From the NCBI GenBank assembly GCA_048941265.1, contig JBHLNT010000002.1, positions 20,087 through 84,086 of the forward strand: DNA of 64,000 nucleotides, given 5' to 3'. The position numbers and the translations under genes are program-made. The stretch is from Promethearchaeota archaeon. GTDB lineage: Archaea > Asgardarchaeota > Lokiarchaeia > Sigyniarchaeales > SOKP01. The notes below the pieces were generated by a model. The model had not been told where the DNA came from, made no database searches, and worked only from the letters and a program-made list of their open reading frames with translations. Positions 1 to 64,000 of this stretch are shown in pieces. Within the stretch, counting starts at the first letter, position 1, and each line of letters opens with the position of its first letter.

Positions 1-198
1 TACCTTCTTGATAACTTTATTACAAGTATTCTTAATTGCATTCCACCAAATTATAGGATCTTGTTCTGAAATCCCAACCGGTTGATCAACAGCTGGATAC
101 TCCTCATAAGCTCTTACAATTTCTTTTCCGTTAATATCAAAAATAACTGTTCTGGTTCCCGTTGTCCCACAATCAAACACACATATTAGGTCGCTCAT
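1..198 (-). CDS. FGGY-family carbohydrate kinase (xylulokinase/glycerol kinase-like), N-terminal part only; runs off the window edge
   Basis: Not in the ORF track. Manual translation from ATG at 198 gives MSDLICVFDCGTTGTRTVIFDINGKEIVRAYEEYP...SEQDPIIWWNAI, with the FGGY phosphate-1 motif DxGTT and the EQDP..WW motif. Confidence 0.85.
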   Translation of the reverse strand, partial: MSDLICVFDCGTTGTRTVIFDINGKEIVRAYEEYPAVDQPVGISEQDPIIWWNAIKNTCNKVIKKV

Positions 199-255
199 CT
201 TATCCACTTCAGAGAAATAATTTTTTCTTGGGTAGTTTAATTTCAATTTTAAAAA

Positions 256-1524
256 TTATAAAGCTTTAATTAATAATTCAGCGATATCTATTATTTTAAT
301 TTTTTCTTTATCATCTTCACTGACTCCATATGCTAAACCTAACTCACAGAGAGGGCATGCGGATACGATCACATTCGAACCTGTTTCTTTCAATTCATTA
401 ATACGATTCTTGGCTTCTTTGATCGCTAACGCTCTATCCGCCCAATGGGCTGTACCGCTCCAACCACAACAGTGAACATTATCTTTATTATAGATTGGTT
501 CTGAAATTTCAAGATCTGGAACTTTACTCAAAATAGATCTTATTGATGAAATATCATTTAAGTTTCTTGATATAAGACAAGGATCATGAATCGTTATATT
601 GCTAAACTCACCGCTCATATTCTTTTCTAACTTAATCTTACCATCATCAACTAATTGCTTGATATACTCTACGATATGGATAATTTTTGTACCGATTTCT
701 ATTCCTGCTTTTTGGTACCTATTTGTTAAGGTAACAACACATCCAGGACAATCAGATACCACTACCTTAGCCCCAGTTTTCTCGATAAGGTCCTTATTCT
801 TATTTGCAAAATTTATACCAGTTTCTAAATCCCTTATATTAAATGCTGGGCCTCCACAGCATACCTTCTTTTCTAAATTTGTTGAGAACTTTACACCTGC
901 TTTTTTCAAAATTTCAATATTTGCTTTTATAACCTCTGGAAATTTCATAGATTCACAACCAATATAATAATAAACTTCATCATTTCCATCAGTTTCTATA
1001 TTTTCTATTCCTTTTTCCTTATAAGTCTCATAAATATTATGATCCTCTATGGTATTTGTCTTTTTTAATTTTTCAATTTGTTCCTTACAGTAATCTGGCA
1101 TAAGACCTTTATCATTGAGATCATCCCGCACAGTCTCAAGCAAAGAAACTACAGAGAATTCAAAAGGACACCATACCTTGCAGGATTCTTCATTTGAACA
1201 CTTATACATCAAATCAATAAATGCTTTATTTTCCTCTTTTAAAGGATCTATTTTCCCTATTGTAAGATAATATCCAATTCTTGCTTTATAGGCAGGACTC
1301 ATTGTTTCCTTCTGTTCAGCTTGAAGAGTTCCGCAATCAAAACGACACATATTAGGACACAGCATACAATTTACTAAATTTTTTATATCCGCTTTGTATT
1401 CTCCTTCAGGAAAGAAATTTTTGTCCCGCATTCGAAAATTCTTCATAAAAAGTCTCTTAATGTCACGATCCATCGCGTCAATTATTGGTCCCATCCATTT
1501 GTATTTCTTTAAAATTTCACCCAT
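256..1524 (-). CDS. Fe-S oxidoreductase with CCG (cysteine-rich) domains, GlcF/HdrD-like
   Basis: CMLCPNMCRFDC and CSNEESCKVWCP cluster motifs; YIGC...CCGG...DCPGC and HDPC...HCCG...ACPLC CCG repeats; strong SD (AGGAGGTGAA) at 1531-1540. Confidence 0.85.
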   Translation of the reverse strand: MGEILKKYKWMGPIIDAMDRDIKRLFMKNFRMRDKNFFPEGEYKADIKNLVNCMLCPNMCRFDCGTLQAEQKETMSPAYKARIGYYLTIGKIDPLKEENKAFIDLMYKCSNEESCKVWCPFEFSVVSLLETVRDDLNDKGLMPDYCKEQIEKLKKTNTIEDHNIYETYKEKGIENIETDGNDEVYYYIGCESMKFPEVIKANIEILKKAGVKFSTNLEKKVCCGGPAFNIRDLETGINFANKNKDLIEKTGAKVVVSDCPGCVVTLTNRYQKAGIEIGTKIIHIVEYIKQLVDDGKIKLEKNMSGEFSNITIHDPCLISRNLNDISSIRSILSKVPDLEISEPIYNKDNVHCCGWSGTAHWADRALAIKEAKNRINELKETGSNVIVSACPLCELGLAYGVSEDDKEKIKIIDIAELLIKAL

Positions 1525-3015
1525 TTAATTTTCACCTCCTTTTTCCCAAAGACTTTCATAAATTTTCCCAGGATTTAATATATTATTCGGATCGAGAAGT
1601 TTTTTTATGGCTTTTAAAGTATCAAAAGATTTTCCCCATTCCACAGGCATCCATTTTGATCTATTTATTCCAACACCGTGATGATGCCCAAAAGATCCAC
1701 CTGCATCTTCCACTGCTTTAACAATTGTGTTCCAAACTTCTTGATAAAATTCAAGTTCAGTGACCTCCTGAGGAGGGATTCCTGCAAAAGTAAAATAAAA
1801 ACCCACTCCATTAGGATAAAAATGAGAAACATGAGCAGTTATCATTATAACTCCTTTTACTTTTTTCGCAGATTTCACAACAGAATGATACATTTCTGCT
1901 GCATTATCCCATAAAAATCCGATTTCAACAGTATCGGCAACCATTTTAAATGTTGGTGTTGAAGATGTTTCTGTTACTCTGAATCTTGTCTCAAACCAGT
2001 GTTCTACAGGCTTTTCACCACATGAGATGCCATTATTCTTTTCACAAGTTTCTCTTGTTATTTTCGCTTCGAGATCCACCAACCTTTCAATTCCCTCGCA
2101 TACAAATACAACCATGACTTTATCCTTGGCATTTTCAATATGGCCAAAATGCCTATATGTTTCATCGGCATCGTAAATACGAATAACAGCAGGATATATC
2201 TGTTGTCTTAAAATTTGTCTAGTTGCTTCTAAAGAATCTTCAAAGGTAGGGAAAGCATAAGAAACAAGTGCTCTCTTTTCAGGATAGGGCCAAATCTTCA
2301 ACGTGGCATTGGTTATTATTCCCAATGTTCCCTCATTTCCTACAAAAAGTTTATCTAACTGAGGACCTGTTGAGGCTCTGGCAATTGTTTTAAATTTTAT
2401 GATTTCTCCCCTTGGTAAAACTAATTCCATACCCATAACTATATCCTCTATTTTTCCATATTTAGAAGAAAATTGCCCGGCAGCTCTATGTGCAATCCAT
2501 CCTCCAACAGAGGAAGTATAAAGCGATTGCGGGATATGTCCACTCGTGTATCCTTTAGCATTCAAGTACCTCTCTAAATTCATTCCGTTTGTACCGGCCT
2601 CTACCGTTACAGTTAAATCCTTATCATTAATTTCTAAAATTTTATTAAATTTCTTCATGTCAAGTATAATCCCCCCATAAATAGGGATTGCACCTCCCAC
2701 AACCCCAGAACCTTCCGAAAATGGAATAACAGGAATTTTTTCCTCATTCGCTAATTTTAAAATGGAGGAGATCTGTTCTGGTGTCTCAGGCCATACAATA
2801 AAATCCGGAAGTGCAGTAAGTTTACCTTCGAGAGTCCAATTAAGTGTTATAAGCGTAGTGTCTTTGTTATATGCTAATAAATCAATTTCATTATCCGATA
2901 CATTGTCATTACCAACAATTTCTCTTAGTCTTGCCTTAACTTGTGGTTTATCTTTAATTAAAACTCGATTATCTTTATAAATTAATTCAAAATTCTCAAT
3001 ATTCATAAAAATCAA
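1525..3015 (-). CDS. FAD-binding oxidoreductase (FAD_binding_4 / FAD-oxidase_C), alkyl-DHAP synthase-like
   Basis: GHIPQS, GGWIAHRAAGQFSSKYG, ARASTGP, HVSHFY, HHHGVG and DPNNILNPGK motifs. Confidence 0.85.
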   Translation of the reverse strand: MIFMNIENFELIYKDNRVLIKDKPQVKARLREIVGNDNVSDNEIDLLAYNKDTTLITLNWTLEGKLTALPDFIVWPETPEQISSILKLANEEKIPVIPFSEGSGVVGGAIPIYGGIILDMKKFNKILEINDKDLTVTVEAGTNGMNLERYLNAKGYTSGHIPQSLYTSSVGGWIAHRAAGQFSSKYGKIEDIVMGMELVLPRGEIIKFKTIARASTGPQLDKLFVGNEGTLGIITNATLKIWPYPEKRALVSYAFPTFEDSLEATRQILRQQIYPAVIRIYDADETYRHFGHIENAKDKVMVVFVCEGIERLVDLEAKITRETCEKNNGISCGEKPVEHWFETRFRVTETSSTPTFKMVADTVEIGFLWDNAAEMYHSVVKSAKKVKGVIMITAHVSHFYPNGVGFYFTFAGIPPQEVTELEFYQEVWNTIVKAVEDAGGSFGHHHGVGINRSKWMPVEWGKSFDTLKAIKKLLDPNNILNPGKIYESLWEKGGEN

Positions 3016-3118
3016 AATTTATTGTTTTATTATTTTAATATAAATTTACAAGATAAGATTAAAATTTTGATTAAATGATATTTATAATACAAACAAACTA
3101 AAGATTTTATATCTGGAA

Positions 3119-4606
3119 TTAATAAATAGTCTCTCCAGTAATACTATTTACTTTTAAATGTCTGAATTTTGCAGTCGACGCAGTTGAAATATTATCAATT
3201 TTAGAGATTTTATTGACGACTTCTTCAGGAAATAGATATTTTGCTAAATGAATCATCATTTGCTTAGTTTCTATACAGTTTAGAAGTTTTAAACTCTCAC
3301 AGGAATAAAATATCTCACTTAGTAAATCATAATTTGTATCTTGAGAAATATAAAGAATTTCCAAATTTCTATAAATTCTCGAAATTATGTTTCCAAGTAG
3401 ATCATAATCATTTAATTTGTCAAGCGTGTTTCTCATATAATTAACAAATAGAACATAATACGCAGATTCAGAAGAAACAAATCCATCACGGTACTGCTTT
3501 ATCCCCTCAGCTGTAATTCTGCTTTCGATCTCGTCAATTATAACCTTAATTTTTTGAGTGTCTAAATTTTGATAGGCTCCGACAACATGATAGATTTTTA
3601 ATATCACGACTAACTGTGATGTCTCCAGATTTTTTAAATATTGAGGCTCAAAAAATCTTTCTTCTATTTTCATCATTGATCTAATTTCTTCATCTTTCAA
3701 CCATAAATTTACTAATTGAGTCGTTTTAAAGTAGCAATAAACTCTATCTGTAGCTTCAATTACAGGAGCTTCAAATTCATCAACATTTTCCTCATATAGG
3801 TTTAATAAAAACCTTTTTACTTCGAGAAAGTCGATATCGACATCTAAATGTATTGATAAATAAACACCACAGAAATAAAGATCAGGATTTTTTAAAGTAA
3901 CTAAAGGTATCGTATTTAACCATTCATTAAGATTATTTTTAAGATATGATTTAATATGAGAAAAATCGAAAATTTTCTGTAAATGAAAAAAATCGATGAT
4001 TCTAAAGATTAAATATAATAATTGTAATTTATCTTTTGGATCTTTTAAATCTTCTAAACTTTCTATCTTATCCTTGTTTTCTCTAAGTTTTTTTATTACC
4101 TTCTCTCGAATCTGAATATATTTACGCAAGTTCTCGGTCTTTTTCGGAGATCTTTTAAATAATTTCTTTAAATTTATAAGTTCAAAGATAAATTCAAAGG
4201 GAATTAAACCACTAGATTTTAAATTTAATACTAAAGTAACCATCTTATTATCTACCAGGTATTCTACTATTTTTTCTAAGAAGATTTCATAAATTATAGG
4301 CCTTATTTTTTTTTCATAGGCTTGAAATGCATTTGTGATTTCTCTTAAATCCTGCCGATTAATTTTCAAAAAGGGATCTAAAAATTTATCGTCTAATTCT
4401 TTCCCATCAAAACCAAACATTAATAGCTCTTTTTTAAGTACTTTGAGAATTTCTTCAACGACTTTATTTAATTCTGACCTCGCTAGTAGTTTAACATCTA
4501 AAAAAGATTCAAATTTCTCCCGAAAGTATTTGTCAATACTATCATAAAAGATATCAATCTCACTACAGTAGAGATCTAAAATATTAAATAAGCCTTGAAA
4601 AATCAT
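3119..4606 (-). CDS. Hypothetical 495-aa helical protein, paralogue of 23835..25322, possibly an alpha/alpha-barrel
   Basis: Long ORF sharing length and many identical blocks with 23835..25322 (MIFQGLFNIL, EFEAP.IEATD, LKNLETSQL, FRHLKVN..TGETIY). Confidence 0.8.
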   Translation of the reverse strand: MIFQGLFNILDLYCSEIDIFYDSIDKYFREKFESFLDVKLLARSELNKVVEEILKVLKKELLMFGFDGKELDDKFLDPFLKINRQDLREITNAFQAYEKKIRPIIYEIFLEKIVEYLVDNKMVTLVLNLKSSGLIPFEFIFELINLKKLFKRSPKKTENLRKYIQIREKVIKKLRENKDKIESLEDLKDPKDKLQLLYLIFRIIDFFHLQKIFDFSHIKSYLKNNLNEWLNTIPLVTLKNPDLYFCGVYLSIHLDVDIDFLEVKRFLLNLYEENVDEFEAPVIEATDRVYCYFKTTQLVNLWLKDEEIRSMMKIEERFFEPQYLKNLETSQLVVILKIYHVVGAYQNLDTQKIKVIIDEIESRITAEGIKQYRDGFVSSESAYYVLFVNYMRNTLDKLNDYDLLGNIISRIYRNLEILYISQDTNYDLLSEIFYSCESLKLLNCIETKQMMIHLAKYLFPEEVVNKISKIDNISTASTAKFRHLKVNSITGETIY

Positions 4607-4913
4607 CTTATAAATAAACGCAAATAAAAAATTAATATGTTCTATTCTTTAATTCCATCTAATATTAGGGTAATTTTATAATTTATCCATTTTAAATATT
4701 AGTAAAAGTTAAGATACATTTAGGTGGATAATTCAAATTTACTAATATCGTTTATTCACTGAGAAACCTTGTGTTGTAAAAAAGACAATGGGAGGTTACA
4801 TTTTAAATTATTAAAATCTTTAAAAAAATTCAAAAGGTCTATCTTCTTTTGATACTTGTTAAAAAACTTATTTATTCAAGTAAATAATTATTTAAGTAAA
4901 AGTGGATATTTTA

Positions 4914-6344
4914 ATGACTACTCCAATCTTTGGAACGAGTGGTATTCGGCGTGTTTTTGGAAATTATAGCGAATCTGATATTGTTTTTACGCCTCATATG
5001 GCTCTGGATGTAGGATTAGCACTTGGAACTTACCTAAATGGAAATGGTATAGTTGTTATCGGAAAAGATATTCGGGTTACAGCACTACCAATAGAATACG
5101 CAATAGTTTCTGGTATAGTAAGTGCGGGTTGTGATGTAAAAACCTTAGGTATTGTAACTACACCCACTCTTGCCATGTCTTTACAATTTTTAAAAGCTGA
5201 TGCTGGAGTTATGATTACAGCTTCTCATAACACTCCCGAATATATAGGTTTAAAGTTTTGGAACCCTTCGGGTATGGGATATACTCCTGAACAAGAGGAA
5301 GAAATCGAATCGATCTACAATGATAAATCATTTATTAAAAAAGAATGGAATGAGGTTGGTAAAGTATCATATGTCAATGATATAAATGATATTCACATAA
5401 ACGATGTCAATAGTCGTATTATGTTTGATGGGACTAATTTAAATGTAATTGTGGATCCTGGAAATGGGTCCAGCTGCGAAATTGTGCCAAAATTATTAAG
5501 TACATATAATATTAACATAATGACTTTAAACGCTCAGATGGATGGGAGATTTCCAGGGCGCTATTCAGAACCAAGTGAAGAAAATTTAACACAAATTTCC
5601 AGATTCCTAAAAATTTCAGAACAAAATGATATCGGAATTGCATTAGATGGAGATGCGGATAGAGTTATATTTTTAGACGAAGATGGGGAAATAGTTGATC
5701 CTATTCGATTATTAGCTCTTATGGCTAAATATTATATTGAAAAATATGAGGGAACGAAAGTTACGGAGGAAAACATGAAAGTTGTTACACCGATTAATTC
5801 ATCCAGTTTAATTGAGGATGTTCTTAATCCTCTTGGTTGTGAAGTCTGTAGATGTGAAGTCGGAGATATTAAAGTGGCATTAGATTTAAAAAAATGTGGA
5901 GGCTTTTTAGGAGGTGAAAACTCGGGTACATATATATGGCCACGAACTCATTATGGTCCTGACTCAATTGTAACTATTGCTAAAATATTAAATATGATGG
6001 TGGAGACGGGAAAAAAATTGAAGGAGTTATTACAAGAAATTCCAACATATCCTTATTATAGACAAAATTATCGATTAAAAAAGGATATACCTTTTACAGA
6101 TGATATCAACCAAAAGATTGTAGAGGAAATGAAAACAGCTTTTAATGAAATGGAAAAAAAAATCAAATTTATCAATAAAATGGACGGTTGTCGGTTTGAT
6201 TATGATGAAGGTTGGATTTTGATTAGACGCTCGGGAACAAGTCCTTACTTAAGAATTTCAGGAGAGTCTAATATCGACATGCAATCATCCATTGAAATGA
6301 ATAAAGTTGCCACTGAAAGGATGAAAAAGATAGGTTTTATTTAA
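4914..6344 (+). CDS. glmM: Phosphoglucosamine mutase / phosphohexomutase
   Basis: FGTSGIR, catalytic TASHN, metal loop DGDADR and GENSG; lies beside glmS and glmU. ATG at 4914 preferred over GTG at 4902. Confidence 0.85.
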   Translation: MTTPIFGTSGIRRVFGNYSESDIVFTPHMALDVGLALGTYLNGNGIVVIGKDIRVTALPIEYAIVSGIVSAGCDVKTLGIVTTPTLAMSLQFLKADAGVMITASHNTPEYIGLKFWNPSGMGYTPEQEEEIESIYNDKSFIKKEWNEVGKVSYVNDINDIHINDVNSRIMFDGTNLNVIVDPGNGSSCEIVPKLLSTYNINIMTLNAQMDGRFPGRYSEPSEENLTQISRFLKISEQNDIGIALDGDADRVIFLDEDGEIVDPIRLLALMAKYYIEKYEGTKVTEENMKVVTPINSSSLIEDVLNPLGCEVCRCEVGDIKVALDLKKCGGFLGGENSGTYIWPRTHYGPDSIVTIAKILNMMVETGKKLKELLQEIPTYPYYRQNYRLKKDIPFTDDINQKIVEEMKTAFNEMEKKIKFINKMDGCRFDYDEGWILIRRSGTSPYLRISGESNIDMQSSIEMNKVATERMKKIGFI

Positions 6345-6357
6345 ACTCTTTAAGTTT

Positions 6358-7482
6358 TTAGTCTAATATTCTTGAAACTTTCGTAAGAAATTTAGGTGTA
6401 TCGCAGTTAATTCCTTTTATTCGGGCTATTTCTAACGTTAATAATTGAATTCCTAAAATCATTAATAATGGTTGTAAATCCTTAATAGTATTCGGAACTT
6501 GAATTCCGAAATCTATAGGCTCGGGAACATCTTTCTCTTCAATTGATTCATATATACCTAGAATGGTTGCTCTTCTCTCTTTAATTCTCTTAAGAAGGTT
6601 TATTAAATTTTGTTTACGTTTATCTTCCTCATGGGGGATAATGGCCAGTATCCAAGTTCTAGGATCTGCAAGTGTAATAGGACCATGAGGAAATTCAGCT
6701 GTTGAATATGCCTGCCCAAAGATTCTTGCCCCTTCCTTAAGCTTTAACGCAGCCTCCATGGCAGTCCCATAGTCAGGACCGCTTCCTATAATAAAACAAA
6801 ATTCAGCAAACTTAAAATATTGTGAAAATTTTCTTATTTTTTCATGTAAAGATGGTAAAATTTTATTAATTTTTGTCGAAATTGATTCTAATTCTTTCCA
6901 TATGAGATTATAATTATTTTCTGCTAAAGATTTACTCTCTTTTGCTATCTCAAGTGAGATCATTGATAAAACTGCTAAAGAAGAAACATAAGTCTTTGTA
7001 GCCAAAATGCTCTTTTCAACTTCACATTGTAAATTAATAACAAAATTGCAAATTTTAGCCAAAGCAGAGTTTAAAGAATTAGTAATTCCTATGGTTAAGC
7101 AACCCAAACTTTTAGCTATTTTTATCGTTTCGACAGTATCTTTGGTCTCTCCGCTTTGAGAAATTCCAATAACGCAATCATCTTTTTGAAGAATTGGCTC
7201 AATTAAGTATTGGAATTCCATAGAATATTCGGTGAAAGTTGGAACTTTACTTATCCCGTTAAACATATATGACATGGCAAATCCTGCGTGATAAGAACTT
7301 CCTGCTCCAATGAGATAAATATGTTTGATCCCGTTGGAAATAATTTTTTTAGCAATTTTATTTATCATATTTTTCTGTGATAATACTCTGCTTAAACATT
7401 TAGGAATTTCGTATATTTCTTTTTGAGTATAAGTTCCTAGTTCTTCAGTTTTATTTAAATAATTTTTTTCTTCCATTTTCAT
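6358..7482 (-). CDS. Double-SIS-domain protein (GlmS isomerase-domain-like; GlmD/FrlB-type sugar-amine phosphate deaminase)
   Basis: GAGSS, SQSGET, ATKTY, EAALKLKE and EFPHGP motifs; no glutaminase domain. Confidence 0.8.
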   Translation of the reverse strand: MKMEEKNYLNKTEELGTYTQKEIYEIPKCLSRVLSQKNMINKIAKKIISNGIKHIYLIGAGSSYHAGFAMSYMFNGISKVPTFTEYSMEFQYLIEPILQKDDCVIGISQSGETKDTVETIKIAKSLGCLTIGITNSLNSALAKICNFVINLQCEVEKSILATKTYVSSLAVLSMISLEIAKESKSLAENNYNLIWKELESISTKINKILPSLHEKIRKFSQYFKFAEFCFIIGSGPDYGTAMEAALKLKEGARIFGQAYSTAEFPHGPITLADPRTWILAIIPHEEDKRKQNLINLLKRIKERRATILGIYESIEEKDVPEPIDFGIQVPNTIKDLQPLLMILGIQLLTLEIARIKGINCDTPKFLTKVSRILD

Positions 7483-7670
7483 TTTACCATATATTCTTCC
7501 TGTTTTTCAAATGATTCTAAGAATTAAATTCTTGTTTTTTTCCATCATGCAAATCAAAATAATTATGAAAGTTATATTCATTATACATTATGCTTCCCAA
7601 AAAAGCCACGATAACCTTAAAATACTTTTCATTACTTGATAATTTATTCAAATAAGTATTTGATCAAGAT

Positions 7671-9521
7671 ATGTGTGGCATTTTTGGTATTATCACATCA
7701 CAAGAGAATATTTCGATAGCAAAAATCGCGTTAGAAAGTATAAAACGTTTAGAATATCGTGGTTATGATTCCTGTGGAATTGCCACTCCATATAATGGAA
7801 AATTATACATTAAAAAGGATGCAGGCAAAATTGATGAAATTCATAAAAAACATAAATTAGATGAATTTCCAAATGGATCAAAGTCGGCACTTGCACATAC
7901 TCGATGGGCGACTCACGGACCCCCAACAAAGATTAATAGCCATCCTCATGTTGATTGTTCAGGTAAAATTGCTGTGATTCATAATGGAATAATCGACAAT
8001 TTCATTGAATTAAAAGATAAACTCTTGGCTAAAGGGCATAAATTTAAATCTGAAACTGATACCGAGGTTATTCCTCATCTTATTGAAGATTATATGAATG
8101 ACGGTTTAGATTTTAAAGCTGCTACAACAAAAGCGCTAAGGCAATGCACTGGAGCTTATGCAGTGGCTGTATGTAGTGCAGACACACCTAATTATATTAT
8201 TGTTTTACGAAAAGAATCACCATTAGTAATTGGGATAGAAGAGGGAAAAACAACATATTGCGCGTCAGATATCCCCGCTTTTCTTCCTTATACAAGAAAT
8301 TGTTATATTTTAGAAGATGATGAGATGGCAATATTGCATCCCGGGAGTGTTGATTTCTATGCCCTACAAAGCGGTGTGCAAGTGAAAAAAGAAATAAAAC
8401 AGATTGATTGGAATATTGATGCAGCTGAAAAAGGTGGCTATGAGCATTTTATGTTAAAGGAGATACATGAAGAACCAGCAGCTCTAAGGAGAACTTTAAA
8501 AATTCCAAATGCTAATTTAAAAACATTTGCTCAAGTTTTATTGGATGCCCAACACATTTTTATTACCGCGGCAGGTACATCTTTTCATGCTTCTCTTGCG
8601 GGAAAATTCATAATCACTAAATTTCTAAGTAAATATATCCAAGCAATTGAATGTTCTGAATTCCACACTCAATTGGAAAACTCCTTACCAGAAGGAGCTG
8701 TAATTATTGCTCTCTCTCAATCTGGAGAAACAATCGATTTAATTGAAGCTATCAGATGGGCAAAGGAAACTAAAAATGTAAAAATTTTAGCTATAACGAA
8801 TATAATCGGTTCAACTCTCACAAGATATTCCGATAATGTAATTGTCACACAGGCTGGACCTGAAATCGGAGTTGCGGCAACAAAAACATATGTTACTCAA
8901 GTGCTAACATTGGCGTTAATTGGCTTAGAAGTGGCAAGAATGAGAAATTTTGAACCTGAAGAAGAGATAAATAACTATTATGAAGCATTAAAATCGACAC
9001 CAGATATAATAGAAAAGTTCCTGAATAATGACATCCGCTTGATTAAAAAAATAGTAAAGAATTTGGAGAAAACTCATAATTTTTTCTTTTTAGCCCGAGG
9101 TATTTCAATAGCAACCGCAAAAGAAGGCGGCTTAAAATTAAAAGAAATAGCATGTCGATTCATAGAAGGTTATTCGGCTGCGCATGCAAAGCATGGTCCA
9201 ATTTCTCTGGTAAGAAAAGGATTTCCAATTATTTTTATTGCTCCACCTGATGAGACTTACGAAAGATTACTTGGTAATGTTATGGAATTCAAAGCAAGGG
9301 GAGGCAAAATTATTTCTTTAGTTGTAAAGGCAGACAAAGTAATAACTGATTTAAGCGATATAATTATAGGGATAGATCAGCCAGCTAACAAATATTACAA
9401 TCTATTTAGTCCAATAACATTCATACCTGCATTACAACTCTTAGCGTATTATTATTCTGTTGATGTTGGATTAGATCCCGATCAGCCTCAAAATCTTGCA
9501 AAGACTGTTACAGTACACTAA
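7671..9521 (+). CDS. glmS: Glutamine--fructose-6-phosphate transaminase (isomerizing)
   Basis: N-terminal MCGIFG (Cys nucleophile), LEYRGYDS, HTRWATHG, HNGII, SQSGET and C-terminal NLAKTVTV. Confidence 0.97.
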   Translation: MCGIFGIITSQENISIAKIALESIKRLEYRGYDSCGIATPYNGKLYIKKDAGKIDEIHKKHKLDEFPNGSKSALAHTRWATHGPPTKINSHPHVDCSGKIAVIHNGIIDNFIELKDKLLAKGHKFKSETDTEVIPHLIEDYMNDGLDFKAATTKALRQCTGAYAVAVCSADTPNYIIVLRKESPLVIGIEEGKTTYCASDIPAFLPYTRNCYILEDDEMAILHPGSVDFYALQSGVQVKKEIKQIDWNIDAAEKGGYEHFMLKEIHEEPAALRRTLKIPNANLKTFAQVLLDAQHIFITAAGTSFHASLAGKFIITKFLSKYIQAIECSEFHTQLENSLPEGAVIIALSQSGETIDLIEAIRWAKETKNVKILAITNIIGSTLTRYSDNVIVTQAGPEIGVAATKTYVTQVLTLALIGLEVARMRNFEPEEEINNYYEALKSTPDIIEKFLNNDIRLIKKIVKNLEKTHNFFFLARGISIATAKEGGLKLKEIACRFIEGYSAAHAKHGPISLVRKGFPIIFIAPPDETYERLLGNVMEFKARGGKIISLVVKADKVITDLSDIIIGIDQPANKYYNLFSPITFIPALQLLAYYYSVDVGLDPDQPQNLAKTVTVH

Positions 9522-9533
9522 CTTTAAAACACT

Positions 9534-9549
9534 AAAGTGCACTTTTTTT
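9534..9549. terminator. Palindrome AAAGTGCACTTT followed by a T-run between convergent genes; possible terminator
   Basis: Perfect 12-bp palindrome at 9534-9545 running into a T-tract just after the glmS stop; an A-tract further on could serve the opposite gene. Confidence 0.35.
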
Positions 9550-9581
9550 AAGGGTTAATAAAAAAAAAAATGAAATAAAGC

Positions 9582-10265
9582 CTATTTAATTAAAAATCCT
9601 TTAACTACGAATACTACCCCGACATCAAAAGCTATTAGACCAAGGATTTCAATTAGTATTGATCCAATTATTCCGCCAATTAAATTAAGTAATATTGCAA
9701 CAATAACAATGAAGGAACCAGCAAAAAACCAGAGTACTTGTTGTCTTGGAACTCCCTGAGTGCTTTTTGCAACAATCGCATATTTATACAGAACAAAAAT
9801 AAATAACACTAATCGCCATATGTTTACAAATATAAACCATCCGATGGGGGTTTCAGTATCAATAATACCTTGCCTATATCTCTCCATATTTAAGGTTGGA
9901 GTCCAAATAAAATATCCAAATATCGAAATGATAAACAATATCGCCATCCTTCCCAAATATTTAGAAGTCATAGCTAATTTCTCAGATTTCTCCAGGATAA
10001 ATACGGTCATTACAAGTGATATAATAGCAAAATTATAAAGAAACTGTGCCGTGATCATTATTGGGATAATGAAATATGGCTCCAAAGTATTAATATGGTA
10101 AATTGTATAAGCCAAAAAGCCAAATGCAGCTGAAACAAAAAAAATTGCAAACCATCTATTTAACCAATAGTCAGGATTTTTGTGCAATTCAATATAGCCA
10201 GCTATTAAAGTAAAAATCACTGTAATTATTGATGTTATTATCTTAAGAATATTATAAATGTCCAT
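9582..10265 (-). CDS. Stand-alone 7TM membrane protein (HisKA_7TM-like sensor domain)
   Basis: Seven hydrophobic segments; KNPDYWLNRWF loop after TM1; no cytoplasmic output domain. Confidence 0.6.
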   Translation of the reverse strand: MDIYNILKIITSIITVIFTLIAGYIELHKNPDYWLNRWFAIFFVSAAFGFLAYTIYHINTLEPYFIIPIMITAQFLYNFAIISLVMTVFILEKSEKLAMTSKYLGRMAILFIISIFGYFIWTPTLNMERYRQGIIDTETPIGWFIFVNIWRLVLFIFVLYKYAIVAKSTQGVPRQQVLWFFAGSFIVIVAILLNLIGGIIGSILIEILGLIAFDVGVVFVVKGFLIK

Positions 10266-10394
10266 ATTGAGAACGACCTCTATTTCTTTTTAATAACAAG
10301 TTTAATAAAATAAGAAGCGAAAAAAAGTTTTATATTTTTGGATACTTGCTATGCAATATATTGAGTTTTTCTTAGATTTGTAGATTTATTGGAA

Positions 10395-11681
10395 TTAAAT
10401 TTTTTTTTTAATTATTCCTTTACTTGGGTCTTGATAATATAATGTATTAGGTGGAACATCTTCAATGACTATGGTATGGGCTCCGATTTTTGAATTTTCT
10501 CCTAAAAGTTTTCCAGTCATTATACTAACATTTATACCAGTTTTTACATTAGGTCCAATAATAGTACCCAATTTTCTCCGCTGTGAATCAATTAATTTTC
10601 CTTTTATTTTGACCTTAACATTGCCATCATCAAGTCTTAAATTAGCCACTTTTGTTCCCGCACCTAGATTGACATTTTCACAAATAATTGAATCCCCCAC
10701 ATAATTAAAGTGTGGAATATTAGAATCCGAATAAATAATAGAATTTTTCACTTCGCTAATTCCAATATGGCAATTATTTTCAATTGAAGTATTCGGTCTT
10801 ATAAATGCATTTGGTCCTATTATATTATTATTTCCTATATAGCATGGGCCCTGAATATAAGTACCGGATCGGACTATAGAATTTTTTCCAATATATACAT
10901 TTCCATTCATTTGTACGTTTGGCTCGACAGTACCAAGTATTTTTCCCTCTAAAGTTTTTAATATAAAGTTGTTTGCATCTAATAATTGCCAAGGGAGACC
11001 AATATCGCTCCAAAAGGTTTCTTTTATCGTATAGCCAATAATTCTCCCATTTAATTGGTTAATTAATAGTTCCATAGAATCAGTGAATTCATATTCTTCT
11101 CTTACAGACTTTTTAGTCATTTCAATAGCTTTAAATATTAGAGAATTAAAAATAAAAATTCCTGCGTTCGCTAAATTTCCTAAATTTAACTCTGGAGAAG
11201 GTTTTTCAGTAATTTTTTCCACATATCCATTGGAGTTGAGGGTAATTATTCCAAAATCTTGAGGGTTATGTACCTCAATTAAGGAAATTAATCCTGCAGC
11301 TTTAGAATCATTGAACTTTTCCACAACTTCTTTAAAGACGATTGGATCTACAAGGATATCCCCGTACATCATTAAAAACGTTTCGTTCTTTATAAAATCC
11401 TTGGCATAGTTAGCAGCATGTGCAGTTCCTAAATATTGCTTCTGGGTAATATATTTAATTTTAATATTGAATTTATCAATCCCATTGCCAAAATAGTTTT
11501 TAATTAATTCTTCTTTATATCCGACTATTAGTAAAACTTCATCTATTCCTGCAGCTTTTAATCCTAAAATAGTGTGTTCTAATAATGGTTTACCGGCAAT
11601 AGGTAATAAGGGTTTAGGACGAGATGAGGTTATCGGGCGTAATCTCTTACCTTCTCCTGCCGCCAGTATAACAGCTTTCAT
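10395..11681 (-). CDS. glmU: Archaeal bifunctional sugar-1-phosphate nucleotidyltransferase/acetyltransferase (GlmU)
   Basis: LAAGEGKRLRP...RPKPL, LGTAHA, EKP, hexapeptide repeats, HFNYVGDS and NLGAGTKVANLR. Confidence 0.92.
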   Translation of the reverse strand: MKAVILAAGEGKRLRPITSSRPKPLLPIAGKPLLEHTILGLKAAGIDEVLLIVGYKEELIKNYFGNGIDKFNIKIKYITQKQYLGTAHAANYAKDFIKNETFLMMYGDILVDPIVFKEVVEKFNDSKAAGLISLIEVHNPQDFGIITLNSNGYVEKITEKPSPELNLGNLANAGIFIFNSLIFKAIEMTKKSVREEYEFTDSMELLINQLNGRIIGYTIKETFWSDIGLPWQLLDANNFILKTLEGKILGTVEPNVQMNGNVYIGKNSIVRSGTYIQGPCYIGNNNIIGPNAFIRPNTSIENNCHIGISEVKNSIIYSDSNIPHFNYVGDSIICENVNLGAGTKVANLRLDDGNVKVKIKGKLIDSQRRKLGTIIGPNVKTGINVSIMTGKLLGENSKIGAHTIVIEDVPPNTLYYQDPSKGIIKKKI

Positions 11682-11813
11682 TATTGAAATAAATTGATAA
11701 TTATATTAAAAGATTCTTTTAATCTTTTAGAGAAGAAAATTTAGGCATCTAAAAGTTTTTTATAGTAAGATCTGTAATATATTATTTATACAACTCTGTG
11801 AGGAAGAAATTTC

Positions 11814-12392
11814 ATGGTTAAATTATCTGATGAAGCAAGAAAATTAATAGAAAAGTATCAAAAAACTGAGAAACAGAGAGAATTTCAGTTTGATTTTTTT
11901 GTTGATCAATCAAATTACGAGAAATGGGAAGATGTCGTGATAGGAACGGAGGGTTTCGGAGAAAGAACCTTTGAAGTAAAAAAAGAGGATGTCGATGCCT
12001 ATGTGGATTGCACTATGGAAGAGAATCCGGTTTTTAAGAATGAAGAATTCGCAAAAAAAACTCCTTGGGGTGGATTAATCGCTCCTCCCATGTTCATAAC
12101 ACCTGTAATCTTTTGGATTGCTGGCACGGGTTCCGGAAGTTGGATAAGAACCCCAGGTGCAATTAATCCCGGCCAAAAAATAGAATTCTATGAACCTATT
12201 CGAGTAGGAGATGTAATAACAATTAGATCAGAAGCTTATGATAAATATTTAAAAAGAGGAAAACGCTACCTTACCTATTATTCGGAATTTACAAATCAAA
12301 GGGGAGAGCTTGTTGCAAAGTGGTGGGGAACTTTAATACTGCCTTTTTCTAAAGATGAAGAGGAACACAAAATTGAAGGAGGGAAGAAATAA
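11814..12392 (+). CDS. MaoC/FAS1-dehydratase-like hotdog-fold protein (probable non-catalytic partner subunit)
   Basis: EENPVF...A..TPWGGLIAPP and IEFYEPIRVGD; lacks the D-x4-H catalytic pair; its stop overlaps the next ATG. Confidence 0.75.
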   Translation: MVKLSDEARKLIEKYQKTEKQREFQFDFFVDQSNYEKWEDVVIGTEGFGERTFEVKKEDVDAYVDCTMEENPVFKNEEFAKKTPWGGLIAPPMFITPVIFWIAGTGSGSWIRTPGAINPGQKIEFYEPIRVGDVITIRSEAYDKYLKRGKRYLTYYSEFTNQRGELVAKWWGTLILPFSKDEEEHKIEGGKK

Positions 12393-12829
12393 TGTCTAAA
12401 AGCATAAAATTTGAAGAAATAGCATTGGATTACGAGTTACCGACCTTACAAAGGAAAATTTCACAAGAAGTTATCTCAATGTTTGGTTGCGGTTCCCTCG
12501 ATTTCAATCCAATTCATATGGACCCTGTCTGGGCGAAAGAGGTAAAACTCTTCGGTTTCGGTAAGACGATTGGTCATGGGCAATTAACTATTGCACTTTT
12601 AACCCAAGTAATTACCAATTGGTGTTATATTGAGGGTGGGAGACTTAAATCACTCGATATAAAACTTATCTTGCCATTATTTTCTGGAGATACAGTAATA
12701 TGTGGAGGAAAAATAGTCGCAAAACATCCAAGAAAAAAAGAATTGAGTTTTGTGGACTTAGAACTATATGCTGATAACCAAAAAAAGAAAAGGGTAGCTG
12801 TAGGTAAAGCCCAGGTATATTTACCGTAA
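12392..12829 (+). CDS. MaoC-family (R)-specific enoyl-CoA hydratase/dehydratase
   Basis: Catalytic motif DFNPIH plus IGHG; translationally coupled to the upstream hotdog gene. Confidence 0.85.
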   Translation: MSKSIKFEEIALDYELPTLQRKISQEVISMFGCGSLDFNPIHMDPVWAKEVKLFGFGKTIGHGQLTIALLTQVITNWCYIEGGRLKSLDIKLILPLFSGDTVICGGKIVAKHPRKKELSFVDLELYADNQKKKRVAVGKAQVYLP

Positions 12830-12830
12830 A

Positions 12831-14333
12831 TTATGAAGTTAAACGCTTAATATCAAATATATGAGCTTTCCATGGAAGTAAATCTATATATAAACCAAAT
12901 TTACCGAGATTTTGACCATTATATGTATAAGTTTTCTGTGTTAACAAATCACTGAAATTCCAATCACTAATCCCATAGTCTATTTCATCAATTCTGATAT
13001 GACCTTGAGAGGGATAAGGACTGAAATTAACTACTATTAGTTGATATAGTTCATTTACAAACCATAAATAAGTAATTAAATTTGTAGATGAACGATTTTC
13101 ATTGCTAATTTGATCAACTCTACAAAGTGACCATCTAGCAAAATTAAATTCTCTTCCAGGTGCGGCTTTTAACAGGTTTTCATAGAATTTTGTGATATTT
13201 GGATTTTTTTCTTCAAGGAATCGTCTGCCTAATTGAATTGGCAATTTAATTGTGTATCCATACACTTGTCCTTCATGGACTAATCTTGCTCCTGGTAGAG
13301 TTAATGCAATTACTGCTGCTGCTTTAGACTTTTTTTCTCCAAATACTTCAATAGCTCTTTTCTCATCATGGTTTTCAATAAATCTAACTAATTTTGTTTG
13401 ATAATCCCATTCTGCTTTAAGATGTTCTCTAATAAATGATGCCTTATCATGAATCATTCGATCATATAACCGCTTGTCATAACAGAAATCAAAACCTTGT
13501 TGCTGTAATTCCCATTCCATATCCCAATATACCTCGGCTAAAAATTTAAACCTAGGGGATTTATTTCGAACAGCTTCAATAACCTCGACCCAAAACTCCT
13601 TCTGTGGAATTGGCACCGCTCTTTCACCCCAGGTCTTAGAAAATACTTTATTAGTCATGAGCATTGCCATATCACAGCGGACACCATCACAATGCTCCGC
13701 AATTTCTGATAGTGTGAAAATTGCCTTTTCTCTGGCTTCAGAAGAAAATGCATTAATTTGGATTGTATCTGTCCAAGAAGGAAAGTAAGGATCCTTTCCA
13801 TTAGCATAGACTTGATCAACTGCCTTAAAAAATTCATTGGGGCTCGAGACCAAATCTTCTTCAGTTCCCTTAATAAAAAGATCTGTTTTTAGTAAGGTCC
13901 ACATATGATCGACAGCAACATGGTTAGGAACATAATCCAAAATTAGAAGCATACCGCGATCTTTTAATTTCTCTCGAAAAGAATCTAAACCTGCATTTCC
14001 ACCTAGATATTTATCAACACGATAATAATGAACAGAGTAAGGTGACCCTACAATATCGTCTTTACTTAAATCTTTTAGAGCTTTTCGATATTCATCCTGC
14101 AAATCTGGATGTTCAATCGCAATATTTCTGCCCTGTGGGCTTCTTTCCCACACCCCCATAAGCCAAATTACATTAAAATATTTAAAATCATTCTCTAAAA
14201 CTTCATCAGGTATATTATTTAACTTAATTAACTTGTTTAACTTATATTTTTCCGATAAACTATTAAGCCACGGCCACGTATTAATCTCGAGAATTTTAGG
14301 ATGTTTAGGCCAATTTATTTCTCGTGACGACAT
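12831..14333 (-). CDS. GH13 alpha-amylase-family glycoside hydrolase
   Basis: Conserved regions DYVPNH, GVRCDMA (nucleophile Asp), AEVYW (acid/base Glu) and FIENHDE. Confidence 0.9.
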   Translation of the reverse strand: MSSREINWPKHPKILEINTWPWLNSLSEKYKLNKLIKLNNIPDEVLENDFKYFNVIWLMGVWERSPQGRNIAIEHPDLQDEYRKALKDLSKDDIVGSPYSVHYYRVDKYLGGNAGLDSFREKLKDRGMLLILDYVPNHVAVDHMWTLLKTDLFIKGTEEDLVSSPNEFFKAVDQVYANGKDPYFPSWTDTIQINAFSSEAREKAIFTLSEIAEHCDGVRCDMAMLMTNKVFSKTWGERAVPIPQKEFWVEVIEAVRNKSPRFKFLAEVYWDMEWELQQQGFDFCYDKRLYDRMIHDKASFIREHLKAEWDYQTKLVRFIENHDEKRAIEVFGEKKSKAAAVIALTLPGARLVHEGQVYGYTIKLPIQLGRRFLEEKNPNITKFYENLLKAAPGREFNFARWSLCRVDQISNENRSSTNLITYLWFVNELYQLIVVNFSPYPSQGHIRIDEIDYGISDWNFSDLLTQKTYTYNGQNLGKFGLYIDLLPWKAHIFDIKRLTS

Positions 14334-14486
14334 TTTGGTAATTAATATTTTTTAAGGTGATTTAATTGATTAAAGAAGAAGATATGCTACCTTATATTTA
14401 AATCAGATTTTAATTAAAAATTAGTTATTAATATTTTATTTTACAATTTTACTATTTCTAAAAATAAGGAAAACAATCTAACAAAA

Positions 14487-14825
14487 TTATTTTTTATATT
14501 CAATAAATGATGTGAATTCTCTCCCCTGTGCTCTAATTATACAACGTTTTTCTTTAGAAGATAGTTTTATAAGAGCTTCATCAATAACCTCAATCGGGAT
14601 CCCCTCTTTTGGCAATACTTCATGAAACCATTTCGAAATTGCCATGTAATATCTTTCTACGTTATCTCCTTCCATATTTGGAGTTATTTTACCCGAGATC
14701 AAATCAACTTCAATATCAAATTCAGGAGTATAATGTTCAAAAGGATCAAGGAGGTATCCTATATCATCACTAGTTGAGGTTCTGATAGCATTATAAGCCA
14801 CAGACTTTAATTTATTTAATTTCAT
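14487..14825 (-). CDS. Hypothetical protein
   Basis: 112-aa ORF with an SD-like GAGGTGGGAG upstream, directly downstream of the MaoC gene. Confidence 0.7.
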   Translation of the reverse strand: MKLNKLKSVAYNAIRTSTSDDIGYLLDPFEHYTPEFDIEVDLISGKITPNMEGDNVERYYMAISKWFHEVLPKEGIPIEVIDEALIKLSSKEKRCIIRAQGREFTSFIEYKK

Positions 14826-14845
14826 ATTTAATCTCCCACCTCAAT

Positions 14846-15262
14846 TTAATAGGGGATACATATTGCTTCACTCTCACATACACATTCTCCATTTTCATTA
14901 TAACAAGTCATTGAGAAAATTAAACGTTTCTGTTTTTTATCTACTTCAGTAATAGTTGCGATGGCATGAATTGTATCTCCAAAAAATACTGGCCTTAAAA
15001 ACTTAAATGAAATTGCTTCAGCAAGACAACCTGGTCCGGGAAAAAGATCGCCTCCAAAATGGCTAATCATTCCTCCTATCAGAAGTCCGTGAACAATAGG
15101 CTTTTTGAACCGAGTGTTCCTTATAAATTCCCCGTTATAATGAAATGGATTATGATCACCAATTAAATCCGCCATAATTTCAGTTTCTTCTTGAGTAAAG
15201 GTATGGGAAAATTCAGCTTTCATACCTACCTCAAATTCATCAATAGTTCGACCAATTTTCAT
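14846..15262 (-). CDS. MaoC-family (R)-specific enoyl-CoA hydratase (PhaJ-like)
   Basis: GDHNPFH, IVHG, FPGPG and FLRPVFFGD. Confidence 0.9.
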   Translation of the reverse strand: MKIGRTIDEFEVGMKAEFSHTFTQEETEIMADLIGDHNPFHYNGEFIRNTRFKKPIVHGLLIGGMISHFGGDLFPGPGCLAEAISFKFLRPVFFGDTIHAIATITEVDKKQKRLIFSMTCYNENGECVCESEAICIPY

Positions 15263-15436
15263 GATTTAGAAATATATAAAACCAAAAATAAAATTTGTTT
15301 TTTTTAGAAACAGCTATAAATTCACTAAAACTAAAATATAAAAAGAAGTTTTAGTATCTTTTATTAAACAAATACATATATATTACTAAAATATCTTAAT
15401 TATAATAAGAATTAAAATAAAAGAGAACAAGCCGTA

Positions 15437-16018
15437 ATGTCAGAATCAGAAAAAGAAGCGTTAAGAAAGTTAGTTATGATTATTTCAGATTTACGTGCGA
15501 AAGATGAAGAACGTTATGAAGCGCACGTAAACTTTATGAATGAAACAATAAAAATGATAAGAGCAATCGAGTCTCAAATGAATAAACACTGGGAAACAGT
15601 TTTAGATTCATTAAAAGATTTGAATGAAAGTATAAATGCTAATTTAGACTCTTTACTTACAGGTATTAACCCGAAAGGTTTAAGAGAAACTTCAAAATCT
15701 TTAAGAGAAATCATGGATACTATGAATAAAAGCGTTCAATCTATGAATCTTGAGAAAGTGTTAAGTGAATTAAAGATTCTACAATCAGGTACCTATGCAG
15801 TTCCCATAGCAATTCAAGGTGCTCAACAACAACCAGAACCTATAACCGCAGGTGCTGGTTTAACTCCTCCTCCTGGATTAACAGCTCCAGCGGGAGCAAA
15901 GGCACCTGCTGCATCATCAGAATCAACCCAGTGGGTTGATCCCTCAGAAGCAGCAAAAAAGAAAAAGGAAGAAGAAGAACCTCACTTATTAAAGCCTTCG
16001 GATCTATGGGGGAGTTAA
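15437..16018 (+). CDS. Hypothetical protein: helical/coiled-coil N-terminus, Pro/Ala-rich linker, short C-terminal motif
   Basis: Heptad-like N-terminal ~115 aa, then TPPPGLTAPAGAKAPAA and the terminus EEEEPHLLKPSDLWGS. Confidence 0.75.
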   Translation: MSESEKEALRKLVMIISDLRAKDEERYEAHVNFMNETIKMIRAIESQMNKHWETVLDSLKDLNESINANLDSLLTGINPKGLRETSKSLREIMDTMNKSVQSMNLEKVLSELKILQSGTYAVPIAIQGAQQQPEPITAGAGLTPPPGLTAPAGAKAPAASSESTQWVDPSEAAKKKKEEEEPHLLKPSDLWGS

Positions 16019-16050
16019 TTTTCTATTTTTTCTTATTAAAACTTCATTTC

Positions 16051-17400
16051 TCATTTGAACATTTGCATAAAAGAACTCAATTGAGTTCTAATTTGTTCAA
16101 CATCTTCTCCAATTTTTTTAAAGCTTATTACAAATGCAGGAATATCAAGTTCATTTCTTATTCTCTGTTGTAAAGTAGAGTAAATATTCGATAATGTATG
16201 GCACCCAAATACTTGATTGAAAATGAATCCGTCAATATTCACTTTTTTAGCTGTTTTTATATAGGACTTAGTTAAATTCTCACTATCACATCCTATTCCT
16301 TTTCTGGAAGCATCTAAAAGAAATCGCGCATAATCTTCAATAGGATCCGAATTATTTGACACAGGTATTTCTTCAAGAAATCCTAAGATATCCCAGTCTG
16401 CATATAAAACTCTGCCTCCTAATTCATAAATGATTTCATGAATATATGGTTCCCACCCCCCATACATCGGAGTTAGAATAATTCTAGGCATATTACTAAC
16501 ATCCATTCCAATTCTATTTCTAATTCTTTCTCTCATCTCTTTTACTAATTGACTCATATTTTCTAAATATCTCTGAGCGTTAGAATTATAATCTTGAAAT
16601 GTGATTGTTAGCAATGCCAAAATTTCGGCAAAAGTTGCCGGATTACAGGGATAAAAATCGGAGGCACTTATTTCATAAAGAACTGTTTTATAAAACCTTT
16701 TAACCTGGTTTCCTATACGATATTGCTTTTTTAGACTATTGTCAGTAATTACATTACCGGTAATATTTTCGATTTCAGTTATTGCCCTCTTAAGATTATC
16801 TACCATAATTTCTAAAGCCCTTTTATTATTCCCTATCTCTTTAGGAGGTATGTCAATCCAAATCTGGTTAGGGACTATTAATTTTAACGATTCTGAGAAC
16901 CTATTCCATTCACTACAGCGTATAGCAAAATTAAGATTTGCATTGATATCTTTTCCCTTTGAAATATGCATCCCATAAAGTGTTTTTATACCATAACACA
17001 ATTCAGTCGGAACAGCATTCTCTTCTGCTAAATCGTACATTTCGTTATATTTTTTATTGGTAGAACTGATAACATCACTAATAATATGATCCGCAACCTT
17101 TAATACGTCAAACTTTCTAAGTTGTTCTAATAATTTCGATGTTAAATCCCAGCCTAAAAAAGAGGTGGCAGAATTTAAAGCTAATAGAGTTTTATTAATC
17201 TTAAACGATTCCATTCGAATGGGTAAAACGGGTATAGAATCGGCAGCAAATACTAAATCTGGAAAACCTAACGCGACAGAGATTAGGTTTTTCCTCTCCC
17301 TAATCTTTTTCTTTCTTAGATACTCTCTACCAGTCAAGAAATTATACGCAATCTTTAATACAGAGGTAAAACTTACAACGTCATCGGCGTATATACTCAT
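16051..17400 (-). CDS. 2-hydroxyacyl-CoA dehydratase-family subunit (HGD-D), paralogue of 17572..18927
   Basis: Three cluster cysteines (ELCYG, IRCSE, FGCHT) and C-terminal EQIRTQLSSFMQM. Confidence 0.8.
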   Translation of the reverse strand: MSIYADDVVSFTSVLKIAYNFLTGREYLRKKKIRERKNLISVALGFPDLVFAADSIPVLPIRMESFKINKTLLALNSATSFLGWDLTSKLLEQLRKFDVLKVADHIISDVISSTNKKYNEMYDLAEENAVPTELCYGIKTLYGMHISKGKDINANLNFAIRCSEWNRFSESLKLIVPNQIWIDIPPKEIGNNKRALEIMVDNLKRAITEIENITGNVITDNSLKKQYRIGNQVKRFYKTVLYEISASDFYPCNPATFAEILALLTITFQDYNSNAQRYLENMSQLVKEMRERIRNRIGMDVSNMPRIILTPMYGGWEPYIHEIIYELGGRVLYADWDILGFLEEIPVSNNSDPIEDYARFLLDASRKGIGCDSENLTKSYIKTAKKVNIDGFIFNQVFGCHTLSNIYSTLQQRIRNELDIPAFVISFKKIGEDVEQIRTQLSSFMQMFK

Positions 17401-17571
17401 TTTCCAATAAACTCCAATGCTGCCTTTATTTTTATAGATAGATGAGAATTAATATTTTAAAATTATAATAGTTTTGTAATAAAACTTTTGAGAATATTTA
17501 AGAAAATAAGAAGATTAATTGTTACTTTTAAGAGTATGAAAGATATAAGAGAGATTTTCTTACGGAAAGTT

Positions 17572-18927
17572 TTAATTGAACATTTCCATAAAAGCTCCTA
17601 AGCGGGTCTTAACTTGTTCCACATTTTCACCAATCTTATTAAAAGTGAGAGCTGTTGTAGGAATCTCAAGTTCTCGGCGGATCTTTTCTCTTAACATCGC
17701 ATAACAATTTGATATTGAATGGCAGCCAAATAATTGAATGAAAATTAAGCCGTTAGCTTTCATTTGTTCCGCATTTCTTAAATATGAATTTGTCAGCGTG
17801 TTATTATCACACCCCACTCCCATAGAGGTTGCTTTTTGCAGATATTTTGCATATTCTTCGATAGGATTTGAGCTCCTTGAAACATTTATTTCTTCTAAAA
17901 GGCAGAGCATATCCCAATCGGCATATAATGCCCGTCCTCCTAATTCATAGATAATTTCGGTTATCTGCGGTTCCCATCCTCCAAACATGGGGGTTACCAA
18001 GATTTTAGGTCTATCGCTTACATCCATTCCAATACCATTTCTTATCCTATCTTTCATTTCACTCACTAAATGGTTCATATTATCTGCATATCTCTGAGCA
18101 TTTGAGTTGTAATCCTGGAAGGTGTGATTTAATAGAACCAAGATTTCAGCAAAAGTTGCCGGATTACAGGGATAAAAATCAGAAGTGCCTATATCGTGTA
18201 AAATTGTTTTATAACATTTCTTTACTTGATTGCTGATTTGGAAATGTTCCCGTAGTCTATTATCGCTACATGTGATTCCTGTTAAATTTTCTAATTGATT
18301 AATTGCCTTTGAAATATTATCCATTAATATTTCCAAGGAATTCCCGATATTTCTCGGTGGAATATCCACCCATATCTGTTTCGGAGGATGTTCAATTGTT
18401 TTTAAACTTTCTAAGTATTTATTATAAGCGCTACATCGGATTGTAAAATTTAAAACCGCATCGCAATTCTTTCCTTTTGACACATGCATTCCATATAGAG
18501 ATTTTATTCCATAACAGAAATCGCTGGAAATGCCACTTTCAATCCCAAGTTCATAAACTTCATTGTATTTTCTATTAATTACGTCGATAGCATCATCAAT
18601 GATTTTATCCACCGTTTTACTAAGCTCATTTATGCCCGAGCTCTTAATAAACCCTAAAAAGTCAGAGACCTGTTTCCATCCGAAAATACTTCCAGCAGAA
18701 CCTAAATACACGAGATATTTATTTATGTCAAGAATTTCCATTCTAATCGGAAAGACAGGAATTCCCCCAGCAGCAAAAGCTAAATCCGAAAATGGCAGGG
18801 CAATGGATATTAATTTTTTCTTCTCCCTAAATTTTTTCCTCTTCAGGTAGTCTCTGCCGGCTAAGAAATTATAAGCTATTTTTAACACAGAACTGAACCT
18901 TACAATATCATCAGCAAAAACGCTCAT
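17572..18927 (-). CDS. 2-hydroxyacyl-CoA dehydratase-family subunit (HGD-D)
   Basis: DFCYG, IRCSA and FGCHS cysteines; C-terminal EQVKTRLGAFMEM signature. Confidence 0.85.
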   Translation of the reverse strand: MSVFADDIVRFSSVLKIAYNFLAGRDYLKRKKFREKKKLISIALPFSDLAFAAGGIPVFPIRMEILDINKYLVYLGSAGSIFGWKQVSDFLGFIKSSGINELSKTVDKIIDDAIDVINRKYNEVYELGIESGISSDFCYGIKSLYGMHVSKGKNCDAVLNFTIRCSAYNKYLESLKTIEHPPKQIWVDIPPRNIGNSLEILMDNISKAINQLENLTGITCSDNRLREHFQISNQVKKCYKTILHDIGTSDFYPCNPATFAEILVLLNHTFQDYNSNAQRYADNMNHLVSEMKDRIRNGIGMDVSDRPKILVTPMFGGWEPQITEIIYELGGRALYADWDMLCLLEEINVSRSSNPIEEYAKYLQKATSMGVGCDNNTLTNSYLRNAEQMKANGLIFIQLFGCHSISNCYAMLREKIRRELEIPTTALTFNKIGENVEQVKTRLGAFMEMFN

Positions 18928-18930
18928 TTT

Positions 18931-20067
18931 TTAAATCATCTCCAAAAATGCCTCTATTCGTGTAGTTAATTGTCCCCGGATTGATTTACTATAATCGCGT
19001 TCCAAGTTCAGCACCTGAATTTCTTTTTCTTGCAGTCTATTCTTCAAAAACACAGACATGATTGAAATATGATCGCAAAATTTTATGATGTGATTTATAA
19101 CTGCCAATTTTTTACCCGTCTTTTGTTTATAGTTTTTATAAATTTTCTCAATTTGTGTAATTTTATTTTCTAAATAAAAAGGAACCGAATGATCTCCAAA
19201 TACGTTATTCTTAAATCTATGGACTAATAATTCGATTGGGTCTGAAATGGAGTTTAGAATATTATCTTCAAAAATTTGTGAAAAATATCTATTCCCAATC
19301 CACGTATCGAAAATTACAATATTCCCTCCACTTTCCTCAATTAAGTCGCCTAAATAATCCCCAATAAACACGGAGCATCCGGTTAGGATTAAGTCCTTTG
19401 AATTACATAGTCCCTGGTCTTCATTACTTATATTATCTTGAGTTAGTTTTTCTAATTCCGGCAGGAAATCAGGACCGTATAGCATTGCTTTTTGAAAAAT
19501 TTCTAATTTCTTAGTACCGCTCAACTTACTTTCATTGAGTTCAGAAAGTTTTTTCTTAAATCTATTATATTTTTTAATACTTTCTAATAAGTCATGATTG
19601 TTTATTTCAGAACCTTTTATCTTTTCTAATTGACTTTTAAAATCTAACAATTCGAGGTTATAATACTTAAACGCATTATCATCCTGGGTATAAGAGATAT
19701 AAAAGTTCAGTCTGGGAATTGAAAAATACTTTGAAATGATTTCTGACGCACATATATTAAGAACACAGTGATTCGAAATAACAAAATAATCAATCAGTTC
19801 TAAAAAATTAAATTGGCTTGGTTTTATGGAAAACAATCCAATACAACTCTGAGCAAAACTACAAGTAGATGGCGGTAAATAGTCATGGCTCGCATTCATT
19901 AACTCATCATTTCCCGCAAAGAGAAGAGTTAAAGGAAAAAAGCCTGCCGCGTCAATTAATTCTTCCGGGATATTTTCATGTGCCATAAAAGCGACAATTT
20001 TTTTTCCTTCTCGTTTTTTCTCTTTTAAGAAACTATGAAATTCAGCCAAAAATTCTGAATGATTCAT
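18931..20067 (-). CDS. 2-hydroxyacyl-CoA dehydratase-family subunit (beta/HgdB-like)
   Basis: IPEELIDAAG, STCS, NHC, KFCD and GQLTTRIEAFLEMI. ATG at 20067 preferred; TTG at 20079 is an alternative. Confidence 0.88.
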   Translation of the reverse strand: MNHSEFLAEFHSFLKEKKREGKKIVAFMAHENIPEELIDAAGFFPLTLLFAGNDELMNASHDYLPPSTCSFAQSCIGLFSIKPSQFNFLELIDYFVISNHCVLNICASEIISKYFSIPRLNFYISYTQDDNAFKYYNLELLDFKSQLEKIKGSEINNHDLLESIKKYNRFKKKLSELNESKLSGTKKLEIFQKAMLYGPDFLPELEKLTQDNISNEDQGLCNSKDLILTGCSVFIGDYLGDLIEESGGNIVIFDTWIGNRYFSQIFEDNILNSISDPIELLVHRFKNNVFGDHSVPFYLENKITQIEKIYKNYKQKTGKKLAVINHIIKFCDHISIMSVFLKNRLQEKEIQVLNLERDYSKSIRGQLTTRIEAFLEMI

Positions 20068-20073
20068 TTTTAT

Positions 20074-20134
20074 ATTCAAAATAAAATTCTTTTATTAAAC
20101 TTTTTGACCATAAAACGAGTATGTAAAATGTTTT
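20074..20134 (+). repeat. 61-bp imperfect direct repeat, copy 1
   Basis: ATTCAAAATAAAATTCT...GAGTATGTAAAATGTTTT aligns without gaps to 21288-21348 at 54 of 61 positions (counted by hand). Confidence 0.85.
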
Positions 20135-20168
20135 GAATATAAAAATAATACAAATCAACTAATTATTC

Positions 20169-21170
20169 TTATTTCTTCTTTAATCCTTTCATGAGCTCTT
20201 GTTGTTTTTTCGCTAATTTCTGCATCCCTTTGAATGTTTGTTCTCGAGCTACAGGTGTCATATATTTCATATCCTCAATAATCTTCTTAGTGCTTTCTTG
20301 TATCCTGGAGAAAAATATTTTCTGATCTTCAGGATCTAATTGTCTTATGATATTAAAGTATTTTTCCATTAAATCTTCAGGATCTTGTGGTACCCTCCCA
20401 GATAAAAGTCCACCATCTACTTTAAGGGTTACTCCTGAAATAAAACTACTAGTATCTTCTGCTAGAAATAGGGCTGCATAAGCAATATCTTCCGGTAAAC
20501 CAGCACGTCTAATAGGCTGAAAAATGGCAAGAATTTCTTTAATAAATTCCCCAAATTTTACAGCTACTTCGGGGGATAAACCGATTCCTTGACCAAAAAT
20601 ACCAGTTGATATACCTCCCGGTGCGATTGCGTTTGCTCTAATTCCAAACGGTCCTAATTCCACAGCAGCAATTCGCGTAAGCTGTATAATTCCCGCTTTA
20701 GAAAGTGAATATGGTAGCGTGCCTAATCCCTGTTGAAAACCCGCTACGGAACTTGTAGTTATAAAACATCCTGAACCTTGTTTTTTCATAATTGGTATTG
20801 AATATTTCATAAATAAGAATGCAGCACGAAGATGAATAGCAACAGTGCGGTCAAATTCATCTGTCGGAACATCCTCAATTACTCCTACAGGACCGGGATT
20901 ACCAGCATTTGAAAATACGATGTCAAGTCTTCCGAATTTTTCTATAGCGAGATCAATAGCTTTTATTATATCGGCTTCCTGAGACACATCAGTATGAACA
21001 TAGATTGCATTAGGTCCAAGCTCCTCGGCTTTTTTTTCTCCCATTTCATCCCAAATATCAGCCATTACGACTCCTTTGGCTCCTTCTTCTATAAAGAGTT
21101 TTGAAGTGGCTCTTCCTATTCCACCGGCTGCTCCAGTTATTAATGCTACTTTTCCATCTAATCTTCCCAT
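20169..21170 (-). CDS. Short-chain dehydrogenase/reductase with a helical C-terminal extension
   Basis: TGAAGGIG, SNAG, catalytic YSLSK, NAIAPG and VDGG. Confidence 0.93.
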   Translation of the reverse strand: MGRLDGKVALITGAAGGIGRATSKLFIEEGAKGVVMADIWDEMGEKKAEELGPNAIYVHTDVSQEADIIKAIDLAIEKFGRLDIVFSNAGNPGPVGVIEDVPTDEFDRTVAIHLRAAFLFMKYSIPIMKKQGSGCFITTSSVAGFQQGLGTLPYSLSKAGIIQLTRIAAVELGPFGIRANAIAPGGISTGIFGQGIGLSPEVAVKFGEFIKEILAIFQPIRRAGLPEDIAYAALFLAEDTSSFISGVTLKVDGGLLSGRVPQDPEDLMEKYFNIIRQLDPEDQKIFFSRIQESTKKIIEDMKYMTPVAREQTFKGMQKLAKKQQELMKGLKKK

Positions 21171-21287
21171 AGATCAATTAAATGAATTATTTATTTAATA
21201 CTTTAAGAAGAAGACTTGTTAGAAACTTAATGGTTTTCTCTGTTATTTTGTCTCTCTCTTATGTTATATATAATTTTGTGATAAGTG

Positions 21288-21348
21288 ATTCAAAATAAAA
21301 TTCTATTATTTAATTTTTTGAATATAAAAAGAGTATGTAATATGTTTT
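21288..21348 (+). repeat. 61-bp imperfect direct repeat, copy 2
   Basis: See copy 1 at 20074-20134; the two copies bracket the SDR gene. Confidence 0.85.
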
Positions 21349-21378
21349 AATAAAAGGTGAATAGAATTAGAAAAGTTT

Positions 21379-22152
21379 TTAGTTTCTATCTTTTTGCGCG
21401 ATTAAAGCTGCTCCAATGGCTCCTGTAAGTTGAGGATATTCAGGTCTCACAATTTCAAAACCCAATTCCTCTTCTAAATATTTTTTAACTGCGATATTTT
21501 TCGCAACTCCACCGCAAAAAACTAAAAGTGGGGCGACTCCAATGCGTTTTGCCATTCCTGCTACTCTTCTCGCAATTGATTTATGTATTCCGCCAGCGAT
21601 TTCTACCTTAGAGATCCCTCGGGCAAAGAGAGATATAACCTCACTTTCAGCAAAAACAGTACAAGTAGAACTAATGGATGCTGGTTTTTTCGAGTTTAAA
21701 GCTAATTTCCCGAACTCATCTAAGGATACATCAAGAGCGTGGGCCATAACTTCTAAAAATCTGCCCGTTCCTGCCGCACACTTGTCATTCATCTGAAAAT
21801 CAATGACATTTCCACTCTTTTTTGAAATAACTATAGCCTTACTATCTTGACCTCCTATATCAATTACAGAATGTGCTTCCGGGAAGAAATATTGTACCCC
21901 TTTGGCATGTGCTGTAATTTCAGTAATGCGATCATCAGCAATATCGATTGAATTTCTGCCATATCCCGTCGACATGACATACACATCAGACTTTTTTAAA
22001 TTATTTTTCTCTAAGATATCATCAAATAAATTATGACCAATTCTTTTAAAATCATGAGTGGATCTATCTATACGAAAGTCAATTAAAGTACTATTATCTA
22101 AGAGCACAACTTTTGTGGCCAAGGACCCTATATCTATTCCAATAGTTTTCAA
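21379..22152 (-). CDS. CoA-substrate-specific enzyme activase (HgdC / BadF-BadG-BcrA-BcrD ATPase)
   Basis: GIDIGS, TGYGR, DIGGQDSK, MNDKCAAGTGRFLE, STCTVFAESE and GGVAKN; TTG start. Confidence 0.95.
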   Translation of the reverse strand: MKTIGIDIGSLATKVVLLDNSTLIDFRIDRSTHDFKRIGHNLFDDILEKNNLKKSDVYVMSTGYGRNSIDIADDRITEITAHAKGVQYFFPEAHSVIDIGGQDSKAIVISKKSGNVIDFQMNDKCAAGTGRFLEVMAHALDVSLDEFGKLALNSKKPASISSTCTVFAESEVISLFARGISKVEIAGGIHKSIARRVAGMAKRIGVAPLLVFCGGVAKNIAVKKYLEEELGFEIVRPEYPQLTGAIGAALIAQKDRN

Positions 22153-22240
22153 TGTTAACTTTTCTCGCTTGTAATTTATAAAAGGGAAAATGAAGTCCTA
22201 AAAATAAATTTTTTGATATAAAATGGAAATTACTGTATTA

Positions 22241-22969
22241 TTATCCCAAAATTAAAACCGTAATTATTATTGTTAAAGAAAAGGCAGCAACCATTTGCAA
22301 AATATTCTTAGGAATGGACTCTTCGGAGATATACCCTAAAAATATCCCTAAAAAGATAATACAGATAAATATGATTACAAAAGAAGTGATAAAGCAGGTC
22401 AATCCTGCCTCTTCTACGAAGAAAAATGGAAGAATCGCCACAATTCCCCCCAAAAATGGACTAATTCCATTAACTATTGAAACGATAATTCCCGTAAAAG
22501 TTTCCGCTTTTTCATGGAGGGTTTTAGCTTTTTTTTCCATTCTTTTTCTTTTAAGTGAATATTTTCTTTTTCTAATGGTATTTCTTTTATTTACGGGTAT
22601 AACCATTGCTTTCTGAATTTCTTCCACCTCATTTTCCATAGAATCTTTTGCTTCTTGTTCCTCCTCTTTTTCAACAATGATACCCATTGCACGTTCTAAC
22701 TCCTTCCTTCCTTTTTTTTGCTCCGCCTTTTCAGAGAGATAGGAACCAGAAATTCCTGATATTAACATTGAAATTGACGTTCCCATGCCTGTTAATATCA
22801 CATAGGAAGATAAGATAGGTTGATTTGGATTTTGAAGTAAGAAAACTAAGAAACCTAACAAAATCCCCATAATTGTGAGCATTCCATCATAAAAATTATT
22901 AACAAAATACCTCCGAGCAATTTGAGAATAATTTGTTATCTCGTTATATGTTTTTAGCTTTTTTATCAT
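22241..22969 (-). CDS. VIT1/CCC1-family membrane protein (putative Fe/Mn transporter)
   Basis: RRYFVNNFYDG, ISG..GSYLSEKAE and the five-TM layout with a charged cytoplasmic loop. Confidence 0.8.
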   Translation of the reverse strand: MIKKLKTYNEITNYSQIARRYFVNNFYDGMLTIMGILLGFLVFLLQNPNQPILSSYVILTGMGTSISMLISGISGSYLSEKAEQKKGRKELERAMGIIVEKEEEQEAKDSMENEVEEIQKAMVIPVNKRNTIRKRKYSLKRKRMEKKAKTLHEKAETFTGIIVSIVNGISPFLGGIVAILPFFFVEEAGLTCFITSFVIIFICIIFLGIFLGYISEESIPKNILQMVAAFSLTIIITVLILG

Positions 22970-23152
22970 TTTATGTTAGAAATTTTAAAATAATTGTCAT
23001 AAATATAAAGTAATATAAATGATATATTTTAGATTCTTTCTTTAAAACTATTAATTTTTTTAGTCACCTATAATATTATTAACATAAGCAGTAATAAAAA
23101 ATTTAAATTTACTGAAGATAATTAGGACTAAAAAAATTTTAATGCGATTGCT

Positions 23153-23788
23153 ATGAGCCATAAAATCAAAGATGAAATGATAACAATGCTTATTGAGCAT
23201 TCAAGAATTATATATGATGTAATAAGTGATATGTCGGTGTTTTATTCAGGCTGGGCTGAAAATTATCAAGGAAATAAGAAAAATTTGGATAAAAAAAAGG
23301 CAAAAATGCAATTATCTGAAGAAGATGCTGATGCAATAAAAATTAAAATTATCAAGGAATTCGGCGAAGCAGGACCTCAAGGATTAGGAGGATATTTAGG
23401 TCTAGTTTTAAAGATGGATAATGTGATAAATAATGCCCTTGAATTTGTAGATATTTTAGCCTCTATTGACTATAAAATAAATGATGATATAAAGAAGAGA
23501 TATCAGAAGTTACTAAATAAAATTATAAAAATGGTGGACGTTTTAAAATTGGCGATTAAGAATCTAAGAGACAATCGGGATGAAGTTTTTAAAAATACAA
23601 CTGCTATCCATGAAATTGAAAACCAAATTGATCTAATTTTTCGACAATTCTCTAATTATTTATATGAAGAGGAAGATCTTGAAATAAGAAAATTATTACG
23701 AATTAAAGATTCAATCATTATTTTAGAAGATTTAGCAGATAGGATACATGATATAGCAGATGAGGTTCGTATTTTATTATACAGCTGA
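23153..23788 (+). CDS. DUF47 / PhoU-like protein (phosphate transport regulator family)
   Basis: Repeated acidic metal motifs EEDAD...MDNVIN and IENQID...LEDLADRIHD. Confidence 0.8.
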   Translation: MSHKIKDEMITMLIEHSRIIYDVISDMSVFYSGWAENYQGNKKNLDKKKAKMQLSEEDADAIKIKIIKEFGEAGPQGLGGYLGLVLKMDNVINNALEFVDILASIDYKINDDIKKRYQKLLNKIIKMVDVLKLAIKNLRDNRDEVFKNTTAIHEIENQIDLIFRQFSNYLYEEEDLEIRKLLRIKDSIIILEDLADRIHDIADEVRILLYS

Positions 23789-23834
23789 ATCTTTAATAAT
23801 TATCTTTGCTTTCTTTTTTTATTTAAAGCAATTA

Positions 23835-25322
23835 TTAATAAATAGTTTCACCAGTGAATCGATTGACTTTTAAATGTCTAAATCTAGCTGTGGTAACTGC
23901 TGAAAAATCTTCAATCTTTGATATCTTATTAACAATTTCTTGAGGAAGTAAATAATTAGCTAGATGTATTATCATTTGCTTTGTCTCTATACAATTAAAA
24001 AGTTTTAAACTCTCGCAAGAGTAAAATATTTCGCTCAACAAATCATAATTTGTCTGTTGTGAAAAATTACATAATTCTAAATTTCTATAAATTCTAGATA
24101 CGATGCTTTCTAAAAGATCGAATTCTTTTAATTTATCGAGTGAATTTGCCATATAATTTGAGAAAATTACATAATATGTAGATTCAGAGGAGAAAAATCC
24201 GTCACGATATTGTTTTACTCCTTCAGGAGAAATTCGTGTATCCAATTCATCAAAAATCGATTTTATTTTTTGAATTTCAATCTTTTCATATAGATTAAGA
24301 AGATGATAAATTTTGAGAATAATAACTAATTGGGAAGTCTCTAAATTTTTTAAATATGAGGGTTCAAAGAATTTTGAATCAATTATGGTTATTGGTTTAA
24401 GCTGTTCTTCTGTTAACCATAGTTTTATAAGTTCGGTAGACTTGAAATAATAGTATACTTGATCTGTTGCCTCAATGAGGGGTGCTTCAAATTCATCAAT
24501 AATTTCTTCGTAGAGGTTCAATAAAAATTCATGCACTTTTTTTTTATCGAGTTTAATACCAAAACGTTTAGCCAAATAGATACCACAGAAGTATTGATCA
24601 GGATTTTTTAAGTTAACTAATGGAATTGATTCTAACCATTCATCAACATTATTTTTAATATAGTTTTTAATATGTGAAAAATCAAAAATTCTTTGCATAT
24701 AAACAAAATCAATAATCCTATAAATAAGATATATTAACTGTAATTTATCTCGAGGACTATCTAAGTCCTCTAGACTTTCTATTTTATTTTTATTTTCGCT
24801 AAATTTTTGAATAATATTTTCTTGAATTTGAATATATTTTCTTAAATTTTCTTTCTTCTTGGGATTTTGATCGTATGAATTTTTTAAATTTCGCAATTCT
24901 AAAATAAATTCAATCGGGAGAAGTCCCTCAGACTTTAAGTACAGCATTATTGCTCCTGTATCTATGTCAGCAAGATAATGAAAAATTTTCTCCAAAAAAA
25001 TTTCATATACAAGAGGAGCGATTTTTTTTTTATATAGGTCAATTATAGTAATAATTTCCTTTTTTTCATTTTTATTAATTATTAAGAAATGATTTGAAGT
25101 TTTATTTTCAAATTCATTTGGTTTAAAACCCAATTTAATAAATTCTTTTTCAAGTATTGATACTGATTCTTTAAGTTTTTTAGATAAATCATTATTTTTT
25201 TTTATTGATTCTTCAAAAATATTACTAATTTTATCTTGAAAATATCTATCGATTTTATCATAAAAAAATTCTTCTTGAGTAGAATACAATTCTAAGATAT
25301 TGAAGAGTCCCTGAAAAATCAT
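23835..25322 (-). CDS. Hypothetical 495-aa helical protein, paralogue of 3119..4606
   Basis: Same length and colinear conserved blocks as 3119..4606. Confidence 0.8.
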   Translation of the reverse strand: MIFQGLFNILELYSTQEEFFYDKIDRYFQDKISNIFEESIKKNNDLSKKLKESVSILEKEFIKLGFKPNEFENKTSNHFLIINKNEKKEIITIIDLYKKKIAPLVYEIFLEKIFHYLADIDTGAIMLYLKSEGLLPIEFILELRNLKNSYDQNPKKKENLRKYIQIQENIIQKFSENKNKIESLEDLDSPRDKLQLIYLIYRIIDFVYMQRIFDFSHIKNYIKNNVDEWLESIPLVNLKNPDQYFCGIYLAKRFGIKLDKKKVHEFLLNLYEEIIDEFEAPLIEATDQVYYYFKSTELIKLWLTEEQLKPITIIDSKFFEPSYLKNLETSQLVIILKIYHLLNLYEKIEIQKIKSIFDELDTRISPEGVKQYRDGFFSSESTYYVIFSNYMANSLDKLKEFDLLESIVSRIYRNLELCNFSQQTNYDLLSEIFYSCESLKLFNCIETKQMIIHLANYLLPQEIVNKISKIEDFSAVTTARFRHLKVNRFTGETIY

Positions 25323-25492
25323 TTTAAGAAAAATTACTCCATTTACTATAAAAATTAAAAAACTTTTACCATAAATATTTTATTTTTGTATAAAAAAAGA
25401 CAAGTATTAAAAAAAATCAGAAACTTAAGAGAAGTTTTCCTTCTTTTTCTTTTAAAATTGAGGTATATAAGGTTGTTTTTGCGATAATACTT

Positions 25493-27316
25493 TTAACTGT
25501 AAAAAGAATATAATTTGTGAATTAATCTATTTTTTATATTTTCAATTTTATCAAAGTCATCATTTAAAATTGATTTACCCATACTCAAGATATTATTTAA
25601 GAGCTCATTATCTAATAAATCTTCAACATAAATTCCAAGTTTATTTAGTTCTTTACCCTGATTATAAAGTATAAGCATAATTTTTATAATTCCCAATAAT
25701 TTTTTGAAATCTGTATAAACCTCTACCTCAGTAAAAGCATTTTGTATTAAAAATCCATTTCTAATAATTTTTGCGATAAATATATCGAAATTTTGATTCT
25801 CAAATTCATTACTTTCTCCTGTTATTTGAGAGACTAATTTAAGTTCATTTTCTTTACTTAAAATTTCATTTATCTGATTGCGACATTCAAACCAATCTAA
25901 ATCTATCTCATCCCATTTTATATCTCTTTCATTCCACCACTCTTTAAGATATTCTGGATAGTTTGAATATGAATTTAGCCAATCGATTGCAGGATATTGC
26001 TTTAAGTAAGCTAATTTAGAATCCAATGCCCAAATTCCTTGAACAACACGTTTAGTCGCTGCCGTAACCGGCTCATTAAAGTCTCCTCCTGGAGGAGAGA
26101 TAGAACCAATAATAGTTAAAGAACCTCTCATATCATTCCCCGATGGATCTTTCCCTAAAGTTTTAATTACTCCAGCGCGTTCGTAAAAGCTTGAAAGTTT
26201 TGAAGGTAAATAAGCAGGATACCCTTCCTCTGCGGGCATTTCTTCTAATAAACTTGATATTTCTCTCAATGATTCTGCCCATCTTGATGTGCTATCTGCT
26301 ATGATAGCAACATCATATCCCATATCTCGGTAGTATTCAGCTATAGTCACTCCTGAAAAAAGACTTGCTTCTCGTGCGGAAACAGGCATATTTGAAGTAT
26401 TAGCAATGACAATTGTTCGATTTATTAGCGGTTGCTTACTCTTAATATCAATTTTTTCCATAAATTGCTGTAAAATATTCGCAATTTCATTTCCTGGCTC
26501 TCCACATCCTATATAGATGATTATATCTGCATTACAACATTTAGCGATATTTTGTTGGATAACAGTTTTACCAGTTCCAAATCCTCCGGGAACAGCAAAA
26601 GTACCACCCATTGCTATTGGAAATAATAAATCAATTGTTCTTATTCCTGTCAGTAAAGGTTTATCTGGAGTTAGTCTCTTTTTAAACGGTCTTCTTTTAG
26701 TAATGGGCCATTTTTGGAGCATAAATAGAGATTTTTCCGCACCATTTTTTTTTAATCTATAAATTTCATCAATTATAGTATAATCTCCCTCTTTTGCTAT
26801 AAAGGATAATGTTCCAGAAGAATCATAGGGAGCTAAAATTTTATGCTCTATGGTTTGAGTTTCTCGAACAGTTCCAATTACATCTCCCCCTAATATTTTA
26901 TCATTAAGCTTTTTTTCGGGAATAAAATGCCACTTACTTTTCCGTGATAGAGGTTTGAATTCTGAACCTCTCTTTAAGGTACCTTCTCTATATTTTTGAA
27001 AAGTTAATTCTAAAGGTCTTTGAATCCCATCAAACACATGCGATAAAAGACCAGGTGCTAATTCCATAGATAAAGGTTCTCCCAAGGTAATTACTTCTTC
27101 TTTTAATTTTAAATTTGAAGTATTCTCAAAACATTGAGCAATTAAAGAATCCTTATTTATTTGAATTACTTCACTTAAAATATTGTGATTAACAATCTTA
27201 ATTAAATCATAAAGACGTACTTGTTTTTTTAAACCCTTTACCTCTATTAAAGTACCATGAATAGCAGAAATAAACCCATGATTTAAATTTTCTTCATATT
27301 CGGTCATTATCTTCAA
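25493..27316 (-). CDS. atpA: A/V-type ATPase subunit A, second divergent copy (GEPGNE variant)
   Basis: Walker [41 protein letters not shown] and QNAF; GCGEPGNE replaces GCGERGNE. Confidence 0.93.
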   Translation of the reverse strand: MKIMTEYEENLNHGFISAIHGTLIEVKGLKKQVRLYDLIKIVNHNILSEVIQINKDSLIAQCFENTSNLKLKEEVITLGEPLSMELAPGLLSHVFDGIQRPLELTFQKYREGTLKRGSEFKPLSRKSKWHFIPEKKLNDKILGGDVIGTVRETQTIEHKILAPYDSSGTLSFIAKEGDYTIIDEIYRLKKNGAEKSLFMLQKWPITKRRPFKKRLTPDKPLLTGIRTIDLLFPIAMGGTFAVPGGFGTGKTVIQQNIAKCCNADIIIYIGCGEPGNEIANILQQFMEKIDIKSKQPLINRTIVIANTSNMPVSAREASLFSGVTIAEYYRDMGYDVAIIADSTSRWAESLREISSLLEEMPAEEGYPAYLPSKLSSFYERAGVIKTLGKDPSGNDMRGSLTIIGSISPPGGDFNEPVTAATKRVVQGIWALDSKLAYLKQYPAIDWLNSYSNYPEYLKEWWNERDIKWDEIDLDWFECRNQINEILSKENELKLVSQITGESNEFENQNFDIFIAKIIRNGFLIQNAFTEVEVYTDFKKLLGIIKIMLILYNQGKELNKLGIYVEDLLDNELLNNILSMGKSILNDDFDKIENIKNRLIHKLYSFYS

Positions 27317-27334
27317 AAGTACGTTTCCTATTAT

Positions 27335-27769
27335 TCAAGTTCCTATATTTTCACCACAATTAGGACATTTTTTTGCAAATCCCGGGACAATTATTCCACA
27401 ATTACTACACTTACGAATAATTGGTTTGCGATATTTAGATTGAATATTTATAGTATCAATTCTCCTTTGCTGAGGATGATATTTTTCATACACGCTTAAA
27501 AAATCTTCTTTGGATGTATTTTTTGAGTTATTTTTATTTTTCTTAAACATGGAAAAAAAAGGTTTACTTTTATCTCTGACTAACACGCCTATAAAAACTA
27601 AAGTTGGAAAAAGCATTATTAACAGGGCAAGTAAAAGAGAAGCCCCAAGGTTCATTAAAACAGTATATAATTCATATAGAAAAATTATAAATACAATTAT
27701 CGAAATTACTTTAATGAGATTACGTTTCCAAGACTTCTTTCTTTTTACATCAGTATTTACAACTGTCAT
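27335..27769 (-). CDS. Two-TM membrane protein with a C-terminal zinc ribbon
   Basis: Two hydrophobic helices and CSNCG...CPNCG; co-oriented inside the ATPase gene run. Confidence 0.8.
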   Translation of the reverse strand: MTVVNTDVKRKKSWKRNLIKVISIIVFIIFLYELYTVLMNLGASLLLALLIMLFPTLVFIGVLVRDKSKPFFSMFKKNKNNSKNTSKEDFLSVYEKYHPQQRRIDTINIQSKYRKPIIRKCSNCGIIVPGFAKKCPNCGENIGT

Positions 27770-27788
27770 GTTCTATTTAATTAATTTT

Positions 27789-30083
27789 TTAAAAAAATTT
27801 CTTAGAAATATAATTCTTTGCCATTTCAATTTCTTTTCTAGTTTCTTCAGATTCAATTTCTTTTTCAATTTCTTTGGAGACTACATCCTTCACAGCATCA
27901 ATATTGAACGAAATTTGAGAAAAGTCACTTTTTAAAATGAGAGGGACAAAATCAACTCCTCTTCCTTCATAAAATTTAAAAAAGAATTCATAAAAATGTA
28001 ACCTTATTGCATTTAAAAATACAAGTATTCCCTCTAAAAGAATTACTAAAATATTCCCTAAAATTAAACCAATTATTATTAGTACCTGTACAAGTATTGA
28101 CTCTTGGTTTGGTAAAATGTTAATCATAGCTTCTATAGCAAGCATTAAAGATAAATGCGCTAATAACAAAGCTAATAATCGTGTATAAGAAAGAACGTTA
28201 CTCGGAACAGATAAAACAGTTTCAAAAGTATCCATTGATCCTTCTCCCAATAATGCACCATATGTCTGTTCTTTCATATATGAGATACCAATCAATTTCC
28301 CAAAGGGTTTAAATAGTAATAGTAAAATTCCGGGGAGTATGGGCAGTAAAATAGGAGGAAAAGGAGTAGGAGGAACAGGTGTGAGCCATGCATTAAAATT
28401 TATCCCCCATACAAAAATTAATACAATCCCTCCATCTAAAAATAGCATTTTCATTAAGGTTTCGGTAAATGCTTGATATTTTTTAGATGCTTTCCATAAG
28501 TTTATAATTTGAAGAAGCCATCCTAAGTTAAGATGAAAAACTCCAATAAATATAGCCATAATAAAGATAGTCATGATGTTATTTATAGGATTATAAAAGG
28601 TTATAGGTCCAATAAAGGGGAGGGGTATTTGAACAGGCATTAAATGATATCCTAAAATCTCTTCAGTGCCAAAAAATTCACCATAAAGAAACCCTACTAA
28701 AATTGCCCATAATCCACACCAAAAAATTATCCAAGAAAAATTAACATAATCTCCACCTCGTTTTTTAAAAACTCTTGAACCGACAATTCCAGCAATAGCT
28801 AAAACTAATCCATGTCCAATATCTCCAAACATGATTCCAAATAACAAGGGAAACGTAATAAATAAAAATGGGGTAGGATCTATTTCAGAATAAGAGGGGA
28901 TTCCATACATTCTCGTTAAAGTTTCAAAAGGTCTTATTATCCGATTGTGTTTCATCATCGTTGGGGTCTCATCCATAATATCTTTCTGTGCTCCTGAATC
29001 TTCCTCTTTTTCCTTAACTACCTTTTTAGGAGCAGCTCCAGATCTTATTGATTTATCTTCTGATGAGCTTTGAGTATCTAAATCTTCAGTTATTTGACCT
29101 CTTTTCTCGATATTAAATACTCTAACATTTATTTTTTGACCGTAATTATCATATAACGTCTTTTTTACTTCTTCTTTTTTCATTAGAGGTACAAAAAATC
29201 TAAATCTAAGACGATTAAATGATAAATCTTCAAATTGTTTTTCTGCCCAGCTAAATTCTTCAAGATTATATACAACTTCATTTATAGCAGCAAATTTTGG
29301 TAAATTATCGTCTCTGATTCTTTTTAATTCCATTTCATATTTCGTTAATGTATTTTCTATGACATCAATTTCTCTATTAACTCGTAAGAAATTTATACCA
29401 TCAGAATTCAAATATTTTTTTAATATAGGAACTTCTTCTGCATGGACGACTCCAAGTCTTTCTCTGAAATCTTTTTCTCTGTCTTTTGGATACACTATAA
29501 AAAAAACTATTCTATCGGTTGAAATAACTTGCGTGCGAATTATATTAGGAAATTCAGTGAATTCAAAAACTGTCTTTAAGTTGGGTAAATTTTTTGAAAA
29601 AGTTGTATATGCTTGAATATTAAAGTAATTTAGTTTTGAGAGGTTATTACGTGATAAATTAATTGTATCAAGGAGTTGATATGTTTCATTTATGATTTTT
29701 ATTTTTTCAAATTCTATTTGTGTTGTTGAAATATATTTTTCTAATTCATTGAAACGATTTGTATAAAAATATACTTCTTCTAAAAGATTAGTAATAAGTT
29801 CTGATGAGTCTTTTGCTGTAAAATCAATTTTTACTTTACTTGTTAACCTAATTTCATTAAAATCATTTTCATAAATATTTAGTTTTTTGAATAAGTTATC
29901 TAAATTCACTCTTAAACTTATAATATCCTCCTTTTTAGTACTCTCTTCCTTTTGATAAATTGGTTTTGATTTTATATGAATAGCTTTTAATTCGGCAAGT
30001 TTAATTAATAAAAGTTCTTGATATCTCTCGTCTATAATTATATTGAAAAGACACATTTCATTAGTAACTTTCATTTTTCCCAT
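27789..30083 (-). CDS. atpI: A/V-type ATPase subunit I (a)
   Basis: YG.P.Y.EIDPT, FGIMFGDIGHG, SNVLSYTRLLAL (essential Arg) and RLHFYEFF.KFYEG. Confidence 0.95.
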   Translation of the reverse strand: MGKMKVTNEMCLFNIIIDERYQELLLIKLAELKAIHIKSKPIYQKEESTKKEDIISLRVNLDNLFKKLNIYENDFNEIRLTSKVKIDFTAKDSSELITNLLEEVYFYTNRFNELEKYISTTQIEFEKIKIINETYQLLDTINLSRNNLSKLNYFNIQAYTTFSKNLPNLKTVFEFTEFPNIIRTQVISTDRIVFFIVYPKDREKDFRERLGVVHAEEVPILKKYLNSDGINFLRVNREIDVIENTLTKYEMELKRIRDDNLPKFAAINEVVYNLEEFSWAEKQFEDLSFNRLRFRFFVPLMKKEEVKKTLYDNYGQKINVRVFNIEKRGQITEDLDTQSSSEDKSIRSGAAPKKVVKEKEEDSGAQKDIMDETPTMMKHNRIIRPFETLTRMYGIPSYSEIDPTPFLFITFPLLFGIMFGDIGHGLVLAIAGIVGSRVFKKRGGDYVNFSWIIFWCGLWAILVGFLYGEFFGTEEILGYHLMPVQIPLPFIGPITFYNPINNIMTIFIMAIFIGVFHLNLGWLLQIINLWKASKKYQAFTETLMKMLFLDGGIVLIFVWGINFNAWLTPVPPTPFPPILLPILPGILLLLFKPFGKLIGISYMKEQTYGALLGEGSMDTFETVLSVPSNVLSYTRLLALLLAHLSLMLAIEAMINILPNQESILVQVLIIIGLILGNILVILLEGILVFLNAIRLHFYEFFFKFYEGRGVDFVPLILKSDFSQISFNIDAVKDVVSKEIEKEIESEETRKEIEMAKNYISKKFF

Positions 30084-30088
30084 CCTAA

Positions 30089-30733
30089 CTATGTTATAAT
30101 CTCTTTTTTAACTAAATTTTTTGTTTTTTTCAACCTCACAAAATTTTCTCTATCAAGCTCTTCTAAAGTATTTTTAATTGTTTTTATATTCGATTCTAAT
30201 TCAGGTTTGACTACATTCCTTATCCCATTTATTCTTCTGCTTATTTTTTTAAAATTAAATGCAAGCTTTAACATAATATTTTCTTTTTCAGCAAATAAAA
30301 TGAGTTTATTAAAAAAGTCCTTTAAAACGAGGATTAGATCATCAAGCTGAGGGCTTGTGTTGTCAAATGAATATGAGGGAAGCTTTTTTTCTTGTTTTAA
30401 TTCATAATTAATATAATGAAATAAAATCCCAATCTCTTTTTTATATTTGATGTTAATTATTGGTTTAAACTGGATTTCACTAATCTTACTTATTAATTTA
30501 ATTCTCCGCTTTCCCATTTCCTTATACGCATTATTTAAGGTTAATAAAGATTTTCTATACAAATCATAAAAATTATATTGAGAAATTTTATAATCTGACC
30601 AAGTATGGTTAATTTGTTCCATTAATTGTTCTTGTTTATATTCTAAAAAATTTTCTCCTTTTTTAACAAATTCCAACTGTTTCATTAACTTAATTAAATT
30701 GGTTTTTGTTTGATTTAATTTTTTAAAACTAAT
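30089..30733 (-). CDS. atpD: A/V-type ATPase subunit D
   Basis: C-terminal RRINGIRNVV.P.L...I...LEELDRENFVRLK. Start extended from ATG at 30685 to ATT at 30733 because the upstream codons encode QTKTNLIKL, matching the family PTRxxLxxL segment, behind a GGTG SD. Confidence 0.88.
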   Translation of the reverse strand: MSFKKLNQTKTNLIKLMKQLEFVKKGENFLEYKQEQLMEQINHTWSDYKISQYNFYDLYRKSLLTLNNAYKEMGKRRIKLISKISEIQFKPIINIKYKKEIGILFHYINYELKQEKKLPSYSFDNTSPQLDDLILVLKDFFNKLILFAEKENIMLKLAFNFKKISRRINGIRNVVKPELESNIKTIKNTLEELDRENFVRLKKTKNLVKKEIIT

Positions 30734-30736
30734 ATT

Positions 30737-32128
30737 TTACACCTTTGATGGATAATATTTCTCAATTAACTCTCGATGAATTCGATACAATTGATTTTGT
30801 GGAATGTTAGCGAGAACTTCCCATCCTATTGAAAAAGTACTTACAAAATTCCGATTTTCCTCAAATGATTGATTTAAAAATTTTCTCTCAAATTCTTCTC
30901 CAAATTTTAATAGTGCCTTTTGATCCAAATTAAGACTATCTTCTCCAACTATTGATATTAAATCTCGGACTTCAAGTGAACTTGAATAAGAAGCTAGTAA
31001 TTGAGAGCTAATATCCGCGTGATCTTCTCTTGTATTTTCTTTTCCTATTGCATCTTTCATTAGTCGCGAAATTGAAGCTAAGACGTCGAACGGGGGATAG
31101 ATCCCCTTTTTTTGTAAACTACGATTAAGGACTAATTGTCCTTCAGTGATATAACCGGTTGTGTCGGGGATAGGATGAGAAATATCATCATTCGGCATTG
31201 TTAAAATTGGAATTTGGGTAATAGACCCTTTTTTACCCTTTATTTTTCCTGTTCTTTCATAAATGGATGCTAAATTAGAATATAGATACCCTGGATATCC
31301 TTTTCTGCTCGGAATTTCCTCCTTAGCTGTACTTAGTTCTCTTAAAGCTTCGCAATAATTAGTCATATCAACTAAAATCACTAAAACATGCATATCTTTT
31401 TCAAATGCGAAATATTCTGCTGTTGTTAGCGCAACATTTGGTATAATCAATCGTTCCATTACAGGATCATCTGCAAAATTAATAAATGAAATTATATTTT
31501 GTATATTTCCGCTCTGTTGAAAACGATCCATAAAAAAAATTGCCTCATCCTGTATAATTCCAATTCCACAAAAAATTACTAAAAAAGGTTCTCCTGTTAA
31601 GACTTTCGCTTGGGTTACTATTTGGGCAGCAACTCTATTATGTGGTAATCCCTGACCACTAAAAATAGGAAGTTTTTGACCTCTTATTAATGTAAATAAA
31701 CCATCAATTGTAGATATTCCTGTCTGTATAACTTCTGAAGGATATTGTCTAGCAAATGGATTTATGGGAGCCCCATTAATATCTCGCTCAACATCAGTTA
31801 AAATATCGGATTCCAAAACTTTTTTCGTATAGATATCAATTGGCCTACCTAAAGAATTAAAAACACCACCTAACATATCATTTGAAATTTTTGCTTTAAA
31901 AGAATCTTCTGTAAAAATGACTTCTGAATTATCTGAAGATAATCCTTTTGTATCCTCAAAAACTTCAACTACAATTATATTCTCATCAATTTTTACCACT
32001 TGTCCAATTCGATCTTGTTGACCATCTGTATGGATATTTACAATTTCTCCATATTGCACACTATGATCATTTTCTATAAATAATAATGGCCCTGCAATTT
32101 GTCTTATTTTATTATAGCTAATACTCAT
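30737..32128 (-). CDS. atpB: A/V-type ATPase subunit B
   Basis: [47 protein letters not shown] and SRLMK. Confidence 0.97.
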
Positions 32129-32130
32129 CT

Positions 32131-33963
32131 TTATCTCATCATACTATAAGAGTGTTTTAATGCTTCAATTTCATTAATTAATTTTTCTTTAATTCTCTCT
32201 ATTTTATAAAACTCATCATTAGGGATTGATTTTCCAATCCCCAAAATATCATTGATGATTTCAAGATCTTTGATTTCTTCAATAATAATTCCTTCATCTA
32301 AGAGATTTTTAGCTTCTTTATATAACAAAAGTATAATTTTTATATGACCAAACAACTTATTAACATCTGAATAATTGTCTATACTATCAAATGCATTTTG
32401 AATAAGAAAACTTTCTCTAATTAACTTCGCTATAAAAAGATCCAACTGCTGGTCTTCTGGTAAATTTTCTTCTCCTATTAATTGAACAACATTTTTTAAA
32501 TTATTTTCTCTTGATAAAATTTCATTTACTTCATTACGGCACTCAATCCAATCGATATCGATCTGGTTCCAGTCAATGTTTCTTTTGTCCCACCAAGTAG
32601 AAATATAGTCTGGATAGTTGGAATATGAATCAAGCCAATTTAATGCAGGATAATGTTTAGCATATGCTAATCTGGCATCCAAAGCCCAAAAAGCCTGAAC
32701 AAAACGTTTAGTGGTAGCTGTAACTGGTTCACTAAAATCTCCTGAAGGAGGTGATACAGATCCAATAATAGTTAGTGAACCCATGCTTTCTTCTGCCAAT
32801 TCATTATTTCCTAAAGTTTTCACTATTCCTGCTCTTTCATAAAAGCTTGAAAGTTTTGAGGGCAAATATGCAGGATATCCTTCTTCTGCAGGCATTTCTT
32901 CCAATAAGCCAGAAATTTCTCTCAGTGATTCAGCCCATCTTGAGGTACTATCGGCCATAAGTGCTACATCATATCCCATATCTCTAAAATATTCTGCAAT
33001 CGTTATTCCCGAAAAAATACTCGCTTCTCGAGCAGATACTGGCATGTTTGAAGTATTTGCTATAATTATAACTCGTTCTAGTAATGGACGACCGCTTCGA
33101 GGATCGACTAATTTTGAAAATTCTTTTAAGCTATCAGCAATTTCATTTCCTCTTTCGCCACAACCAACGAAAACAATAACATCAGCATCACACCATTTAG
33201 CTAATGATTGTTGAATCACAGTTTTGCCTGTACCAAATCCTCCTGGAACTGCTACAGTACCACCTTTAGCTACTGGAAATAATAAATCAATTACACGAAT
33301 TCCCGTAATTAACGGAACTTTTGGAGTTTCTTTTTTATAGAAAGGTCTTTTTCTCGTGATTGGCCATTTTTGTATCATGTCATAAGTCTTTTCTTTCCCA
33401 TCTTTCTGTAGTGTATAAATCTTATCTTCTATTGTATAATCTCCCTCATCTCTTATAAAACTTAAAAATCCAGATTCCCCTGGAGGAATTAAAATAAAAT
33501 GTCTAACTGAAGCTGTCTCTTGCACATAACCAATTTTATCTCCCTCGAATACTTCTTCTTTTTTATTTTTTAACGGTATAAAGTGCCATTTTTTCTTCCT
33601 CGACAAGGATGGTACTTGAATCCCCCTTTCTAAAAATCCCATTTCAAATTGCTCATAAATATTTTCTAATGGTCTTTGAATACCATCAAAAATTTTTCCC
33701 AAAAGACCTGGAGCTAATTCCATAGATAAAGATTCTTTTAGATCAACAACATCTTCATATAATACCATATTATTGGTATTCTCATAACATTGAACAACTA
33801 TTCTATCATTATATATTTGAATAACTTCTCCTAAAACATTATGTTTTGAAACTCTAACTAAATCATGAAGTCGAATTTCGTGTTCCAAACCTTTAATTTC
33901 GATTAAAGATCCATTTATGGCAGAGATATATCCTAGATTCAAAACATTATTCGATTTGGTCAT
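32131..33963 (-). CDS. atpA: A/V-type ATPase subunit A (canonical catalytic copy)
   Basis: [32 protein letters not shown] and [11 protein letters not shown]. Confidence 0.97.
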
Positions 33964-34627
33964 ATTTACTCAAATATTCCTCAATATTCCTTTTTTTATC
34001 ATTTATTAATTTTTCAAATTCATTTTCTAATTTTTTATATTCATCGTCGGTAATCAAGTTAGAAAATTGCATTTCAATTAGGGTTTTTTGTAAATTTATT
34101 AAATGATTTATTGTGTAATCATAAGAAACTATCGCATTTTTTCTTGATATCTTAAATCCTCCAATAAAACCACTTGAATCTTCTTTAATAATTACTTTGT
34201 TTTTAAATAATTTCTCAATTTTTTCGGAATTTTTTATAAAATATTTATAATCATTTGAATTAAACAGGATTATAATTTCAGGAGGAGAATCAATATTTTT
34301 ACTAATATTTTTAATATAATTCAATAAAAAATCAATGTAATGGGAGTAATTTTTTTTAATTCTCGCTTTAATTGAGTCTAGAAGAGTTACTTTGAAATCT
34401 TTTAGCAAACTATTTTTTAAACTTAAAATCCTTTCCTTTGCTTTTAAAAGTACTGTTGTTATTTGTGTATTTAAGAATTGGTTATAAGCTTCAACAAAAC
34501 TTTGCCTAATTTTCATAGAACTATTATTTCCTTGTTCAGTATTTTTTTTTCTAATTTTCGCTTTTTGAAATAAGGTTTGCTTATGTATTTCACTAATTTC
34601 TAGCTGAGCTCTTTCTACCAAATACAT
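33947..34627 (-). CDS. atpE: A/V-type ATPase subunit E (probable true start ATT at 34672)
   Basis: Long N-terminal helix and C-terminal FIGGFKI...SYDYTI motif; located between F and A. Confidence 0.8.
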   Translation of the reverse strand: MYLVERAQLEISEIHKQTLFQKAKIRKKNTEQGNNSSMKIRQSFVEAYNQFLNTQITTVLLKAKERILSLKNSLLKDFKVTLLDSIKARIKKNYSHYIDFLLNYIKNISKNIDSPPEIIILFNSNDYKYFIKNSEKIEKLFKNKVIIKEDSSGFIGGFKISRKNAIVSYDYTINHLINLQKTLIEMQFSNLITDDEYKKLENEFEKLINDKKRNIEEYLSKYDQIE

Positions 34628-34686
34628 TCCTAAAGTTCCGACACTTTCTTTTAGACTTTTTTCTTTTGAAATATTAGAACACCCTT

Positions 34687-35007
34687 TTATTTTAAGATCT
34701 TTCCGATTGATTCATAAACCTTTTTTAATAATACATCCTTTTGTTCCAAATCTAAGTTAAAAATGTCTGGTAAATAAATGACAAAAGGTTTTCTTATATT
34801 TAATTTAAAATTGACTAAATACTCAATGATATCATCTGCAATATCTAAGGCAACAATGATCATTTCAATTTTAGGGTCATTTGTCAATTTTTTAAATTGT
34901 TTCATAAAATTCTCATTCTCACTAATAACTGTTCCTTCTAAACCCAACAATCCAAACATTAAAACACTTTCATCATTCCCAATTATATGAATCTTTTGTT
35001 CAGACAT
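34687..35007 (-). CDS. atpF: A/V-type ATPase subunit F
   Basis: KIHIIGNDESVLMFGLLGLEG and P..I.LPD; size and operon position fit. Confidence 0.9.
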   Translation of the reverse strand: MSEQKIHIIGNDESVLMFGLLGLEGTVISENENFMKQFKKLTNDPKIEMIIVALDIADDIIEYLVNFKLNIRKPFVIYLPDIFNLDLEQKDVLLKKVYESIGKILK

Positions 35008-35318
35008 TAAAAATCATATCCCATTTTTTTTGTAATAAGTTCTGCTAAATTATCTTTACTATTTTGATAATTTAAATCAATCTTTTTTATTGCTTCACTG
35101 AATTTTTTCTCAAACTTTTCAATATAATCATTAATTTCTTTTGAAACATCTTTTATAACCGAATTTACAAATTCATTTTTTTTTTCAAGTGTTGATTTTA
35201 AATCGTTTTCTAATTGTTCTTCTATCGATTGAATATCAGTAGAACTCTCTTCTTTTGCTTTATTAATTAAATTTTCATAAACTTTTTCTATATCACTTAA
35301 CATTTCGAAAAGATTCAT
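35007..35318 (-). CDS. A/V-type ATPase subunit H (G), peripheral stalk
   Basis: 103-aa all-helical coiled-coil protein within the ATPase operon; start/stop overlap with subunit F. Confidence 0.7.
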   Translation of the reverse strand: MNLFEMLSDIEKVYENLINKAKEESSTDIQSIEEQLENDLKSTLEKKNEFVNSVIKDVSKEINDYIEKFEKKFSEAIKKIDLNYQNSKDNLAELITKKMGYDF

Positions 35319-35359
35319 GGAGCATCGTTTCTTTTTTATAATTATATTAATTTTGTAAT

Positions 35360-36403
35360 TTACTCTAAAACACTAAATTTTTCATGAATAATTCTTACTA
35401 CATTTGGTATAATTTCATATTTAATTTCAAGTTCTTTTCTAATTATCAGTTCTAAAATTCTAAAAATTGTTAAATCATCAATATCTTGTATTTGATATCT
35501 AGACTTACTAAAAAAATAATCTTTATATATCCTTTCGAGTTTCCACATCGGACGATCTGATTCAAGGATTTGAAGGCCTTCCAGGTCTGTAATCCTTCCT
35601 AAAGTATCATTAATATATGAAAAAAAATCTTCTAAACTCTCTCGAGTTAAAAGAAACTCCATTTTTTTATCATTGAAGAAAAAATACTTATTGATTAAGA
35701 ATTGAGATAACAAATTTTTGTCTATATTATTTTTAATTCCACGATAAATTAAGTTTATATTATAAATTTCAGTAATGAATGAATCAAATAATGAAATAAT
35801 CCTTTTTTCGTTTTGATCATATGATCCTTCTCTGTTAACCAAATTTAGATAATATTGTTGATCTAAGAACGATTCTAGTACGAATACTTCATTGTAATTT
35901 TTAAAATAAAGTAGACCTTCTCGTATAGCTTTATAATATCTGGTACCCTTCATATATAATTGAATCTGTTCTAATGTTGGAATCTCAATTAAATCTTTTA
36001 TAAAATCTGTTTTTTCTAAATATTCTTCAACTAAAAAATTTACATTTCGTAGTATTTCTTCATGACTCATATTAACAATAAAACCTAAAATGATCTGTTT
36101 AATATTCATAATTTCATATTTCAGTAAATAGTCTTTTAAAAAATTTCTCATATTTAATGGAGAAAACGAAATAATTTTTCCATTTACCTTGATAAAAAAG
36201 TCATATAGTGCTAGCTCGATATTTTCAATAGTATATTCTTTAATATTTAAATCAGGATAAAAGGGTTTTATAAATTCTATAAAATCTTCTATTGTGTAAT
36301 AGTTCCCCAATTTTTTTAGTTGATCTTCATCCATTAATAATTTTTTTAAGTAGGTTGACCTGATAAATGTATACGCATAAGTCGGTACAACAACACTCGT
36401 TAA
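35360..36403 (-). CDS. atpC: A/V-type ATPase subunit C (d / AC39 family)
   Basis: KYEIMNIK, LESFLDQQYY and EIYNINLIYRG repeats. The open in-frame region upstream of ATG at 36334 encodes YAYTFIRS.YLKKLL, resembling the family N-terminus, behind an AGGTGA SD. Confidence 0.85.
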   Translation of the reverse strand, partial: LTSVVVPTYAYTFIRSTYLKKLLMDEDQLKKLGNYYTIEDFIEFIKPFYPDLNIKEYTIENIELALYDFFIKVNGKIISFSPLNMRNFLKDYLLKYEIMNIKQIILGFIVNMSHEEILRNVNFLVEEYLEKTDFIKDLIEIPTLEQIQLYMKGTRYYKAIREGLLYFKNYNEVFVLESFLDQQYYLNLVNREGSYDQNEKRIISLFDSFITEIYNINLIYRGIKNNIDKNLLSQFLINKYFFFNDKKMEFLLTRESLEDFFSYINDTLGRITDLEGLQILESDRPMWKLERIYKDYFFSKSRYQIQDIDDLTIFRILELIIRKELEIKYEIIPNVVRIIHEKFSVLE

Positions 36404-36451
36404 ATAATCACCTAAAACCTCAAAAATTTTGCAATAAATATTAAAACTCCA

Positions 36452-36835
36452 TTAAGCTGGAATATTTGGGATTTTCGTCCACAAGAGTATTGCAATGATC
36501 AGCCCGTAGACAGCAAGAGCTTCACATAAAGCTACAACTAAAAAAGCTTTAAAAAAAGCTTCTTCTCTTTCAGTCAATGTTGCTATCGCAGAGGTGCCAA
36601 CTGTTCTTAAAGCCAAACCACTTCCTAGTATACCCAAGCCTACTGCTATTCCTGCACCTAAACCAAGCATTCCTGCTGTTCCGGCTTGATAATACTTTAA
36701 ATTATCTGAGCTTGTACCCTGAGCTGCCGCAAAAATGATGATTCCGTTGACAGTGAAAAATACAACCGCAATTAAAAATAATTGGTAAAATACAAGTAAT
36801 GAATAAAATTTTTTTTTACCATTCATAAGTATCAT
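36452..36835 (-). CDS. atpK: A/V-type ATPase proteolipid subunit K (c): single hairpin plus N-terminal hydrophobic leader
   Basis: GAGIAVGLG..GSG helix and ALCEALAVYGLIIAILL with the carrier Glu. Confidence 0.93.
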   Translation of the reverse strand: MILMNGKKKFYSLLVFYQLFLIAVVFFTVNGIIIFAAAQGTSSDNLKYYQAGTAGMLGLGAGIAVGLGILGSGLALRTVGTSAIATLTEREEAFFKAFLVVALCEALAVYGLIIAILLWTKIPNIPA

Positions 36836-37108
36836 ATCGTTTTTTTTTTAGTTTATTAAGAATTATATATTAATACTTCTGTTTAAAGATTGCTATAACT
36901 TTTGATAAATTTTCATTGCTTTTTAATATCCCAAATAAGGATTAAGAAATAGAACTTATTATAACGAGTATTTCTGTTGAACATTAAGATTCTTCAATAT
37001 TGGATCTGATTTTCTTAATGTCTTCACACTACTATAAAAATTATTTAATTTTAGATTTTATTATAAAGTAAAATATATCGACTATTCTATTTTTTTATTA
37101 ATTCTTTA

Positions 37109-37146
37109 AACTCGATTATGATAATCTAACTCGATTATGATAATCT
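37109..37146. repeat. Tandem 19-bp direct repeat (AACTCGATTATGATAATCT x2); each unit contains the palindrome GATTAT-G-ATAATC
   Basis: Read directly from the sequence between the endA stop and the ATPase operon start. Confidence 0.9.
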
Positions 37147-37169
37147 ATTAATTAGGTTATTTTATTAAT

Positions 37170-37775
37170 TTATGGCTTAAACCACTCGAAGAAATAATAA
37201 CTGTTTGTTAAAGGATTCGCAATCACGAATTTTTTTCTTACTGATGTTGCTAATCTTCCGGCCCTCACCATATCAATAGCACTAATTTTTGAGTCATGTG
37301 GAAGAACATGAACAATAAAAGGAGAATGTTCCAAACCCGGGCCTTTTTTATAAACTACAAAATCTGCTCCAAATTTAAGTCCTGGTCTTGGAATATAACC
37401 TTTTTCCCTCAAATCTTTATATATTACATATTTCTCCTCAAATTTATGATGATTTTTTTTCCCAATTTCATACAGTTCTTTGCAACTTAATAATTGATTT
37501 GTTTTTACATCGAGAACAGTTATCTCATCTCTTTCAAGTAAATAATTAGCTTCTATAAGAGATAATTCTGAAGGCTTAGAGAAATATTCCAATCTGGGCT
37601 TGTTAATACCTAACGGAGATCCATAAAACCCTTTTTTTACGTATAGATAAGATGCGTAAAGAGGATTAAAAACTATAACTCTTGAATTTATAAATTTTGC
37701 GGGAATTTTTTTTGGTATATCTTCGGGATTAATATCATCCAACGAAATTTCGTTATCTGTCTCCTTACTCATCAA
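37170..37775 (-). CDS. endA: tRNA-intron endonuclease (catalytic subunit)
   Basis: LSLIEA.YL, YKDLREKGY..RPGLKFGADFVVY..GP..EHS and R.ATSVRKK, giving the Tyr/His/Lys triad. Confidence 0.95.
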   Translation of the reverse strand: MMSKETDNEISLDDINPEDIPKKIPAKFINSRVIVFNPLYASYLYVKKGFYGSPLGINKPRLEYFSKPSELSLIEANYLLERDEITVLDVKTNQLLSCKELYEIGKKNHHKFEEKYVIYKDLREKGYIPRPGLKFGADFVVYKKGPGLEHSPFIVHVLPHDSKISAIDMVRAGRLATSVRKKFVIANPLTNSYYFFEWFKP

Positions 37776-37898
37776 TATAGAATTATTTAGAATAATTTAT
37801 TAACCCTTTCAAATTCTTAAGAATGGAATAAAATTATTTATATTCCAAAATGATTAATAAATTTAATATTAAAAATCTATAAATTGCGAATTATAAAA

Positions 37899-38771
37899 AT
37901 GGTATTTAGAAAAGCAGGTTATGCCGGAAGTTGGTATAAAAAAAAGGGGTTAGCTGAAGCATTAGAAAGTTATTTTTTGGATAAAAATTTCGGACCAGGT
38001 GAAAAACCTGAAAGTCTTAATCTTGAAGAACCTAGAACTATTATCGGAGGTGTATCACCTCATGCAGGTCACGAATACTCTGGACCCTGTGCGGCACACA
38101 CCTATCTTAATCTATTTAAAGAAAAAATACCTGATACAGTTATCATATTAGGGACCGATCATAGAGGGTATAGAAACATTGCATTATTTGAAGACGGAGA
38201 ATGGGAGACTCCTCTGGGAAATTTAAAGATAGATAATGAGTTATCTAAGAAAATATTAGATACTAGCAAGAAAATTGTAAATGATAGTTCAGCATTCTTG
38301 ATTGGTGAGCACAATATTGAAATTCAACTACCTTTCATTAAATATTGCGCAAAGGAAAAGGATTTGAAGATAATTCCAATAAAAATTACACCTCGGATAA
38401 ACTTTAATGTAATGGATGAAATTTCTAGTGATATCGCAAATGCTCTTAAATCTACAGATAAGGATGTCGTCGTCGTTGCATCATCTGATATGACACATGA
38501 ATATGTTCATAGTCAAGAACAGTTAAAAAAATTTAAGGAAATAGATCAAAAAGTAATTGATGGATTTGAAAAATTAAATCCTAAAGAAACACTCGATGCT
38601 GCATTAAGAACTACCGTTTGTGGTCCCCAGACAATTACTACTCTGATTTTAATAAGTAAAAAATGGTTAAATGCAAGCAAGGGGAAACTTTTGAAATATT
38701 ACACAAGTAGTGAAAAAACAGGAACTTTTGACTATTGTGTTGGTTATTTTTCTGGTATTATCATCAAATAA
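37899..38771 (+). CDS. MEMO1-family protein (AmmeMemoRadiSam system protein B)
   Basis: AGSWY, PHAG..YSG, WETPLG, EHNIEIQLPF, SSDMTH, TVCG and VGY. Confidence 0.93.
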   Translation: MVFRKAGYAGSWYKKKGLAEALESYFLDKNFGPGEKPESLNLEEPRTIIGGVSPHAGHEYSGPCAAHTYLNLFKEKIPDTVIILGTDHRGYRNIALFEDGEWETPLGNLKIDNELSKKILDTSKKIVNDSSAFLIGEHNIEIQLPFIKYCAKEKDLKIIPIKITPRINFNVMDEISSDIANALKSTDKDVVVVASSDMTHEYVHSQEQLKKFKEIDQKVIDGFEKLNPKETLDAALRTTVCGPQTITTLILISKKWLNASKGKLLKYYTSSEKTGTFDYCVGYFSGIIIK

Positions 38772-38821
38772 TATAAATAATGAAATTTAATATAAATTAA
38801 AATAACTTTTATTGAGATAAG

Positions 38822-40081
38822 ATGTCAGAAGAAAAGAAAGATGAGGATTTTGTTGGAATGCTAAAAAGAATGAAAACCGAAATGAAAAGCCCATCTGTTA
38901 TCGGCGATGCACTTGAGAAGATTGAAATGTTACAAAAAGAAAATGAACAGTTAAAAGAGCAACTAAATAAAAGTATTAATTTAATACATTCTTCAGAACA
39001 AGTTCTTCAGAAAGCACTAGATGAAAAAGAACGTATAAAAGATGATGGTAAGACAGCCATGGAGAAATTAGGTGAAGATGTAATCGAGTTGAAAAATAAA
39101 GTGAAAGAATTACAGAATGTATTACTTGATAAAACCGAGGAACTCCAACAAAAAGAGAAACAAATTTCTGAATTAAAGATTACAGTAGAAACAGCTTCAA
39201 GTGAACTAGAAGCTAAAAAAAAAACTATGCCACAAACTGATTCTGCGATATCTCAGGCCTTGGTTGAAGATCTTTCTTCTGAATTGTCAAAAAGAAAAGT
39301 TCAGATTTCGGATTATGAGAATCAAATAAAGAATTTAAAAGCCCAAATTGAGAGTTTAATACATGAAAATGAAATGTACAAATCAAAGGGCGAAATTATT
39401 GCTCCCCCTTCAGAAATATCGCCTGAATTGGCTAAAAAGGACAGATATATATATGAATTAGAGGAGAAAATTAGAAATCTTGAACAGCATATCTCAGAGT
39501 TAGCCGAAGAAAATGCAAATTTAAAAAAAGATGTAACTGAGCAGCAATCTGCATTGGATGTAGATTATGTGATACCAGTTGTAGAAGCTACGACTACTGC
39601 TAAAAAACCAGAACCTGCTCCAACATCAGTAAGTACACTGGAAGCGTTATGTCAAGATCTTCAATCTGATTTAAATAGATCTAAGAGAATAATGGATTCC
39701 CTTAAAACTGAAAACAAAGAGCTTAAAAAGGCTTTGGAGTCGCAAGGGATCTCAACTGATTATCAAGAAATAAATAATCTCAGAAATGAAAATATTTCAT
39801 TTAAAGCAAGAATTTTAGAATTAGAAAAAACCTTGGAAGAGCAACCATTAGAAATTAGCTTATCACCGGATTCTGAAAATAGAATAAAAGAGCTAGAAAA
39901 CCAATTAAACGAAAAAGATATCCTTATAAACGAATTAAAGACCTCTGAAGCTACTCAGCCTGTAGCTCAGAGTGGTCCTATGTCTAATTTAGTTGAAGAT
40001 TTACAAGCAAGGATCAATAAAATGAAGATTGCATTAAATGAGAAGGATAAAATTATTGAAGACTTAAAAAGAAAAGGCTAA
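38822..40081 (+). CDS. Long coiled-coil protein with internal repeats
   Basis: Heptad-rich E/K/L sequence broken by Pro-rich linkers; no ATPase motifs. Confidence 0.8.
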   Translation: MSEEKKDEDFVGMLKRMKTEMKSPSVIGDALEKIEMLQKENEQLKEQLNKSINLIHSSEQVLQKALDEKERIKDDGKTAMEKLGEDVIELKNKVKELQNVLLDKTEELQQKEKQISELKITVETASSELEAKKKTMPQTDSAISQALVEDLSSELSKRKVQISDYENQIKNLKAQIESLIHENEMYKSKGEIIAPPSEISPELAKKDRYIYELEEKIRNLEQHISELAEENANLKKDVTEQQSALDVDYVIPVVEATTTAKKPEPAPTSVSTLEALCQDLQSDLNRSKRIMDSLKTENKELKKALESQGISTDYQEINNLRNENISFKARILELEKTLEEQPLEISLSPDSENRIKELENQLNEKDILINELKTSEATQPVAQSGPMSNLVEDLQARINKMKIALNEKDKIIEDLKRKG

Positions 40082-40245
40082 AACTGCCTATCTAATAAAT
40101 ACCCAAAATTTTAACCTTTATTAATTATCCTTATTTCTTTGAAATCCATAATTGAAATAAATATTATCAGTTAATACACTATTTTGTAAAAATACTCTTA
40201 TTTTATAAAAAAAAATAAAATACTTAAAAAATTACCTAAAACTTA

Positions 40246-41223
40246 ATGAAAAGCACTAAAAAAAATCCGCCATCAATCTTTTTTGTTGGTCATTTTGCCA
40301 TTGATACAATAATAAGATTTAATAAAGAACATAAGCCAACACTAGGTGGAAGTGTTTCATTTGGCTCATTATCATTAAGAACTTATACCAAAGATGTTAA
40401 AGTTAGTATTATTTCTAATTTGGGAAGCTTGAATTTTAATAGATCTTTATTAGATATTGTAATAGCAAATGATATTGATTTAAATGGGATTAAGTGGACC
40501 GATACTAATAATACAAATTTTGTATTAGATTACTTCAATCATTCAAGATCTTTAACTCTTAAATCTAGAAGTCCTGATCTTAAATTTGAAAATATTCCGA
40601 ATAAATATCTTAAAAATCCTCCTGATGTAATTATTCTCGCTCCTTTATGTAATGAAATTTCTTTTACTTATATATGTAAAATATTGGAATGCTTTCCAAA
40701 TGCATATATTGGAATTGATCTTCAAGGTTTCATAAGGAAAATCGAAAATGGCCACGTTTCTATCGAAAGAGACGAAAAAATTATAGAAAACATGGAAAAT
40801 ATTATAAATTTAATCGGCGATAAATTAATTTTGAAAGGTTCAGAAGAAGAGATGAAAATTCTTTCTGGGGAGGATAATATCTATAAAGCTATGAAACATT
40901 TTGATTATTTTGATTTTAAAGGTATTTTTATTATGACATTAGGAGAGGCTGGATCATTAGTTCTAAAGAAAGGAGAAAAAATTTTAAAAGTACCTGCATT
41001 TCAATCCAATGGAGTAATTGATGAAACTGGTGCAGGGGATGTGTATTTTGCGATCTTTTTATATGAATTTATAATTTCTGATAAGATTTGGAAATCAGTT
41101 GAAAAGGCTGCTTTATTTGCATCTTCAGCAGCCTCTTTTAATGTAGAAGCAACGGGACCCAATGGGTTTCAAGAAAAAACGCATGTGCAAAGAAGAATAA
41201 ATAAAAAAAAATATATCAAATAG
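40246..41223 (+). CDS. PfkB/ribokinase-family carbohydrate kinase
   Basis: GH..ID, LGGS, IDLQG, MTLGEAGS and the anion hole DETGAGD. Confidence 0.9.
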   Translation: MKSTKKNPPSIFFVGHFAIDTIIRFNKEHKPTLGGSVSFGSLSLRTYTKDVKVSIISNLGSLNFNRSLLDIVIANDIDLNGIKWTDTNNTNFVLDYFNHSRSLTLKSRSPDLKFENIPNKYLKNPPDVIILAPLCNEISFTYICKILECFPNAYIGIDLQGFIRKIENGHVSIERDEKIIENMENIINLIGDKLILKGSEEEMKILSGEDNIYKAMKHFDYFDFKGIFIMTLGEAGSLVLKKGEKILKVPAFQSNGVIDETGAGDVYFAIFLYEFIISDKIWKSVEKAALFASSAASFNVEATGPNGFQEKTHVQRRINKKKYIK

Positions 41224-41235
41224 TAGGGGAGAATT

Positions 41236-41826
41236 ATCCATATAAATAGTCACTTCGCTATTGGAGTTATAATTGCTTCTATTTTTAATCATTTTTTTGG
41301 TTTTTGCCTCCTTGAATTCGCAGGAATAGTGGTATCTGCGTTTTTAAGCGATTTTGATGTATTTTTTGCCAAATATGCTAAAGACCAAAACCATCGAAAT
41401 TTAATTACACACAGTATTATTCCAAGTGTCATTATCATCATATTAGGTCTGATGATTTCATGGCCTGCATTAATAATTGGTGGATTTGCCTATTTTATGC
41501 ATGTGATTGTAGATATGTTTGACTGGGGAACAAATCTTTTTTATTTTCCTAAGAAGACCTTTGGCCCGAGATTATTCATGTCAAAAGAAGAAGAGGAAAA
41601 TTTGTCAAAAATTTTATCTCAATACAAAAATGGAGCAAGTTATTTTGATTTTAAATACTATAATAGTAAGGTTGCCTTAAGTATAGAAGTATTTTTATTT
41701 GTATTAATGATGATATTTATTATTGCTCTTGCTTTTGAATATATCCTAATTTCACTCATATATTTTTTAGGATTATATTTTCACTTATCAAGACATTATC
41801 ATTTAAAGAAGATCGAATCAAAATAA
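41236..41826 (+). CDS. Membrane-bound metal-dependent hydrolase (YdjM-like)
   Basis: SDFD, HRNLITHS and HVIVD motifs. The first conserved His (INSHF.IG) lies upstream of the tracked GTG at 41329, so the start is placed at ATC 41236 (or ATT 41233) behind GGGGAG. Confidence 0.75.
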   Translation: MHINSHFAIGVIIASIFNHFFGFCLLEFAGIVVSAFLSDFDVFFAKYAKDQNHRNLITHSIIPSVIIIILGLMISWPALIIGGFAYFMHVIVDMFDWGTNLFYFPKKTFGPRLFMSKEEEENLSKILSQYKNGASYFDFKYYNSKVALSIEVFLFVLMMIFIIALAFEYILISLIYFLGLYFHLSRHYHLKKIESK

Positions 41827-41838
41827 TTATTAAATCTT

Positions 41839-42894
41839 ATGACGATTAATAATCCAAATAATTTGCGTAAATATCGTTTTGATCCTTTTCTTAATAATCT
41901 TCATGGATGGATTGATTCTTTTAAATTCAATAAACAATCAGGACAATTTTCAGTCGTTAGAGGTTGGAATAAACCCTCATTATACGGCATATGTGATATG
42001 ATTTATAATTTAGTAATACCAAATGAGTTACACTCCTATATTAAATCTCATAATAATGAAGAAATCGATGATTGGATATCTGTTATTAAGTTGTATCAGG
42101 ATAAGAATACCGGTTGGTTTAGGGAAGGAAGATTTAATTACGCATATCACTTTAAAGAACATAGTACTGCATTCGCAGTTTCAGTTTTAAAACTATTAAA
42201 TTCAACACCCGATCATGACTTTAAAATCTCAGAAAAGCTAAATTCCAGAAAAAAAGTGTATAACTGGTTGAAAAAAGGACCCGAATGGGGATTACTGTAT
42301 TGACCAGGCTCACATAGAGGTGGGGGAATGGGAGCTATATATGCTACCTTGGGTCCAGATTCTTATCCTCATGAGAATTTCTTTGATTGGTATTTTGAAT
42401 GGCTGGATAAAAATGCCGATAGAGATATAGGATTTTGGAGATTAGGATGGATTCATAGGTTAAAAAAAGATCGATTGACTAAACATGAATTAGGAGGGGC
42501 TGTGCATTATTATTGGATATATGAATTCTTAGGACATCCTATTCCTTTTCCAGAAAAAGTTATAGATTCTACGCTTTTATTACAAAAAGACCTTGGAACA
42601 TGGGACACTCCATATTCATATTGTATTGACCTAGACGCGATATTTTGTTTGACAAGATGTTGTAAACAAACTAAAGGATATAAAAAAGAAGAAATTCAGA
42701 ACGCAATAGTAAAATATCTCGATTATATAGTTGATAAAATCAATAATAAGAATTTTCTATATCAAAATTATAAATCCGCACATAAATTAACAGGTTTTCT
42801 ATGTGCAATAGCTGAAATTTACAAATTTGTACCACAAATCCTTGATTTGAAAAAAGAATGGATTCAGACTCTTGATATCACTCCGTGGATTTAA
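41839..42894 (+). pseudogene. Single ~351-codon reading frame with one in-frame TGA (42301-42303); prenyltransferase/QW-repeat-like alpha-barrel protein
   Basis: The two tracked ORFs are in the same frame: EWGLLY*PGSHRGGGMG. QW-like motifs YQDKNTGWF and LQKDLGTW fall on either side of the stop. Confidence 0.6.
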
Positions 42895-43050
42895 TAAATT
42901 AAAATACTATGTATATTAAAGGAAAAATTCATTATTTATTTTGAAAAAACTCATCGTTAAATTTTTTAATTATAATTTGATTTGCCAATTTTAAGTAATA
43001 TGTTAATAATATAATCCTTAAGATTTGGAAAAAATAAGGTAGGATCGATA

Positions 43051-43509
43051 ATGATTGATCGACTCAATAAAATGTATGAACATATAAAGGAATCTGTCGA
43101 CTCAAAATTATCAGATCCCGGATTTAAGTTCACGTGCGAAATTAATGGTAATAAATTAAGAGAATGTATTACTGAATATTTTTATAAAGAGGAATCCGAA
43201 TTAATTGCTGTAGATCGTTCAAGGCTCTTTTCAAGATCTGTGTTAAATTGTTTAGAAGTAGGATTGGAATTATGTATAAAACAAAAAGAATTAAAAATGG
43301 AGGAAATTTGTACTGAAGCCGATTTTGTTGTAATAAAAGATAAAAATAATTTATTGCATGTTAAATCAATTACCATAAAAGTAGATCCTAAAAAAGTGAA
43401 TAAAGAAATTTTAGAATGCATAAAGAAATGTTTGAAATTCTATGAATTTAGTTGTAATAAAAATTCGGTAAAGATGCCAATAAAAATTAATTTTAGTATT
43501 GCAGACTAG
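43051..43509 (+). CDS. Divergent OsmC/Ohr-family protein (copy 1)
   Basis: SRLFSRSVLNCL...C and FYEFSC align with the Cys segments of the canonical OsmC neighbours. Confidence 0.65.
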   Translation: MIDRLNKMYEHIKESVDSKLSDPGFKFTCEINGNKLRECITEYFYKEESELIAVDRSRLFSRSVLNCLEVGLELCIKQKELKMEEICTEADFVVIKDKNNLLHVKSITIKVDPKKVNKEILECIKKCLKFYEFSCNKNSVKMPIKINFSIAD

Positions 43510-43638
43510 CAAAATTAACTATTTATTCTAATAAGATTAAAATATCATTGCTAAGATTTATATAATAATATAGTTGAAAAATCACTTCATATTCAATTAT
43601 AAGAAAAGTTAAAAATCATATTGTAGAGAATTATTGTT

Positions 43639-44100
43639 ATGTTTGAAGATCTAAATAGAATGCATAAAGATTTAAAAGAAATAATGGATTCAAAAGTCTC
43701 CATACCTGAATTCAAATTTACATGCGAATTAGGGGATCAAAAAAAACTAAAAGATTGTATAACTGAAGAATTTAATATAGAAGAATCTAAGTTAATTGAG
43801 GAAGATCCTACAAGATTGCTTACTAAATCCGTATTGACCTGCCTAGACTCTGGTTTAGCATTATGTATTAAACAAAAGGGATTTAAATTGGAGGAATTAA
43901 TGACCGAAGCAGAATTTCACATGATTACTGATGAGAAAGGACTATTTAATATCGATTCCATAACTATAAAATTGAATCCAAATAAGACTGATAATGTTCT
44001 GCTTGACGATATAAAAAGATGTTTGAATTTTTATGAAAAGGCATGTAACGAGAGGGCAGTCAAAATGCCAATCCTAATCAATTTTGAATTTGCCATATGA
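43639..44100 (+). CDS. Divergent OsmC/Ohr-family protein (copy 2)
   Basis: DPTRLLTKSVLTCL...C and FYEKAC; clear paralogue of 43051..43509. Confidence 0.65.
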   Translation: MFEDLNRMHKDLKEIMDSKVSIPEFKFTCELGDQKKLKDCITEEFNIEESKLIEEDPTRLLTKSVLTCLDSGLALCIKQKGFKLEELMTEAEFHMITDEKGLFNIDSITIKLNPNKTDNVLLDDIKRCLNFYEKACNERAVKMPILINFEFAI

Positions 44101-44200
44101 AAATCCTATCTTTTATTATAAAAACATTAAAAAGGCAAAATATTTGATAAAATTATAAAAATTGATTAAGATACATAATTTTTTAAATTGTGAGAACCAT

Positions 44201-44638
44201 ATGGCTGAGGAAATAAAAACAAAAGTCGGATTAAATTTAGAAAGTGGTATGCTTTTTAAATGTGATTTAGGTCAAATGAAAGTAAAAGATTGTTATATTG
44301 ACGAGGAACATCGGGAAGAAGTAGATATGTTGGGGCCAAATCCCTCGAGAATGTTAGGAACGGCCGTTTTAGGATGTTTGAGTGCGAGCTTCATATTCTG
44401 TTTAAAGAAAAGAAATTTTAATGTAAATGATTTAAACGCCGAAGCTGAAATAACCATCGCAAGAAATGAAAAAGGATTCTGGAGAGTAAAAAAAATAGAG
44501 GTGAATATAAAACCGAAAATTGACGATCCTGATGTAAGAAAACGCGCAGACCAATGTAAGAAGATGTTTGAACAATATTGTATTGTTACTCAGGCGGTAC
44601 GAGAAGGGATAAACGTAGAAGTTAATCTTGATTATTAA
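44201..44638 (+). CDS. OsmC-family protein
   Basis: IDE...GPNPSRML..AVLGCL and FEQYCIVTQAVREG, with both redox Cys; ATG at 44201. Confidence 0.9.
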   Translation: MAEEIKTKVGLNLESGMLFKCDLGQMKVKDCYIDEEHREEVDMLGPNPSRMLGTAVLGCLSASFIFCLKKRNFNVNDLNAEAEITIARNEKGFWRVKKIEVNIKPKIDDPDVRKRADQCKKMFEQYCIVTQAVREGINVEVNLDY

Positions 44639-44704
44639 TTAATCTCTTAGTTGTAAAATATATAAAATTTATCATAGAATAAAAAAAATTAAAGATGATT
44701 TAAG

Positions 44705-45163
44705 ATGGTTCGTGAAGAAAATGTGACAGTAGACATGATATTAGAGAAGGATTTAATTTTCAAGGTAAATCTTGCGCATAATAAGCTCAAAGAGCTCTTT
44801 ATCGATGAATCCATGAGTGAAAAATCCCAAATGTGGGGTCCCGATGCCGCACAGCTACTTGCGATGGCATTATTAGGGTGTTTAAATGCGAGTTTTCTAT
44901 TTTGTTTAAATAAAAGGAATTTAACTGTTGATGATTTGGAAGCTCACGCAGAAATATCTTTTAAAAAAATTGAAAAAGGGTATACTAGAGTTGATAAAAT
45001 TAATGTGAAAATTGTACCTAAAACTACTGATCCCGTTACTCTTAAAAGAATAAATCAATGTATTAAAAAAATGAAAAATGGAAATATGTTTTTTGAGGAA
45101 ACATGTATAATTACCGAATCAGTAAGACAGGGAATAGAAGTTAATGTGGATGTCGAAATCTAA
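44705..45163 (+). CDS. OsmC-family protein
   Basis: IDE...GPDAAQLLAMALLGCL and FEETCIITESVRQG. Confidence 0.9.
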   Translation: MVREENVTVDMILEKDLIFKVNLAHNKLKELFIDESMSEKSQMWGPDAAQLLAMALLGCLNASFLFCLNKRNLTVDDLEAHAEISFKKIEKGYTRVDKINVKIVPKTTDPVTLKRINQCIKKMKNGNMFFEETCIITESVRQGIEVNVDVEI

Positions 45164-45199
45164 CAATTTTTCTATTTAAATGCATAAAGATTTTATAAT

Positions 45200-46012
45200 T
45201 TAGTAATCTAGTCCTTTCACACGCTTCTTGGATCGAGGAGGGCAACGTAAAAACCTCACATTCGGATATCCAATAGTAAAAACTCCCCAGCTCTTTCCGT
45301 GGACACCTGCCAATTTTAACAGTTTTTTGTTGGTGCTAAATGCACTCATGGTCCAGCCGTTCCAACATGTACCCAAACCTAATGATTGCGCGATCATTCT
45401 CCCATATGTTACTTGTATTGCGATATTAATATAATCAAGCATGTTGTCCGATGATGCATATACAAAAATAACATGAGGGGCATCAAAATAAATAGGACAA
45501 TTATATGCTCTTTTAAGTAATTTAAAAACACCACCATAACCGGATTTCCATGCGGGATTTGTTTGTAATTCTTCCATAATCGCTTCTGAAAGCTTATAAA
45601 TTTTCTCGTCATCAGATAACAGTACATATTTTTCAGCTCTCATGTTTCCTCCTGTAGGTGCACACTGCATAGCATCAAATACTTCACTTAACACATTTGT
45701 AGGAACTTTTTTCTTTTTATACTGCCGTGTAGAACGATTTGCTCGAAGAAAGTTATAGACAGTCCTATGGGGGATCAATTGATCGAGATTTTCAATTCCA
45801 TCAAATGTATATGGATCATCTTCAAAATTTTCGAAAATAATTGCATCTTGTGGACAGATAGCAATGCAATGACCACATGAAAAACAAGGCATAGTCGGAT
45901 TAGGAACGTAAAACCTATTATTTTCTTTATCTCTTTTGATTTTTAGACCACATTCTTTTACACAAAGCCCACAATTAGTGCATTTTTCATAATCGATTCC
46001 TATTATTGACAT
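45200..46012 (-). CDS. Nitroreductase-family protein with an N-terminal 2[4Fe-4S] ferredoxin domain
   Basis: CTNCGLCVKEC and CFSCGHCIAICP; RANRSTRQY, APTGGN, SLGLGTCW and IGYP. Confidence 0.92.
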   Translation of the reverse strand: MSIIGIDYEKCTNCGLCVKECGLKIKRDKENNRFYVPNPTMPCFSCGHCIAICPQDAIIFENFEDDPYTFDGIENLDQLIPHRTVYNFLRANRSTRQYKKKKVPTNVLSEVFDAMQCAPTGGNMRAEKYVLLSDDEKIYKLSEAIMEELQTNPAWKSGYGGVFKLLKRAYNCPIYFDAPHVIFVYASSDNMLDYINIAIQVTYGRMIAQSLGLGTCWNGWTMSAFSTNKKLLKLAGVHGKSWGVFTIGYPNVRFLRCPPRSKKRVKGLDY

Positions 46013-46158
46013 CTTTATTATACCCTCTAAAAATTTGTTAATTATTTATATATTAAGTTGATTGATTTTAAAAATCTTAATACTTTAGATGTCAATACAC
46101 AAATCTTATTATTATTTAGATCTTTGAGAAGAAGTGCCATAATTATGCGACCTATGAA

Positions 46159-46968
46159 TCAATCTAAGCCTTTCACGGATTTTTTAGAACGTGGAGGACA
46201 ACGTAAATACTTAACATTTGGGTACCCAATCGTAATTACACCCCAGCTTCTACCTCTTATACCGGCAATCTTTCCTATTTTAGGATTTTTTTCAAAAGCT
46301 ATTTGAGTCCACCCATTATAACATGTCCCTAACCCTAAAGATTGTGCTGCTAATCTTCCATATGTAATTATATTTCCAATATTATAATGATCAATAGCTG
46401 TATTTCCTAAACTCTGTATTATTATCACATGAGGAGCATCAAAATAAACCGGATTATCATAGAAATTTTTACGAATTTCAAAAGATTCTTTCCAACGTGA
46501 TCTAGTAGCAGGATTTTTGAGGAGTTCCTCAAGAACTCCAGCAGCTAACGCTTTTATCTTTTGGGGATCAGAAACAATGATAATTTTTTCGGCTCTTACA
46601 TTCGCACCTGTAGGAGCACATTCCATTGCTCTAATAACCCTTCTTAATATATCTTCGGGAACACTCTTTTTTTTATAATGTCGTATTGAGCGATTGGCAC
46701 GAAGAAAGTTAAAAATTTTGTCATATGAGAGATAATTAGTAATATCTTCTATGCCATCAAAAACATAAGGAGAATCTCCTAAATTTTCATATAAGATGGC
46801 CTCTTCCGGACATATCGCGATGCAATGCCCGCAAAGAATACAAGAGCCCGTCGGATCTTGAAAAATAATTCTATTTTTTTCTTTATCTTTTATAAAACGT
46901 CTTGGACATTCGCTTACACATAGTCCACAGTTTATACATTTTGCATTATCAATTCCAAGAATAGGCAT
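46159..46968 (-). CDS. Nitroreductase-family protein with an N-terminal 2[4Fe-4S] ferredoxin domain (paralogue)
   Basis: CINCGLCVSECP and CILCGHCIAICP; NRSIRHY, APTGAN, SLGLGTCY and IGYP. Confidence 0.92.
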   Translation of the reverse strand: MPILGIDNAKCINCGLCVSECPRRFIKDKEKNRIIFQDPTGSCILCGHCIAICPEEAILYENLGDSPYVFDGIEDITNYLSYDKIFNFLRANRSIRHYKKKSVPEDILRRVIRAMECAPTGANVRAEKIIIVSDPQKIKALAAGVLEELLKNPATRSRWKESFEIRKNFYDNPVYFDAPHVIIIQSLGNTAIDHYNIGNIITYGRLAAQSLGLGTCYNGWTQIAFEKNPKIGKIAGIRGRSWGVITIGYPNVKYLRCPPRSKKSVKGLD

Positions 46969-47030
46969 ATATTTATCTCACTAACGTATAGAATTAGTAA
47001 AATCAATTAATATAGTAATGATCACTTTAT

Positions 47031-48029
47031 TTAGTCTGCTATCCCATCCTCTGTAATTGAAAATACGGCATCCTGTTCAGGTAAATGAGGAGCATCAATG
47101 ACTTTGGCAACTCTCTGCTCACCCTTGCCTTTTCTAAGAAATATTCTTATTGTGGCACCGTGAGCAACTATATGGCCCCCAGTATGAGTAATAGGGTTGC
47201 CATAAAAAACATCTGGCTTGGAAGATACTTGATTTGTTACGACAACAGCCATTTCATCATAAGATTCGGTTAACCTTAATAAATCGTGAATATGACTATT
47301 CAAAATCTGTTGCCTAGGAGCCAATGTCCCCCTACCGATATATTCACTTCGAAAATGACTAATTAGTGAATCAACAATAATTAGTTTGATATTCTTATCA
47401 TCGATGATTTTGGACGCTTCTCTTGCAAGAAGTATTTGATGGTCAGAATTATAGGCTCTACCTACTGTAATATTCTTTAATATTTGATTATAATCTAAAT
47501 CTCTAGCATCCGCCATTTGGATTATCCGCTCAGGTCTAAAAGTTCCCTCTGTATCAATGTATAAAGCATTCCCAGCAAGACCTCCTTGCTCATAAGGTAA
47601 TTGGACATTTACACAAAGTTGATGAACAATTTGAGTTTTTCCAGTTCTATACTCTCCAAAAATCTCTGTAACTGCCCCAGGTTCAAAACCACCTCCTAAT
47701 AAATCATCTAAATTTTGACTGCCGGATGTTAATTTATGAAGTACCTTTCTTTTCTCCCATATAGTATCCGCTGTAAGAAAACCCATCTTTTCAATATCTT
47801 GAGCCATTTTAATTAATTTTGCTGCAGTTTTTTCTCCAATACCTGCCTCATCCATTAATTTTGATTGAGGAATCATCGCAAGAGATCGTACAGAAATGAT
47901 TCCCGCATCCTTTAATTTTTTTAAAGTTGCATCCCCGATTCCCGGCAAATCCATCAAGGTATATACTTTTTGGGATTTAGAATCTTCACTTTTTTGTTCC
48001 TTCTCTTCTGCGGTTTTTTTCTTTGCCAT
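47031..48029 (-). CDS. radA: DNA repair and recombination protein RadA
   Basis: HhH domain DLPGIG, polymerisation motif GFLTA, Walker [30 protein letters not shown] and GGHIVAH. Confidence 0.97.
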
Positions 48030-48152
48030 TTTATATTCTCAAGTTTATGCTATTTAATTAGATTATCATTAAATTCCCTATATTAATATATAAAAATACC
48101 AATTAAAAAATTAATAGTAAGAATAAAAAAATAAAAGAAAATTAATTTTAAA

Positions 48153-48824
48153 TTATTTCTCTCTTGTCAAAATTAATAAAATAATCAATAAGATCACAGC
48201 AAAAAGGAATGTCAGCGGCCACCCTAATCCTCCAATCCATATATAAGCTAACCAATAGAATGGACCGAGAAATATTATTACAATAATAATCAATGCTAGT
48301 AAGCTTATATGTTGTTCACTATCTTTTAAATCTACTATCATGGGCCAAATAGCCAGAATAACCATCAGTGTTGCCGAAAGTCTGAAAGCTAATAAATAAC
48401 TTGAATTGACCCAAGATTCTATCCCGTAATTAGCAGTGTACACATCTGGGAAGTAAAAATACACCCAAGCAATAGTATTTTGTTGCATTTGGGGATTCAA
48501 CTGATTAGCCGGTAGGATTGCTGTAAGTAAAATTTGTATCAGTATACCTAATCCGAGAAAAAGTAAAATATCGTCATATTCCCTAGTTTTGCCATAAACA
48601 AATAACAAATCGCGAATTAGACAGATATTCCATAACATAAAAAGAATCACGTATACTAGCAATACATCGGTCCCTAAAAACCAGAGATAATTAATAGGAA
48701 TTACTGCCATAATATAAGCCAGAAATCCCCATTTCTCCCCTCTCCTGAATATATCATAAAAAAGAAAGATCCCATAGATGATAAATAAGGTAGCTGCTAC
48801 AATAATTTCACCTATATTAGCCAT
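48153..48824 (-). CDS. Hypothetical multi-pass membrane protein
   Basis: About seven hydrophobic segments in 223 aa. Confidence 0.75.
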   Translation of the reverse strand: MANIGEIIVAATLFIIYGIFLFYDIFRRGEKWGFLAYIMAVIPINYLWFLGTDVLLVYVILFMLWNICLIRDLLFVYGKTREYDDILLFLGLGILIQILLTAILPANQLNPQMQQNTIAWVYFYFPDVYTANYGIESWVNSSYLLAFRLSATLMVILAIWPMIVDLKDSEQHISLLALIIIVIIFLGPFYWLAYIWIGGLGWPLTFLFAVILLIILLILTREK

Positions 48825-48916
48825 ATAATCATCTTCTCAGTTTTTGAATAATTTTTTTGATTAATTTTTTTATATCATTAATAATATTTAATTTCAAGGT
48901 ATTATAAATTTTTAAT

Positions 48917-50311
48917 TCATACCTGATTTGATAAATTAGTTATTAATCCCTCAAGTTCTTTTACCATATCTTTTGCGGCTTCAACATCTTCAGATTCAGC
49001 CGACAATAAAACCGCGTTTCTGTAGAGGGATAATTTAACATTTATAGAAACATTTTTCTCATCATCAATTATTTTTAGTTCGTTAATGATGTCGTGGTAC
49101 TTATACCCATTTAATTCGATTGTTTTTCTTAATTCATTATGAAAGGTTTCAATTACTTCCGGTAAAAGAGGAATAGTTTTATTTACTTTAATACCTTTAG
49201 GAAACCCCCTAGTTAAAGAACTTAGGAGATCGTCTTGAGAAGTCATTATTTCAAGCAGTTTTAATAAAATAAAATTACCATCTGAGAATGGCGCATAATA
49301 TGGAAAATAGAATTTTAAAGTATCAGCGGCTGCAAAACATGCCCTTTCTTCTCTAATGTGTCTCGAGATCTCTCCAGGATAATTTTCAACCTCCTTTATG
49401 GGATATCCAGCCTCCTCCAAAAATTCTTTCACGATTAGAGATGTAGAAGGAGTGGTAATAATGGTATTTCCTTTAGAATTGACAATTCTTTCTTCATAAC
49501 TTACAAAAAGCATTAGTATATCTTCAAAATTAATTTCCAATCCATTTTCATCAATTATTAAAATTCGTGAACCATCAACATCAAAACAAACACCTAAATG
49601 ACTATTAGATGCTTTCACTATATCTGCACAATTCCTAATGGTATTAATATTTGGCACCGGATTTCTTGATCTGTCCCGAAAATGAGTATTAAGCGCGATC
49701 ACTTCTACTCCAATCTCATTGAGTAGGATGGGTGATATCTTACCACTAGGTCCGTACGAGCAGTCTGCAACAATTTTAAGATCTGCTTTTTTAATTTTTT
49801 TTTTATCAACAAATTGTTGTAAAGATTTAATATAAATCTCTTCTGTTTGTGGAATACCAGTTATATGCCCAATTTCATTGGGCTCGACCCTTCTCACTTG
49901 TTTAGGATAAGTATTGAAAGAATCTATTAACTTTTCTATTTCTGCTGGTGATAATTCAATTCCTCCAGCATCAACAAATCGAATCCCAACCTCATCGCTG
50001 TATAAATGGCCTCCTGAAAAGTACACTCCACCACTAGCCCCAAATCTTCTAATAGTGAACTGCAACAGAGGATAAGTACAATCGGAAAGATTTAATAAAT
50101 TGACTCCAGTACTCATGATTCCTGAAGTATACCCACGCTTCAACATACGACTATCATTATGATAATCTCTACCCATTACGATTGATTCATTTTGATTAAA
50201 CGTACTACCATGAATTGATCCGATAGATGAGGAAATCTCTGGAGTAAAAACATAATTTGCTCGTCCTATAATTCGCCCACTTTTGTACAGCTCTCGAAGA
50301 TTTTGCACCAT
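48917..50311 (-). CDS. Phosphomannomutase-like protein lacking the catalytic phosphoserine
   Basis: PMM fold markers (GRD...SRMLK, ADCSYG, FDVDGSR); YFSGGHLY stands where active enzymes have TASHNP. Confidence 0.8.
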   Translation of the reverse strand: MVQNLRELYKSGRIIGRANYVFTPEISSSIGSIHGSTFNQNESIVMGRDYHNDSRMLKRGYTSGIMSTGVNLLNLSDCTYPLLQFTIRRFGASGGVYFSGGHLYSDEVGIRFVDAGGIELSPAEIEKLIDSFNTYPKQVRRVEPNEIGHITGIPQTEEIYIKSLQQFVDKKKIKKADLKIVADCSYGPSGKISPILLNEIGVEVIALNTHFRDRSRNPVPNINTIRNCADIVKASNSHLGVCFDVDGSRILIIDENGLEINFEDILMLFVSYEERIVNSKGNTIITTPSTSLIVKEFLEEAGYPIKEVENYPGEISRHIREERACFAAADTLKFYFPYYAPFSDGNFILLKLLEIMTSQDDLLSSLTRGFPKGIKVNKTIPLLPEVIETFHNELRKTIELNGYKYHDIINELKIIDDEKNVSINVKLSLYRNAVLLSAESEDVEAAKDMVKELEGLITNLSNQV

Positions 50312-50520
50312 TTAAATCAATAACTTTAATTTTTATAATTAATACTTGCTTTAAATTGGAAAATATATATTACATACCTCAATCAGCATATTTATTTTTT
50401 ATTATTATTAAAAGTTTAGTTATGATAAACTCTACTTATCATATGTAAAATTATTTTAGGAAAACAATCATTTAATTCTGTAATCAATTTGATCATATTA
50501 AAAATAGCTTTATACACTTG

Positions 50521-52242
50521 ATGAAAATGACTGAAAAATTAGGCTCTTTTGCGCTTGTTTTACATTCTCATTTACCATGGGTTCTTAATCATGGAGTTTG
50601 GCCTCATGGAACCTCTTGGGTGAATGAGGCTGCCTCAGAAACTTATATTCCACTTCTTCAAGAATTATATAAACTTGTAGATGATGGATACCATCCAAAA
50701 ATGACTCTTGGACTTACACCTGTTTTATGTGAGATGCTTAGGCACCCTTCATTTATTAATGACTTTTTAGGATACTTAGATGAAAAAATTGGAGCAGCAC
50801 TCCATGATAAGGAAGATTTTACAGAAAATAAGTATGAGGAAGGTCGAATAAAATTAACTAAATGGTGGGAAGAATTCTATGAAAGAGTTAAGGATGATTT
50901 CACGCATAGATTTAATAAGGATATTATAGGTGCGTTTAAAAAACTGCAAGATATGGATTTACTTGATATCATTACTAGTGGTGCTACTCATGGTTATAAT
51001 CCATTACTTTCTAAAGATAGTTCTATTAATGCCCAATTTAAAACTGCTGTGGATAATTATAAAAGACATTTTGGAAGAGAACCAACAGGAGTTTGGCTCC
51101 CAGAATGTGCGTATCGTCCCGGGTATAAATGGAAGAATCCTATAACGGGAGAAGAATATAATCGTCCTGGAATTGAGTTCTTTTTAGCTAATAATGGGTT
51201 GAGATATTTCTTTATTGATACGGCATTATTATTAGGAGGAAAGTCTCAAGGAGTTTACGCGGCCAGATTTCCCCTCCTTAAACAGTTATGGAAGCAATTT
51301 GCAGATCAATATGAAGAAATTCCCACTTCTTTCGAGAAATCCCAATATGAGGCTTATTTGGTATCAACTGATCCCTCAACTCCAGCCCCTGTAGGTTTCT
51401 TTACCCGAGATGAAAAAACGGGTATTGTGGTTTGGTCAGGAGAACATGGATATCCGGGTTGTGCAGAATATCTTGATTTTCATAAGAAGCACTATCCTGG
51501 GGGTTTGCGCTATTGGAAAGTTACAGGCCCTAAGATTGATTTAGGAAAGAAAATGCTTTACTGGCCCGATGATGTTCCAGGAAAATTAGATGAAAATGCG
51601 GGGCACTATGTTAATTTAATAAAAGACATCTTAAGAGCCCATAAAGGTGATTCTGGAAATTCTGGAATTGTTGTTGCTCCTTATGACTGTGAATTATTAG
51701 GTCATTGGTGGTTTGAGGGAAATTGGTGGTTAGCAAGAGTATTTCGTTGGATTGAAGATGATCCTGAAGTAGAATTGACACACACAAGATCATACATGGA
51801 ACAAAATCCTCCAAATAAAGTGGTATCTATTATTGAGGGAAGTTGGGGTCAAGGATCAAGCCATTGGGTTTGGTTGAATGAATGGACAATTTGGACATGG
51901 GAAAAAGTCTACGAATGTGAGGCAAAAAGTGAAGAAATTATCTCAAAATATAAAGATTCACATGATCCAAATCTTATAAAAATTTTAAGACAAATGGCAA
52001 GAGAATTGCTCTTATTGGAAAGTTCGGACTGGCAATTTTTAATAACAACTTGGTCAGCAAGAGATTATGCTGAAAATCGAGTAGCAGCGCATTATGAAAA
52101 CTTTAATAGACTTTATAAAATGGTAGAAGAATATGCCAATGGAAAATATGTTGAAGAAGGCGAATGGCATTTTCTAGGGACTCTTGAATACTCTGATGGT
52201 TTATTTGAAGCTCTTGACCTTGAACCGTTTGCAAAAAAATAA
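50521..52242 (+). CDS. GH57 1,4-alpha-glucan branching enzyme
   Basis: LHSHLPWV, ETYIPL, ATHGY, WLPECAY (nucleophile Glu), PYDCELLGHWWFEG (acid/base Asp), GSWG and ESSDWQF. Confidence 0.93.
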   Translation: MKMTEKLGSFALVLHSHLPWVLNHGVWPHGTSWVNEAASETYIPLLQELYKLVDDGYHPKMTLGLTPVLCEMLRHPSFINDFLGYLDEKIGAALHDKEDFTENKYEEGRIKLTKWWEEFYERVKDDFTHRFNKDIIGAFKKLQDMDLLDIITSGATHGYNPLLSKDSSINAQFKTAVDNYKRHFGREPTGVWLPECAYRPGYKWKNPITGEEYNRPGIEFFLANNGLRYFFIDTALLLGGKSQGVYAARFPLLKQLWKQFADQYEEIPTSFEKSQYEAYLVSTDPSTPAPVGFFTRDEKTGIVVWSGEHGYPGCAEYLDFHKKHYPGGLRYWKVTGPKIDLGKKMLYWPDDVPGKLDENAGHYVNLIKDILRAHKGDSGNSGIVVAPYDCELLGHWWFEGNWWLARVFRWIEDDPEVELTHTRSYMEQNPPNKVVSIIEGSWGQGSSHWVWLNEWTIWTWEKVYECEAKSEEIISKYKDSHDPNLIKILRQMARELLLLESSDWQFLITTWSARDYAENRVAAHYENFNRLYKMVEEYANGKYVEEGEWHFLGTLEYSDGLFEALDLEPFAKK

Positions 52243-52269
52243 AATAAGCTTTAATTTTTTTTTAAGGTG

Positions 52270-53421
52270 TTATATTTGTTGTCCTAATTCAAGCGTTTTA
52301 TCCTTAATTTGCGAATCGCTACTTATTTTACAAAAAGGAGCAACAATTGCTTTATTTAATACGACATTGTCACCTAATTCACAATCGTTACAAATAATCG
52401 ACTCTGTAATGTGGCATCCATGCCCTATCTTAACATTGTCCCACACAACAGATTTTTCAATTACAGTGTCCTCTCCTATTACTACATGATTCCCAATTGA
52501 AGTTAATTCTTTAATTTTTACGAAATTCTCAAGTCTAACATTTTTTCCAAAACAAGTTGGTTTCTCGATTTTTATATCTTGACCTGAATCAATGATGCCC
52601 ATAACAAAAATACCATCATATTCTTGGCCGTTTGGTGTAATAGGCCAACTGTATTTTCTTAATAAATCCCAATTTGCCCACATATAAGTTTGAGCATTTC
52701 CGCAATCAAGCCAGTAATAATCTTTTACATATCCATATAGATTATAGTCATTTTCAAGAAGATATGGAAAAATTTCCCCTCCAAAATCCATTAGTCCCGT
52801 CTCCCGTAATACGTTAGCGATTTCCTTTTTAAAACAGTAAATTCCCGTATTGATGATATTGGTATGAAGAAATAAATCTGTTCTTTGAGCCATACTACTT
52901 AAATATAATTCCATAGGCATCGGTTTTTCTAAAAATAGATAAATTTTACGATCATTATCTAATAAAACCACTCCATATTGAGTTGTATGGCTTTCTACGG
53001 TTTTCATAGAAATTGTAGCAATCCCTCCCTTCATAGAATGAAAATCCATGAAATTTTTCACTGGAAGATTCGTAACAATATCTGCCATTGAAACAACAAT
53101 TTTTTCCGAGTCAATTTGGTCCAATAATAATCTATACGCATCAGCAGTTCCTTTACTTTCATGAATTTCACATTCTAACTCCACATCTCCCAATTTATCC
53201 CGAGTCCACGTTTTCTCAACGTATTCCTTTAACATATCCCCCATATAAGCTAATGCTAAAATGATATGCTTAATATCTGCATATATAAGATGAGCTATAG
53301 AATAATCTACCATAGGTTTATTGGTTACCTTGACAAGTGGTTTTGGAATTTGAGCAGTTAAGGGCATTAAACGAGAACCTTTACCACCAGCCAAAATTAT
53401 TGCAGACCATTCTCTCGTCAT
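52270..53421 (-). CDS. NDP-sugar synthase (mannose/glucose-1-phosphate nucleotidyltransferase) with a left-handed beta-helix
   Basis: LAGGKGSRLMPLT..PKPL, KGTADA, YGVV, FLEKP, INTGIY, DFG.EIFP, YWLDCG and hexapeptide repeats. Confidence 0.9.
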   Translation of the reverse strand: MTREWSAIILAGGKGSRLMPLTAQIPKPLVKVTNKPMVDYSIAHLIYADIKHIILALAYMGDMLKEYVEKTWTRDKLGDVELECEIHESKGTADAYRLLLDQIDSEKIVVSMADIVTNLPVKNFMDFHSMKGGIATISMKTVESHTTQYGVVLLDNDRKIYLFLEKPMPMELYLSSMAQRTDLFLHTNIINTGIYCFKKEIANVLRETGLMDFGGEIFPYLLENDYNLYGYVKDYYWLDCGNAQTYMWANWDLLRKYSWPITPNGQEYDGIFVMGIIDSGQDIKIEKPTCFGKNVRLENFVKIKELTSIGNHVVIGEDTVIEKSVVWDNVKIGHGCHITESIICNDCELGDNVVLNKAIVAPFCKISSDSQIKDKTLELGQQI

Positions 53422-53643
53422 TTAATTGGAATCCTCTATTTTATATAATAGCTTAAAAAGTATGGAATTTATCTAATTTGTAAGTGTAACATTAAAAAGA
53501 TGTAAAATTATTTAAAACTCGATTGAGTTATTTCAGTTTATTAAAAAACTTCTTTTTCTTTTAAATCTTCGCGATAAACTTAATTTCTTTAACAAAAATT
53601 AGATATAAAAATTAAAAAAAGGTTCCGATAATATTTTATTAAT

Positions 53644-54909
53644 TCAATGTGTAATTCCTTGTCTAATTTCTGCTGCAGCTTCATGAGGTAACTTCCTCGC
53701 AACACGCATATCATCAGCCATTTCTGCTCCTCCTATTATTTCATGTGGAATAATATCACCAAACATATGAAAATCTGCATCATAGCCATAAGGGCAACAA
53801 TTCAATAATATATTTCGATTTTTATCGATATTTATATTATCTAAACCTATGAAGATTGTTTTTAGGGATTTTGCTAAATCCTGAATTTGATTTATGTTTA
53901 ATTGAGAAAATCTTCTTATATGTTCGTTAGGGTGGAATCGTATATGATAATTTCTAACAGGACTTCCGGTTGTATAAAAAGTCCAGTAGGTTGTTTTTAA
54001 TATAATTCGGTCAGTTTCTCCGTGAGATGTTTCACATAAATGACAATTATCCCCCATTTCTTTAAAAGCTTGAAGATAACCTTCCAATCGACTTCCATGC
54101 CCATCCATATTTAAATCGATATAAACTTGGCCATGAATTCGAGGTTGTGAGCCCCCTACTTTTGTACCTATATTAAAAAAGGGAGAAACTGGAATATCAT
54201 AATAATCTCTCTCTATTGCCTCCTGAACACTATATAGAATTGCTGCCTTCATAGAAAGGAATATACCTGCTAAAACATCATCAGGAATTAATTTGAAACA
54301 AAAAGTTGGATAGAAATCCCTGGAAAGAGAAACTAAATTTATACCTTTTGCCAATTTTAAATGAGAGGGTAATTTTTCAACCACAGTATCATAAATTTCG
54401 GGGTCAATAATCCGAGCCATAGAAGGATATCGATTTATTAAAGTTATTGCTTTACATGAATCAGGCAATCTCTCTATTCTATGTGGTTTATCTGAGAAAG
54501 GAGAATCTCTTCTCTTTTCATCCTCCGTTATAATTATTGTAAACCCATCTCCTATTTTTTTTCCATCATCATACAAGGGTTTACCTTCTGTAACTGCTGT
54601 AAATACATCTTTAGCTTCTTCTAATATCTGTTTTGTACAATCAATATCTTCACTCTTCTTATCTAAAATTTTAAATCCTTCTGGTCTTCGACCCCGAATA
54701 GGACTTAAATATGCATAATGCCCATAATATCTTACTCGATCTTCTCGAAGTCCAAACTCTTTTGTTCGAATAGCGCGTATTGATAGGGGATCCCATCTCT
54801 TAATTGGAAGCTCATAAGTGGTTTTAAATGTATCTTTCGCAATAATGCCCCATTCCATAAATTTTGGAATATAATTTTCTTCTCTATTTCCTTCTTTTTT
54901 ATTTGATAT
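53644..54909 (-). CDS. GalT/HIT-superfamily nucleotidyltransferase-like protein (paralogue 1)
   Basis: SP.RG.RP, INRYP, FFN.G...GGSQPRIHGQ and CHLC. Start extended from ATG at 54858 to ATA at 54909 by homology to paralogue 2. Confidence 0.8.
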   Translation of the reverse strand: MSNKKEGNREENYIPKFMEWGIIAKDTFKTTYELPIKRWDPLSIRAIRTKEFGLREDRVRYYGHYAYLSPIRGRRPEGFKILDKKSEDIDCTKQILEEAKDVFTAVTEGKPLYDDGKKIGDGFTIIITEDEKRRDSPFSDKPHRIERLPDSCKAITLINRYPSMARIIDPEIYDTVVEKLPSHLKLAKGINLVSLSRDFYPTFCFKLIPDDVLAGIFLSMKAAILYSVQEAIERDYYDIPVSPFFNIGTKVGGSQPRIHGQVYIDLNMDGHGSRLEGYLQAFKEMGDNCHLCETSHGETDRIILKTTYWTFYTTGSPVRNYHIRFHPNEHIRRFSQLNINQIQDLAKSLKTIFIGLDNINIDKNRNILLNCCPYGYDADFHMFGDIIPHEIIGGAEMADDMRVARKLPHEAAAEIRQGITH

Positions 54910-55080
54910 AAGAACCCACTGTTTTATTGTAATTTTAAATAAAATTTAATTCAATTTCTATTATAGCTTGGAACAATATATAATTAATTAAATCAAAAGA
55001 TTAAACCTATCTGATAATTAAAAAAAGTGAATAAAAAATTTAAAAGTGAAAAAAGTACACATGATAATTTACACCTTTAA

Positions 55081-56364
55081 TTAAGAAATCAATTTCCTTA
55101 TTTCTGCTGCGACATGTTCGGGCATTTTTCTGGCAACTCTCATATCATCTGCCATTTCAGCCCCACCTATGATTTCATGAGGTATTATATCCCCAAACAA
55201 GTGAAAATCTGCGTCATAACCGTATGGACAACAATTAAATATAATATTACGATTCTCGTCGACATTTAAATCATCTAATGCCTTAAAAATTATTTTTAGG
55301 GATTTGGCTAAATCTTGCATTTGATTAATTTTAAGCTGTGAAAATCTTCGTATATGTTCATTTGGGTGTAATCTGAGATGATAATTTCTTACTGGACTTC
55401 CTGCGACGTAAAAGGTCCAGAATCTGGTTTCTAAGACTATTCTATTCGATTCTCCATGAGTAGTCTCGCATAAATGGCAAGAATCTCCCATTTCTTTAAA
55501 TGCTCTTAAAAATCCTTCTAATCGTGAACCATGTCCGTCCCCATTTAAATCTACATAAACTTGACTATGAATCCGTGGTTGCGAGCCCCCAACTTTGGAA
55601 CCGATATTAAAAAATGGTGAAATTGGAATGTCATAATAATCTCTCTCGACTGCCTCAAGAATACTATATAGAATTGCCTCTTTCATTGAGAGAAAAATAG
55701 CCGTTAGAACTTCTTCAGGAATAAAATCAAATCTTAAAGAAGGGTAAAAATCTCTAGAAACTGTGACTAAATTTATGCCCTCTGCGAGTTTAGAACCCGT
55801 AGGTAACTGTTTTTCTATTAATTGTTTTATATCACGATCCACTATTCGGGCCATTGCTGGATATCTGTTTATCAGAGTGATCGCTTTACAGGAATCGGGA
55901 ATTCTTTTTATTCTATGGGGGGTTTCATGAAATGGTTTATCCCGTTTTTTTTCATCTTCAGTAATAATGATCGTAAATCCATCCCCAATTAGAGCACCTT
56001 CATCATTATAAATGGGTTTACCTTCCATAACGGCCGTGAATACATCCATATCTTCTTTAAATTCTTTTATAGAGATTGCTTTAATTTCACTCTTTTTTTC
56101 TCTAAGATTATAACCTATGGGACGCTTACCGCGAATAGGAGAAAGATAAGCGTAATGGCCGTAATGTCTATCTTGCTTCTTATGCAATCCAAATTCATTT
56201 GTTGAGATCATGGCAGTTGATAATGGGTCCCATCTTTTTAATGGGACATCGTGAATTGATTTAAAATTTTCCTTAGTAATGATTCCCCATTCCATAAATT
56301 TTGGCTTATAACTTTTTCCTAAATTACTATCTTCTTTCTCTGAAATAAAAACACATTCCTCCAT
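55081..56364 (-). CDS. GalT/HIT-superfamily nucleotidyltransferase-like protein (paralogue 2)
   Basis: Same motifs (GGSQPRIHSQ, CHLC, GGAEMAD) with long identical blocks to paralogue 1; probable start is ATT at 56346. Confidence 0.8.
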   Translation of the reverse strand: MEECVFISEKEDSNLGKSYKPKFMEWGIITKENFKSIHDVPLKRWDPLSTAMISTNEFGLHKKQDRHYGHYAYLSPIRGKRPIGYNLREKKSEIKAISIKEFKEDMDVFTAVMEGKPIYNDEGALIGDGFTIIITEDEKKRDKPFHETPHRIKRIPDSCKAITLINRYPAMARIVDRDIKQLIEKQLPTGSKLAEGINLVTVSRDFYPSLRFDFIPEEVLTAIFLSMKEAILYSILEAVERDYYDIPISPFFNIGSKVGGSQPRIHSQVYVDLNGDGHGSRLEGFLRAFKEMGDSCHLCETTHGESNRIVLETRFWTFYVAGSPVRNYHLRLHPNEHIRRFSQLKINQMQDLAKSLKIIFKALDDLNVDENRNIIFNCCPYGYDADFHLFGDIIPHEIIGGAEMADDMRVARKMPEHVAAEIRKLIS

Positions 56365-56387
56365 TTAATGTAGTAAAAATATACGAT

Positions 56388-57269
56388 TTATTGAGATTTT
56401 ATTAATTTAACATCCATCTCAATTATACCGTTAACTTTGTATAAATCTTCAATTAGGCTATTCAACATATCTATATCAATGTCTAAATATACTTCATATA
56501 TGCACTTATCAACTTCTTGGCAAATTCCCGTAGTGAATACTAACTTTAAATTATCTTCATATTTAGATAATATTTTTGAAATTTCTTGCAAAACACTGAC
56601 GGTCATTTGTTCTCCAAACATTATGATTAAATTAAAAATTTCATCCGTTTCAACAGGGATGACATCTAATTTCAAAGCTTCTCCACGCGTTCTAAACACT
56701 AAAAAACAATGTTTCTTATTCTCAGTCAATTTACTTAACTTTTGAATCACATCGTTAGATAATTCAATATTTTTAGTTTTTTTTAATTTTGATAAAGAGA
56801 TAAGCTGCCCCTCAGTTTCGATTTTTTTTATTATTAATATCTTGTATAAATTATTAAGCTCTTCTTTTAGTAATGTAAATTTGTTCTGGATCTCTTTTTT
56901 ATTCATCTTTATAGAATCGGAATTAATATAAAATGCCTTGTAAAGTTCGGGAATATTTTTCAATTTTTCTACAAACTTTGAAAGAATGAGTTCATATGCA
57001 GAATAATCAGGTTCTTCTTCTGAAACAATTAAGGAGATCATAGCAGATTCAGAACGGCCACGTGCCCATTTTGAGTCTAAATTAAAAGCCCAATTCGCAG
57101 TCTTAAAATCAGAAGAAAAATTGTGAGTGAAAAATCCTGTGGATTCAGATTCCATTAATGATTTGATTTGATTAATATAATCATCCTCCAAACTTTTAAT
57201 TAAATTCTGAGGATTTGTTAGAAATACTTTAGGACCTAAGATTCTGTCAAAATAGCTAAGAACTAACAT
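56388..57269 (-). CDS. Longin/uDENN (folliculin/SMCR8/NPRL2-like) domain fused to a C-terminal ACT-like domain
   Basis: N-terminal LSYFDRILGPKV and FNLDSKWARGRSESAMISLIV; the C-terminal ~80 aa follow a beta-alpha-beta-beta-alpha-beta pattern ending L..L..V.GII.MDV. Confidence 0.65.
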   Translation of the reverse strand: MLVLSYFDRILGPKVFLTNPQNLIKSLEDDYINQIKSLMESESTGFFTHNFSSDFKTANWAFNLDSKWARGRSESAMISLIVSEEEPDYSAYELILSKFVEKLKNIPELYKAFYINSDSIKMNKKEIQNKFTLLKEELNNLYKILIIKKIETEGQLISLSKLKKTKNIELSNDVIQKLSKLTENKKHCFLVFRTRGEALKLDVIPVETDEIFNLIIMFGEQMTVSVLQEISKILSKYEDNLKLVFTTGICQEVDKCIYEVYLDIDIDMLNSLIEDLYKVNGIIEMDVKLIKSQ

Positions 57270-57686
57270 ATACCTATATAAAATTTTAACTTCTGTGGCT
57301 TAATTTGTTAACTATGTATAAGAATTAATTTAGTAATTGTATTTAATAAATCTTATATTTATATTTTTAACACGAATGAAATTAAAAATAAATTTCCCTT
57401 TTTTCACAGGAGAATGAAATAAATCATTGAACAAAAAGTATATCTTGAACAATTTATAGTAAATCTTATTTATATTATAATTATTGTTTAACGGTTTTAT
57501 TTAATCGAGTGACAATTTTTTTTATTCCTAATAAATTCAGAAAAAAATTTTTCCATTATATTTAAAAGAAAAAATGTGCTTAAATTTGAGGTTTAGAGTG
57601 TTTTTCAAAAAATTAACACTTTAATAGTGGCACTTAAATACGTATTAAGATTCTTTGGTAAATCTGTAAATAATTTTAAAAAGATC

Positions 57687-57732
57687 TTTTAATCGGTTGA
57701 TATTAACCCATTAAAAAAACAAGATTTATATA
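57687..57732 (+). promoter_or_regulatory. Inverted repeat (putative operator) next to a BRE/TATA element
   Basis: TTTTAAT-C-GGTT-GATATT-AACC-C-ATTAAAA at 57687-57716, then an A-rich BRE-like stretch and TTTATATA at 57725-57732. Confidence 0.5.
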
Positions 57733-57772
57733 TTATTTCATAATAAAATATATTATAAAAAAAAAGTGATAA

Positions 57773-57987
57773 GGCGACTGAATTAGTCAATTGCAACAAT
57801 ATTTGACCCCGATAGTTATATTTAGGATACTTTCAAATATATCTATGGGGAAGAGTTGGAATTTTTCGAATCCGTACTAATTGTTGCGATTTCAAATTAA
57901 ACGTTGCTAATATAAAAAAATCAATAATGATGAGATATATCAATCTGGTAAATGCATTGAAATTTTCATCCAAGATTGTAATATCTC
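57773..57987 (+). ncRNA. Putative structured 5' leader or small RNA upstream of the RHH gene
   Basis: 12-bp stem 57789-57800/57880-57891, nested CCCC-G-AUAG/CUAU-GGGG and UAUAUUU/AAAUAUA stems, and a second hairpin GAGAUAU..CAAUCUGG/CC.AGAUUG..AUAUCUC at 57932-57987. Confidence 0.5.
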
Positions 57988-58018
57988 TAACAATATTTAT
58001 ATAAAAGGGGTAATAATA

Positions 58019-58309
58019 ATGAAAATAGTCACTGTTAATGTGCCAGAATCATACATCGACGCTATAAATAAATTAATTGGTGAAAATGGTCTCTATCCAT
58101 CCAGATCTGAATTAATTCGATGTGCTGTTAGAGAATTTCTTTTAAAGGAATTAAGATTGGCGAAAAACATACCAGACTACAATAAATCTGATATTGATGA
58201 TTATGATAAGGAAAAATTTGTTCGTGTTCCCATAGTCGATTCAGAAAATAAAAAGGCTCCTGTACAAGAATTCAAAACATATAAAATAATCAAAAGACTC
58301 GAATTTTAA
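58019..58309 (+). CDS. Ribbon-helix-helix (CopG/MetJ/Arc; CdrS-like) transcriptional regulator
   Basis: MKIVTVNVP beta-ribbon and G.YPSRSELIR.AVREFL. Confidence 0.9.
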   Translation: MKIVTVNVPESYIDAINKLIGENGLYPSRSELIRCAVREFLLKELRLAKNIPDYNKSDIDDYDKEKFVRVPIVDSENKKAPVQEFKTYKIIKRLEF

Positions 58310-58443
58310 AAAGAAATTCTCGATTTTTACTTATTTTTTTTTTATTTTTCATAAACTTAACCGAATTCTTATTCAATTAAATTTTTATATACTATTCTTT
58401 GATATATTTATAACACATAATAAATATTAAGTTATAGTCGATA

Positions 58444-59847
58444 ATGAGCGAACAAAATTTAATTGAAGCATTCATGAATGAACTTCAATTTGATGTAAGT
58501 GACTATTTGGATTCAGAGTTATCCGATTACCAGAAAAAATTAGTTGAAGACGCTACTTTTATAATGCAAGATAATATCGTGGGTGATATCAAAAAATTAG
58601 GGGGGAATTTCCAAAAAAACAGAGAAAAATTTGACAATTTCTTAAAACGAGCTGAAACCGCAATTAAAAATGAGAAATTTAAGGATTCTGAAAAGGAATT
58701 AAAGCAATTTCTTAAAGATTACTCTAAAAAGCTGCAAGAACTTATTGATAAAACTTGTGTTGCTGTAATTCCTGTAAAAGAGCTACCCTGGGTTGATGTA
58801 TTATTTAGAAGTGTTCCTCGCATAGTATTGGATAATAAAAAAATTGAATTACTTGATAATGCAATCGCCTATTATGGGGAAATTAAGTGTGTAATCTCAA
58901 GAACTACTATCTATGGAAAAATTAAGGATGAAAAACCTTTATTTGCACCTTTAATGGGAGAATTAGAATTACAGGGATATAAAATAGATGATTCTCAGCA
59001 AGACAAACCAAAATCTCTTATTTATCTCTATATAAATGCAATTATAGAATCACTCGACTCTTCTTCAACACGGAGCCAATTGGCGAAATACCATGAAGGA
59101 TATCAACGACATGGAGAACCCATATGTGATTTCTTGATGAATGAAACAGAACTCTTAGAGACCATGGAAAAAATTCAAACTGGGTTAGACTCTGGTCGCA
59201 TTAAATCTGACATTTCAGTATGCGGAATTGCTATACCTTTTCCCTCAGATAACACTAGTCTTATAGTACTTTTAGACGAAAGCAAAGATTCAAAAAAATT
59301 TGGAAATTGTTTTGAGGGATTATTAAGATTTTCTGCCGCTTGTTGTAAAGCTCCCTCCACAGGTATAGGAGCAGGCGTAGAAAAACCAGGTCAAGTATCT
59401 CAACAACAATCCGGAGTAATAAGAACTCCTGGTGGCCAAGAATTAAAAGTCTGGACCGCAGAAGAATTGGCAGAAGAAGCTAGTAAAAGAGGAGGAGGAA
59501 TATCGCCAGATATGGATGTTTGGTCTCCGGAAGATTTACAAAAATTAGCTGAAGAGAGGGGGAGTGGGATACCTGAGGGTATGGAAGTGTGGACTCAAGA
59601 AGAATTGACGGAGTTGGCTAAAAAAAGACAAGGAGGCCTAGATATTCCAGAATGGAAACCGGATGATGACTTGATAGAATGTGTGAAGTGTGGTTACAGT
59701 TTAAGAAAAGGATGGTCTGAATGCCCTATTTGTGAGACTCCTGTAGGATCTCAAGGTACTACTGAATCTATCCCAACTTCAGAACCAGAGCCAGATGAAT
59801 CGAATTCTAAAGATCATATCTCAAATGAGAATTCAGAAAATGAATAA
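58444..59847 (+). CDS. Hypothetical protein with three 23-aa tandem repeats and a C-terminal zinc ribbon
   Basis: VW[TS]xE[ED]L..A..R.GG repeats, CVKCG...CPICE and an acidic tail. Confidence 0.8.
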   Translation: MSEQNLIEAFMNELQFDVSDYLDSELSDYQKKLVEDATFIMQDNIVGDIKKLGGNFQKNREKFDNFLKRAETAIKNEKFKDSEKELKQFLKDYSKKLQELIDKTCVAVIPVKELPWVDVLFRSVPRIVLDNKKIELLDNAIAYYGEIKCVISRTTIYGKIKDEKPLFAPLMGELELQGYKIDDSQQDKPKSLIYLYINAIIESLDSSSTRSQLAKYHEGYQRHGEPICDFLMNETELLETMEKIQTGLDSGRIKSDISVCGIAIPFPSDNTSLIVLLDESKDSKKFGNCFEGLLRFSAACCKAPSTGIGAGVEKPGQVSQQQSGVIRTPGGQELKVWTAEELAEEASKRGGGISPDMDVWSPEDLQKLAEERGSGIPEGMEVWTQEELTELAKKRQGGLDIPEWKPDDDLIECVKCGYSLRKGWSECPICETPVGSQGTTESIPTSEPEPDESNSKDHISNENSENE

Positions 59848-60007
59848 CATTAAGAATTTCTAAAAATTTGATTTATATTTAAGTAAATTTGTACGAAAAC
59901 TTTAAATCAAAAGAAGTTCATAAAGATTTGAATTTTACGAGTAATTCACAACTTTTTTTAATAAAATATTATTACCAAACTTAAAGAATAATATCTTTGG
60001 AATACCT

Positions 60008-61042
60008 TTGTTAACTAATATATTTCTCTTCATAGGAAAAAATTTTCAAGACCTAAATCAGCTTAACATTTATGGGTATCCAAATGATATTATCAATTTT
60101 GATGATAAAGATACAATTAGCAAAGTGATTTATGGACATGATCATGGGGATTTAGTCTCGAATTCTAAAATTCTTAATTCTCAATTTTCACCTTCAAGAG
60201 ACCTTAGCAATGTTGAGGGGCTATACTTGATTGACAATCCCATACCCCAAATAATTGATGGTTTAAACATTTACACATCGTGTATTAATGGAAAAATTAT
60301 CATCGGATTAGTATTTGATAAAGAAGATAACCCATATGACTATAAAGATATTTTTAATGAACTTTTAGATGAGCTTTTAAATGTTGAGAAATCTTGTGCT
60401 TTTGAGGATGAGATAGAAATTGAAAACTTTTTAATTACGATTTTTATAGATATCAGAAGATTTGGAGATGAGCAAGTAGAAAGACGTCCTCAAATTGAAT
60501 TTCGATATCAGGAATCCTTTATAAAAGTATTTTTATTTGGAATTGATGATGTGGGAAAATCCTCGTTAGTAAGAAGAATCAAAACAGGTGAATTTAATGA
60601 TAACTACTTCATGCCCACTAAAAAATTCTCTATTGATTATGTTCAAGCTGAAGAAAAAGGATTCTTGGCTTTTTGGGATATGCCTGGACAACGTTCATTT
60701 CGGAAGAAGTGGCTTATTGGCCTCCAAGATTCTAACATCGTAATTTATATGATTGATGTGGCAAATCAAAGAAGGTTTGAAGAATCAAAAAAAGAATTTT
60801 GGAAAATAATAAATAGGTATGATTTACTCGGAATTCCTGTGTTGATATTGGCAAACAAGATTGATTTAATTCAACATTCAGATGAAATTACGAAAGAACA
60901 ATCTGAAAAATTAAAGAATGAAATTATCACTTACTTTGAATTTGATAAAATTCAAAATAGAGAATGGAAATTTCTTTTTACATCCGTCAAGACGAAATTT
61001 AATATCGAGACAGTTATGAAAGAAATATTTGACTTAATATAA
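60008..61042 (+). CDS. Ras-superfamily small GTPase (Arf/Rag-like) with an N-terminal ~170-aa extra domain (longin/roadblock-like)
   Basis: G1 GIDDVGKS, G2 MPT, G3 WDMPGQ, G4 NKID and G5 TSVK; TTG start. Confidence 0.88.
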   Translation: MLTNIFLFIGKNFQDLNQLNIYGYPNDIINFDDKDTISKVIYGHDHGDLVSNSKILNSQFSPSRDLSNVEGLYLIDNPIPQIIDGLNIYTSCINGKIIIGLVFDKEDNPYDYKDIFNELLDELLNVEKSCAFEDEIEIENFLITIFIDIRRFGDEQVERRPQIEFRYQESFIKVFLFGIDDVGKSSLVRRIKTGEFNDNYFMPTKKFSIDYVQAEEKGFLAFWDMPGQRSFRKKWLIGLQDSNIVIYMIDVANQRRFEESKKEFWKIINRYDLLGIPVLILANKIDLIQHSDEITKEQSEKLKNEIITYFEFDKIQNREWKFLFTSVKTKFNIETVMKEIFDLI

Positions 61043-61131
61043 TTTCTGATCAAATTTTTTTTTTAAACAAATTTTAAATAATTAATGAGATAAATAATAT
61101 TTATTAAAGATATTGAGAGATTCGTTTAATT

Positions 61132-61731
61132 ATGTCTAAGAGATTTAAAAAAACTAAACATGATGATCAAATCATCATTGATGAAAAAAAAGGGCAATTA
61201 TATATTGGAACTAAAGATTTACGGCTCGTTATGTTTCGTCCTATTGATATAATAGAATTTACCGAATTTGCTGGAACCAATGCTGAAGATATCATATTAT
61301 GGGTTGGAAAGACCATCGCAAAATATTTTATCGAAAAATTATTTCCCGGAGAAAACCTTAGCAATGAAGATTTATTGACCAAAAAAGAAGTTGTTTTAAG
61401 TGTTCTTGAAACGTTTGAACATTTAGGCTATGGAGTCCTAAATGCTATATTTAGAGAAAAGGAAGTATATATTCATGTTCATGATCCAGTAATTGCAGAT
61501 GAAAAAGAAAACGTAATGGCTAAAAACGTATGTATTCTTTATCAAGGTATCTTTAGTGGATTACTAGAACAATTAGAAATTGACGTAGAAGGCGAAGAAA
61601 TTGAATGTGCCCTTTTAGGGGGTGAGCACTGTATTTTTAAATACTCTCTTCTGACAGGAGAATTTGGAGCTGAAATTATCGATCCGTTAGAAAGTGAAGG
61701 GGCTATCGTTGATTTCCTAAAAGGCGTTTAA
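61132..61731 (+). CDS. V4R-domain protein (TRAPP/Bet3-related fold)
   Basis: LGYG, NVCILYQGIFSG and EEIECALLGGEHCIF Zn-site pattern. Confidence 0.85.
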   Translation: MSKRFKKTKHDDQIIIDEKKGQLYIGTKDLRLVMFRPIDIIEFTEFAGTNAEDIILWVGKTIAKYFIEKLFPGENLSNEDLLTKKEVVLSVLETFEHLGYGVLNAIFREKEVYIHVHDPVIADEKENVMAKNVCILYQGIFSGLLEQLEIDVEGEEIECALLGGEHCIFKYSLLTGEFGAEIIDPLESEGAIVDFLKGV

Positions 61732-61946
61732 ATTTAATAGGGCTCATATTTCTATATTTCAGATTTTATTAATAAAAATTAGACCTATATTAATAATCAT
61801 TAAATTTAAAAGACTATAGACAGCTTTTACATAAATTAGTACATATAATCGTATTTTAGTTTATTTCTTATAAGCGAAGATATGTAATCTTTAAATAGGA
61901 TTTGAATTTTATAAAAATCATATTTCAAAAATATGTGATTCCAAAT

Positions 61947-63374
61947 ATGACACAAGATAAAGAGGAAGCAATTTCAATAAAATTAGGAAAAGAACAATTA
62001 ATGAAAAAAAGAGTTATTTATGTTGGCGATCGTGTTGCTTTCGGTGTTGTTTTTTCATTTCTAGTCCTTTTCGGCTATATATCGCTTGTTTATCGCAGAA
62101 ATGATATTATAATGATGAATCCGTGGTTCTTTTTGTTTTTAATAATTTTAGGCTTTTTATTTTTTCTTTGGTATGTGTTAACAAATGATGAATTTTATTT
62201 TTCTGAACACATATTTCTTAATTCTAACTTTATTTATGTACAGTTAATATGGATTTGTTGGATGAGTGTGGTAACAAGCTTTTTTGCCCTTTTCTACGGG
62301 TGGCAACACGTTATAGAAATCACAGTGCTTTATTTACTTATGTACATAGTCGGTTACATCTCGGGACGCTTTCTTTGGTTGAATTGGGATAAATTGGGAA
62401 AAAATTCAAAAATTTATTTAATATTTTTCTTAGTTATAGCAGTGTTGATTACAACGATAATTGTTGGCTCAATTTTTCTCAATGCCGGTAATTTACGGAT
62501 GTGCATATTTGTATATCTTTTTGGTATCGGGAGTTTAGGTTCTATGGGCCTAAATGCATTTATGCTGTACTTATATTATGACAAGAGTGGAAATGATGTG
62601 CTCGAGGATCCCCCTAGTTTGCTTGTTATCATCGGTATCATAAATACTCTTATTATTAGTTTTATAGTTTGGTTAATTATGGTCATTTTTATACCATTCA
62701 TACCAGGATCTAAACGAGGCAGCAGAAAAAAAGGAGGAAGTAGTTATCATAAAAAAGGCTCATCATCTGGAGGAAGATTTCCTAGAATTTATCGTACAAG
62801 AAGATATTACTTTTTTGGTCCTAAAATTGAGGAAGAACGCCCTTCAGTTGATCATTATTGGCAAATTGCTATGGGAATCATCGGAACCGAAATTACATAT
62901 AAAAAAGCTGAGGTAGATGAGGCCAAGAATAAAATAATTGATTTATTATATGAAGAAGAAATTATCCCTTCCCAAAAAGACCTCCAAAATATATCAAAAA
63001 TAAATCCCCCTCTCATTGATTTTGCTTTAGATGAGTTAATAAAGGAAAACAAGATCAAATACACTCGACAAACTGCCTCACATTGGTGGACTAAAGGTTA
63101 TAGTCTGACAGTATACTATTACAATAAATTAATTGAGCAAAGAGGGTTAGTCGATAAAGAAAAACTAGAAAAGGATTTCGATAAAAAAGTCGAAATTTTT
63201 CTGAAAGTTGTGAAAGAGAGAGAACCAATTAAAACTAGATACCAACTTTGGGATTTAGCCGTTGATATTGGTTTGAGTCCTAAATGGAAAATCACCCCAA
63301 CATTAAATAAATTAGTAAAACAGAAAAAAATCAAATACTCGCGCAAAATTCCCAAGGGATATTATATTCCGTAA
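61947..63374 (+). CDS. Multi-pass membrane protein with a Gly/Ser/Lys linker and tandem winged-helix-like C-terminal domains
   Basis: About seven TM segments, linker GSKRGSRKKGGSS, then two L..L....I.Y...KGY units (FALDELIKENKIKY...KGY and TLNKLVKQKKIKY...KGY); ATG at 61947 preferred. Confidence 0.7.
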   Translation: MTQDKEEAISIKLGKEQLMKKRVIYVGDRVAFGVVFSFLVLFGYISLVYRRNDIIMMNPWFFLFLIILGFLFFLWYVLTNDEFYFSEHIFLNSNFIYVQLIWICWMSVVTSFFALFYGWQHVIEITVLYLLMYIVGYISGRFLWLNWDKLGKNSKIYLIFFLVIAVLITTIIVGSIFLNAGNLRMCIFVYLFGIGSLGSMGLNAFMLYLYYDKSGNDVLEDPPSLLVIIGIINTLIISFIVWLIMVIFIPFIPGSKRGSRKKGGSSYHKKGSSSGGRFPRIYRTRRYYFFGPKIEEERPSVDHYWQIAMGIIGTEITYKKAEVDEAKNKIIDLLYEEEIIPSQKDLQNISKINPPLIDFALDELIKENKIKYTRQTASHWWTKGYSLTVYYYNKLIEQRGLVDKEKLEKDFDKKVEIFLKVVKEREPIKTRYQLWDLAVDIGLSPKWKITPTLNKLVKQKKIKYSRKIPKGYYIP

Positions 63375-63425
63375 TAATTTTTCTCAGAATTATTATTTAA
63401 AATAATAAATTACAGCAGAAATTTA

Positions 63426-63977
63426 TTATTCATTCCAAGAAATATTTAGATTAAACCAAGTGGAGTTAGTATTCTCATCAAATTCATTAGTCATCTTTAA
63501 TTTTAAACATTCAAACTTAATTTCATGATGAATAATAATACCTTGGAAAACTTCGATAAAACTCTTTATCTCCGGATTTGATGACTCCCAATTATGAATT
63601 ACCTCATCAATACATAAAATTCGATCTTGACTCCCCCTTGTATTCCAAATTCCTTGAACTAACATAATCTTAAATTCTTGATTAAGTTCTTCTGGTAATA
63701 GAGCCATCAAAAAGCTTTTAGTAATATCTTTCGTAAAAGGATTAATTGACCTCTCATCGCCTATCCAATTCCTGTCAAGAGATAATGAAGCCTTAATAAT
63801 TTGATCATCTGAAATGTGGAAGAAAATATCAATAAATTGTTGAAATCCTCCCGGTTTTAGTAAAATTAATTTAGAATTCTGAGGAATTTCTTGATAGCTT
63901 CTATTAATCTCGCTTAAATTAAAAAAAGTAAAAAAATCAGTCTCTTTTAATTTTGAATAAATAACTCTTTGGCACAT
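63426..63977 (-). CDS. Hypothetical protein
   Basis: 183-aa ORF with protein-like composition; no recognised motif. Confidence 0.65.
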   Translation of the reverse strand: MCQRVIYSKLKETDFFTFFNLSEINRSYQEIPQNSKLILLKPGGFQQFIDIFFHISDDQIIKASLSLDRNWIGDERSINPFTKDITKSFLMALLPEELNQEFKIMLVQGIWNTRGSQDRILCIDEVIHNWESSNPEIKSFIEVFQGIIIHHEIKFECLKLKMTNEFDENTNSTWFNLNISWNE

Positions 63978-64000
63978 TATTTATTATAAATATTTTAGAA

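Follow-up and report, generated by a model that had tools for sequence, protein, structure and literature searches.

To our knowledge, the three catalytic subunits of a rotary ATP synthase are regarded as identical. In the ring, these are accompanied by paralogues, B in A/V-type and alpha in F-type enzymes, that bind nucleotide without turning it over; in alpha, a Gln replaces the catalytic Glu and the adjacent basic residue is retained. For the Enterococcus hirae enzyme it is reported that the gamma-phosphate is contacted by Arg262 of Eh-A, a residue of the 'arm' helix (261-275), by Lys238 and by Arg350 of Eh-B (PMC5095293). The Escherichia coli F1 mutants betaR182Q and betaR182K are reported to lack ATP synthesis and to have lost Pi binding, with ATPase activities of 0.020 and 0.250 units, respectively, compared with 42; loss of betaArg-182 abolishes the transition state, and MgADP binding does not involve this residue (PMC3268026). 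Unequal sites within one head have been studied in the hybrid F1 alpha3 beta2 beta(E190D) gamma, in which one beta is slow, and where rotation persists with extra dwells (PMC3988807). Here, we describe an archaeal operon that encodes, beside a normal A subunit, a conserved second A subunit in which the homologous Arg is a Pro.

An ATP synthase operon with two A-subunit genes

The window, meaning the whole 64,000-nt stretch of contig JBHLNT010000002.1 that was analysed (GCA_048941265.1, Promethearchaeota archaeon), carries on its minus strand a single operon for an A-type ATP synthase, with the gene order K-C-H-F-E-A-B-D-I followed by a small membrane zinc-ribbon gene (ZnTM) and the second A-subunit gene, hereafter A' (Table 1). 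Whole-genome analysis yields three PF00006 genes, namely A, A' and a single B, in line with the first-pass annotation of this DNA, which had read two A subunits and only one B from the gene run. The A' open reading frame listed at 25493-27316 (minus strand, 607 aa) is intact, as had also been stated, and opens with a TTG; we prefer the ATG at 27307, which is supported by orthologues and by the best database match (604 aa, 92% identical), and which makes A' collinear with A, so that Glu270 and Pro/Arg271 carry the same numbers in both.

Table 1 Features of the ATP synthase operon, in coordinates of the 64,000-nt window
Feature	Position	Strand	Remarks
A', second A-subunit gene	25493..27307	-	604 aa from ATG 27307; last gene of the operon
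A' rotor-facing loop	25793..25831	-	C-terminal domain; SQITGESNEFENQ; counterpart of GEENLPE in A
A' Asn277	26477..26479	-	AAT; 'arm' helix, six residues past Pro271; Asp in canonical A
A' Pro271	26495..26497	-	CCA; Pro274 in 607-aa numbering; site of the gamma-phosphate/Pi-binding Arg after Glu270
A' Walker A	26564..26587	-	GGFGTGKT, intact (Lys247, Thr248)
ZnTM	27335..27769	-	predicted membrane protein of 144 aa with a zinc ribbon at its C terminus; lies between I and A'
Subunit I	27789..30083	-	a-type stator and ion-channel subunit; PF01496
Subunit D	30089..30685	-	central rotor; PF01813
Subunit B	30737..32128	-	sole non-catalytic subunit gene of the genome
Canonical catalytic subunit A	32131..33963	-	GERGNE; Arg271 codon AGA at 33151-33153
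Upstream operon genes (E, F, H/G-like, C, c/K)	33947..36835	-	
Subunit E	33947-34627	-	
Subunit F	34687-35007	-	
H/G-like protein	35007-35318	-	103 aa, coiled coil
Subunit C	35360-36334	-	
c/K subunit	36452-36835	-	single hairpin

A' aligns with canonical A without gaps at 62% identity (371/599 positions), as opposed to 34% identity with B over 249 residues. It matches all four A-subunit Pfam domains (PF02874, PF16886, PF00006 and PF22919), including the A-specific barrel-sandwich insert, with four scores of 239.6, 91.8, 43.6 and 27.5 bits, each above the curated cut-off, and it matches the solved Pyrococcus horikoshii A chains at an E-value of 9e-165. The same four domains make up the canonical A subunits (AtpA/NtpA) of P. 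horikoshii, Thermus thermophilus and E. hirae. A' has its gene in one operon with canonical A, and both kinds of subunit share Walker A, the catalytic Glu, the SAREAS Arg, DSTSRWAE and QNAF; the retention of Walker A, Glu and QNAF had been pointed out before. We considered A' as a non-catalytic subunit of the B/alpha type and rejected this, given its intact P-loop and its greater identity with A. The 495-aa gene adjoining A' (23835-25322) was likewise rejected as a diverged B', having neither similarity to B nor a Pfam family; in other genomes its counterpart lies at the opposite end of the operon, which shows that it is not tied to A'. ZnTM, judged by synteny, is an operon member in the family of the window with or without A'.

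Recurrence, linkage and selection of the proline-bearing subunit

A' retains every nucleotide-binding or catalytic motif but one, lacking the Arg next to the catalytic Glu. The DNA at this point reads GGA TGT GGA GAG CCA GGA AAT GAA (G-C-G-E-P-G-N-E), giving GEPGNE in A' against GERGNE in A, and the difference of CCA from AGA stands as first annotated. Pro271 aligns with Arg264 of the P. horikoshii A structures and corresponds to Arg262 in E. hirae; we take position 271 to be equivalent to E. coli betaArg-182 through the common G-E-R motif. The premise of the annotation, that this Arg binds Pi or the gamma-phosphate, agrees with the reports on the two enzymes, in which it is needed for the transition state and for synthesis, and not for MgADP binding (PMC3268026, PMC5095293). 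Position 271 is Pro in 40/40 A' orthologues and Arg in 45/45 A subunits of the family, and Arg also occupies the motif in 116 of the 132 diverse cluster representatives that cover it. Among the best 120 database homologues, 79 have Glu-Pro and 40 Glu-Arg.

A single-codon oddity in a metagenome-assembled genome may, a priori, be an error, and this prior is all that favours an assembly or sequencing artefact, or a decaying duplicate. The Pro motif occurs exactly once per genome in 80/135 genomes of the family of the window (a reversed control pattern gave 0 matches in the family genomes), a recurrence that confirms the Pro as genuine, and it is written with four synonymous codons across the 40 orthologues (CCT 19, CCA 16, CCG 3, CCC 2). 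Contigs from three runs span the codon and agree on it with no alternative letter, one of them being a variant strain whose 21 listed differences all fall outside the codon; this support for the codon is weak in itself, as the runs belong to one study that is possibly the source sample. Decay, in turn, is contradicted by reading frames that are open in all 40 full-length A' copies used, by a median dN/dS of 0.19, compared with 0.14 for A (64 genome pairs), and by 139 invariant columns in A' versus 142 in A. The explanation by artefact or decay is thus refuted, and we give it practically no credence; these values instead indicate that A' is under purifying selection and about as conserved as A.

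The first-pass annotation had proposed looking for such subunits across Asgard genomes, as a clade under purifying selection, and had allowed that the substitution might be unique to this genome and relaxed, which it is not. The clade is upheld, in that the GEPGNE A subunits form one group and the data do not reject that it originated once; the breadth is not. A' is found in one family of Lokiarchaeia-type genomes and not Asgard-wide, the Pro motif being absent from 265 sampled other genomes of the phylum (0/265). A species-wide scan with a DNA pattern returned at least 117 stretches, and among those listed, 19 had an A context while the other 98 matched by chance in frames unrelated to it; all of the 19 are in Promethearchaeota, Promethearchaeia or 'uncultured archaeon' records. 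A' probably arose within the one family. The two copies of genus g8 share 81% identity over their whole length, a sign of homogenisation or of a more recent duplication, and still differ in having Arg in one and Pro in the other. A cluster look-up for names of other degenerate A-like proteins yielded almost nothing.

Canonical A was expected to accompany A' always, and by motif it does so in 74/80 Pro-motif genomes. Five of the six exceptions have an A' contig that stops short of the expected place of A; in the genus of the remaining one, A escapes the pattern. The two genes lie on the same contig in 55/80 genomes, A' being 6.6-7.2 kb downstream of A; all operons of a retrieved set of 20 have the order K-C-H-F-E-A-B-D-I-ZnTM-A', and the distance from the ZnTM stop to the A' start is 0-53 nt (median 32.5, 26 operons). 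The converse does not hold, since 38/112 genomes with the canonical motif are without the Pro motif, some of them rated 98-100% complete, and A' is therefore dispensable. Clean absences exist among the A'-less operons, and tblastn detected no A' remnants at 10 such loci, which fits loss and primary absence alike.

This patchy distribution and dispensability are what might be expected if A' acted unmixed with A, either in inert, hibernating or leak-sealing A'3B3 caps, or off the enzyme as a nucleotide sensor or assembly placeholder. Some arrangements point the same way, with A' standing alone amid unrelated genes in one genome of genus g9 (G017), lying on a different contig from A in another (G052), and remaining with I and ZnTM where the operon is split in a third (G064). 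Against such a role stand the operon linkage in 55/80 genomes with its short intergenic gap, the lack of dedicated partner genes such as an additional B or D, and the conservation of the full catalytic-site machinery and conformational-change motifs beyond the needs of a cap or placeholder. We consider an unmixed A' unlikely.

Changes that accompany the proline

Two further regions distinguish A' from canonical A. In the 'arm' helix, position 277 is Asn in 34/40 A' and Asp in 44/45 A, and in database proteins Asn in 65/79 A' and Asp in 40/40 A. In the C-terminal domain, the rotor-facing loop, which is presumably equivalent to the DELSEED loop of F1-beta, is a nearly invariant GEENLPE in A and mostly GEKN, GQKN or GERN in A', with Glu replaced by Lys or Arg. 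The divergence of this loop had been noted from the window and is real (Table 1), but it is not specific to the window, whose GESNEF is an extreme form of a group-wide change. A' is more variable than A solely in the helix that follows GEPGNE and in this loop, where the excess is largest (0.45 bits per column); in the N-terminal and insert domains A' is at least as conserved as A.

In D, F, H, I, K and ZnTM, a comparison of 25 operons with A' and 11 without it detected no column that discriminates A' presence; B, E and C each gave only isolated ones. Most distinct among these is a Lys to Gln change in RFQESG of B, which is confounded by relatedness, and across B, D, E, F, C, I, K and ZnTM, no change in a partner subunit appears to track A' convincingly.

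The nucleotide site itself is otherwise preserved, as Lys247, Glu270, Arg312 and Asp338 are present in 40/40 A' orthologues, and Walker A reads GGFGTGK in 40/40, followed by Thr in 37/40 and by Ser, a functional variant, in three (G017, G052 and G063). Together with the strong purifying selection, this would be compatible with A' being a working catalytic isoform, in which the P-loop Lys, the second Arg (that of SAREAS) and the Arg finger of B suffice as ligands despite the Pro, and which replaces A under particular conditions of ion, pH, nucleotide level or substrate. The Arg, invariant in the family A subunits and present in most of the cluster representatives, speaks against it, as do the altered torque loop and the few group-specific changes of A', which include no new basic residue. 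In E. coli, even the conservative betaR182K change is reported to do away with Pi binding and with ATP synthesis (PMC3268026). We therefore doubt that A' is such an isoform.

Possible roles of A' in the head

On balance, and with some reserve, we favour the reading that A' is a functional A paralogue, maintained by selection, that joins the head beside normal A and is catalytically crippled. The conserved crown, A-specific insert and nucleotide-binding core, together with the presence of only one B, suggest that A' enters the A3B3 head at an A position, probably in a mixture with normal A. By analogy with E. coli F1 deprived of the homologous Arg, in which Pi is no longer bound and MgADP binding persists, we would expect nucleotide to bind at the A' site with no grip on its gamma-phosphate or on Pi, and with little or no turnover. 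With such a site, a head would be poor at ATP hydrolysis, and this would serve as a brake on ATP waste, while its rotor might still be driven through the A' site; removing the phosphate ligand and sparing the catalytic Glu could also avoid ATP trapping and a jammed motor. Pro271 is placed at the start of a fixed helix, a position at which Pro is tolerated. The first-pass annotation had likewise envisaged mixed heads with a brake on hydrolysis, or else an assembly factor, and all of these roles are conjectural.

Several observations count against this reading, namely the dispensability of A', its solitary occurrence in G017, its separate contig in G052 and the lack of a convincing partner-subunit change that goes with it. 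The catalytic Glu, conserved in 40/40 A', is more than a purely structural subunit would need, and with it some remaining or modified chemistry is conceivable.

A crippled A' could also be placed more precisely. In A-type enzymes there are two peripheral stalks to three A-B pairs, and the odd A-B position could thereby place A' uniquely. An A2A'B3 head with one fixed dead site would make or spend two ATP per rotor turn rather than three, a shift of gear that we regard as improbable. If it were true, the ion-per-ATP ratio would rise by half with an unchanged c-ring, and these energy-starved syntrophic archaea could make ATP at much lower membrane potential and resist back-hydrolysis.

The known systems each resemble parts of our favoured reading of a mixed, crippled head. 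Like A', the betaR182Q and betaR182K enzymes have lost the Arg that adjoins the catalytic Glu, but they were made in the laboratory and are altered at all three sites, whereas A' is a natural, conserved gene beside a normal copy; Pro is not among the substitutions listed for betaArg-182 (PMC3268026). The E190D hybrid, with two normal sites and one impaired, is a mechanical model for an A2A'B3 head, although it is artificial and F-type, and has a weakened general base with the phosphate ligand intact, unlike A' (PMC3988807). B and alpha follow the logic of duplication and subsequent loss of catalysis that we propose for A', which would be replaying it at a young age; both are ancient, whereas A' is young and confined to one family, has an intact P-loop and catalytic Glu, and is far nearer to A in sequence. 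Wasteful ATP hydrolysis is inhibited elsewhere by bacterial epsilon, mitochondrial IF1, alphaproteobacterial zeta and MgADP inhibition. These share the proposed purpose of A', limiting hydrolysis while allowing synthesis, but the first three are small add-on proteins and the last is a kinetic state, whereas the brake proposed here would be a subunit of the ring.

The conserved Pro of A' suggests a catalytic subunit that is non-working or regulatory by construction, of a kind so far undescribed. The literature consulted, including the available text of 10.64898/2026.10.01.756066, PMC10656485 and PMC7997004, does not describe a Pro-substituted A paralogue, and the supplementary trees and tables of these works may contain such sequences. 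A third kind of ring subunit, conserved and encoded in the operon, A' would be a natural experiment in symmetry breaking and could show a new way in which ATP synthesis is regulated or re-geared at the thermodynamic limit; the archaea that carry it belong to the group nearest to eukaryotes. Database records annotate A' as an ordinary 'V-type ATP synthase subunit A', and it can for this reason mislead phylogenies and metabolic reconstructions. A Loki genome has been reported to hold both an A-type and a V-type ATPase (PMC7997004), and we would guess that the latter may be the second copy, A'.

A second A subunit in a single operon

The window holds a single A-type ATP synthase operon, assigned with Pfam on the minus strand at 25493-36835, in which a canonical catalytic subunit (A, with the motif GERGNE) is accompanied by a second full A-type gene (A', with GEPGNE). 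The two proteins align gap-free at 62% identity (371/599 positions), and the DNA of A' at 26509-26486 reads G-C-G-E-P-G-N-E, with CCA at 26497-26495 where A has AGA (Arg) at 33153-33151. Across the whole genome (5.0 Mb in 361 contigs, 91% complete) the alpha/beta ATPase family has just three members, A, A' and a single B; the 495-aa gene downstream of A' was considered as a B and ruled out. The c subunit is a single hairpin with one carboxylate. The first-pass annotation, which had described the open reading frame of A', its motifs, CCA against AGA and the single B, was right in every particular of this observation; the gene also stands as annotated except at its start, where the ATG at 27307 is the likeliest initiation codon in place of 27316, giving 604 aa and the same residue numbering in A and A'.

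Features of the ATP synthase operon and its downstream neighbours in the window
Feature	Position	Strand	Basis
c/K	36452-36835	-	Pfam
C	35360-36334	-	Pfam
103-aa coiled-coil H/G-like protein	35007-35318	-	
F	34687-35007	-	Pfam
E	33947-34627	-	Pfam
A	32131-33963	-	Pfam
B	30737-32128	-	Pfam
D	30089-30685	-	Pfam
I	27789-30083	-	Pfam
ZnTM, 144-aa membrane protein with zinc ribbon	27335-27769	-	
A', second full A-type gene	25493-27316	-	all four A-subunit domains
495-aa protein	23835-25322	-	no Pfam family
2-hydroxyacyl-CoA dehydratase D-component, short-chain dehydrogenase and BcrAD/BadFG-type activator ATPase genes	18931-22152	-	

Distribution and inheritance of A'

A DNA pattern for C-G-E-P-G-N-E, run with a reversed control pattern over 135 genomes of the window's own family, matched once each in 80 genomes, the source genome included, and the control matched in none of the 135; the 80 are a lower bound, as the A' of G103, with GEPGSE, escapes the pattern. 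Among the 36 family genomes that are ≥90% complete and ≤5% contaminated, 19 carry the Pro motif. In a 400-genome sample of the phylum, Pro matches were confined to the same 80 genomes and absent from 265 genomes of 32 other families, with two matches to the control. Scanning one genome per prokaryotic species returned at least 117 stretches; among the matches listed, 19 lay in A-subunit context (15 Promethearchaeota/Promethearchaeia records and 4 of 'uncultured archaeon'), and the remaining 98 were chance matches in unrelated frames. The best 120 homologues from a collection of 5.8 billion proteins comprised 79 with Glu-Pro, 40 with Glu-Arg and one that was unparsable, those with names being annotated, under Lokiarchaeota or Promethearchaeota, as 'V-type ATP synthase subunit A'.

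The Arg motif was found in 112 of the 135 family genomes. Matching the rows of both motifs by hand, genome by genome, placed it in 74 of the 80 Pro genomes, 6.6-7.2 kb from the Pro motif on the same contig in 55 of these and on a separate contig in 18; G052 has A' and A on different contigs. In five of the six genomes where it was unmatched, the A' contig stops short of the expected position of A (in one of them, G096, the contig opens with the C-terminal end of an A); the sixth is from a genus in which A has GVGERGNE, outside the pattern's reach. The co-occurrence with a canonical A raised by the first-pass annotation holds, since none of the 80 Pro genomes demonstrably lacks A. In G064, the operon is split on a 3.3-Mb contig, with ...E-A-B-D and I-ZnTM-A' 861 kb apart (L101, L102), and A' remains with the stator subunit I and ZnTM.

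The order K-C-H-F-E-A-B-D-I-ZnTM-A' was seen in 20/20 fetched operons and additionally in G021, G016 and G022. From the ZnTM stop to the A' start there are only 0-53 nt (median 32.5, 26 operons), which makes co-transcription of the two genes likely. Operons of genomes without A' finish at ZnTM, with the next gene 39 nt away in one, and tblastn detected no A' remnants at 10 such loci. A' is dispensable, being missing from many complete family genomes, and is unlinked in G017 (genus g9), where it stands by itself among unrelated genes. A separate all-A' complex, or a role off the enzyme, would suit the solitary gene of G017, but we judge it improbable beside the pairing of A' with A in other genomes.

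We placed 40 A', 46 family A and nine A-type sequences from the order's other families in one likelihood tree (95 sequences, the apparently intein-bearing A of G058 excluded). All 40 A' fell in a single starred group (SH-aLRT 95), which also takes in canonical A sequences from two members of genus g8 and is nested inside the family's A subunits. In a constraint test with the trait column dropped and two long rows excluded (G125 and the second G031 copy), the highest-scoring tree uniting the 40 A' had a log-likelihood 13.75 above that of the free quick search, and their union as one clade was not rejected (p-AU 0.639). A and A' divide into largely matching sub-groups, as expected if the two genes were inherited together. 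In the g8 genomes (G016 L034, G042 L088), A and A' are 81% identical over their whole length, compared with 56-71% elsewhere, which suggests homogenisation through gene conversion or a younger duplication; despite this likeness, one copy retains Arg and the other has Pro and the loop Lys. G031 (L039, L040) and G125 (L096) show a duplication of another sort: they carry a second, divergent, complete operon containing A and B, whose A keeps Arg.

Contigs from three runs of one study, possibly that of the source sample, span the CCA codon and show no other letter in it; one of them is a variant-strain contig, and none of its 21 differences, listed in full, falls there. Across the 40 A', the proline is written CCT 19, CCA 16, CCG 3 and CCC 2 times. 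Invariant columns number 139 in A' and 142 in A, and, over all 351 genome pairs, dN is 1.23 times as high in A' as in A. Median Nei-Gojobori dN/dS, from the 64 of these 351 pairs with dS of 0.05-1.5 in both genes, is 0.19 for A' and 0.14 for A, consistent with purifying selection, although the ratios are rough, with dS near saturation. On this sequence evidence A' is clearly a working gene, and the notion that its proline is an artefact, or that it is a pseudogene, is refuted.

Residues of A' and a proposed mechanism

Across the 40 A', the P-loop GGFGTGK is unchanged and followed by Thr in 37 and Ser in three; Glu270, Gly272 and Glu274 (both in the GxGNE stretch), Arg312 of SAREAS, Asp338, Arg342, Trp343, Ala344 and Glu345 of DSTSRWAE and most of [13 protein letters not shown] are likewise kept in 40/40, and Asn273 in 39/40. 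Conservation of the N-terminal barrel and the A-specific insert is at least that of A. Only three columns are fixed differently between the 40 A' and 45 family A: position 271 (Pro in 40/40 against Arg in 45/45), position 277 (Asn in 34/40 against Asp in 44/45; 65/79 against 40/40 in the database set) and position 316 (Leu in A', Ile in A). Position 421, Phe in family A and Val or Leu in A', was set aside, as the P. horikoshii A also has Val. Extra variability of A' over A is concentrated in the helix and loop after GEPGNE and in a C-terminal loop, almost invariantly GEENLPE in A and mostly GEKN, GQKN or GERN in A'; the GESNEF of the window's A' is from a sub-group that has diverged further.

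The A' proline aligns with Arg264 of P. horikoshii A subunit structures, and, via the shared Gly-Glu-Arg motif, occupies what we take to be the position of E. coli βArg-182. In a report on Enterococcus hirae V1, the AMP-PNP gamma-phosphate contacts P-loop Lys238, B Arg350 and Arg262 of the 'arm', a fixed helix of residues 261-275 (PMC5095293). Work on E. coli F1 describes no ATP synthesis and loss of Pi binding in both βR182Q and βR182K, purified-enzyme ATPase of 0.020 and 0.250, respectively, against 42 units, and, in βR182Q, loss of the transition state too; it gives βArg-182 a role in MgATP binding and none in MgADP binding (PMC3268026).

A' would retain all that is needed for folding, entry into the ring beside B, carrying a peripheral stalk and nucleotide binding, but lack the ligand for Pi and the gamma-phosphate. 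This combination argues that A' is most likely an assembling, catalytically crippled A subunit that would share heads with normal A, much as the first-pass annotation had proposed. Against it count the retained Glu, which leaves room for residual or altered chemistry, the dispensability of A', its unlinked position in G017 and the partner subunits, among which a comparison of 25 operons with A' and 11 without showed no convincing change that tracks A'. An active isoform of the catalytic subunit, set against the β mutants, seems unlikely. Three details suit a crippled subunit. A site stripped of its phosphate ligand but still holding the general base would not trap ATP and jam the rotor, and Pro at the start of the fixed helix, judging by the helix limits in PMC5095293, would remove the side chain cheaply. 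The change of Asp to Asn may reflect loss of a partner for the Arg, and the Lys that replaces Glu in the rotor-facing loop points to a changed contact with D. Mechanically, a mixed head seems feasible, since a hybrid F1 in which one β is slow goes on rotating, though with extra dwells where β is altered (PMC3988807). Physiologically, such a head would brake ATP hydrolysis; in the boldest version, a two-site head would raise the ion-per-ATP ratio by half.

Related A-like proteins and operon neighbours

By sequence A' belongs to the A-subunit family with one defining catalytic feature missing, so it ought not to be classed as a catalytic A. Nor is it of the B type (34% identity, P-loop intact); functionally it would resemble ancient non-catalytic paralogues and the engineered βArg-182 mutants. 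No description of such a paralogue was found in the literature text searched. Among 150 diverse A-like cluster representatives, 132 span the motif; Glu-Arg is present in 116 of these and altered in 16 (P0178, P0185, P0189, P0204, P0221, P0225, P0232, P0244, P0246, P0248, P0258 and others), in most cases because the Glu is lost, with pairs such as Gly-Arg, Ala-Arg, Lys-Arg, Leu-Ser, Glu-Lys, Glu-Ser, Glu-Gln and Glu-His. Degenerate A-like proteins therefore exist elsewhere, and may represent a wider, undescribed phenomenon; a search for them found no literature and next to no names, one member of the deviating clusters, from an Oscillospiraceae genome, being named.

The sole A of G013 (genus g5; L100:9124-10983) reads GCGIRGNE, with the catalytic Glu replaced by Ile and Arg retained, and its P-loop is GAVGTGKT; the genome, 97% complete, has only this A and one B, in an operon otherwise complete apart from ZnTM. 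Either the sequence is wrong here, or the only A of this organism would have no general base. The canonical A of G058 (L099) is 1157 aa long, with a large intein-like insertion after the P-loop region, a 1137-aa open frame in G034 (C65) matches A in two parts, and many of the diverse A-like representatives are likewise 900-1100 aa long and match in two stretches.

Membrane helices are predicted in ZnTM, and its C-terminus carries a CxxC...CxxC zinc ribbon, with no Pfam family at cut-off. It follows I in most family operons examined, whether or not A' is present, was not matched in the G013 operon and was not seen in L039 and L040, two operons from a different family; ZnTM could be an accessory subunit of this enzyme that has so far escaped description. 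The 495-aa protein is a conserved operon neighbour in several genera, and an apparent paralogue was matched near the window start. In the window (23835-37775) and in G145 (L087), the operon as a whole is flipped with respect to its flanks, with A' adjoining the 495-aa gene and K a tRNA-intron endonuclease; in other genomes A' adjoins the endonuclease, and K the 495-aa gene or a PhoU-like gene. VIT-family transporter and PhoU-like genes adjoin the dehydratase gene set, which presumably fits amino-acid fermentation.

Follow-up and report, generated by a model that had tools for sequence, protein, structure and literature searches.

A longin fused to a NikR_C/ACT-like sensor module in Lokiarchaeia: a candidate sensor-gated GAP for an Arf-family GTPase

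A reading frame on the reverse strand of a 64,000-nucleotide stretch of Promethearchaeota DNA (hereafter the window) encodes a signalling protein of two modules, conserved across Lokiarchaeia, in which a longin of the folliculin/NPRL2/SMCR8 class (residues 1-118) is joined to a C-terminal NikR_C/ACT-like sensor. We propose that the longin is a GAP for an Arf-family GTPase, acting through Arg70 and gated by the C-terminal sensor, a reading to which we give a probability of about 0.45.

The longin domain, its GP motif and Arg70

The reading frame begins MLVLSYFDRILGPKV and holds FNLDSKWARGRSESAMISLIV further on; residues 67-73 (KWARGRS) are encoded by AAA TGG GCA CGT GGC CGT TCT, the first CGT (57062-57060) being the codon of Arg70. 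The frame, the motifs and the arginine codon quoted in an earlier, sequence-only reading of this DNA are confirmed by these letters, and the invariance of residues among 44 relatives goes beyond chance. We found 79 homologues, almost all of about 293 aa, with labels that are Loki- or Promethearchaeota apart from a single Hermodarchaeota bin. Conservation was read from a close-family alignment of 44 sequences, a broad-family alignment of 26 (down to 21% identity) and a superfamily alignment of 155 rows. Scans of the 293-aa protein against Pfam and NCBIfam gave no meaningful match, and Rfam and tRNA scans of the whole window were empty. The AlphaFold2 (AF2) model of the whole protein has a mean pLDDT of 86.7.

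Table 1. Features of the longin-sensor gene and its neighbours (positions in the window)
Feature	Position	Strand	Basis or remarks
Whole ORF	56388..57269	-	293 aa: longin, linker and sensor module
Longin domain, residues 1-118	56916..57269	-	AF2 models; Foldseek
Gly12-Pro13, GP motif, start of strand 2	57231..57236	-	Conservation; PMC12290439 definition
Ser66-Glu74, strand 4 to strand 5 loop with Arg70 (57060-57062), candidate arginine finger	57048..57074	-	
Long linker helix, residues 124-147	56829..56900	-	AF2 models
Conserved TxG stretch, two short helices and beta-hairpin to invariant Pro205, residues 148-206; RHH-/AbrB-like by eye only	56652..56828	-	
NikR_C/ACT-like domain, residues 208-293	56391..56648	-	Foldseek; weak Pfam NikR_C
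Cys250-x5-Cys256-x-Tyr258-Glu259, beta2-beta3 hairpin; candidate metal, cluster or redox site	56493..56522	-	
GalT/HIT-like nucleotidyltransferase	55081..56364	-	Same strand, 23 bases downstream of the longin gene
Second GalT/HIT-like paralogue	53644..54858	-	
Sugar-1-phosphate nucleotidyltransferase (NTP_transferase and left-handed beta-helix)	52270..53421	-	
CdrS-like ribbon-helix-helix (RHH) regulator, separating the two gene groups	58019..58309	+	13/17 loci, either orientation
467-aa protein, three W-x-x-E-E/D-L repeats, C-terminal zinc ribbon, opens the GTPase group	58444..59847	+	12/17 loci
344-aa GTPase, N-terminal domain of about 165 aa and Arf-family G domain; candidate client	60008..61042	+	11/17 loci
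V4R-domain protein, 199 aa	61132..61731	+	Pfam V4R 2.3e-8; 10/17 loci

The sequence-only reading had taken the N-terminus for a longin, and the structural side of that claim holds. The AF2 model of the N-terminal part is confident (pLDDT 89.6, pTM 0.85), and its strands (2-8, 12-19, 45-52, 55-65 and 73-82) and helices (29-40 and 89-104) follow the longin order, in agreement with the beta-beta-alpha-beta-beta-beta-alpha-alpha succession expected of GAP longins. A Foldseek search of the PDB with this model gave five matches at E <= 0.001, four of which are GATOR1-KICSTOR chains (9v0j_A, 3.8e-5; 9o5d_D; 9o5a_H) and a SEA-complex chain (8adl_S), the remaining one being a Lokiarchaeota longin (8yqg_B); next in rank were 8dhb_J, from the active FLCN complex, 7t3a_B, 7t3b_B, 6ulg_N, 6ces_N and 6nzd_H. 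Chains of the GATOR1, SEA and FLCN complexes make up most of the top 11 (E 3.8e-5 to 3e-3), TRAPP, adaptin sigma and SNARE longins rank lower (E > 0.01), and the TM by query length of 0.45-0.56 for the N-terminal matches denotes a moderate likeness. We judge from chain length that the matched chains are NPRL2 and FLCN, an identity that Foldseek itself does not state. The tie to folliculin and NPR2 did not extend to the level of sequence: Pfam folliculin, NPR2 and longin models matched neither the protein (E <= 1) nor the 44 relatives nor 71 superfamily members, and profile searches of PDB sequences with the family and with the longin superfamily did not find FLCN, NPRL2 or SMCR8.

The GP motif lies where it is expected in GAP longins, in the loop before strand 2 or at its start, with Gly12-Pro13 opening the strand at 12-19, and Arg70 sits in the loop at 66-72 of the AF2 model. 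The arginine proposed as a finger in the sequence-only reading is conserved in Asgard homologues: R70 is invariant in all 44 close-family sequences, as are F7, G12, T57, A58, N59, S66, A69, G71 and E74, and P13 is conserved in at least 90% of them. R70 and G71 are kept together in 26 of the 26 broad-family sequences, and the 155 rows of the superfamily alignment retain the arginine in 148, G71 in 147, G12 in 145 and P13 in 139.

The motifs of an Asgard FLCN/SMCR8-type longin with a candidate arginine finger are present, as had been claimed; the idea itself is already in print. The report in question (Traffic 2025, PMC12290439) treats 14 longins besides one Heimdallarchaeial reference. According to it, only GAP longins have the GP motif, which non-GAP longins (adaptins, TRAPP, DENND, FNIP2 and NPRL3) lack, and Asgard longins have the GP motif and an arginine arranged as in GAP longins. 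These proteins share with the window protein the fold, the strand-2 Gly-Pro and a conserved arginine in a nearby loop, and both are proposed GAPs, which may act on Asgard ArfR or Rag GTPases. The available portion of the report mentions no NikR/ACT-like fusion, cysteine hairpin or gene neighbourhood, and the longin-sensor family may be among its sequences.

An N-terminal longin, the GP motif and an arginine are likewise shared with NPRL2 (of GATOR1), FLCN and SMCR8, the best structural neighbours, and Arg70 is about as far from the N-terminus as NPRL2 R78 and yeast Npr2 R84 are (numbers from PMC9646525). At a TM of about 0.5, Arg70 may be equivalent to FLCN R164, SMCR8 R147 or NPRL2 R78. Unlike these three proteins, the window protein has no detectable sequence likeness to the group and no nearby Rag-type client, and the DENN domain or C-lobe that is expected C-terminally in GAP longins is absent from it, a NikR_C/ACT-like sensor domain standing there instead.

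More widely, the protein belongs to a large Asgard longin superfamily with fusions to Arf GTPases, PAS/histidine kinases, V4R and CBS domains, across which the GP motif and Arg-Gly are near-universal. An Arf domain lies directly behind the longin in 21 of the 71 superfamily members scanned, and a P-loop is found downstream of the longin in 37 of 154, with Arg-Gly kept in 36 of these 37 GTPase fusions, which shows a functional tie of this longin to Arf-like GTPases. Lokiarchaeal longin-Arf GTPase fusions of the same superfamily appear in the available part of Tran et al. 2024 (PMC10933270); the window longin differs from them in being separate from the GTPase and fused to a sensor, while its candidate client adjoins it and has a different N-terminal domain. 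Fusions classed as 'other', which lack a P-loop motif and count the PAS and kinase fusions among them, also retain Arg-Gly (54 of 56), so the pair may serve folding or ligand binding; the motif is kept in 30 of the 33 target-like rows as well.

The neighbouring Arf-family GTPase as candidate client

Our comparison of gene neighbourhoods used 17 loci. A divergent zinc-ribbon/Arf-GTPase/V4R group lies upstream of the longin gene in 11 of them, that is, in 11 of the 12 loci with the zinc-ribbon gene, and the GTPase at 60008, which the sequence-only reading had picked as a partner, is accordingly a conserved neighbour. It matches Pfam Arf at 1.6e-27 and has Arl3, Arl8 and Arf as its closest relatives in the PDB, and its family conserves the P-loop, DMPGQ (with the catalytic Gln) and NKxD motifs. 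The gene is on the opposite strand and outside the operon of the longin gene, and members of its family are labelled as coming from MAGs of Thor-, Hod-, Heimdall- and Hermodarchaeota; since this family spans more Asgard groups than the longin-sensor family does, the GTPase does not depend on the longin-sensor protein everywhere. Distance-matrix correlations of the target with the GTPase, zinc-ribbon, V4R and GalT-like proteins (8-10 loci) gave no specific signal, because r was 0.72-0.92 for all protein pairs.

Eukaryotic longin GAPs operate as two-longin pairs (PMC8213707). We identified no second longin partner for the longin-sensor protein. The N-terminal domain of the GTPase gave E 75 when compared by BLASTP with that of the longin protein, and 0.4% probability when the families were compared by hhalign, values that give no ground for calling it a relative of this longin; Protein Atlas placed it in a cluster with NPR2 on 19% of members, which at best scores of 0.83-0.84 is no more than a lead.

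The predicted complex of the GTPase (with GTP and Mg) and residues 1-150 of the longin lends weak support to the pairing. It scored 0.50 (0.32, 0.50 and 0.50 in the three runs) against 0.20 for the best of three controls. No consistent interface emerged, the runs sharing only at least 1% of contacts, and the partner pLDDT was at least 82. In the calibration of this score the mark was attained by 58 of 80 solved complexes and by two of 110 mismatched pairs, and the passing scores of 0.60 or lower comprised just seven of the 80 solved complexes together with both passing mismatches; the alignments and riding ligands of our run were unlike those of the calibration. Moreover, solved longin-GAP/GTPase complexes exist, so a pass may reflect likeness only.

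The weakness of this prediction and its shifting interface would also suit a non-catalytic role of the longin as a GTPase platform, be it GEF, effector or scaffold, which is the usual role of roadblock and longin dimers; Arg-Gly and the GP motif would then serve binding or folding, and the sensor would still gate. The retention of Arg-Gly in superfamily rows without any GTPase points the same way, as do N59, S66 and E74 near Arg70, which are as conserved as Arg70 itself, as expected of a structural or binding patch; moreover, roadblock and longin platforms are chiefly GEFs, and GAPs only occasionally, according to Tran et al. (PMC10933270). However, the GP motif is the very feature that non-GAP longins are reported to lack (PMC12290439), and the structural neighbours that rank best are chains of GAP complexes, ahead of the TRAPP, adaptin sigma and SNARE longins. 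We regard a platform role as unlikely.

The C-terminal module and the sugar-nucleotide operon

In the AF2 model, two short helices and then a beta-hairpin (187-206) precede the sensor domain, and residues 210-291 form the beta-alpha-beta-beta-alpha-beta unit of the ACT clan (strands 210-218, 242-252, 255-263 and 282-291; helices 224-235 and 266-276). The ACT-like patterning that had been noted from the letters alone is therefore borne out as a modelled ACT-type fold, which Foldseek matched to NikR C-domains (TM 0.74-0.86 when normalised to target length, with an rmsd of 1.7-3.0 in alignments of 78-85 columns) and to the ACT domain of PGDH (1sc6_B, rmsd 1.4 over 76 columns), with AF1403 and TM1266 as further matches. 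The window protein itself matches no Pfam ACT-clan model above cut-off. NikR_C is the commonest weak match in its family (four of 19 members), with ACT_4 and ACT_AHAS_ss in one of 19 each and AsnC_trans_reg in one of 44, all below cut-off; a distant relative (P0087) reaches 22.1 bits on NikR_C, for which the cut-off is 22. Protein Atlas named ACT as a neighbour of the C-terminal part, at best scores of 0.83-0.84 that are below the level the tool treats as more than a lead, and a profile of the C-terminal module had 0 matches among PDB sequences. The module (residues 148-293) exists alone in Thorarchaeota, as separate proteins of about 141 aa; a search for stand-alone modules among shorter proteins returned only three fragments of the same family.

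G248, C250, C256, Y258 and E259 are invariant both in the 44 sequences and among the aligned C-terminal modules, those that stand alone in Thorarchaeota included, and C250, E259 and G248 are also invariant in the broad family (n = 26). The fold is that of the NikR C-terminal domain, the conserved residues lie on the beta2-beta3 hairpin, and C250 and C256 are six residues apart, like the NikR ligands H89 and C95. Unlike NikR, the window protein has neither an RHH domain nor the His/His/Cys/His nickel site: there is no RHH match, no histidine is conserved, and two cysteines are found instead. Profile comparison with E. coli NikR is not significant (0.1% probability by hhalign with the broad family), and BLASTP of P0087 against NikR found nothing. 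Nor is the glycine loop that joins strand 1 to helix 1, by which canonical ACT domains bind amino acids, conserved across the broad family, F218-G219 being kept among close relatives only. The amino-acid sensing that had been suggested for this domain finds no support, because its nearest relatives are NikR_C-like and its conserved Cys/Cys/Tyr/Glu hairpin resembles a metal or redox site more than an ACT glycine loop; the ligand is probably something other than an amino acid. CASTOR1-type sensors upstream of GATOR share with it an ACT-type fold and a conceptual link to longin GAPs, a likeness by analogy only, given that the window sensor is nearest to NikR_C and not to the ACT families that bind amino acids.

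The segment before the ACT-like part had been called AbrB-like. Residues 166-206 form a strand-helix-hairpin with an invariant proline at its end that recalls AbrB or MazE by eye. Comparison lent no support to that description or to a SpoVT/AbrB swapped-hairpin domain: Pfam gave nothing at E <= 10 in 19 members, and the C-terminal module gave 6.7% probability by hhalign against E. coli MazE. This segment could nonetheless be imagined as the DNA-binding element, RHH- or AbrB-like, of a one-component transcription regulator on the pattern of NikR or SpoVT, with a NikR-like metal or ligand sensor and the longin as added input or docking domain, its target being either the operon for sugar-nucleotide enzymes or the divergent one of the GTPase. 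Consistent with such a regulator, the top Foldseek matches of the whole model are full-length NikR (148-155 columns; chains of 128-138 residues), the module has a NikR-like length and stands alone in the 141-aa Thorarchaeota proteins, one source names homologue P0030 a TrmB-type regulator, and a 750-base intergenic region lies upstream of the longin gene. However, the full-length NikR alignments have an rmsd of 10-16 A and score barely above the C-domain alone, and RHH, AbrB and HTH models match at E <= 10 in no more than one of the 19 members. Together with the low hhalign values for NikR and MazE, an acidic conserved first strand (E-T-E-G) and an adjoining gene that already encodes a separate RHH regulator, this makes a DNA-binding role distinctly improbable.

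The longin gene is probably co-transcribed with the adjoining GalT/HIT-like gene, a homologue of which lies directly 3' of it in 16 of the 17 loci at gaps of 15-82 bases, followed in 13 loci by the sugar-1-phosphate nucleotidyltransferase. A phosphoglucomutase and a GH57 branching enzyme are nearby, and the sugar-nucleotide operon stands beside glycogen genes. At locus L017 the sugar genes are absent, the GTPase group is kept and a Rab-like GTPase lies directly downstream of the longin gene. ACT small subunits regulate acetohydroxyacid synthase, and the gene order, the nearby carbohydrate genes and the weak ACT_AHAS_ss match of one member would fit an allosteric regulatory subunit of the GalT-like and nucleotidyltransferase enzymes with no GTPase role, a very improbable reading, which leaves unexplained the GAP-type longin motifs, the frequent Arf GTPase fusions of the superfamily and the L017 arrangement.

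Proposed mechanism and significance

In the sensor-gated GAP reading that we favour, the longin would bind an Arf-family small GTPase, insert Arg70 into its active site and accelerate GTP hydrolysis, probably acting as a dimer or paired with another longin-like domain. The Arf-type GTPase of the conserved divergent operon is the best candidate for the client. The C-terminal module may dimerise, and its cysteine hairpin may respond to a metal, to iron-sulfur or redox state or to a small metabolite and thereby gate the longin. The signal would probably be carbon or energy status, because the longin gene heads a sugar-nucleotide enzyme operon beside glycogen genes. The fullest version of this proposal, in which a metal-, redox- or metabolite-gated longin GAP acting on an Arf-family GTPase couples the carbon-storage state to GTPase signalling in Lokiarchaeia, we consider unlikely to be right in every part.

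At issue is the origin of eukaryotic small-GTPase regulation and nutrient signalling, as represented by folliculin, GATOR1 and C9orf72-SMCR8. The 2025 report of Asgard longins with GAP motifs gives, in its available portion, no client, regulation or context for them (PMC12290439), and Lokiarchaeal GTPase genes generally lie apart from longin or V4R genes, according to Tran et al. (PMC10933270), which makes it hard to match regulators with GTPases. In the literature, we did not find the longin-sensor fusion, the invariant Cys-x5-Cys-x-Tyr-Glu hairpin or the conserved neighbourhood in print. The longin-sensor family is an exception to the scattered arrangement, placing a GAP-type longin beside specific Arf-family GTPase, V4R and zinc-ribbon genes, and it also has a sensor domain of its own and is connected with sugar-nucleotide metabolism. 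The longin and the GTPase at 60008 are thus a testable candidate regulator-GTPase pair, by which a speculative homology becomes testable at the bench. If our proposal is correct, they would be the first GAP-client pair predicted from genomes in Asgard archaea, and the sensor-GAP-GTPase logic seen in folliculin and GATOR1 would have a prokaryotic precursor in the longin-sensor protein, which unites sensor and GAP in one polypeptide.

The longin domain and its superfamily

The 293-aa protein encoded at 56388-57269 (-), in a window of about 30% GC, matches exactly the strings quoted in the sequence-only reading, and Arg70 lies where that reading placed it (CGT at 57062-57060; residues 67-73, KWARGRS). 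Pfam and NCBIfam gave no meaningful match to this target protein. A word-indexed search recovered 79 relatives at E ≤ 1e-3, nearly all of 265-308 aa, those with a named source coming from Lokiarchaeota/Promethearchaeota MAGs and one bin labelled Hermodarchaeota; searched exhaustively, 1.84 billion cluster representatives yielded 308 proteins at E ≤ 1e-3, falling to 109 at 1e-10 and 13 at 1e-30. In an alignment of 44 of the 79 relatives, picked to cover 43-88% identity, the invariant residues are F7, G12, P20, F46, H49, F51, T57, A58 and N59 in the longin part, S66, A69, R70, G71, E74, Y92 and Y114 from the Arg loop onward, T152, G154, L156, F189, R193, K200, P205 and F218 further on, and G248, C250, C256, Y258 and E259 at the C-terminal end; Arg72 is variable. 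R70, G71, P205, G248, C250 and E259 are still invariant when the target is aligned with 25 full-length distant relatives (21-49% identity), and F7, G12, P13, P20, S66, E74 and C256 are then at least 90% conserved. Arg70, the proposed arginine finger, is unchanged in both alignments. In one locus, L010, from a bin labelled Hermodarchaeota, the homologue is split between two ORFs, the cause being a frameshift or a misassembly.

The AlphaFold2 model of the target from the 44-row alignment (mean pLDDT 86.7, pTM 0.58) has strands (2-8, 12-19, 45-52, 55-65, 73-82) and helices (29-40, 89-104, 109-114) in longin order and a long helix at 124-146; residues 1-150 modelled alone reach pLDDT 89.6 and pTM 0.85. 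Foldseek with this N-terminal model returned five PDB matches at E ≤ 0.001, namely GATOR1-KICSTOR chains 9v0j_A (3.8e-5), 9o5d_D and 9o5a_H, SEA complex chain 8adl_S, and 8yqg_B, the longin part of a Roadblock-Longin protein from Lokiarchaeota. Next came 9h4q_T, 8dhb_J (active FLCN complex), 7t3a_B, 7t3b_B, 6ulg_N, 6ces_N and 6nzd_H, with TM by query length of 0.45-0.56 for these matches; TRAPP, adaptin sigma and sedlin longins appeared only at E > 0.01. Judging by length, the matched chains of about 360 residues are probably NPRL2 and the FLCN-complex chains probably FLCN. The N-terminus models as a longin, as had been claimed, and the predicted structure, together with the motifs, shows the fold to be of the GAP class.

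A superfamily HMM built from 27 short members was used to align 158 proteins (P0069-P0226) and the target, of which 155 passed and 4 did not. The R70 column holds Arg in 148 of the 155 rows (2 His, 5 gaps), and conservation is similarly recorded for G71 (147/155), G12 (145/155), N59 (144/155), P13 (139/155), S66 (138/155) and E74 (136/155). Broken down by type, Arg-Gly is retained by 36 of 37 fusions to a GTPase and 54 of 56 fusions of other kinds, and by 30 of 33 target-like and 25 of 28 short proteins. A Pfam scan covered the full-length relatives and most proteins above about 240 aa, 71 of the 150 representatives listed. It found an Arf domain immediately following the longin in 21, PAS domains in 26, a histidine-kinase ATPase domain in nine, and V4R, CBS, zinc ribbon, TPR, wHTH and NikR_C in one member each; the folliculin, NPR2 and longin models matched none of the 71. 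As judged from these alignments, the target longin is part of a large Asgard superfamily that retains the GP motif (Gly12-Pro13) and the arginine.

One paper (PMC12290439, Traffic 2025) describes the GP motif at strand 2 as specific to the GAP longins SMCR8, C9orf72, FLCN and NPRL2, reports that the motif and the arginine finger are arranged likewise in a Heimdallarchaeial longin and in 14 further longins of Asgard archaea, and asks whether their clients are ArfR or Rag GTPases; the central idea of the sequence-only reading is therefore already in print. Other sources document both how the arginine finger works and that two longins are required to build the GTPase pocket, for SMCR8-C9orf72 with ARF1 (PMC8213707, 2020 preprint), FLCN R164 (PMC9473554) and Npr2 R84/NPRL2 R78 (PMC9646525). 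In the ArfR preprint longins come up a single time, and no GAP is put forward.

The C-terminal module and its cysteine hairpin

Beyond the longin, the model has short helices (159-165, 172-181), a hairpin (187-195, 198-206), and a final domain with strands 210-218, 242-252, 255-263 and 282-291 and helices 224-235 and 266-276, in the order strand-helix-strand-strand-helix-strand. This last domain dominates the Foldseek matches of the whole model, which include NikR C-terminal domains (3lgh_D, TM 0.86 by target length, rmsd 1.7 over 78 columns; also 3qsi_A, 2y3y_C and 1q5y_C), phosphoglycerate dehydrogenase ACT domains (1sc6_B, rmsd 1.4 over 76 columns), ribosomal protein S6, TM1266 and AF1403; full-length NikR chains gave about 150 columns at rmsd 10-16. 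The modelled fold is shown by these matches to be of NikR_C/ACT type, bearing out the ACT-like assignment made earlier. A profile of the module found no match among PDB sequences, and hhalign of the broad family against E. coli NikR was not significant (0.1%). Pfam at E ≤ 10 assigned NikR_C to four of 19 modules (best 0.0032) and ACT_4 and ACT_AHAS_ss to one each, and a distant relative, P0087, scored 22.1 bits with NikR_C, barely over the cut-off of 22. For the segment 148-206 the "AbrB-like" label was not confirmed: SpoVT_AbrB matched none of the 19 modules at E ≤ 10, and hhalign of the module against E. coli MazE was not significant (6.7%).

Residues 148-293 behave as a unit, which two Thorarchaeota loci encode alone as 141-aa proteins; the target is shown to be a conserved two-module protein. 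T152, G154, P205, T246, G248, C250, C256, Y258 and E259 are invariant across 19 aligned modules. Beside one stand-alone gene lies a convergent gene for a 200-aa protein whose N-terminal part resembles ribbon-helix-helix.

In classical ACT domains, the glycine loop between strand 1 and helix 1 binds amino acids. This loop varies across the broad family (25 distant relatives and the target), and the C-terminal invariant residues are located instead on the beta2-beta3 hairpin, so that the amino-acid sensing proposed earlier is unsupported. We read the conserved cysteine hairpin (Cys250-x5-Cys256-x-Tyr258-Glu259) as a likely metal, cluster or redox site. Aligned by eye, the matching stretch of E. 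coli NikR carries H87, H89 and C95, its nickel ligands, and the spacing of six residues from H89 to C95 recurs between C250 and C256.

A conserved neighbourhood

A scan of species-representative genomes yielded 17 Lokiarchaeal and two Thorarchaeota loci, and neighbours were counted among the former by BLASTP of locus ORFs against window proteins. The neighbourhood is conserved: a GalT-like gene is immediately downstream of the target homologue in 16 of 17 loci (the exception is L017), followed by the nucleotidyltransferase in 13, and upstream, on the opposite strand, are the zinc-ribbon gene in 12, the GTPase beside it in 11 and V4R after the GTPase in 10. Five loci lack the zinc-ribbon gene, and of these three have less than 1.2 kb of upstream DNA, L006 has 3.6 kb and L016 has 10 kb. 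The RHH gene is present in 13 of 17 loci, on the target's strand in 10.

Features of the window and of related loci
Feature	Coordinates	Strand	Remarks
A/V-type ATPase operon	25493-36835	(-)	B subunit; A-subunit-like genes 25493-27316, 32131-33963
Six ORFs in a row	41839-45163	(+)	152-188 aa
Phosphoglucomutase	48917-50311		near sugar-metabolism genes
GH57 branching enzyme	50518-52242		near sugar-metabolism genes
Sugar-1-phosphate nucleotidyltransferase	52270-53421	(-)	downstream of target, same strand
Second GalT/HIT-like copy	53644-54858	(-)	downstream of target, same strand
GalT/HIT-like gene	55081-56364	(-)	23 bases downstream of target, same strand
Intergenic, target to RHH gene	57270-58018		750 bases, AT-rich
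RHH regulator, CdrS type	58019-58309	(+)	upstream of target, divergent
467-aa zinc-ribbon protein	58444-59847	(+)	upstream of target, divergent
344-aa GTPase	60008-61042	(+)	upstream of target, divergent
V4R protein	61132-61731	(+)	upstream of target, divergent
Split target homologue	L010 5032-5595; 5722-6012		residues 1-187; about 200-293
Rab/Ras-like GTPase	L017 11138-11683		181 aa
Stand-alone C-terminal module	L019 9809-10234; L018 1486-1911		141 aa, Thorarchaeota
Protein beside stand-alone module	L019 10280-10882		200 aa, convergent

Across L001-L016 and the window, the CdrS-like RHH gene invariably separates the target from the GTPase group; its orientation flips, following the GTPase group's strand in three loci and the window, and L004 and L007 have two copies. 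The GalT/HIT-like gene is duplicated in tandem in the window and single in related loci, where it is nearer the distal paralogue (53644-54858) in 15 of the 16 loci holding it. The 467-aa protein, the first gene ahead of the GTPase in 12 of 17 loci, has three W-x-x-E-E/D-L...R-G-x-G repeats and then a C-x-x-C...C-x-x-C zinc ribbon, and gave no family match. The interval between the target and the RHH gene holds no ORF of at least 60 aa, no Rfam match and no tRNA. Two of the six ORFs in a row matched OsmC, and the others no family.

The candidate GTPase client and the proposed mechanism

The neighbouring GTPase has a P-loop, DMPGQ with the catalytic Gln, and NKxD, and Arl3, Arl8 and Arf are the nearest relatives of its G domain (E about 4e-26). 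At E ≤ 1e-20 the GTPase family numbers 443 proteins, the 120 listed showing at least 55% identity, and Loki-, Thor-, Hod-, Heimdall- and Hermodarchaeota MAG labels occur among the matches listed. The N-terminal domain, of about 165 aa, is strongly conserved (invariant Y24-P25 and N108-P109-x-D111-Y112), has no assigned family and has no detectable relation to the target longin.

Predicted from longin residues 1-150 (44-row alignment) and the GTPase (35-row alignment) with GTP and Mg, the complex scored 0.50 (runs 0.32, 0.50, 0.50) against 0.20 for the best of three controls. It thereby passed a mark that 58 of 80 solved complexes and two of 110 mismatched pairs attain; at 0.60 or under, just seven of the 80 attain it, together with both passing mismatches. 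Our own alignments and riding ligands depart from the calibration conditions. Agreement between the runs covers at least 1% of contacts, partner pLDDT is at least 82, and the output defined no interface. Because similar longin-GAP/GTPase complexes have been solved, the pass may show likeness only. The prediction weakly favours the suggested pairing with this GTPase.

We propose, with a probability of about 0.45, that Arg70 would be an arginine finger for an Arf-family GTPase, with the neighbour as the likeliest client, that the sensor module would gate this activity of the longin, and that the signal read would concern metabolic state. The target might instead be a non-catalytic GTPase platform, a less probable reading. 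It is unlikely to be a NikR-like DNA-binding regulator with the longin as input; the module shares the NikR_C-type fold, and RHH matched none of the 19 modules in Pfam at E ≤ 10. Least probable is a regulatory subunit of sugar enzymes: L017, the sole locus of 17 without sugar genes, has in their place, 268 bases downstream of the target homologue, a Rab/Ras-like GTPase with GDGGVGKT, WDLAGQ and NKxD.

That Asgard archaea have longins of this class, with GAP-type motifs, is already known. Our searches found no literature joining "Asgard", "longin domain" and "ACT domain", or "Roadblock-Longin" with "Lokiarchaeota", and we did not find in print the sensor fusion, the cysteine site or the conserved pairing with an Arf-family GTPase operon and sugar-nucleotide genes. 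These features run counter to the statement, in PMC10933270, that Lokiarchaeal GTPase genes are generally not beside longin or V4R genes.

Follow-up and report, generated by a model that had tools for sequence, protein, structure and literature searches.

A conserved neighbourhood of ORF3, longin-type/Arf-like GTPase and V4R genes as a candidate module of Lokiarchaeia-type Asgard archaea

In the accessible text of the literature, Asgard Arf-like GTPases are described as having N-terminal domains "such as longin" (PMC11914678), 26 of the 74 GTPases of MK-D1 are reported as fused to roadblock or longin domains (PMC10933270), and an N-terminally extended architecture of Asgard GTPases also appears in the available part of the preprint of Liu et al. 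(10.1101/2020.10.19.343400). The same portion of the preprint describes an Asgard operon encoding a LAMTOR1-like roadblock protein, a Rab-like GTPase and a DENN-domain protein, as well as Asgard longin domains of the NPRL2-like type joined to a variety of domains. According to the accessible text of PMC10933270, the TRAPP core, which acts on Rab, includes the longin subunits Bet5 and Trs23 together with Bet3-family subunits, and V4R is a ligand-binding, Zn-tethered fold; CdrS and aCcr1 are small RHH cell-cycle regulators, as stated in the accessible text of PMC9976878.

The locus considered here belongs to a Promethearchaeota archaeon (GCA_048941265.1, contig JBHLNT010000002.1), of which a stretch of 64,000 nt, hereafter the window, was analysed. 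Five ORFs, which an earlier note on this DNA had described as a single signalling neighbourhood, were all confirmed with their domains and coordinates, and they are not chance ORFs since each of them falls in a conserved protein family. Synteny was compared in the best 80 of the 109 relatives found, Asgard MAGs whose phylum labels in the records disagree with the tree. The comparison supports the earlier interpretation in part: the genes of ORF3, of the GTPase and of the V4R protein form a unit, standing side by side on one strand in nearly all of the relatives compared, with variable genes on both flanks, and for these three the loss of synteny named in the earlier note as a refutation is not seen; ORF1 and the RHH gene lie outside the unit.

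The second gene of the trio (60008..61042, plus strand) encodes a GTPase of 344 aa and begins with TTG, the start codon of this gene in 76 of 80 loci. The G domain (residues 170-341) matches Pfam Arf (E 1.6e-27, 96.6 bits, cut-off 22.3) and is preceded by an N-terminal domain of about 160-165 residues, whose secondary structure in the AF2 model (E2-9, E20-24, H34-52, E79-83, E86-93, E97-103, H109-126, H135-157) is that of a predicted longin topology; profile comparisons gave this assignment no support at the sequence level. The top Foldseek match of the protein is Arl8b (E 1e-13, TM to target 0.89), and the Asgard HodArfR1 (8ouk) is matched with an E of 2.1e-11. In the alignment the G1, G3, G4 and G5 residues are invariant (49/49), and Q228 and T204 are kept in 47/49 and 48/49 sequences, respectively; since every nucleotide-binding and catalytic motif is retained, the G domain is predicted to be a working GTP/GDP switch. 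The region 5' of the gene, on the plus strand, contains the TATA-like AAAACTTTAAA (59896-59906) and the conserved element CAACTTTTTTTAA (59949-59961). In 70 of 80 loci, AAACTTTTTTTAA with at most one mismatch is located 59-74 nt 5' of the start codon; it has 163 such matches in total over 2.69 Mb on both strands, and the upstream element has no second close match inside the window.

The third gene (61132..61731, plus strand) encodes a V4R-domain protein of 199 aa and starts exactly 89 nt after the stop codon of the GTPase gene on the same strand, as had been noticed earlier. The V4R match of the window protein has an E of 2.3e-8 (34.4 bits, cut-off 31); across the family, V4R (PF02830) matches 48/48 members and MetOD1 41/48, and TRAPP (PF04051) weakly matches 3/48, a pattern by which the sequence of the protein fits V4R rather than TRAPP/Bet3. 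C134 and C159 are conserved in 48/48 and C167 in 47/48 aligned sequences, and these three kept cysteines fall where the metal/pocket site of V4R is. The V4R part also gives a weak match to the NCBIfam MsvR model (E 1.3e-5, 25 bits, cut-off 220). An AT-rich element 5' of the gene (61069..61103, plus strand) coincides with a conserved block in the alignment of 75 GTPase-V4R spacers.

The first gene, ORF3 (58444..59847, plus strand, 467 aa), encodes a protein composed of an Asgard-restricted N-terminal domain (residues ~1-305) with conserved Cys/His residues, a variable linker, 3.5 W-x-x-E-E-L repeats (W337, W360, W383, W404), a CxxC...CPxC Zn ribbon (C413, C416, C427, C430) and an acidic tail. 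All of the 52 aligned sequences keep the four repeat Trp and the four Zn-ribbon Cys, and C105, C149, H217, H223, C228, C289 and C301 of the N-terminal domain are kept in 47-51 of them. The profile of this domain matched only 42 representatives among 1.84 billion, and the searches against Pfam and PDB sequences gave no match to ORF3 besides weak Zn-ribbon matches, which in Pfam are below the cut-off. A promoter-like element 5' of the gene (58373..58411, plus strand), TCAATTAAATTTTTATA ... TGATATATTTAT, corresponds to columns with at least 80% identity in the alignment of 76 upstream regions.

ORF3 is located 5' of the GTPase gene in 75/75 informative loci, that is those with at least 1750 nt of flank, and V4R is 3' of it in 72/75 loci with at least 800 nt of flank, so that the proposed GTPase-V4R pair is indeed conserved. 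V4R is absent downstream in three loci (L034, L062 and L049, in the last of which an EamA transporter gene replaces it), and in a single locus of 75 (L043) an inserted gene separates ORF3 from the GTPase gene. The neighbours at both flanks are instead variable, with 7 classes on the left of ORF3 in 74 loci (2-hydroxyacid dehydrogenase 38, RHH on the minus strand 21, RHH on the plus strand 5, another family 5, and others) and 13 classes on the right of V4R (plus-strand CdhA 26, and many singletons); therefore, rearrangement breakpoints border the trio instead of falling inside it. The gaps inside the trio have medians of 174 and 146 nt, the latter for GTPase-V4R spacers of 53-329 nt, and are not operon-tight. 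Moreover, a separate conserved promoter-like element precedes every one of the three genes, for which reason the trio is probably not a tight operon and the co-transcription of 58444-61731 that had been suggested is doubtful.

These observations leave an even chance that ORF3, the longin-type/Arf-like GTPase and V4R constitute a three-gene module, co-inherited in a Lokiarchaeia-type Asgard lineage, whose proteins cooperate. The trio is a new conserved neighbourhood made of parts already known from Asgard archaea, and in the mechanism that we infer for it the V4R protein would be the input, sensing a small molecule or the redox state in the way of V4R domains in other systems, and would act, jointly with the fused longin domain, on the G domain's nucleotide state; longin and Bet3/V4R folds and a small GTPase also combine in the TRAPP core. 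ORF3 may be a scaffold or an effector contacted through its repeat/Zn-ribbon tail. The trio is offered as a rare and directly testable candidate for the partners of a eukaryote-like Asgard GTPase.

Alternatively, the synteny of the trio could be due to descent only, in a chromosome collinear over tens of kb whose genes are separately transcribed and have unrelated functions. The region of about 20 kb is, as a whole, fairly collinear among relatives: some ten more genes around the trio recur, in unchanged order, in 44-64 of 81 loci, including those for the NTP-transferase, the GalT-like protein, CdhA, a RagA-like GTPase, a VWA-RING protein and an MtrH-like protein, and the neighbouring metabolic enzymes differ by only 15-25% between loci (75-85% identity), so that shared descent explains part of the synteny. 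The separate promoter-like elements and the spacers of 53-329 nt agree with this explanation, as does, with little weight, a search for fused forms of V4R that found none. However, descent only is unlikely in view of the concentration of breakpoints, insertions and inversions at the two boundaries of the trio and of the rarity of changes inside it, and the order has been kept in spite of an evolution about twice as fast as that of the neighbours. In addition, in the 39 loci with all six genes the trees of the trio are mutually the most congruent (normalised RF 0.28-0.33) in comparison to NTP-transferase (0.42-0.50), GalT-like (0.58-0.64) and CdhA (0.83-0.86), a congruence for which the better-resolved trees of fast-evolving proteins may be partly responsible. 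The background-corrected rate co-variation is modest and uneven (GTPase-ORF3 0.43, ORF3-V4R 0.52, GTPase-V4R 0.11), which counts against the module.

A different function of the same genes, which is very unlikely, would be that of a redox/metal sensor tied to carbon-monoxide dehydrogenase/acetyl-CoA metabolism, with the V4R cysteines and the Cys/His-rich domain of ORF3 sensing redox by analogy with the V4R regulator MsvR and with the GTPase as a maturation or assembly factor, not a trafficking-type switch. The conserved Cys/His residues of the two proteins and the weak MsvR match are in line with it, and a CdhA-like gene (781 aa, Prismane/CODH and Fer4 domains) is present in 61/81 loci and lies directly to the right of V4R in 29 of them (26 plus, 3 minus). 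However, the window has no CdhA gene after V4R, whose right neighbour is variable, the trees of the trio agree least with those of CdhA, and the G domain is an Arf-like one rather than a metallochaperone domain as in CobW/HypB/UreG (cobW E 0.086 versus Arf 1.6e-27).

On the other side of the trio, ORF1 (56388..57269, minus strand, 293 aa) encodes a protein with a longin-type N-terminal domain, a helical linker and an ACT-like C-terminal domain. It matched no family in Pfam, DENN included; in fact, of the label "uDENN-like" given to it in the earlier note, the longin-type fold is sustained by the topology of the AF2 model (mean pLDDT 87.1; beta-beta-alpha-beta-beta-beta-alpha-alpha) and the DENN relationship is not. 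The C-terminal domain has a beta-alpha-beta-beta-alpha-beta topology and, as isolated domain, matches NikR C-terminal/ACT structures in Foldseek (E 5e-5 to 1e-3, TM to target 0.74-0.81). The family comprises 79 proteins, all unnamed or "hypothetical", and occupies the trio-side position in only 12/81 loci, with at least 3-5 gains/losses on the tree. Where present, ORF1 is always co-directional with the GalT-like gene, and it is 23-82 nt 5' of it in 9/10 loci with both genes complete (23 nt in the window). Because of this proximity and of its rarity at the trio, ORF1 is grouped with the sugar-nucleotide genes and read, outside the trio module, as a regulator or a subunit that goes with the GalT-like/nucleotidyltransferase genes next to it. 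The sugar/alpha-glucan genes, recognised by Pfam and NCBIfam (48917..56364, mixed strands), include PGM/PMM (48917-50311, minus), a GH57 branching enzyme (50518-52242, plus), a sugar-1-P nucleotidyltransferase (52270-53421, minus) and two GalT/HIT-like genes (53644-54858 and 55081-56364, both minus); upstream on the minus strand, GalT-like is found in 64/81 loci and NTP-transferase in 61/81.

Between ORF1 and the trio, the RHH gene (58019..58309, plus strand, 96 aa) encodes an RHH_1 protein (E 2e-8, 34.3 bits, cut-off 20.5) and is present in 69/81 loci; its copies (66 minus, 5 plus) are 2.0-6.5 kb from the GTPase gene with other genes intervening, so that its assignment to the same unit does not hold and it is a conserved but loosely placed neighbour, encoding a separate transcription factor. 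A five-gene signalling neighbourhood, in which ACT and V4R would be inputs of the GTPase and alpha-glucan/sugar-nucleotide metabolism the output, is highly improbable: it could appeal to the domains of ORF1, to its place between sugar genes and trio, to the frequency of the GalT-like and NTP-transferase neighbours and to the occurrence of ORF1-bearing loci among the rows that branch first in the midpoint-rooted GTPase tree, owing to which ORF1 presence here may be ancestral, but the scarcity of ORF1 and its coupling to the GalT-like gene, on the strand opposite to the trio, speak against an input role for the longin/ACT protein, in the window its gene is set apart from the trio by a gap of 749 nt and by the RHH gene, an unrelated dehydrogenase lies between RHH gene and ORF3 in 38 loci, and the sugar cluster has only proximity in its favour as output, the unrelated CdhA-like and MtrH-like genes on the other side being likewise conserved neighbours.

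Compared with known systems, the RHH protein aligns its N-terminal ~42 residues to the CdrS model (E 5.3e-9); however, it is far under the NCBIfam cut-offs (CdrS 35.9 versus 100, aCcr1 18.6 versus 60), has a conserved C-terminal extension and is adjacent to no ftsZ or cdv gene. Apart from the NikR-C/ACT likeness of its C-terminal domain, the whole ORF1 model is matched in Foldseek by a 363-residue chain of GATOR1-KICSTOR (9v0j_A, E 1.8e-4, 320 columns), with a global TM of only 0.24-0.29, and an atlas feature match to a cluster with 19% PF06218 NPR2 members (score 0.84) is a lead only; sequence profiles of the NPR2, longin and DENN families gave no match, and no description of a longin-ACT combination was found in the accessible text of the literature searched. 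The trio V4R protein shares with V4R sensors, of which the PoxR type binds ligands and the regulator MsvR is redox-sensitive, the family and the conserved cysteines, but it is stand-alone, without DNA-binding or AAA+ domain, far below the MsvR cut-off, and has three conserved Cys in contrast to the four described for Thor-TRAPPC3/PoxR. The SRX domain of SR-alpha binds the Arf-like GTPase SR-beta. This pairing of a longin-like domain with an Arf-family GTPase has a counterpart in the trio GTPase, whose G domain matches Pfam SRPRB (E 4.6e-7), much more weakly than Arf; here, however, the domains are fused in one chain and there is no SRP-receptor context. The operon of Liu et al. is likewise, in the available text, a conserved Asgard neighbourhood of a small GTPase with candidate regulators, but as described there it combines roadblock, Rab-like and DENN proteins and not ORF3, longin-Arf-like and V4R ones, and DENN and roadblock families gave no match to ORF3 or V4R. 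With TRAPP the trio shares its three fold classes (longin type, Bet3/V4R superfamily, small GTPase); it differs in the GTPase, which is Arf-like and not Rab-like, in the partner, which belongs to V4R by its Pfam matches, and in having a single V4R gene with no further subunits. The GTPase itself resembles the AArf/ArfR proteins and the longin- or roadblock-fused GTPases of MK-D1, with an Arf-like G domain for which Arl8/Arl3 and the Asgard HodArfR1 are the best matches among solved structures and with an N-terminal domain that, in the model, would replace the amphipathic helix; in the accessible descriptions, however, those GTPases are treated singly, whereas the trio GTPase has two fixed neighbours.

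The earlier note had read five genes of the window as a eukaryote-like signalling neighbourhood, in which a GTPase switch might receive V4R and ACT inputs and have an alpha-glucan output. All five ORFs are present: ORF1, encoding a longin/ACT-like protein (56388-57269, minus strand), the RHH gene with its RHH_1 domain (58019-58309, plus strand), ORF3 (58444-59847, plus strand), the GTPase gene, assigned to Arf by Pfam (60008-61042, plus strand), and the V4R gene, likewise recognised by Pfam (61132-61731, plus strand), which begins 89 nt past the GTPase stop codon. What is retained of the neighbourhood is a conserved GTPase-centred module consisting of the adjacent ORF3, GTPase and V4R genes (the trio), while ORF1 and the sugar genes constitute a separate unit that adjoins it. 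The conservation was assessed by scanning a single genome for each species, which yielded 109 GTPase relatives; the best 80 loci (L001-L080) were retained together with at most 10 kb of flank, relatives of the window genes were located by tblastn, and all ORFs of the 80 loci and of the window were clustered. Among these 81 loci, ORF3 occurs in 77, V4R in 76, the RHH gene in 69, the GalT-like gene in 64, the sugar-1-phosphate nucleotidyltransferase (NTP-transferase) gene in 61, and ORF1 in 12. In the loci with enough flank, ORF3 is directly upstream of the GTPase in 75/75 and V4R is downstream in 72 of 75, being absent from that position in L034, L062, and L049, the last of which has a transporter gene instead; in L043 alone, another gene separates ORF3 from the GTPase.

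Part of this synteny is shared descent, the entire region being rather collinear among the relatives, whose genes follow the succession NTP-transferase, GalT-like, RHH, often a dehydrogenase, the trio, CdhA-like, RagA-like GTPase, VWA-RING, MtrH-like, and TPR. In particular, the genes 3' of the trio in most relatives encode a CdhA-like CODH subunit (781 aa), a small ORF product and, on the opposite strand, a RagA/Gtr1-like GTPase of 402 aa, followed by VWA-RING, MtrH-like, and TPR/SNAP-like proteins; the run L053:11988-20034 is an example of this stretch, which is the same in most loci. The window itself carries at 61902-63977, where most relatives have the CdhA-like gene, two singleton ORFs, unrelated to anything in the 80 loci, coding for a 490-aa multi-pass membrane protein and a 183-aa protein, which suggests a local replacement or rearrangement 3' of the trio. 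The flanks of the trio differ between loci, where 7 classes of left-hand and 13 of right-hand neighbours occur, and these breakpoints at its edges argue against pure descent, as does the maintenance of the trio order despite faster sequence change, the divergence between loci being 15-25% for the adjoining enzymes and ~38% for the trio proteins. The trio trees are also mutually the most congruent (normalised RF of 0.28-0.33 with each other vs 0.42-0.86 with the other neighbours, in 39 loci), which again argues against pure descent, with the caveat that the better-resolved trees of fast-evolving proteins may contribute to this congruence. The distance-matrix (mirror-tree) correlation is suggestive at most, being confounded by shared phylogeny.

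The nearest relatives of the window proteins belong to MAGs labelled Promethearchaeia or Promethearchaeota, namely Loki-type Asgard archaea, and the window GTPase shares 92% identity with that of L001. Within the GTPase tree, records labelled Thor-, Hod-, Odin-, and Hermodarchaeota intermingle with almost identical rows labelled "Promethearchaeota"; L005, labelled "Hod", and L006, labelled "Thor", are sisters whose terminal branches measure 0.012 and 0.034. Due to this interleaving of the phylum labels, all 80 loci are treated as one lineage of uncertain breadth, and the phylum names in record titles are unusable for judging how widely the module occurs.

The central component is an Arf-family small GTPase, whose residues 170-341 match PF00025 (Arf) with an E of 1.6e-27 and 96.6 bits vs a cut-off of 22.3; the best PDB matches of the G domain, by both sequence and fold, are Arl3/Arl8 and the Asgard HodArfR1. 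The residues G178, G183, K184, D224, G227, N283, K284, D286, S326, and K328 are kept in 49/49 family members, the switch-I threonine T204 in 48/49 and the G3 residue Q228 in 47/49, so that G1 (GxxxxGK[ST]), the switch-I Thr, G3 (DxxGQ), G4 (NKxD), and G5 are all conserved in the family. In the Arf family an N-terminal amphipathic helix serves membrane binding (PMC11914678); in the GTPase of the window the AlphaFold2 model (mean pLDDT 78.1) places a folded domain of ~160 residues in the position of such a helix, and of Asgard Arf-like variants of this kind "many do not act on a membrane", as stated in a passage of PMC11914678.

This fused N-domain is predicted to have five strands (residues 2-9, 20-24, 79-83, 86-93, and 97-103) and three helices (34-52, 109-126, and 135-157) according to DSSP on the model, in the order beta-beta-alpha-beta-beta-beta-alpha-alpha, with a pLDDT of 75-90 except for the loop 47-69. 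The longin domain is described as a five-stranded core without an N-terminal helix and with an additional C-terminal helix (PMC10933270), and the predicted five-stranded sheet of residues ~1-160 has this topology. The longin, roadblock, and DENN Pfam families have no match in 48/48 GTPase N-domains even at E<=10, the N-domain profile finds nothing below E 1 among PDB sequences, and in the Foldseek list for the whole model the G-domain matches fill all places. The longin label is based on the predicted topology and on published statements because no sequence method recognises the domain; Asgard Arf-like GTPases carrying longin-type N-terminal domains have been published (PMC11914678, PMC10933270). 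When the profiles of ORF1, ORF3, the GTPase, and the GTPase N-domain were compared with one another, no pair was significantly similar (E 0.06-0.32, probability <1%).

The V4R protein matches PF02830 with an E of 2.3e-8 and 34.4 bits vs a cut-off of 31, as do 48/48 relatives; C134 and C159 are present in 48/48 sequences and C167 in 47/48, with no fourth conserved cysteine among the 48. The profile together with these cysteines identifies a V4R-domain protein. Membership of the TRAPP/Bet3 family is not supported at the sequence level, PF04051 (TRAPP) being detected in 3/48 members with a best E of 0.012 and no TRAPPC3/Bet3 chain appearing at E<=10 in the V4R profile search of PDB sequences; the PDB profile searches with ORF1 and V4R gave nothing below E 0.08. 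Fused V4R forms of 355-2000 aa were absent at E<=1e-5, an absence that is weak as evidence.

The third component, ORF3, comprises a Cys/His-conserved domain of ~305 residues, 3.5 repeats with an invariant Trp, a four-Cys Zn ribbon, and an acidic tail. The profile of the N-domain (58444-59358, residues 1-305) retrieved 42 representatives among 1.84 billion, with no relatives detectable beyond this small family. C105, C149, H217, H223, C228, C289, and C301 are each present in 47-51 of 52 sequences, and the conserved residues include a motif around YHEGYQRHG-P-C-DF; this pattern hints at a putative metal or redox site. The ORF3 profile matches only Zn-ribbon-like stretches among PDB sequences (E of at least 0.045), the Atlas gives no usable feature match, and distant ORF3 relatives contain no Pfam domains besides the Zn ribbon. 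P0236, considered as a distant relative, was rejected as an unrelated HhH/SAM repeat protein.

The trio genes share strand and order but have wide spacers, of 75-1325 nt (median 174) between ORF3 and the GTPase and of 53-329 nt (median 146) between the GTPase and V4R, and separate upstream elements, all on the plus strand. ORF3 is preceded at 58373-58411 by a BRE/TATA-like element, TCAATTAAATTTTTATA and then TGATATATTTAT, in an AT-rich block conserved across loci, and V4R by a conserved AT-rich block at 61069-61103. Upstream of the GTPase a TATA-like element AAAACTTTAAA (59896-59906), conserved across loci, is followed after ~35 nt by a second, sharply conserved element AAACTTTTTTTAA (within 59896-59961), which is found with <=1 mismatch 59-74 nt before the GTPase start codon in 70/80 loci; the region of AAAACTTTAAA and AAACTTTTTTTAA may represent either a promoter combined with an operator or a leader element. 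TTG serves as the start codon of the GTPase in 76/80 loci, and the conservation of this weak start suggests low or regulated translation. A CAAACTT direct repeat in the consensus upstream of the GTPase was discarded, its copies not being exact in the window. Runs of T within 60 nt after V4R are strand-biased (T5+ in 53/76 vs A5+ in 17/76), while the GTPase-V4R interval has no T bias (T5+ in 38/76 vs A5+ in 52/76). Overall, the arrangement would correspond to one promoter for each of the three genes, with transcription possibly continuing past the GTPase into V4R. The upstream blocks of ORF3 and V4R are kept though the proteins are only ~45-60% identical, an unusually strong intergenic conservation.

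The RHH protein (RHH_1, E 2e-8, 34.3 bits vs a cut-off of 20.5) is 58-93% identical among relatives by tblastn, and the strand of its gene and the distance from the trio vary between loci. It aligns to the CdrS and aCcr1 models far below both curated NCBIfam cut-offs (35.9 against 100 and 18.6 against 60, respectively), scores that leave the RHH assignment in place but do not support that of a CdrS or aCcr1 equivalog. The gene is doubled in L010 (5732-7783) and L025 (3451-4580), with the copies close together and, in L010, a short-chain dehydrogenase gene between them.

ORF1 has no Pfam family and no DENN, uDENN, longin, or NPR2 match. Its AlphaFold2 model (pLDDT 87.1) is divided into a longin-type N-terminus, a helical linker, and a C-terminal domain. 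In residues ~1-146 strands are predicted at 2-8, 12-19, 45-52, 55-65, and 73-82 and helices at 29-40, 89-104, and 120-146, a modelled longin topology like that of the GTPase N-domain. Two weak leads point toward NPRL2-type longins: one Foldseek match to a GATOR1-KICSTOR chain, with an E of 1.8e-4 but a TM of 0.24-0.29, and an Atlas cluster at 0.84 in which 19% of members carry NPR2. The C-domain (~187-291) has a predicted beta-alpha-beta-beta-alpha-beta order (strands 210-218, 242-252, 255-263, and 282-291; helices 224-235 and 266-276) and, on the model, an ACT/NikR-C fold: Foldseek matches NikR C-domains (3qsi_A, TM to target 0.81, rmsd 2.3; 3bku_C, 0.75) as well as the PGDH ACT domain and AF1403, with E values of 5e-5 to 1e-3 overall, and weak Pfam matches in the family, all below cut-off, are to AsnC_trans_reg (5/49 members), ACT (3/49), and NikR_C (2/49).

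The 12 of 81 loci with ORF1 at the same position lie on early branches of the midpoint-rooted GTPase tree and in the window's own clade, a distribution that needs at least 3-5 changes. ORF1 precedes the GalT-like gene in the same orientation and stops 23-82 nt ahead of it in 9/10 loci with both genes complete, the exception being L008, where ORF1 is fragmented; because of this close spacing ORF1 is best placed with the GalT-like and NTP-transferase genes, for which it is perhaps a ligand-binding regulatory subunit. The window has tandem GalT/HIT-like paralogues (53644-54858 and 55081-56364), where a single copy is the rule in nearly all relatives (65 members in 64 loci); both proteins score far below the cut-offs of the GalT models, so that any GalT activity is putative. 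A second sugar gene set at 4902-14330, ~40 kb upstream of the first, includes PGM/PMM, two SIS-domain proteins (one GlmS-like), a second sugar-1-phosphate nucleotidyltransferase, and an alpha-amylase-family protein.

The remaining window genes are ordinary archaeal housekeeping and metabolic genes, including an A/V-type ATP synthase cluster, 2-hydroxyacyl-CoA dehydratase-type genes, GlmS, RadA, and sugar enzymes, and the chromosome segment holding the trio has a G+C content of 30%. The ATP synthase cluster (25493-36832) contains two A-type catalytic subunit genes with the barrel-sandwich insertion (25493-27313 and 32131-33960) and one B-type subunit gene (30737-32125). The gap 57270-58018 (749 nt) holds no ORF of 60 aa or more, the whole window gave 0 Rfam matches and 0 tRNA genes, and the PADLOC defence-system models had 0 hits among the 7 proteins tested.

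As regards mechanism, V4R would be the sensor of the module, the fused longin domain of the GTPase the element where a regulator docks, and ORF3 a scaffold or effector. A more specific version, which we consider improbable, would make the trio a minimal ligand-gated relative of TRAPP/longin GEFs, in which the V4R protein, as a Bet3-fold sensor on the longin domain, sets the nucleotide state of the Arf-like GTPase according to a metabolite or redox signal, with the Asgard-only Zn-ribbon protein as effector. If the ligand-gated version were true, the trio would represent a stage at which the Bet3 fold still sensed small molecules and was coupled to a longin-GTPase, and the fold would have turned into a passive scaffold subunit of eukaryotic TRAPP only later. 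An interaction among the trio proteins would make the combination of longin, Bet3 fold, and GTPase relevant to the origin of eukaryotic GEF complexes, TRAPP among them; otherwise the locus is a well-conserved part of a collinear chromosome.

Small GTPases number in the dozens in Asgard genomes, as do proteins of the longin, roadblock, and V4R/TRAPPC3-like kinds. A structural survey (PMC10933270) concludes that genome layout rarely reveals which regulator pairs with which GTPase, and places the MK-D1 GTPase genes generally outside operons with roadblock, longin, or TRAPPC3 genes. With its two constant neighbours, a sensor-type V4R and an uncharacterised Asgard-only protein, the GTPase of the trio offers a concrete candidate partner set. 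V4R/TRAPPC3-like proteins of Asgard archaea and Asgard GTPases fused to longin or roadblock domains have already been described (PMC10933270, PMC11914678), and no description of the trio was found in a full-text literature search that covered passages of article text, with few subscription journals among the sources. The published conserved Asgard GTPase operon (10.1101/2020.10.19.343400) combines a roadblock protein, a Rab-like GTPase, and a DENN protein, and the trio, set apart from it on the basis of that operon's text description, differs in its components, bringing known Asgard parts into a new conserved arrangement and providing a testable GTPase-partner set.
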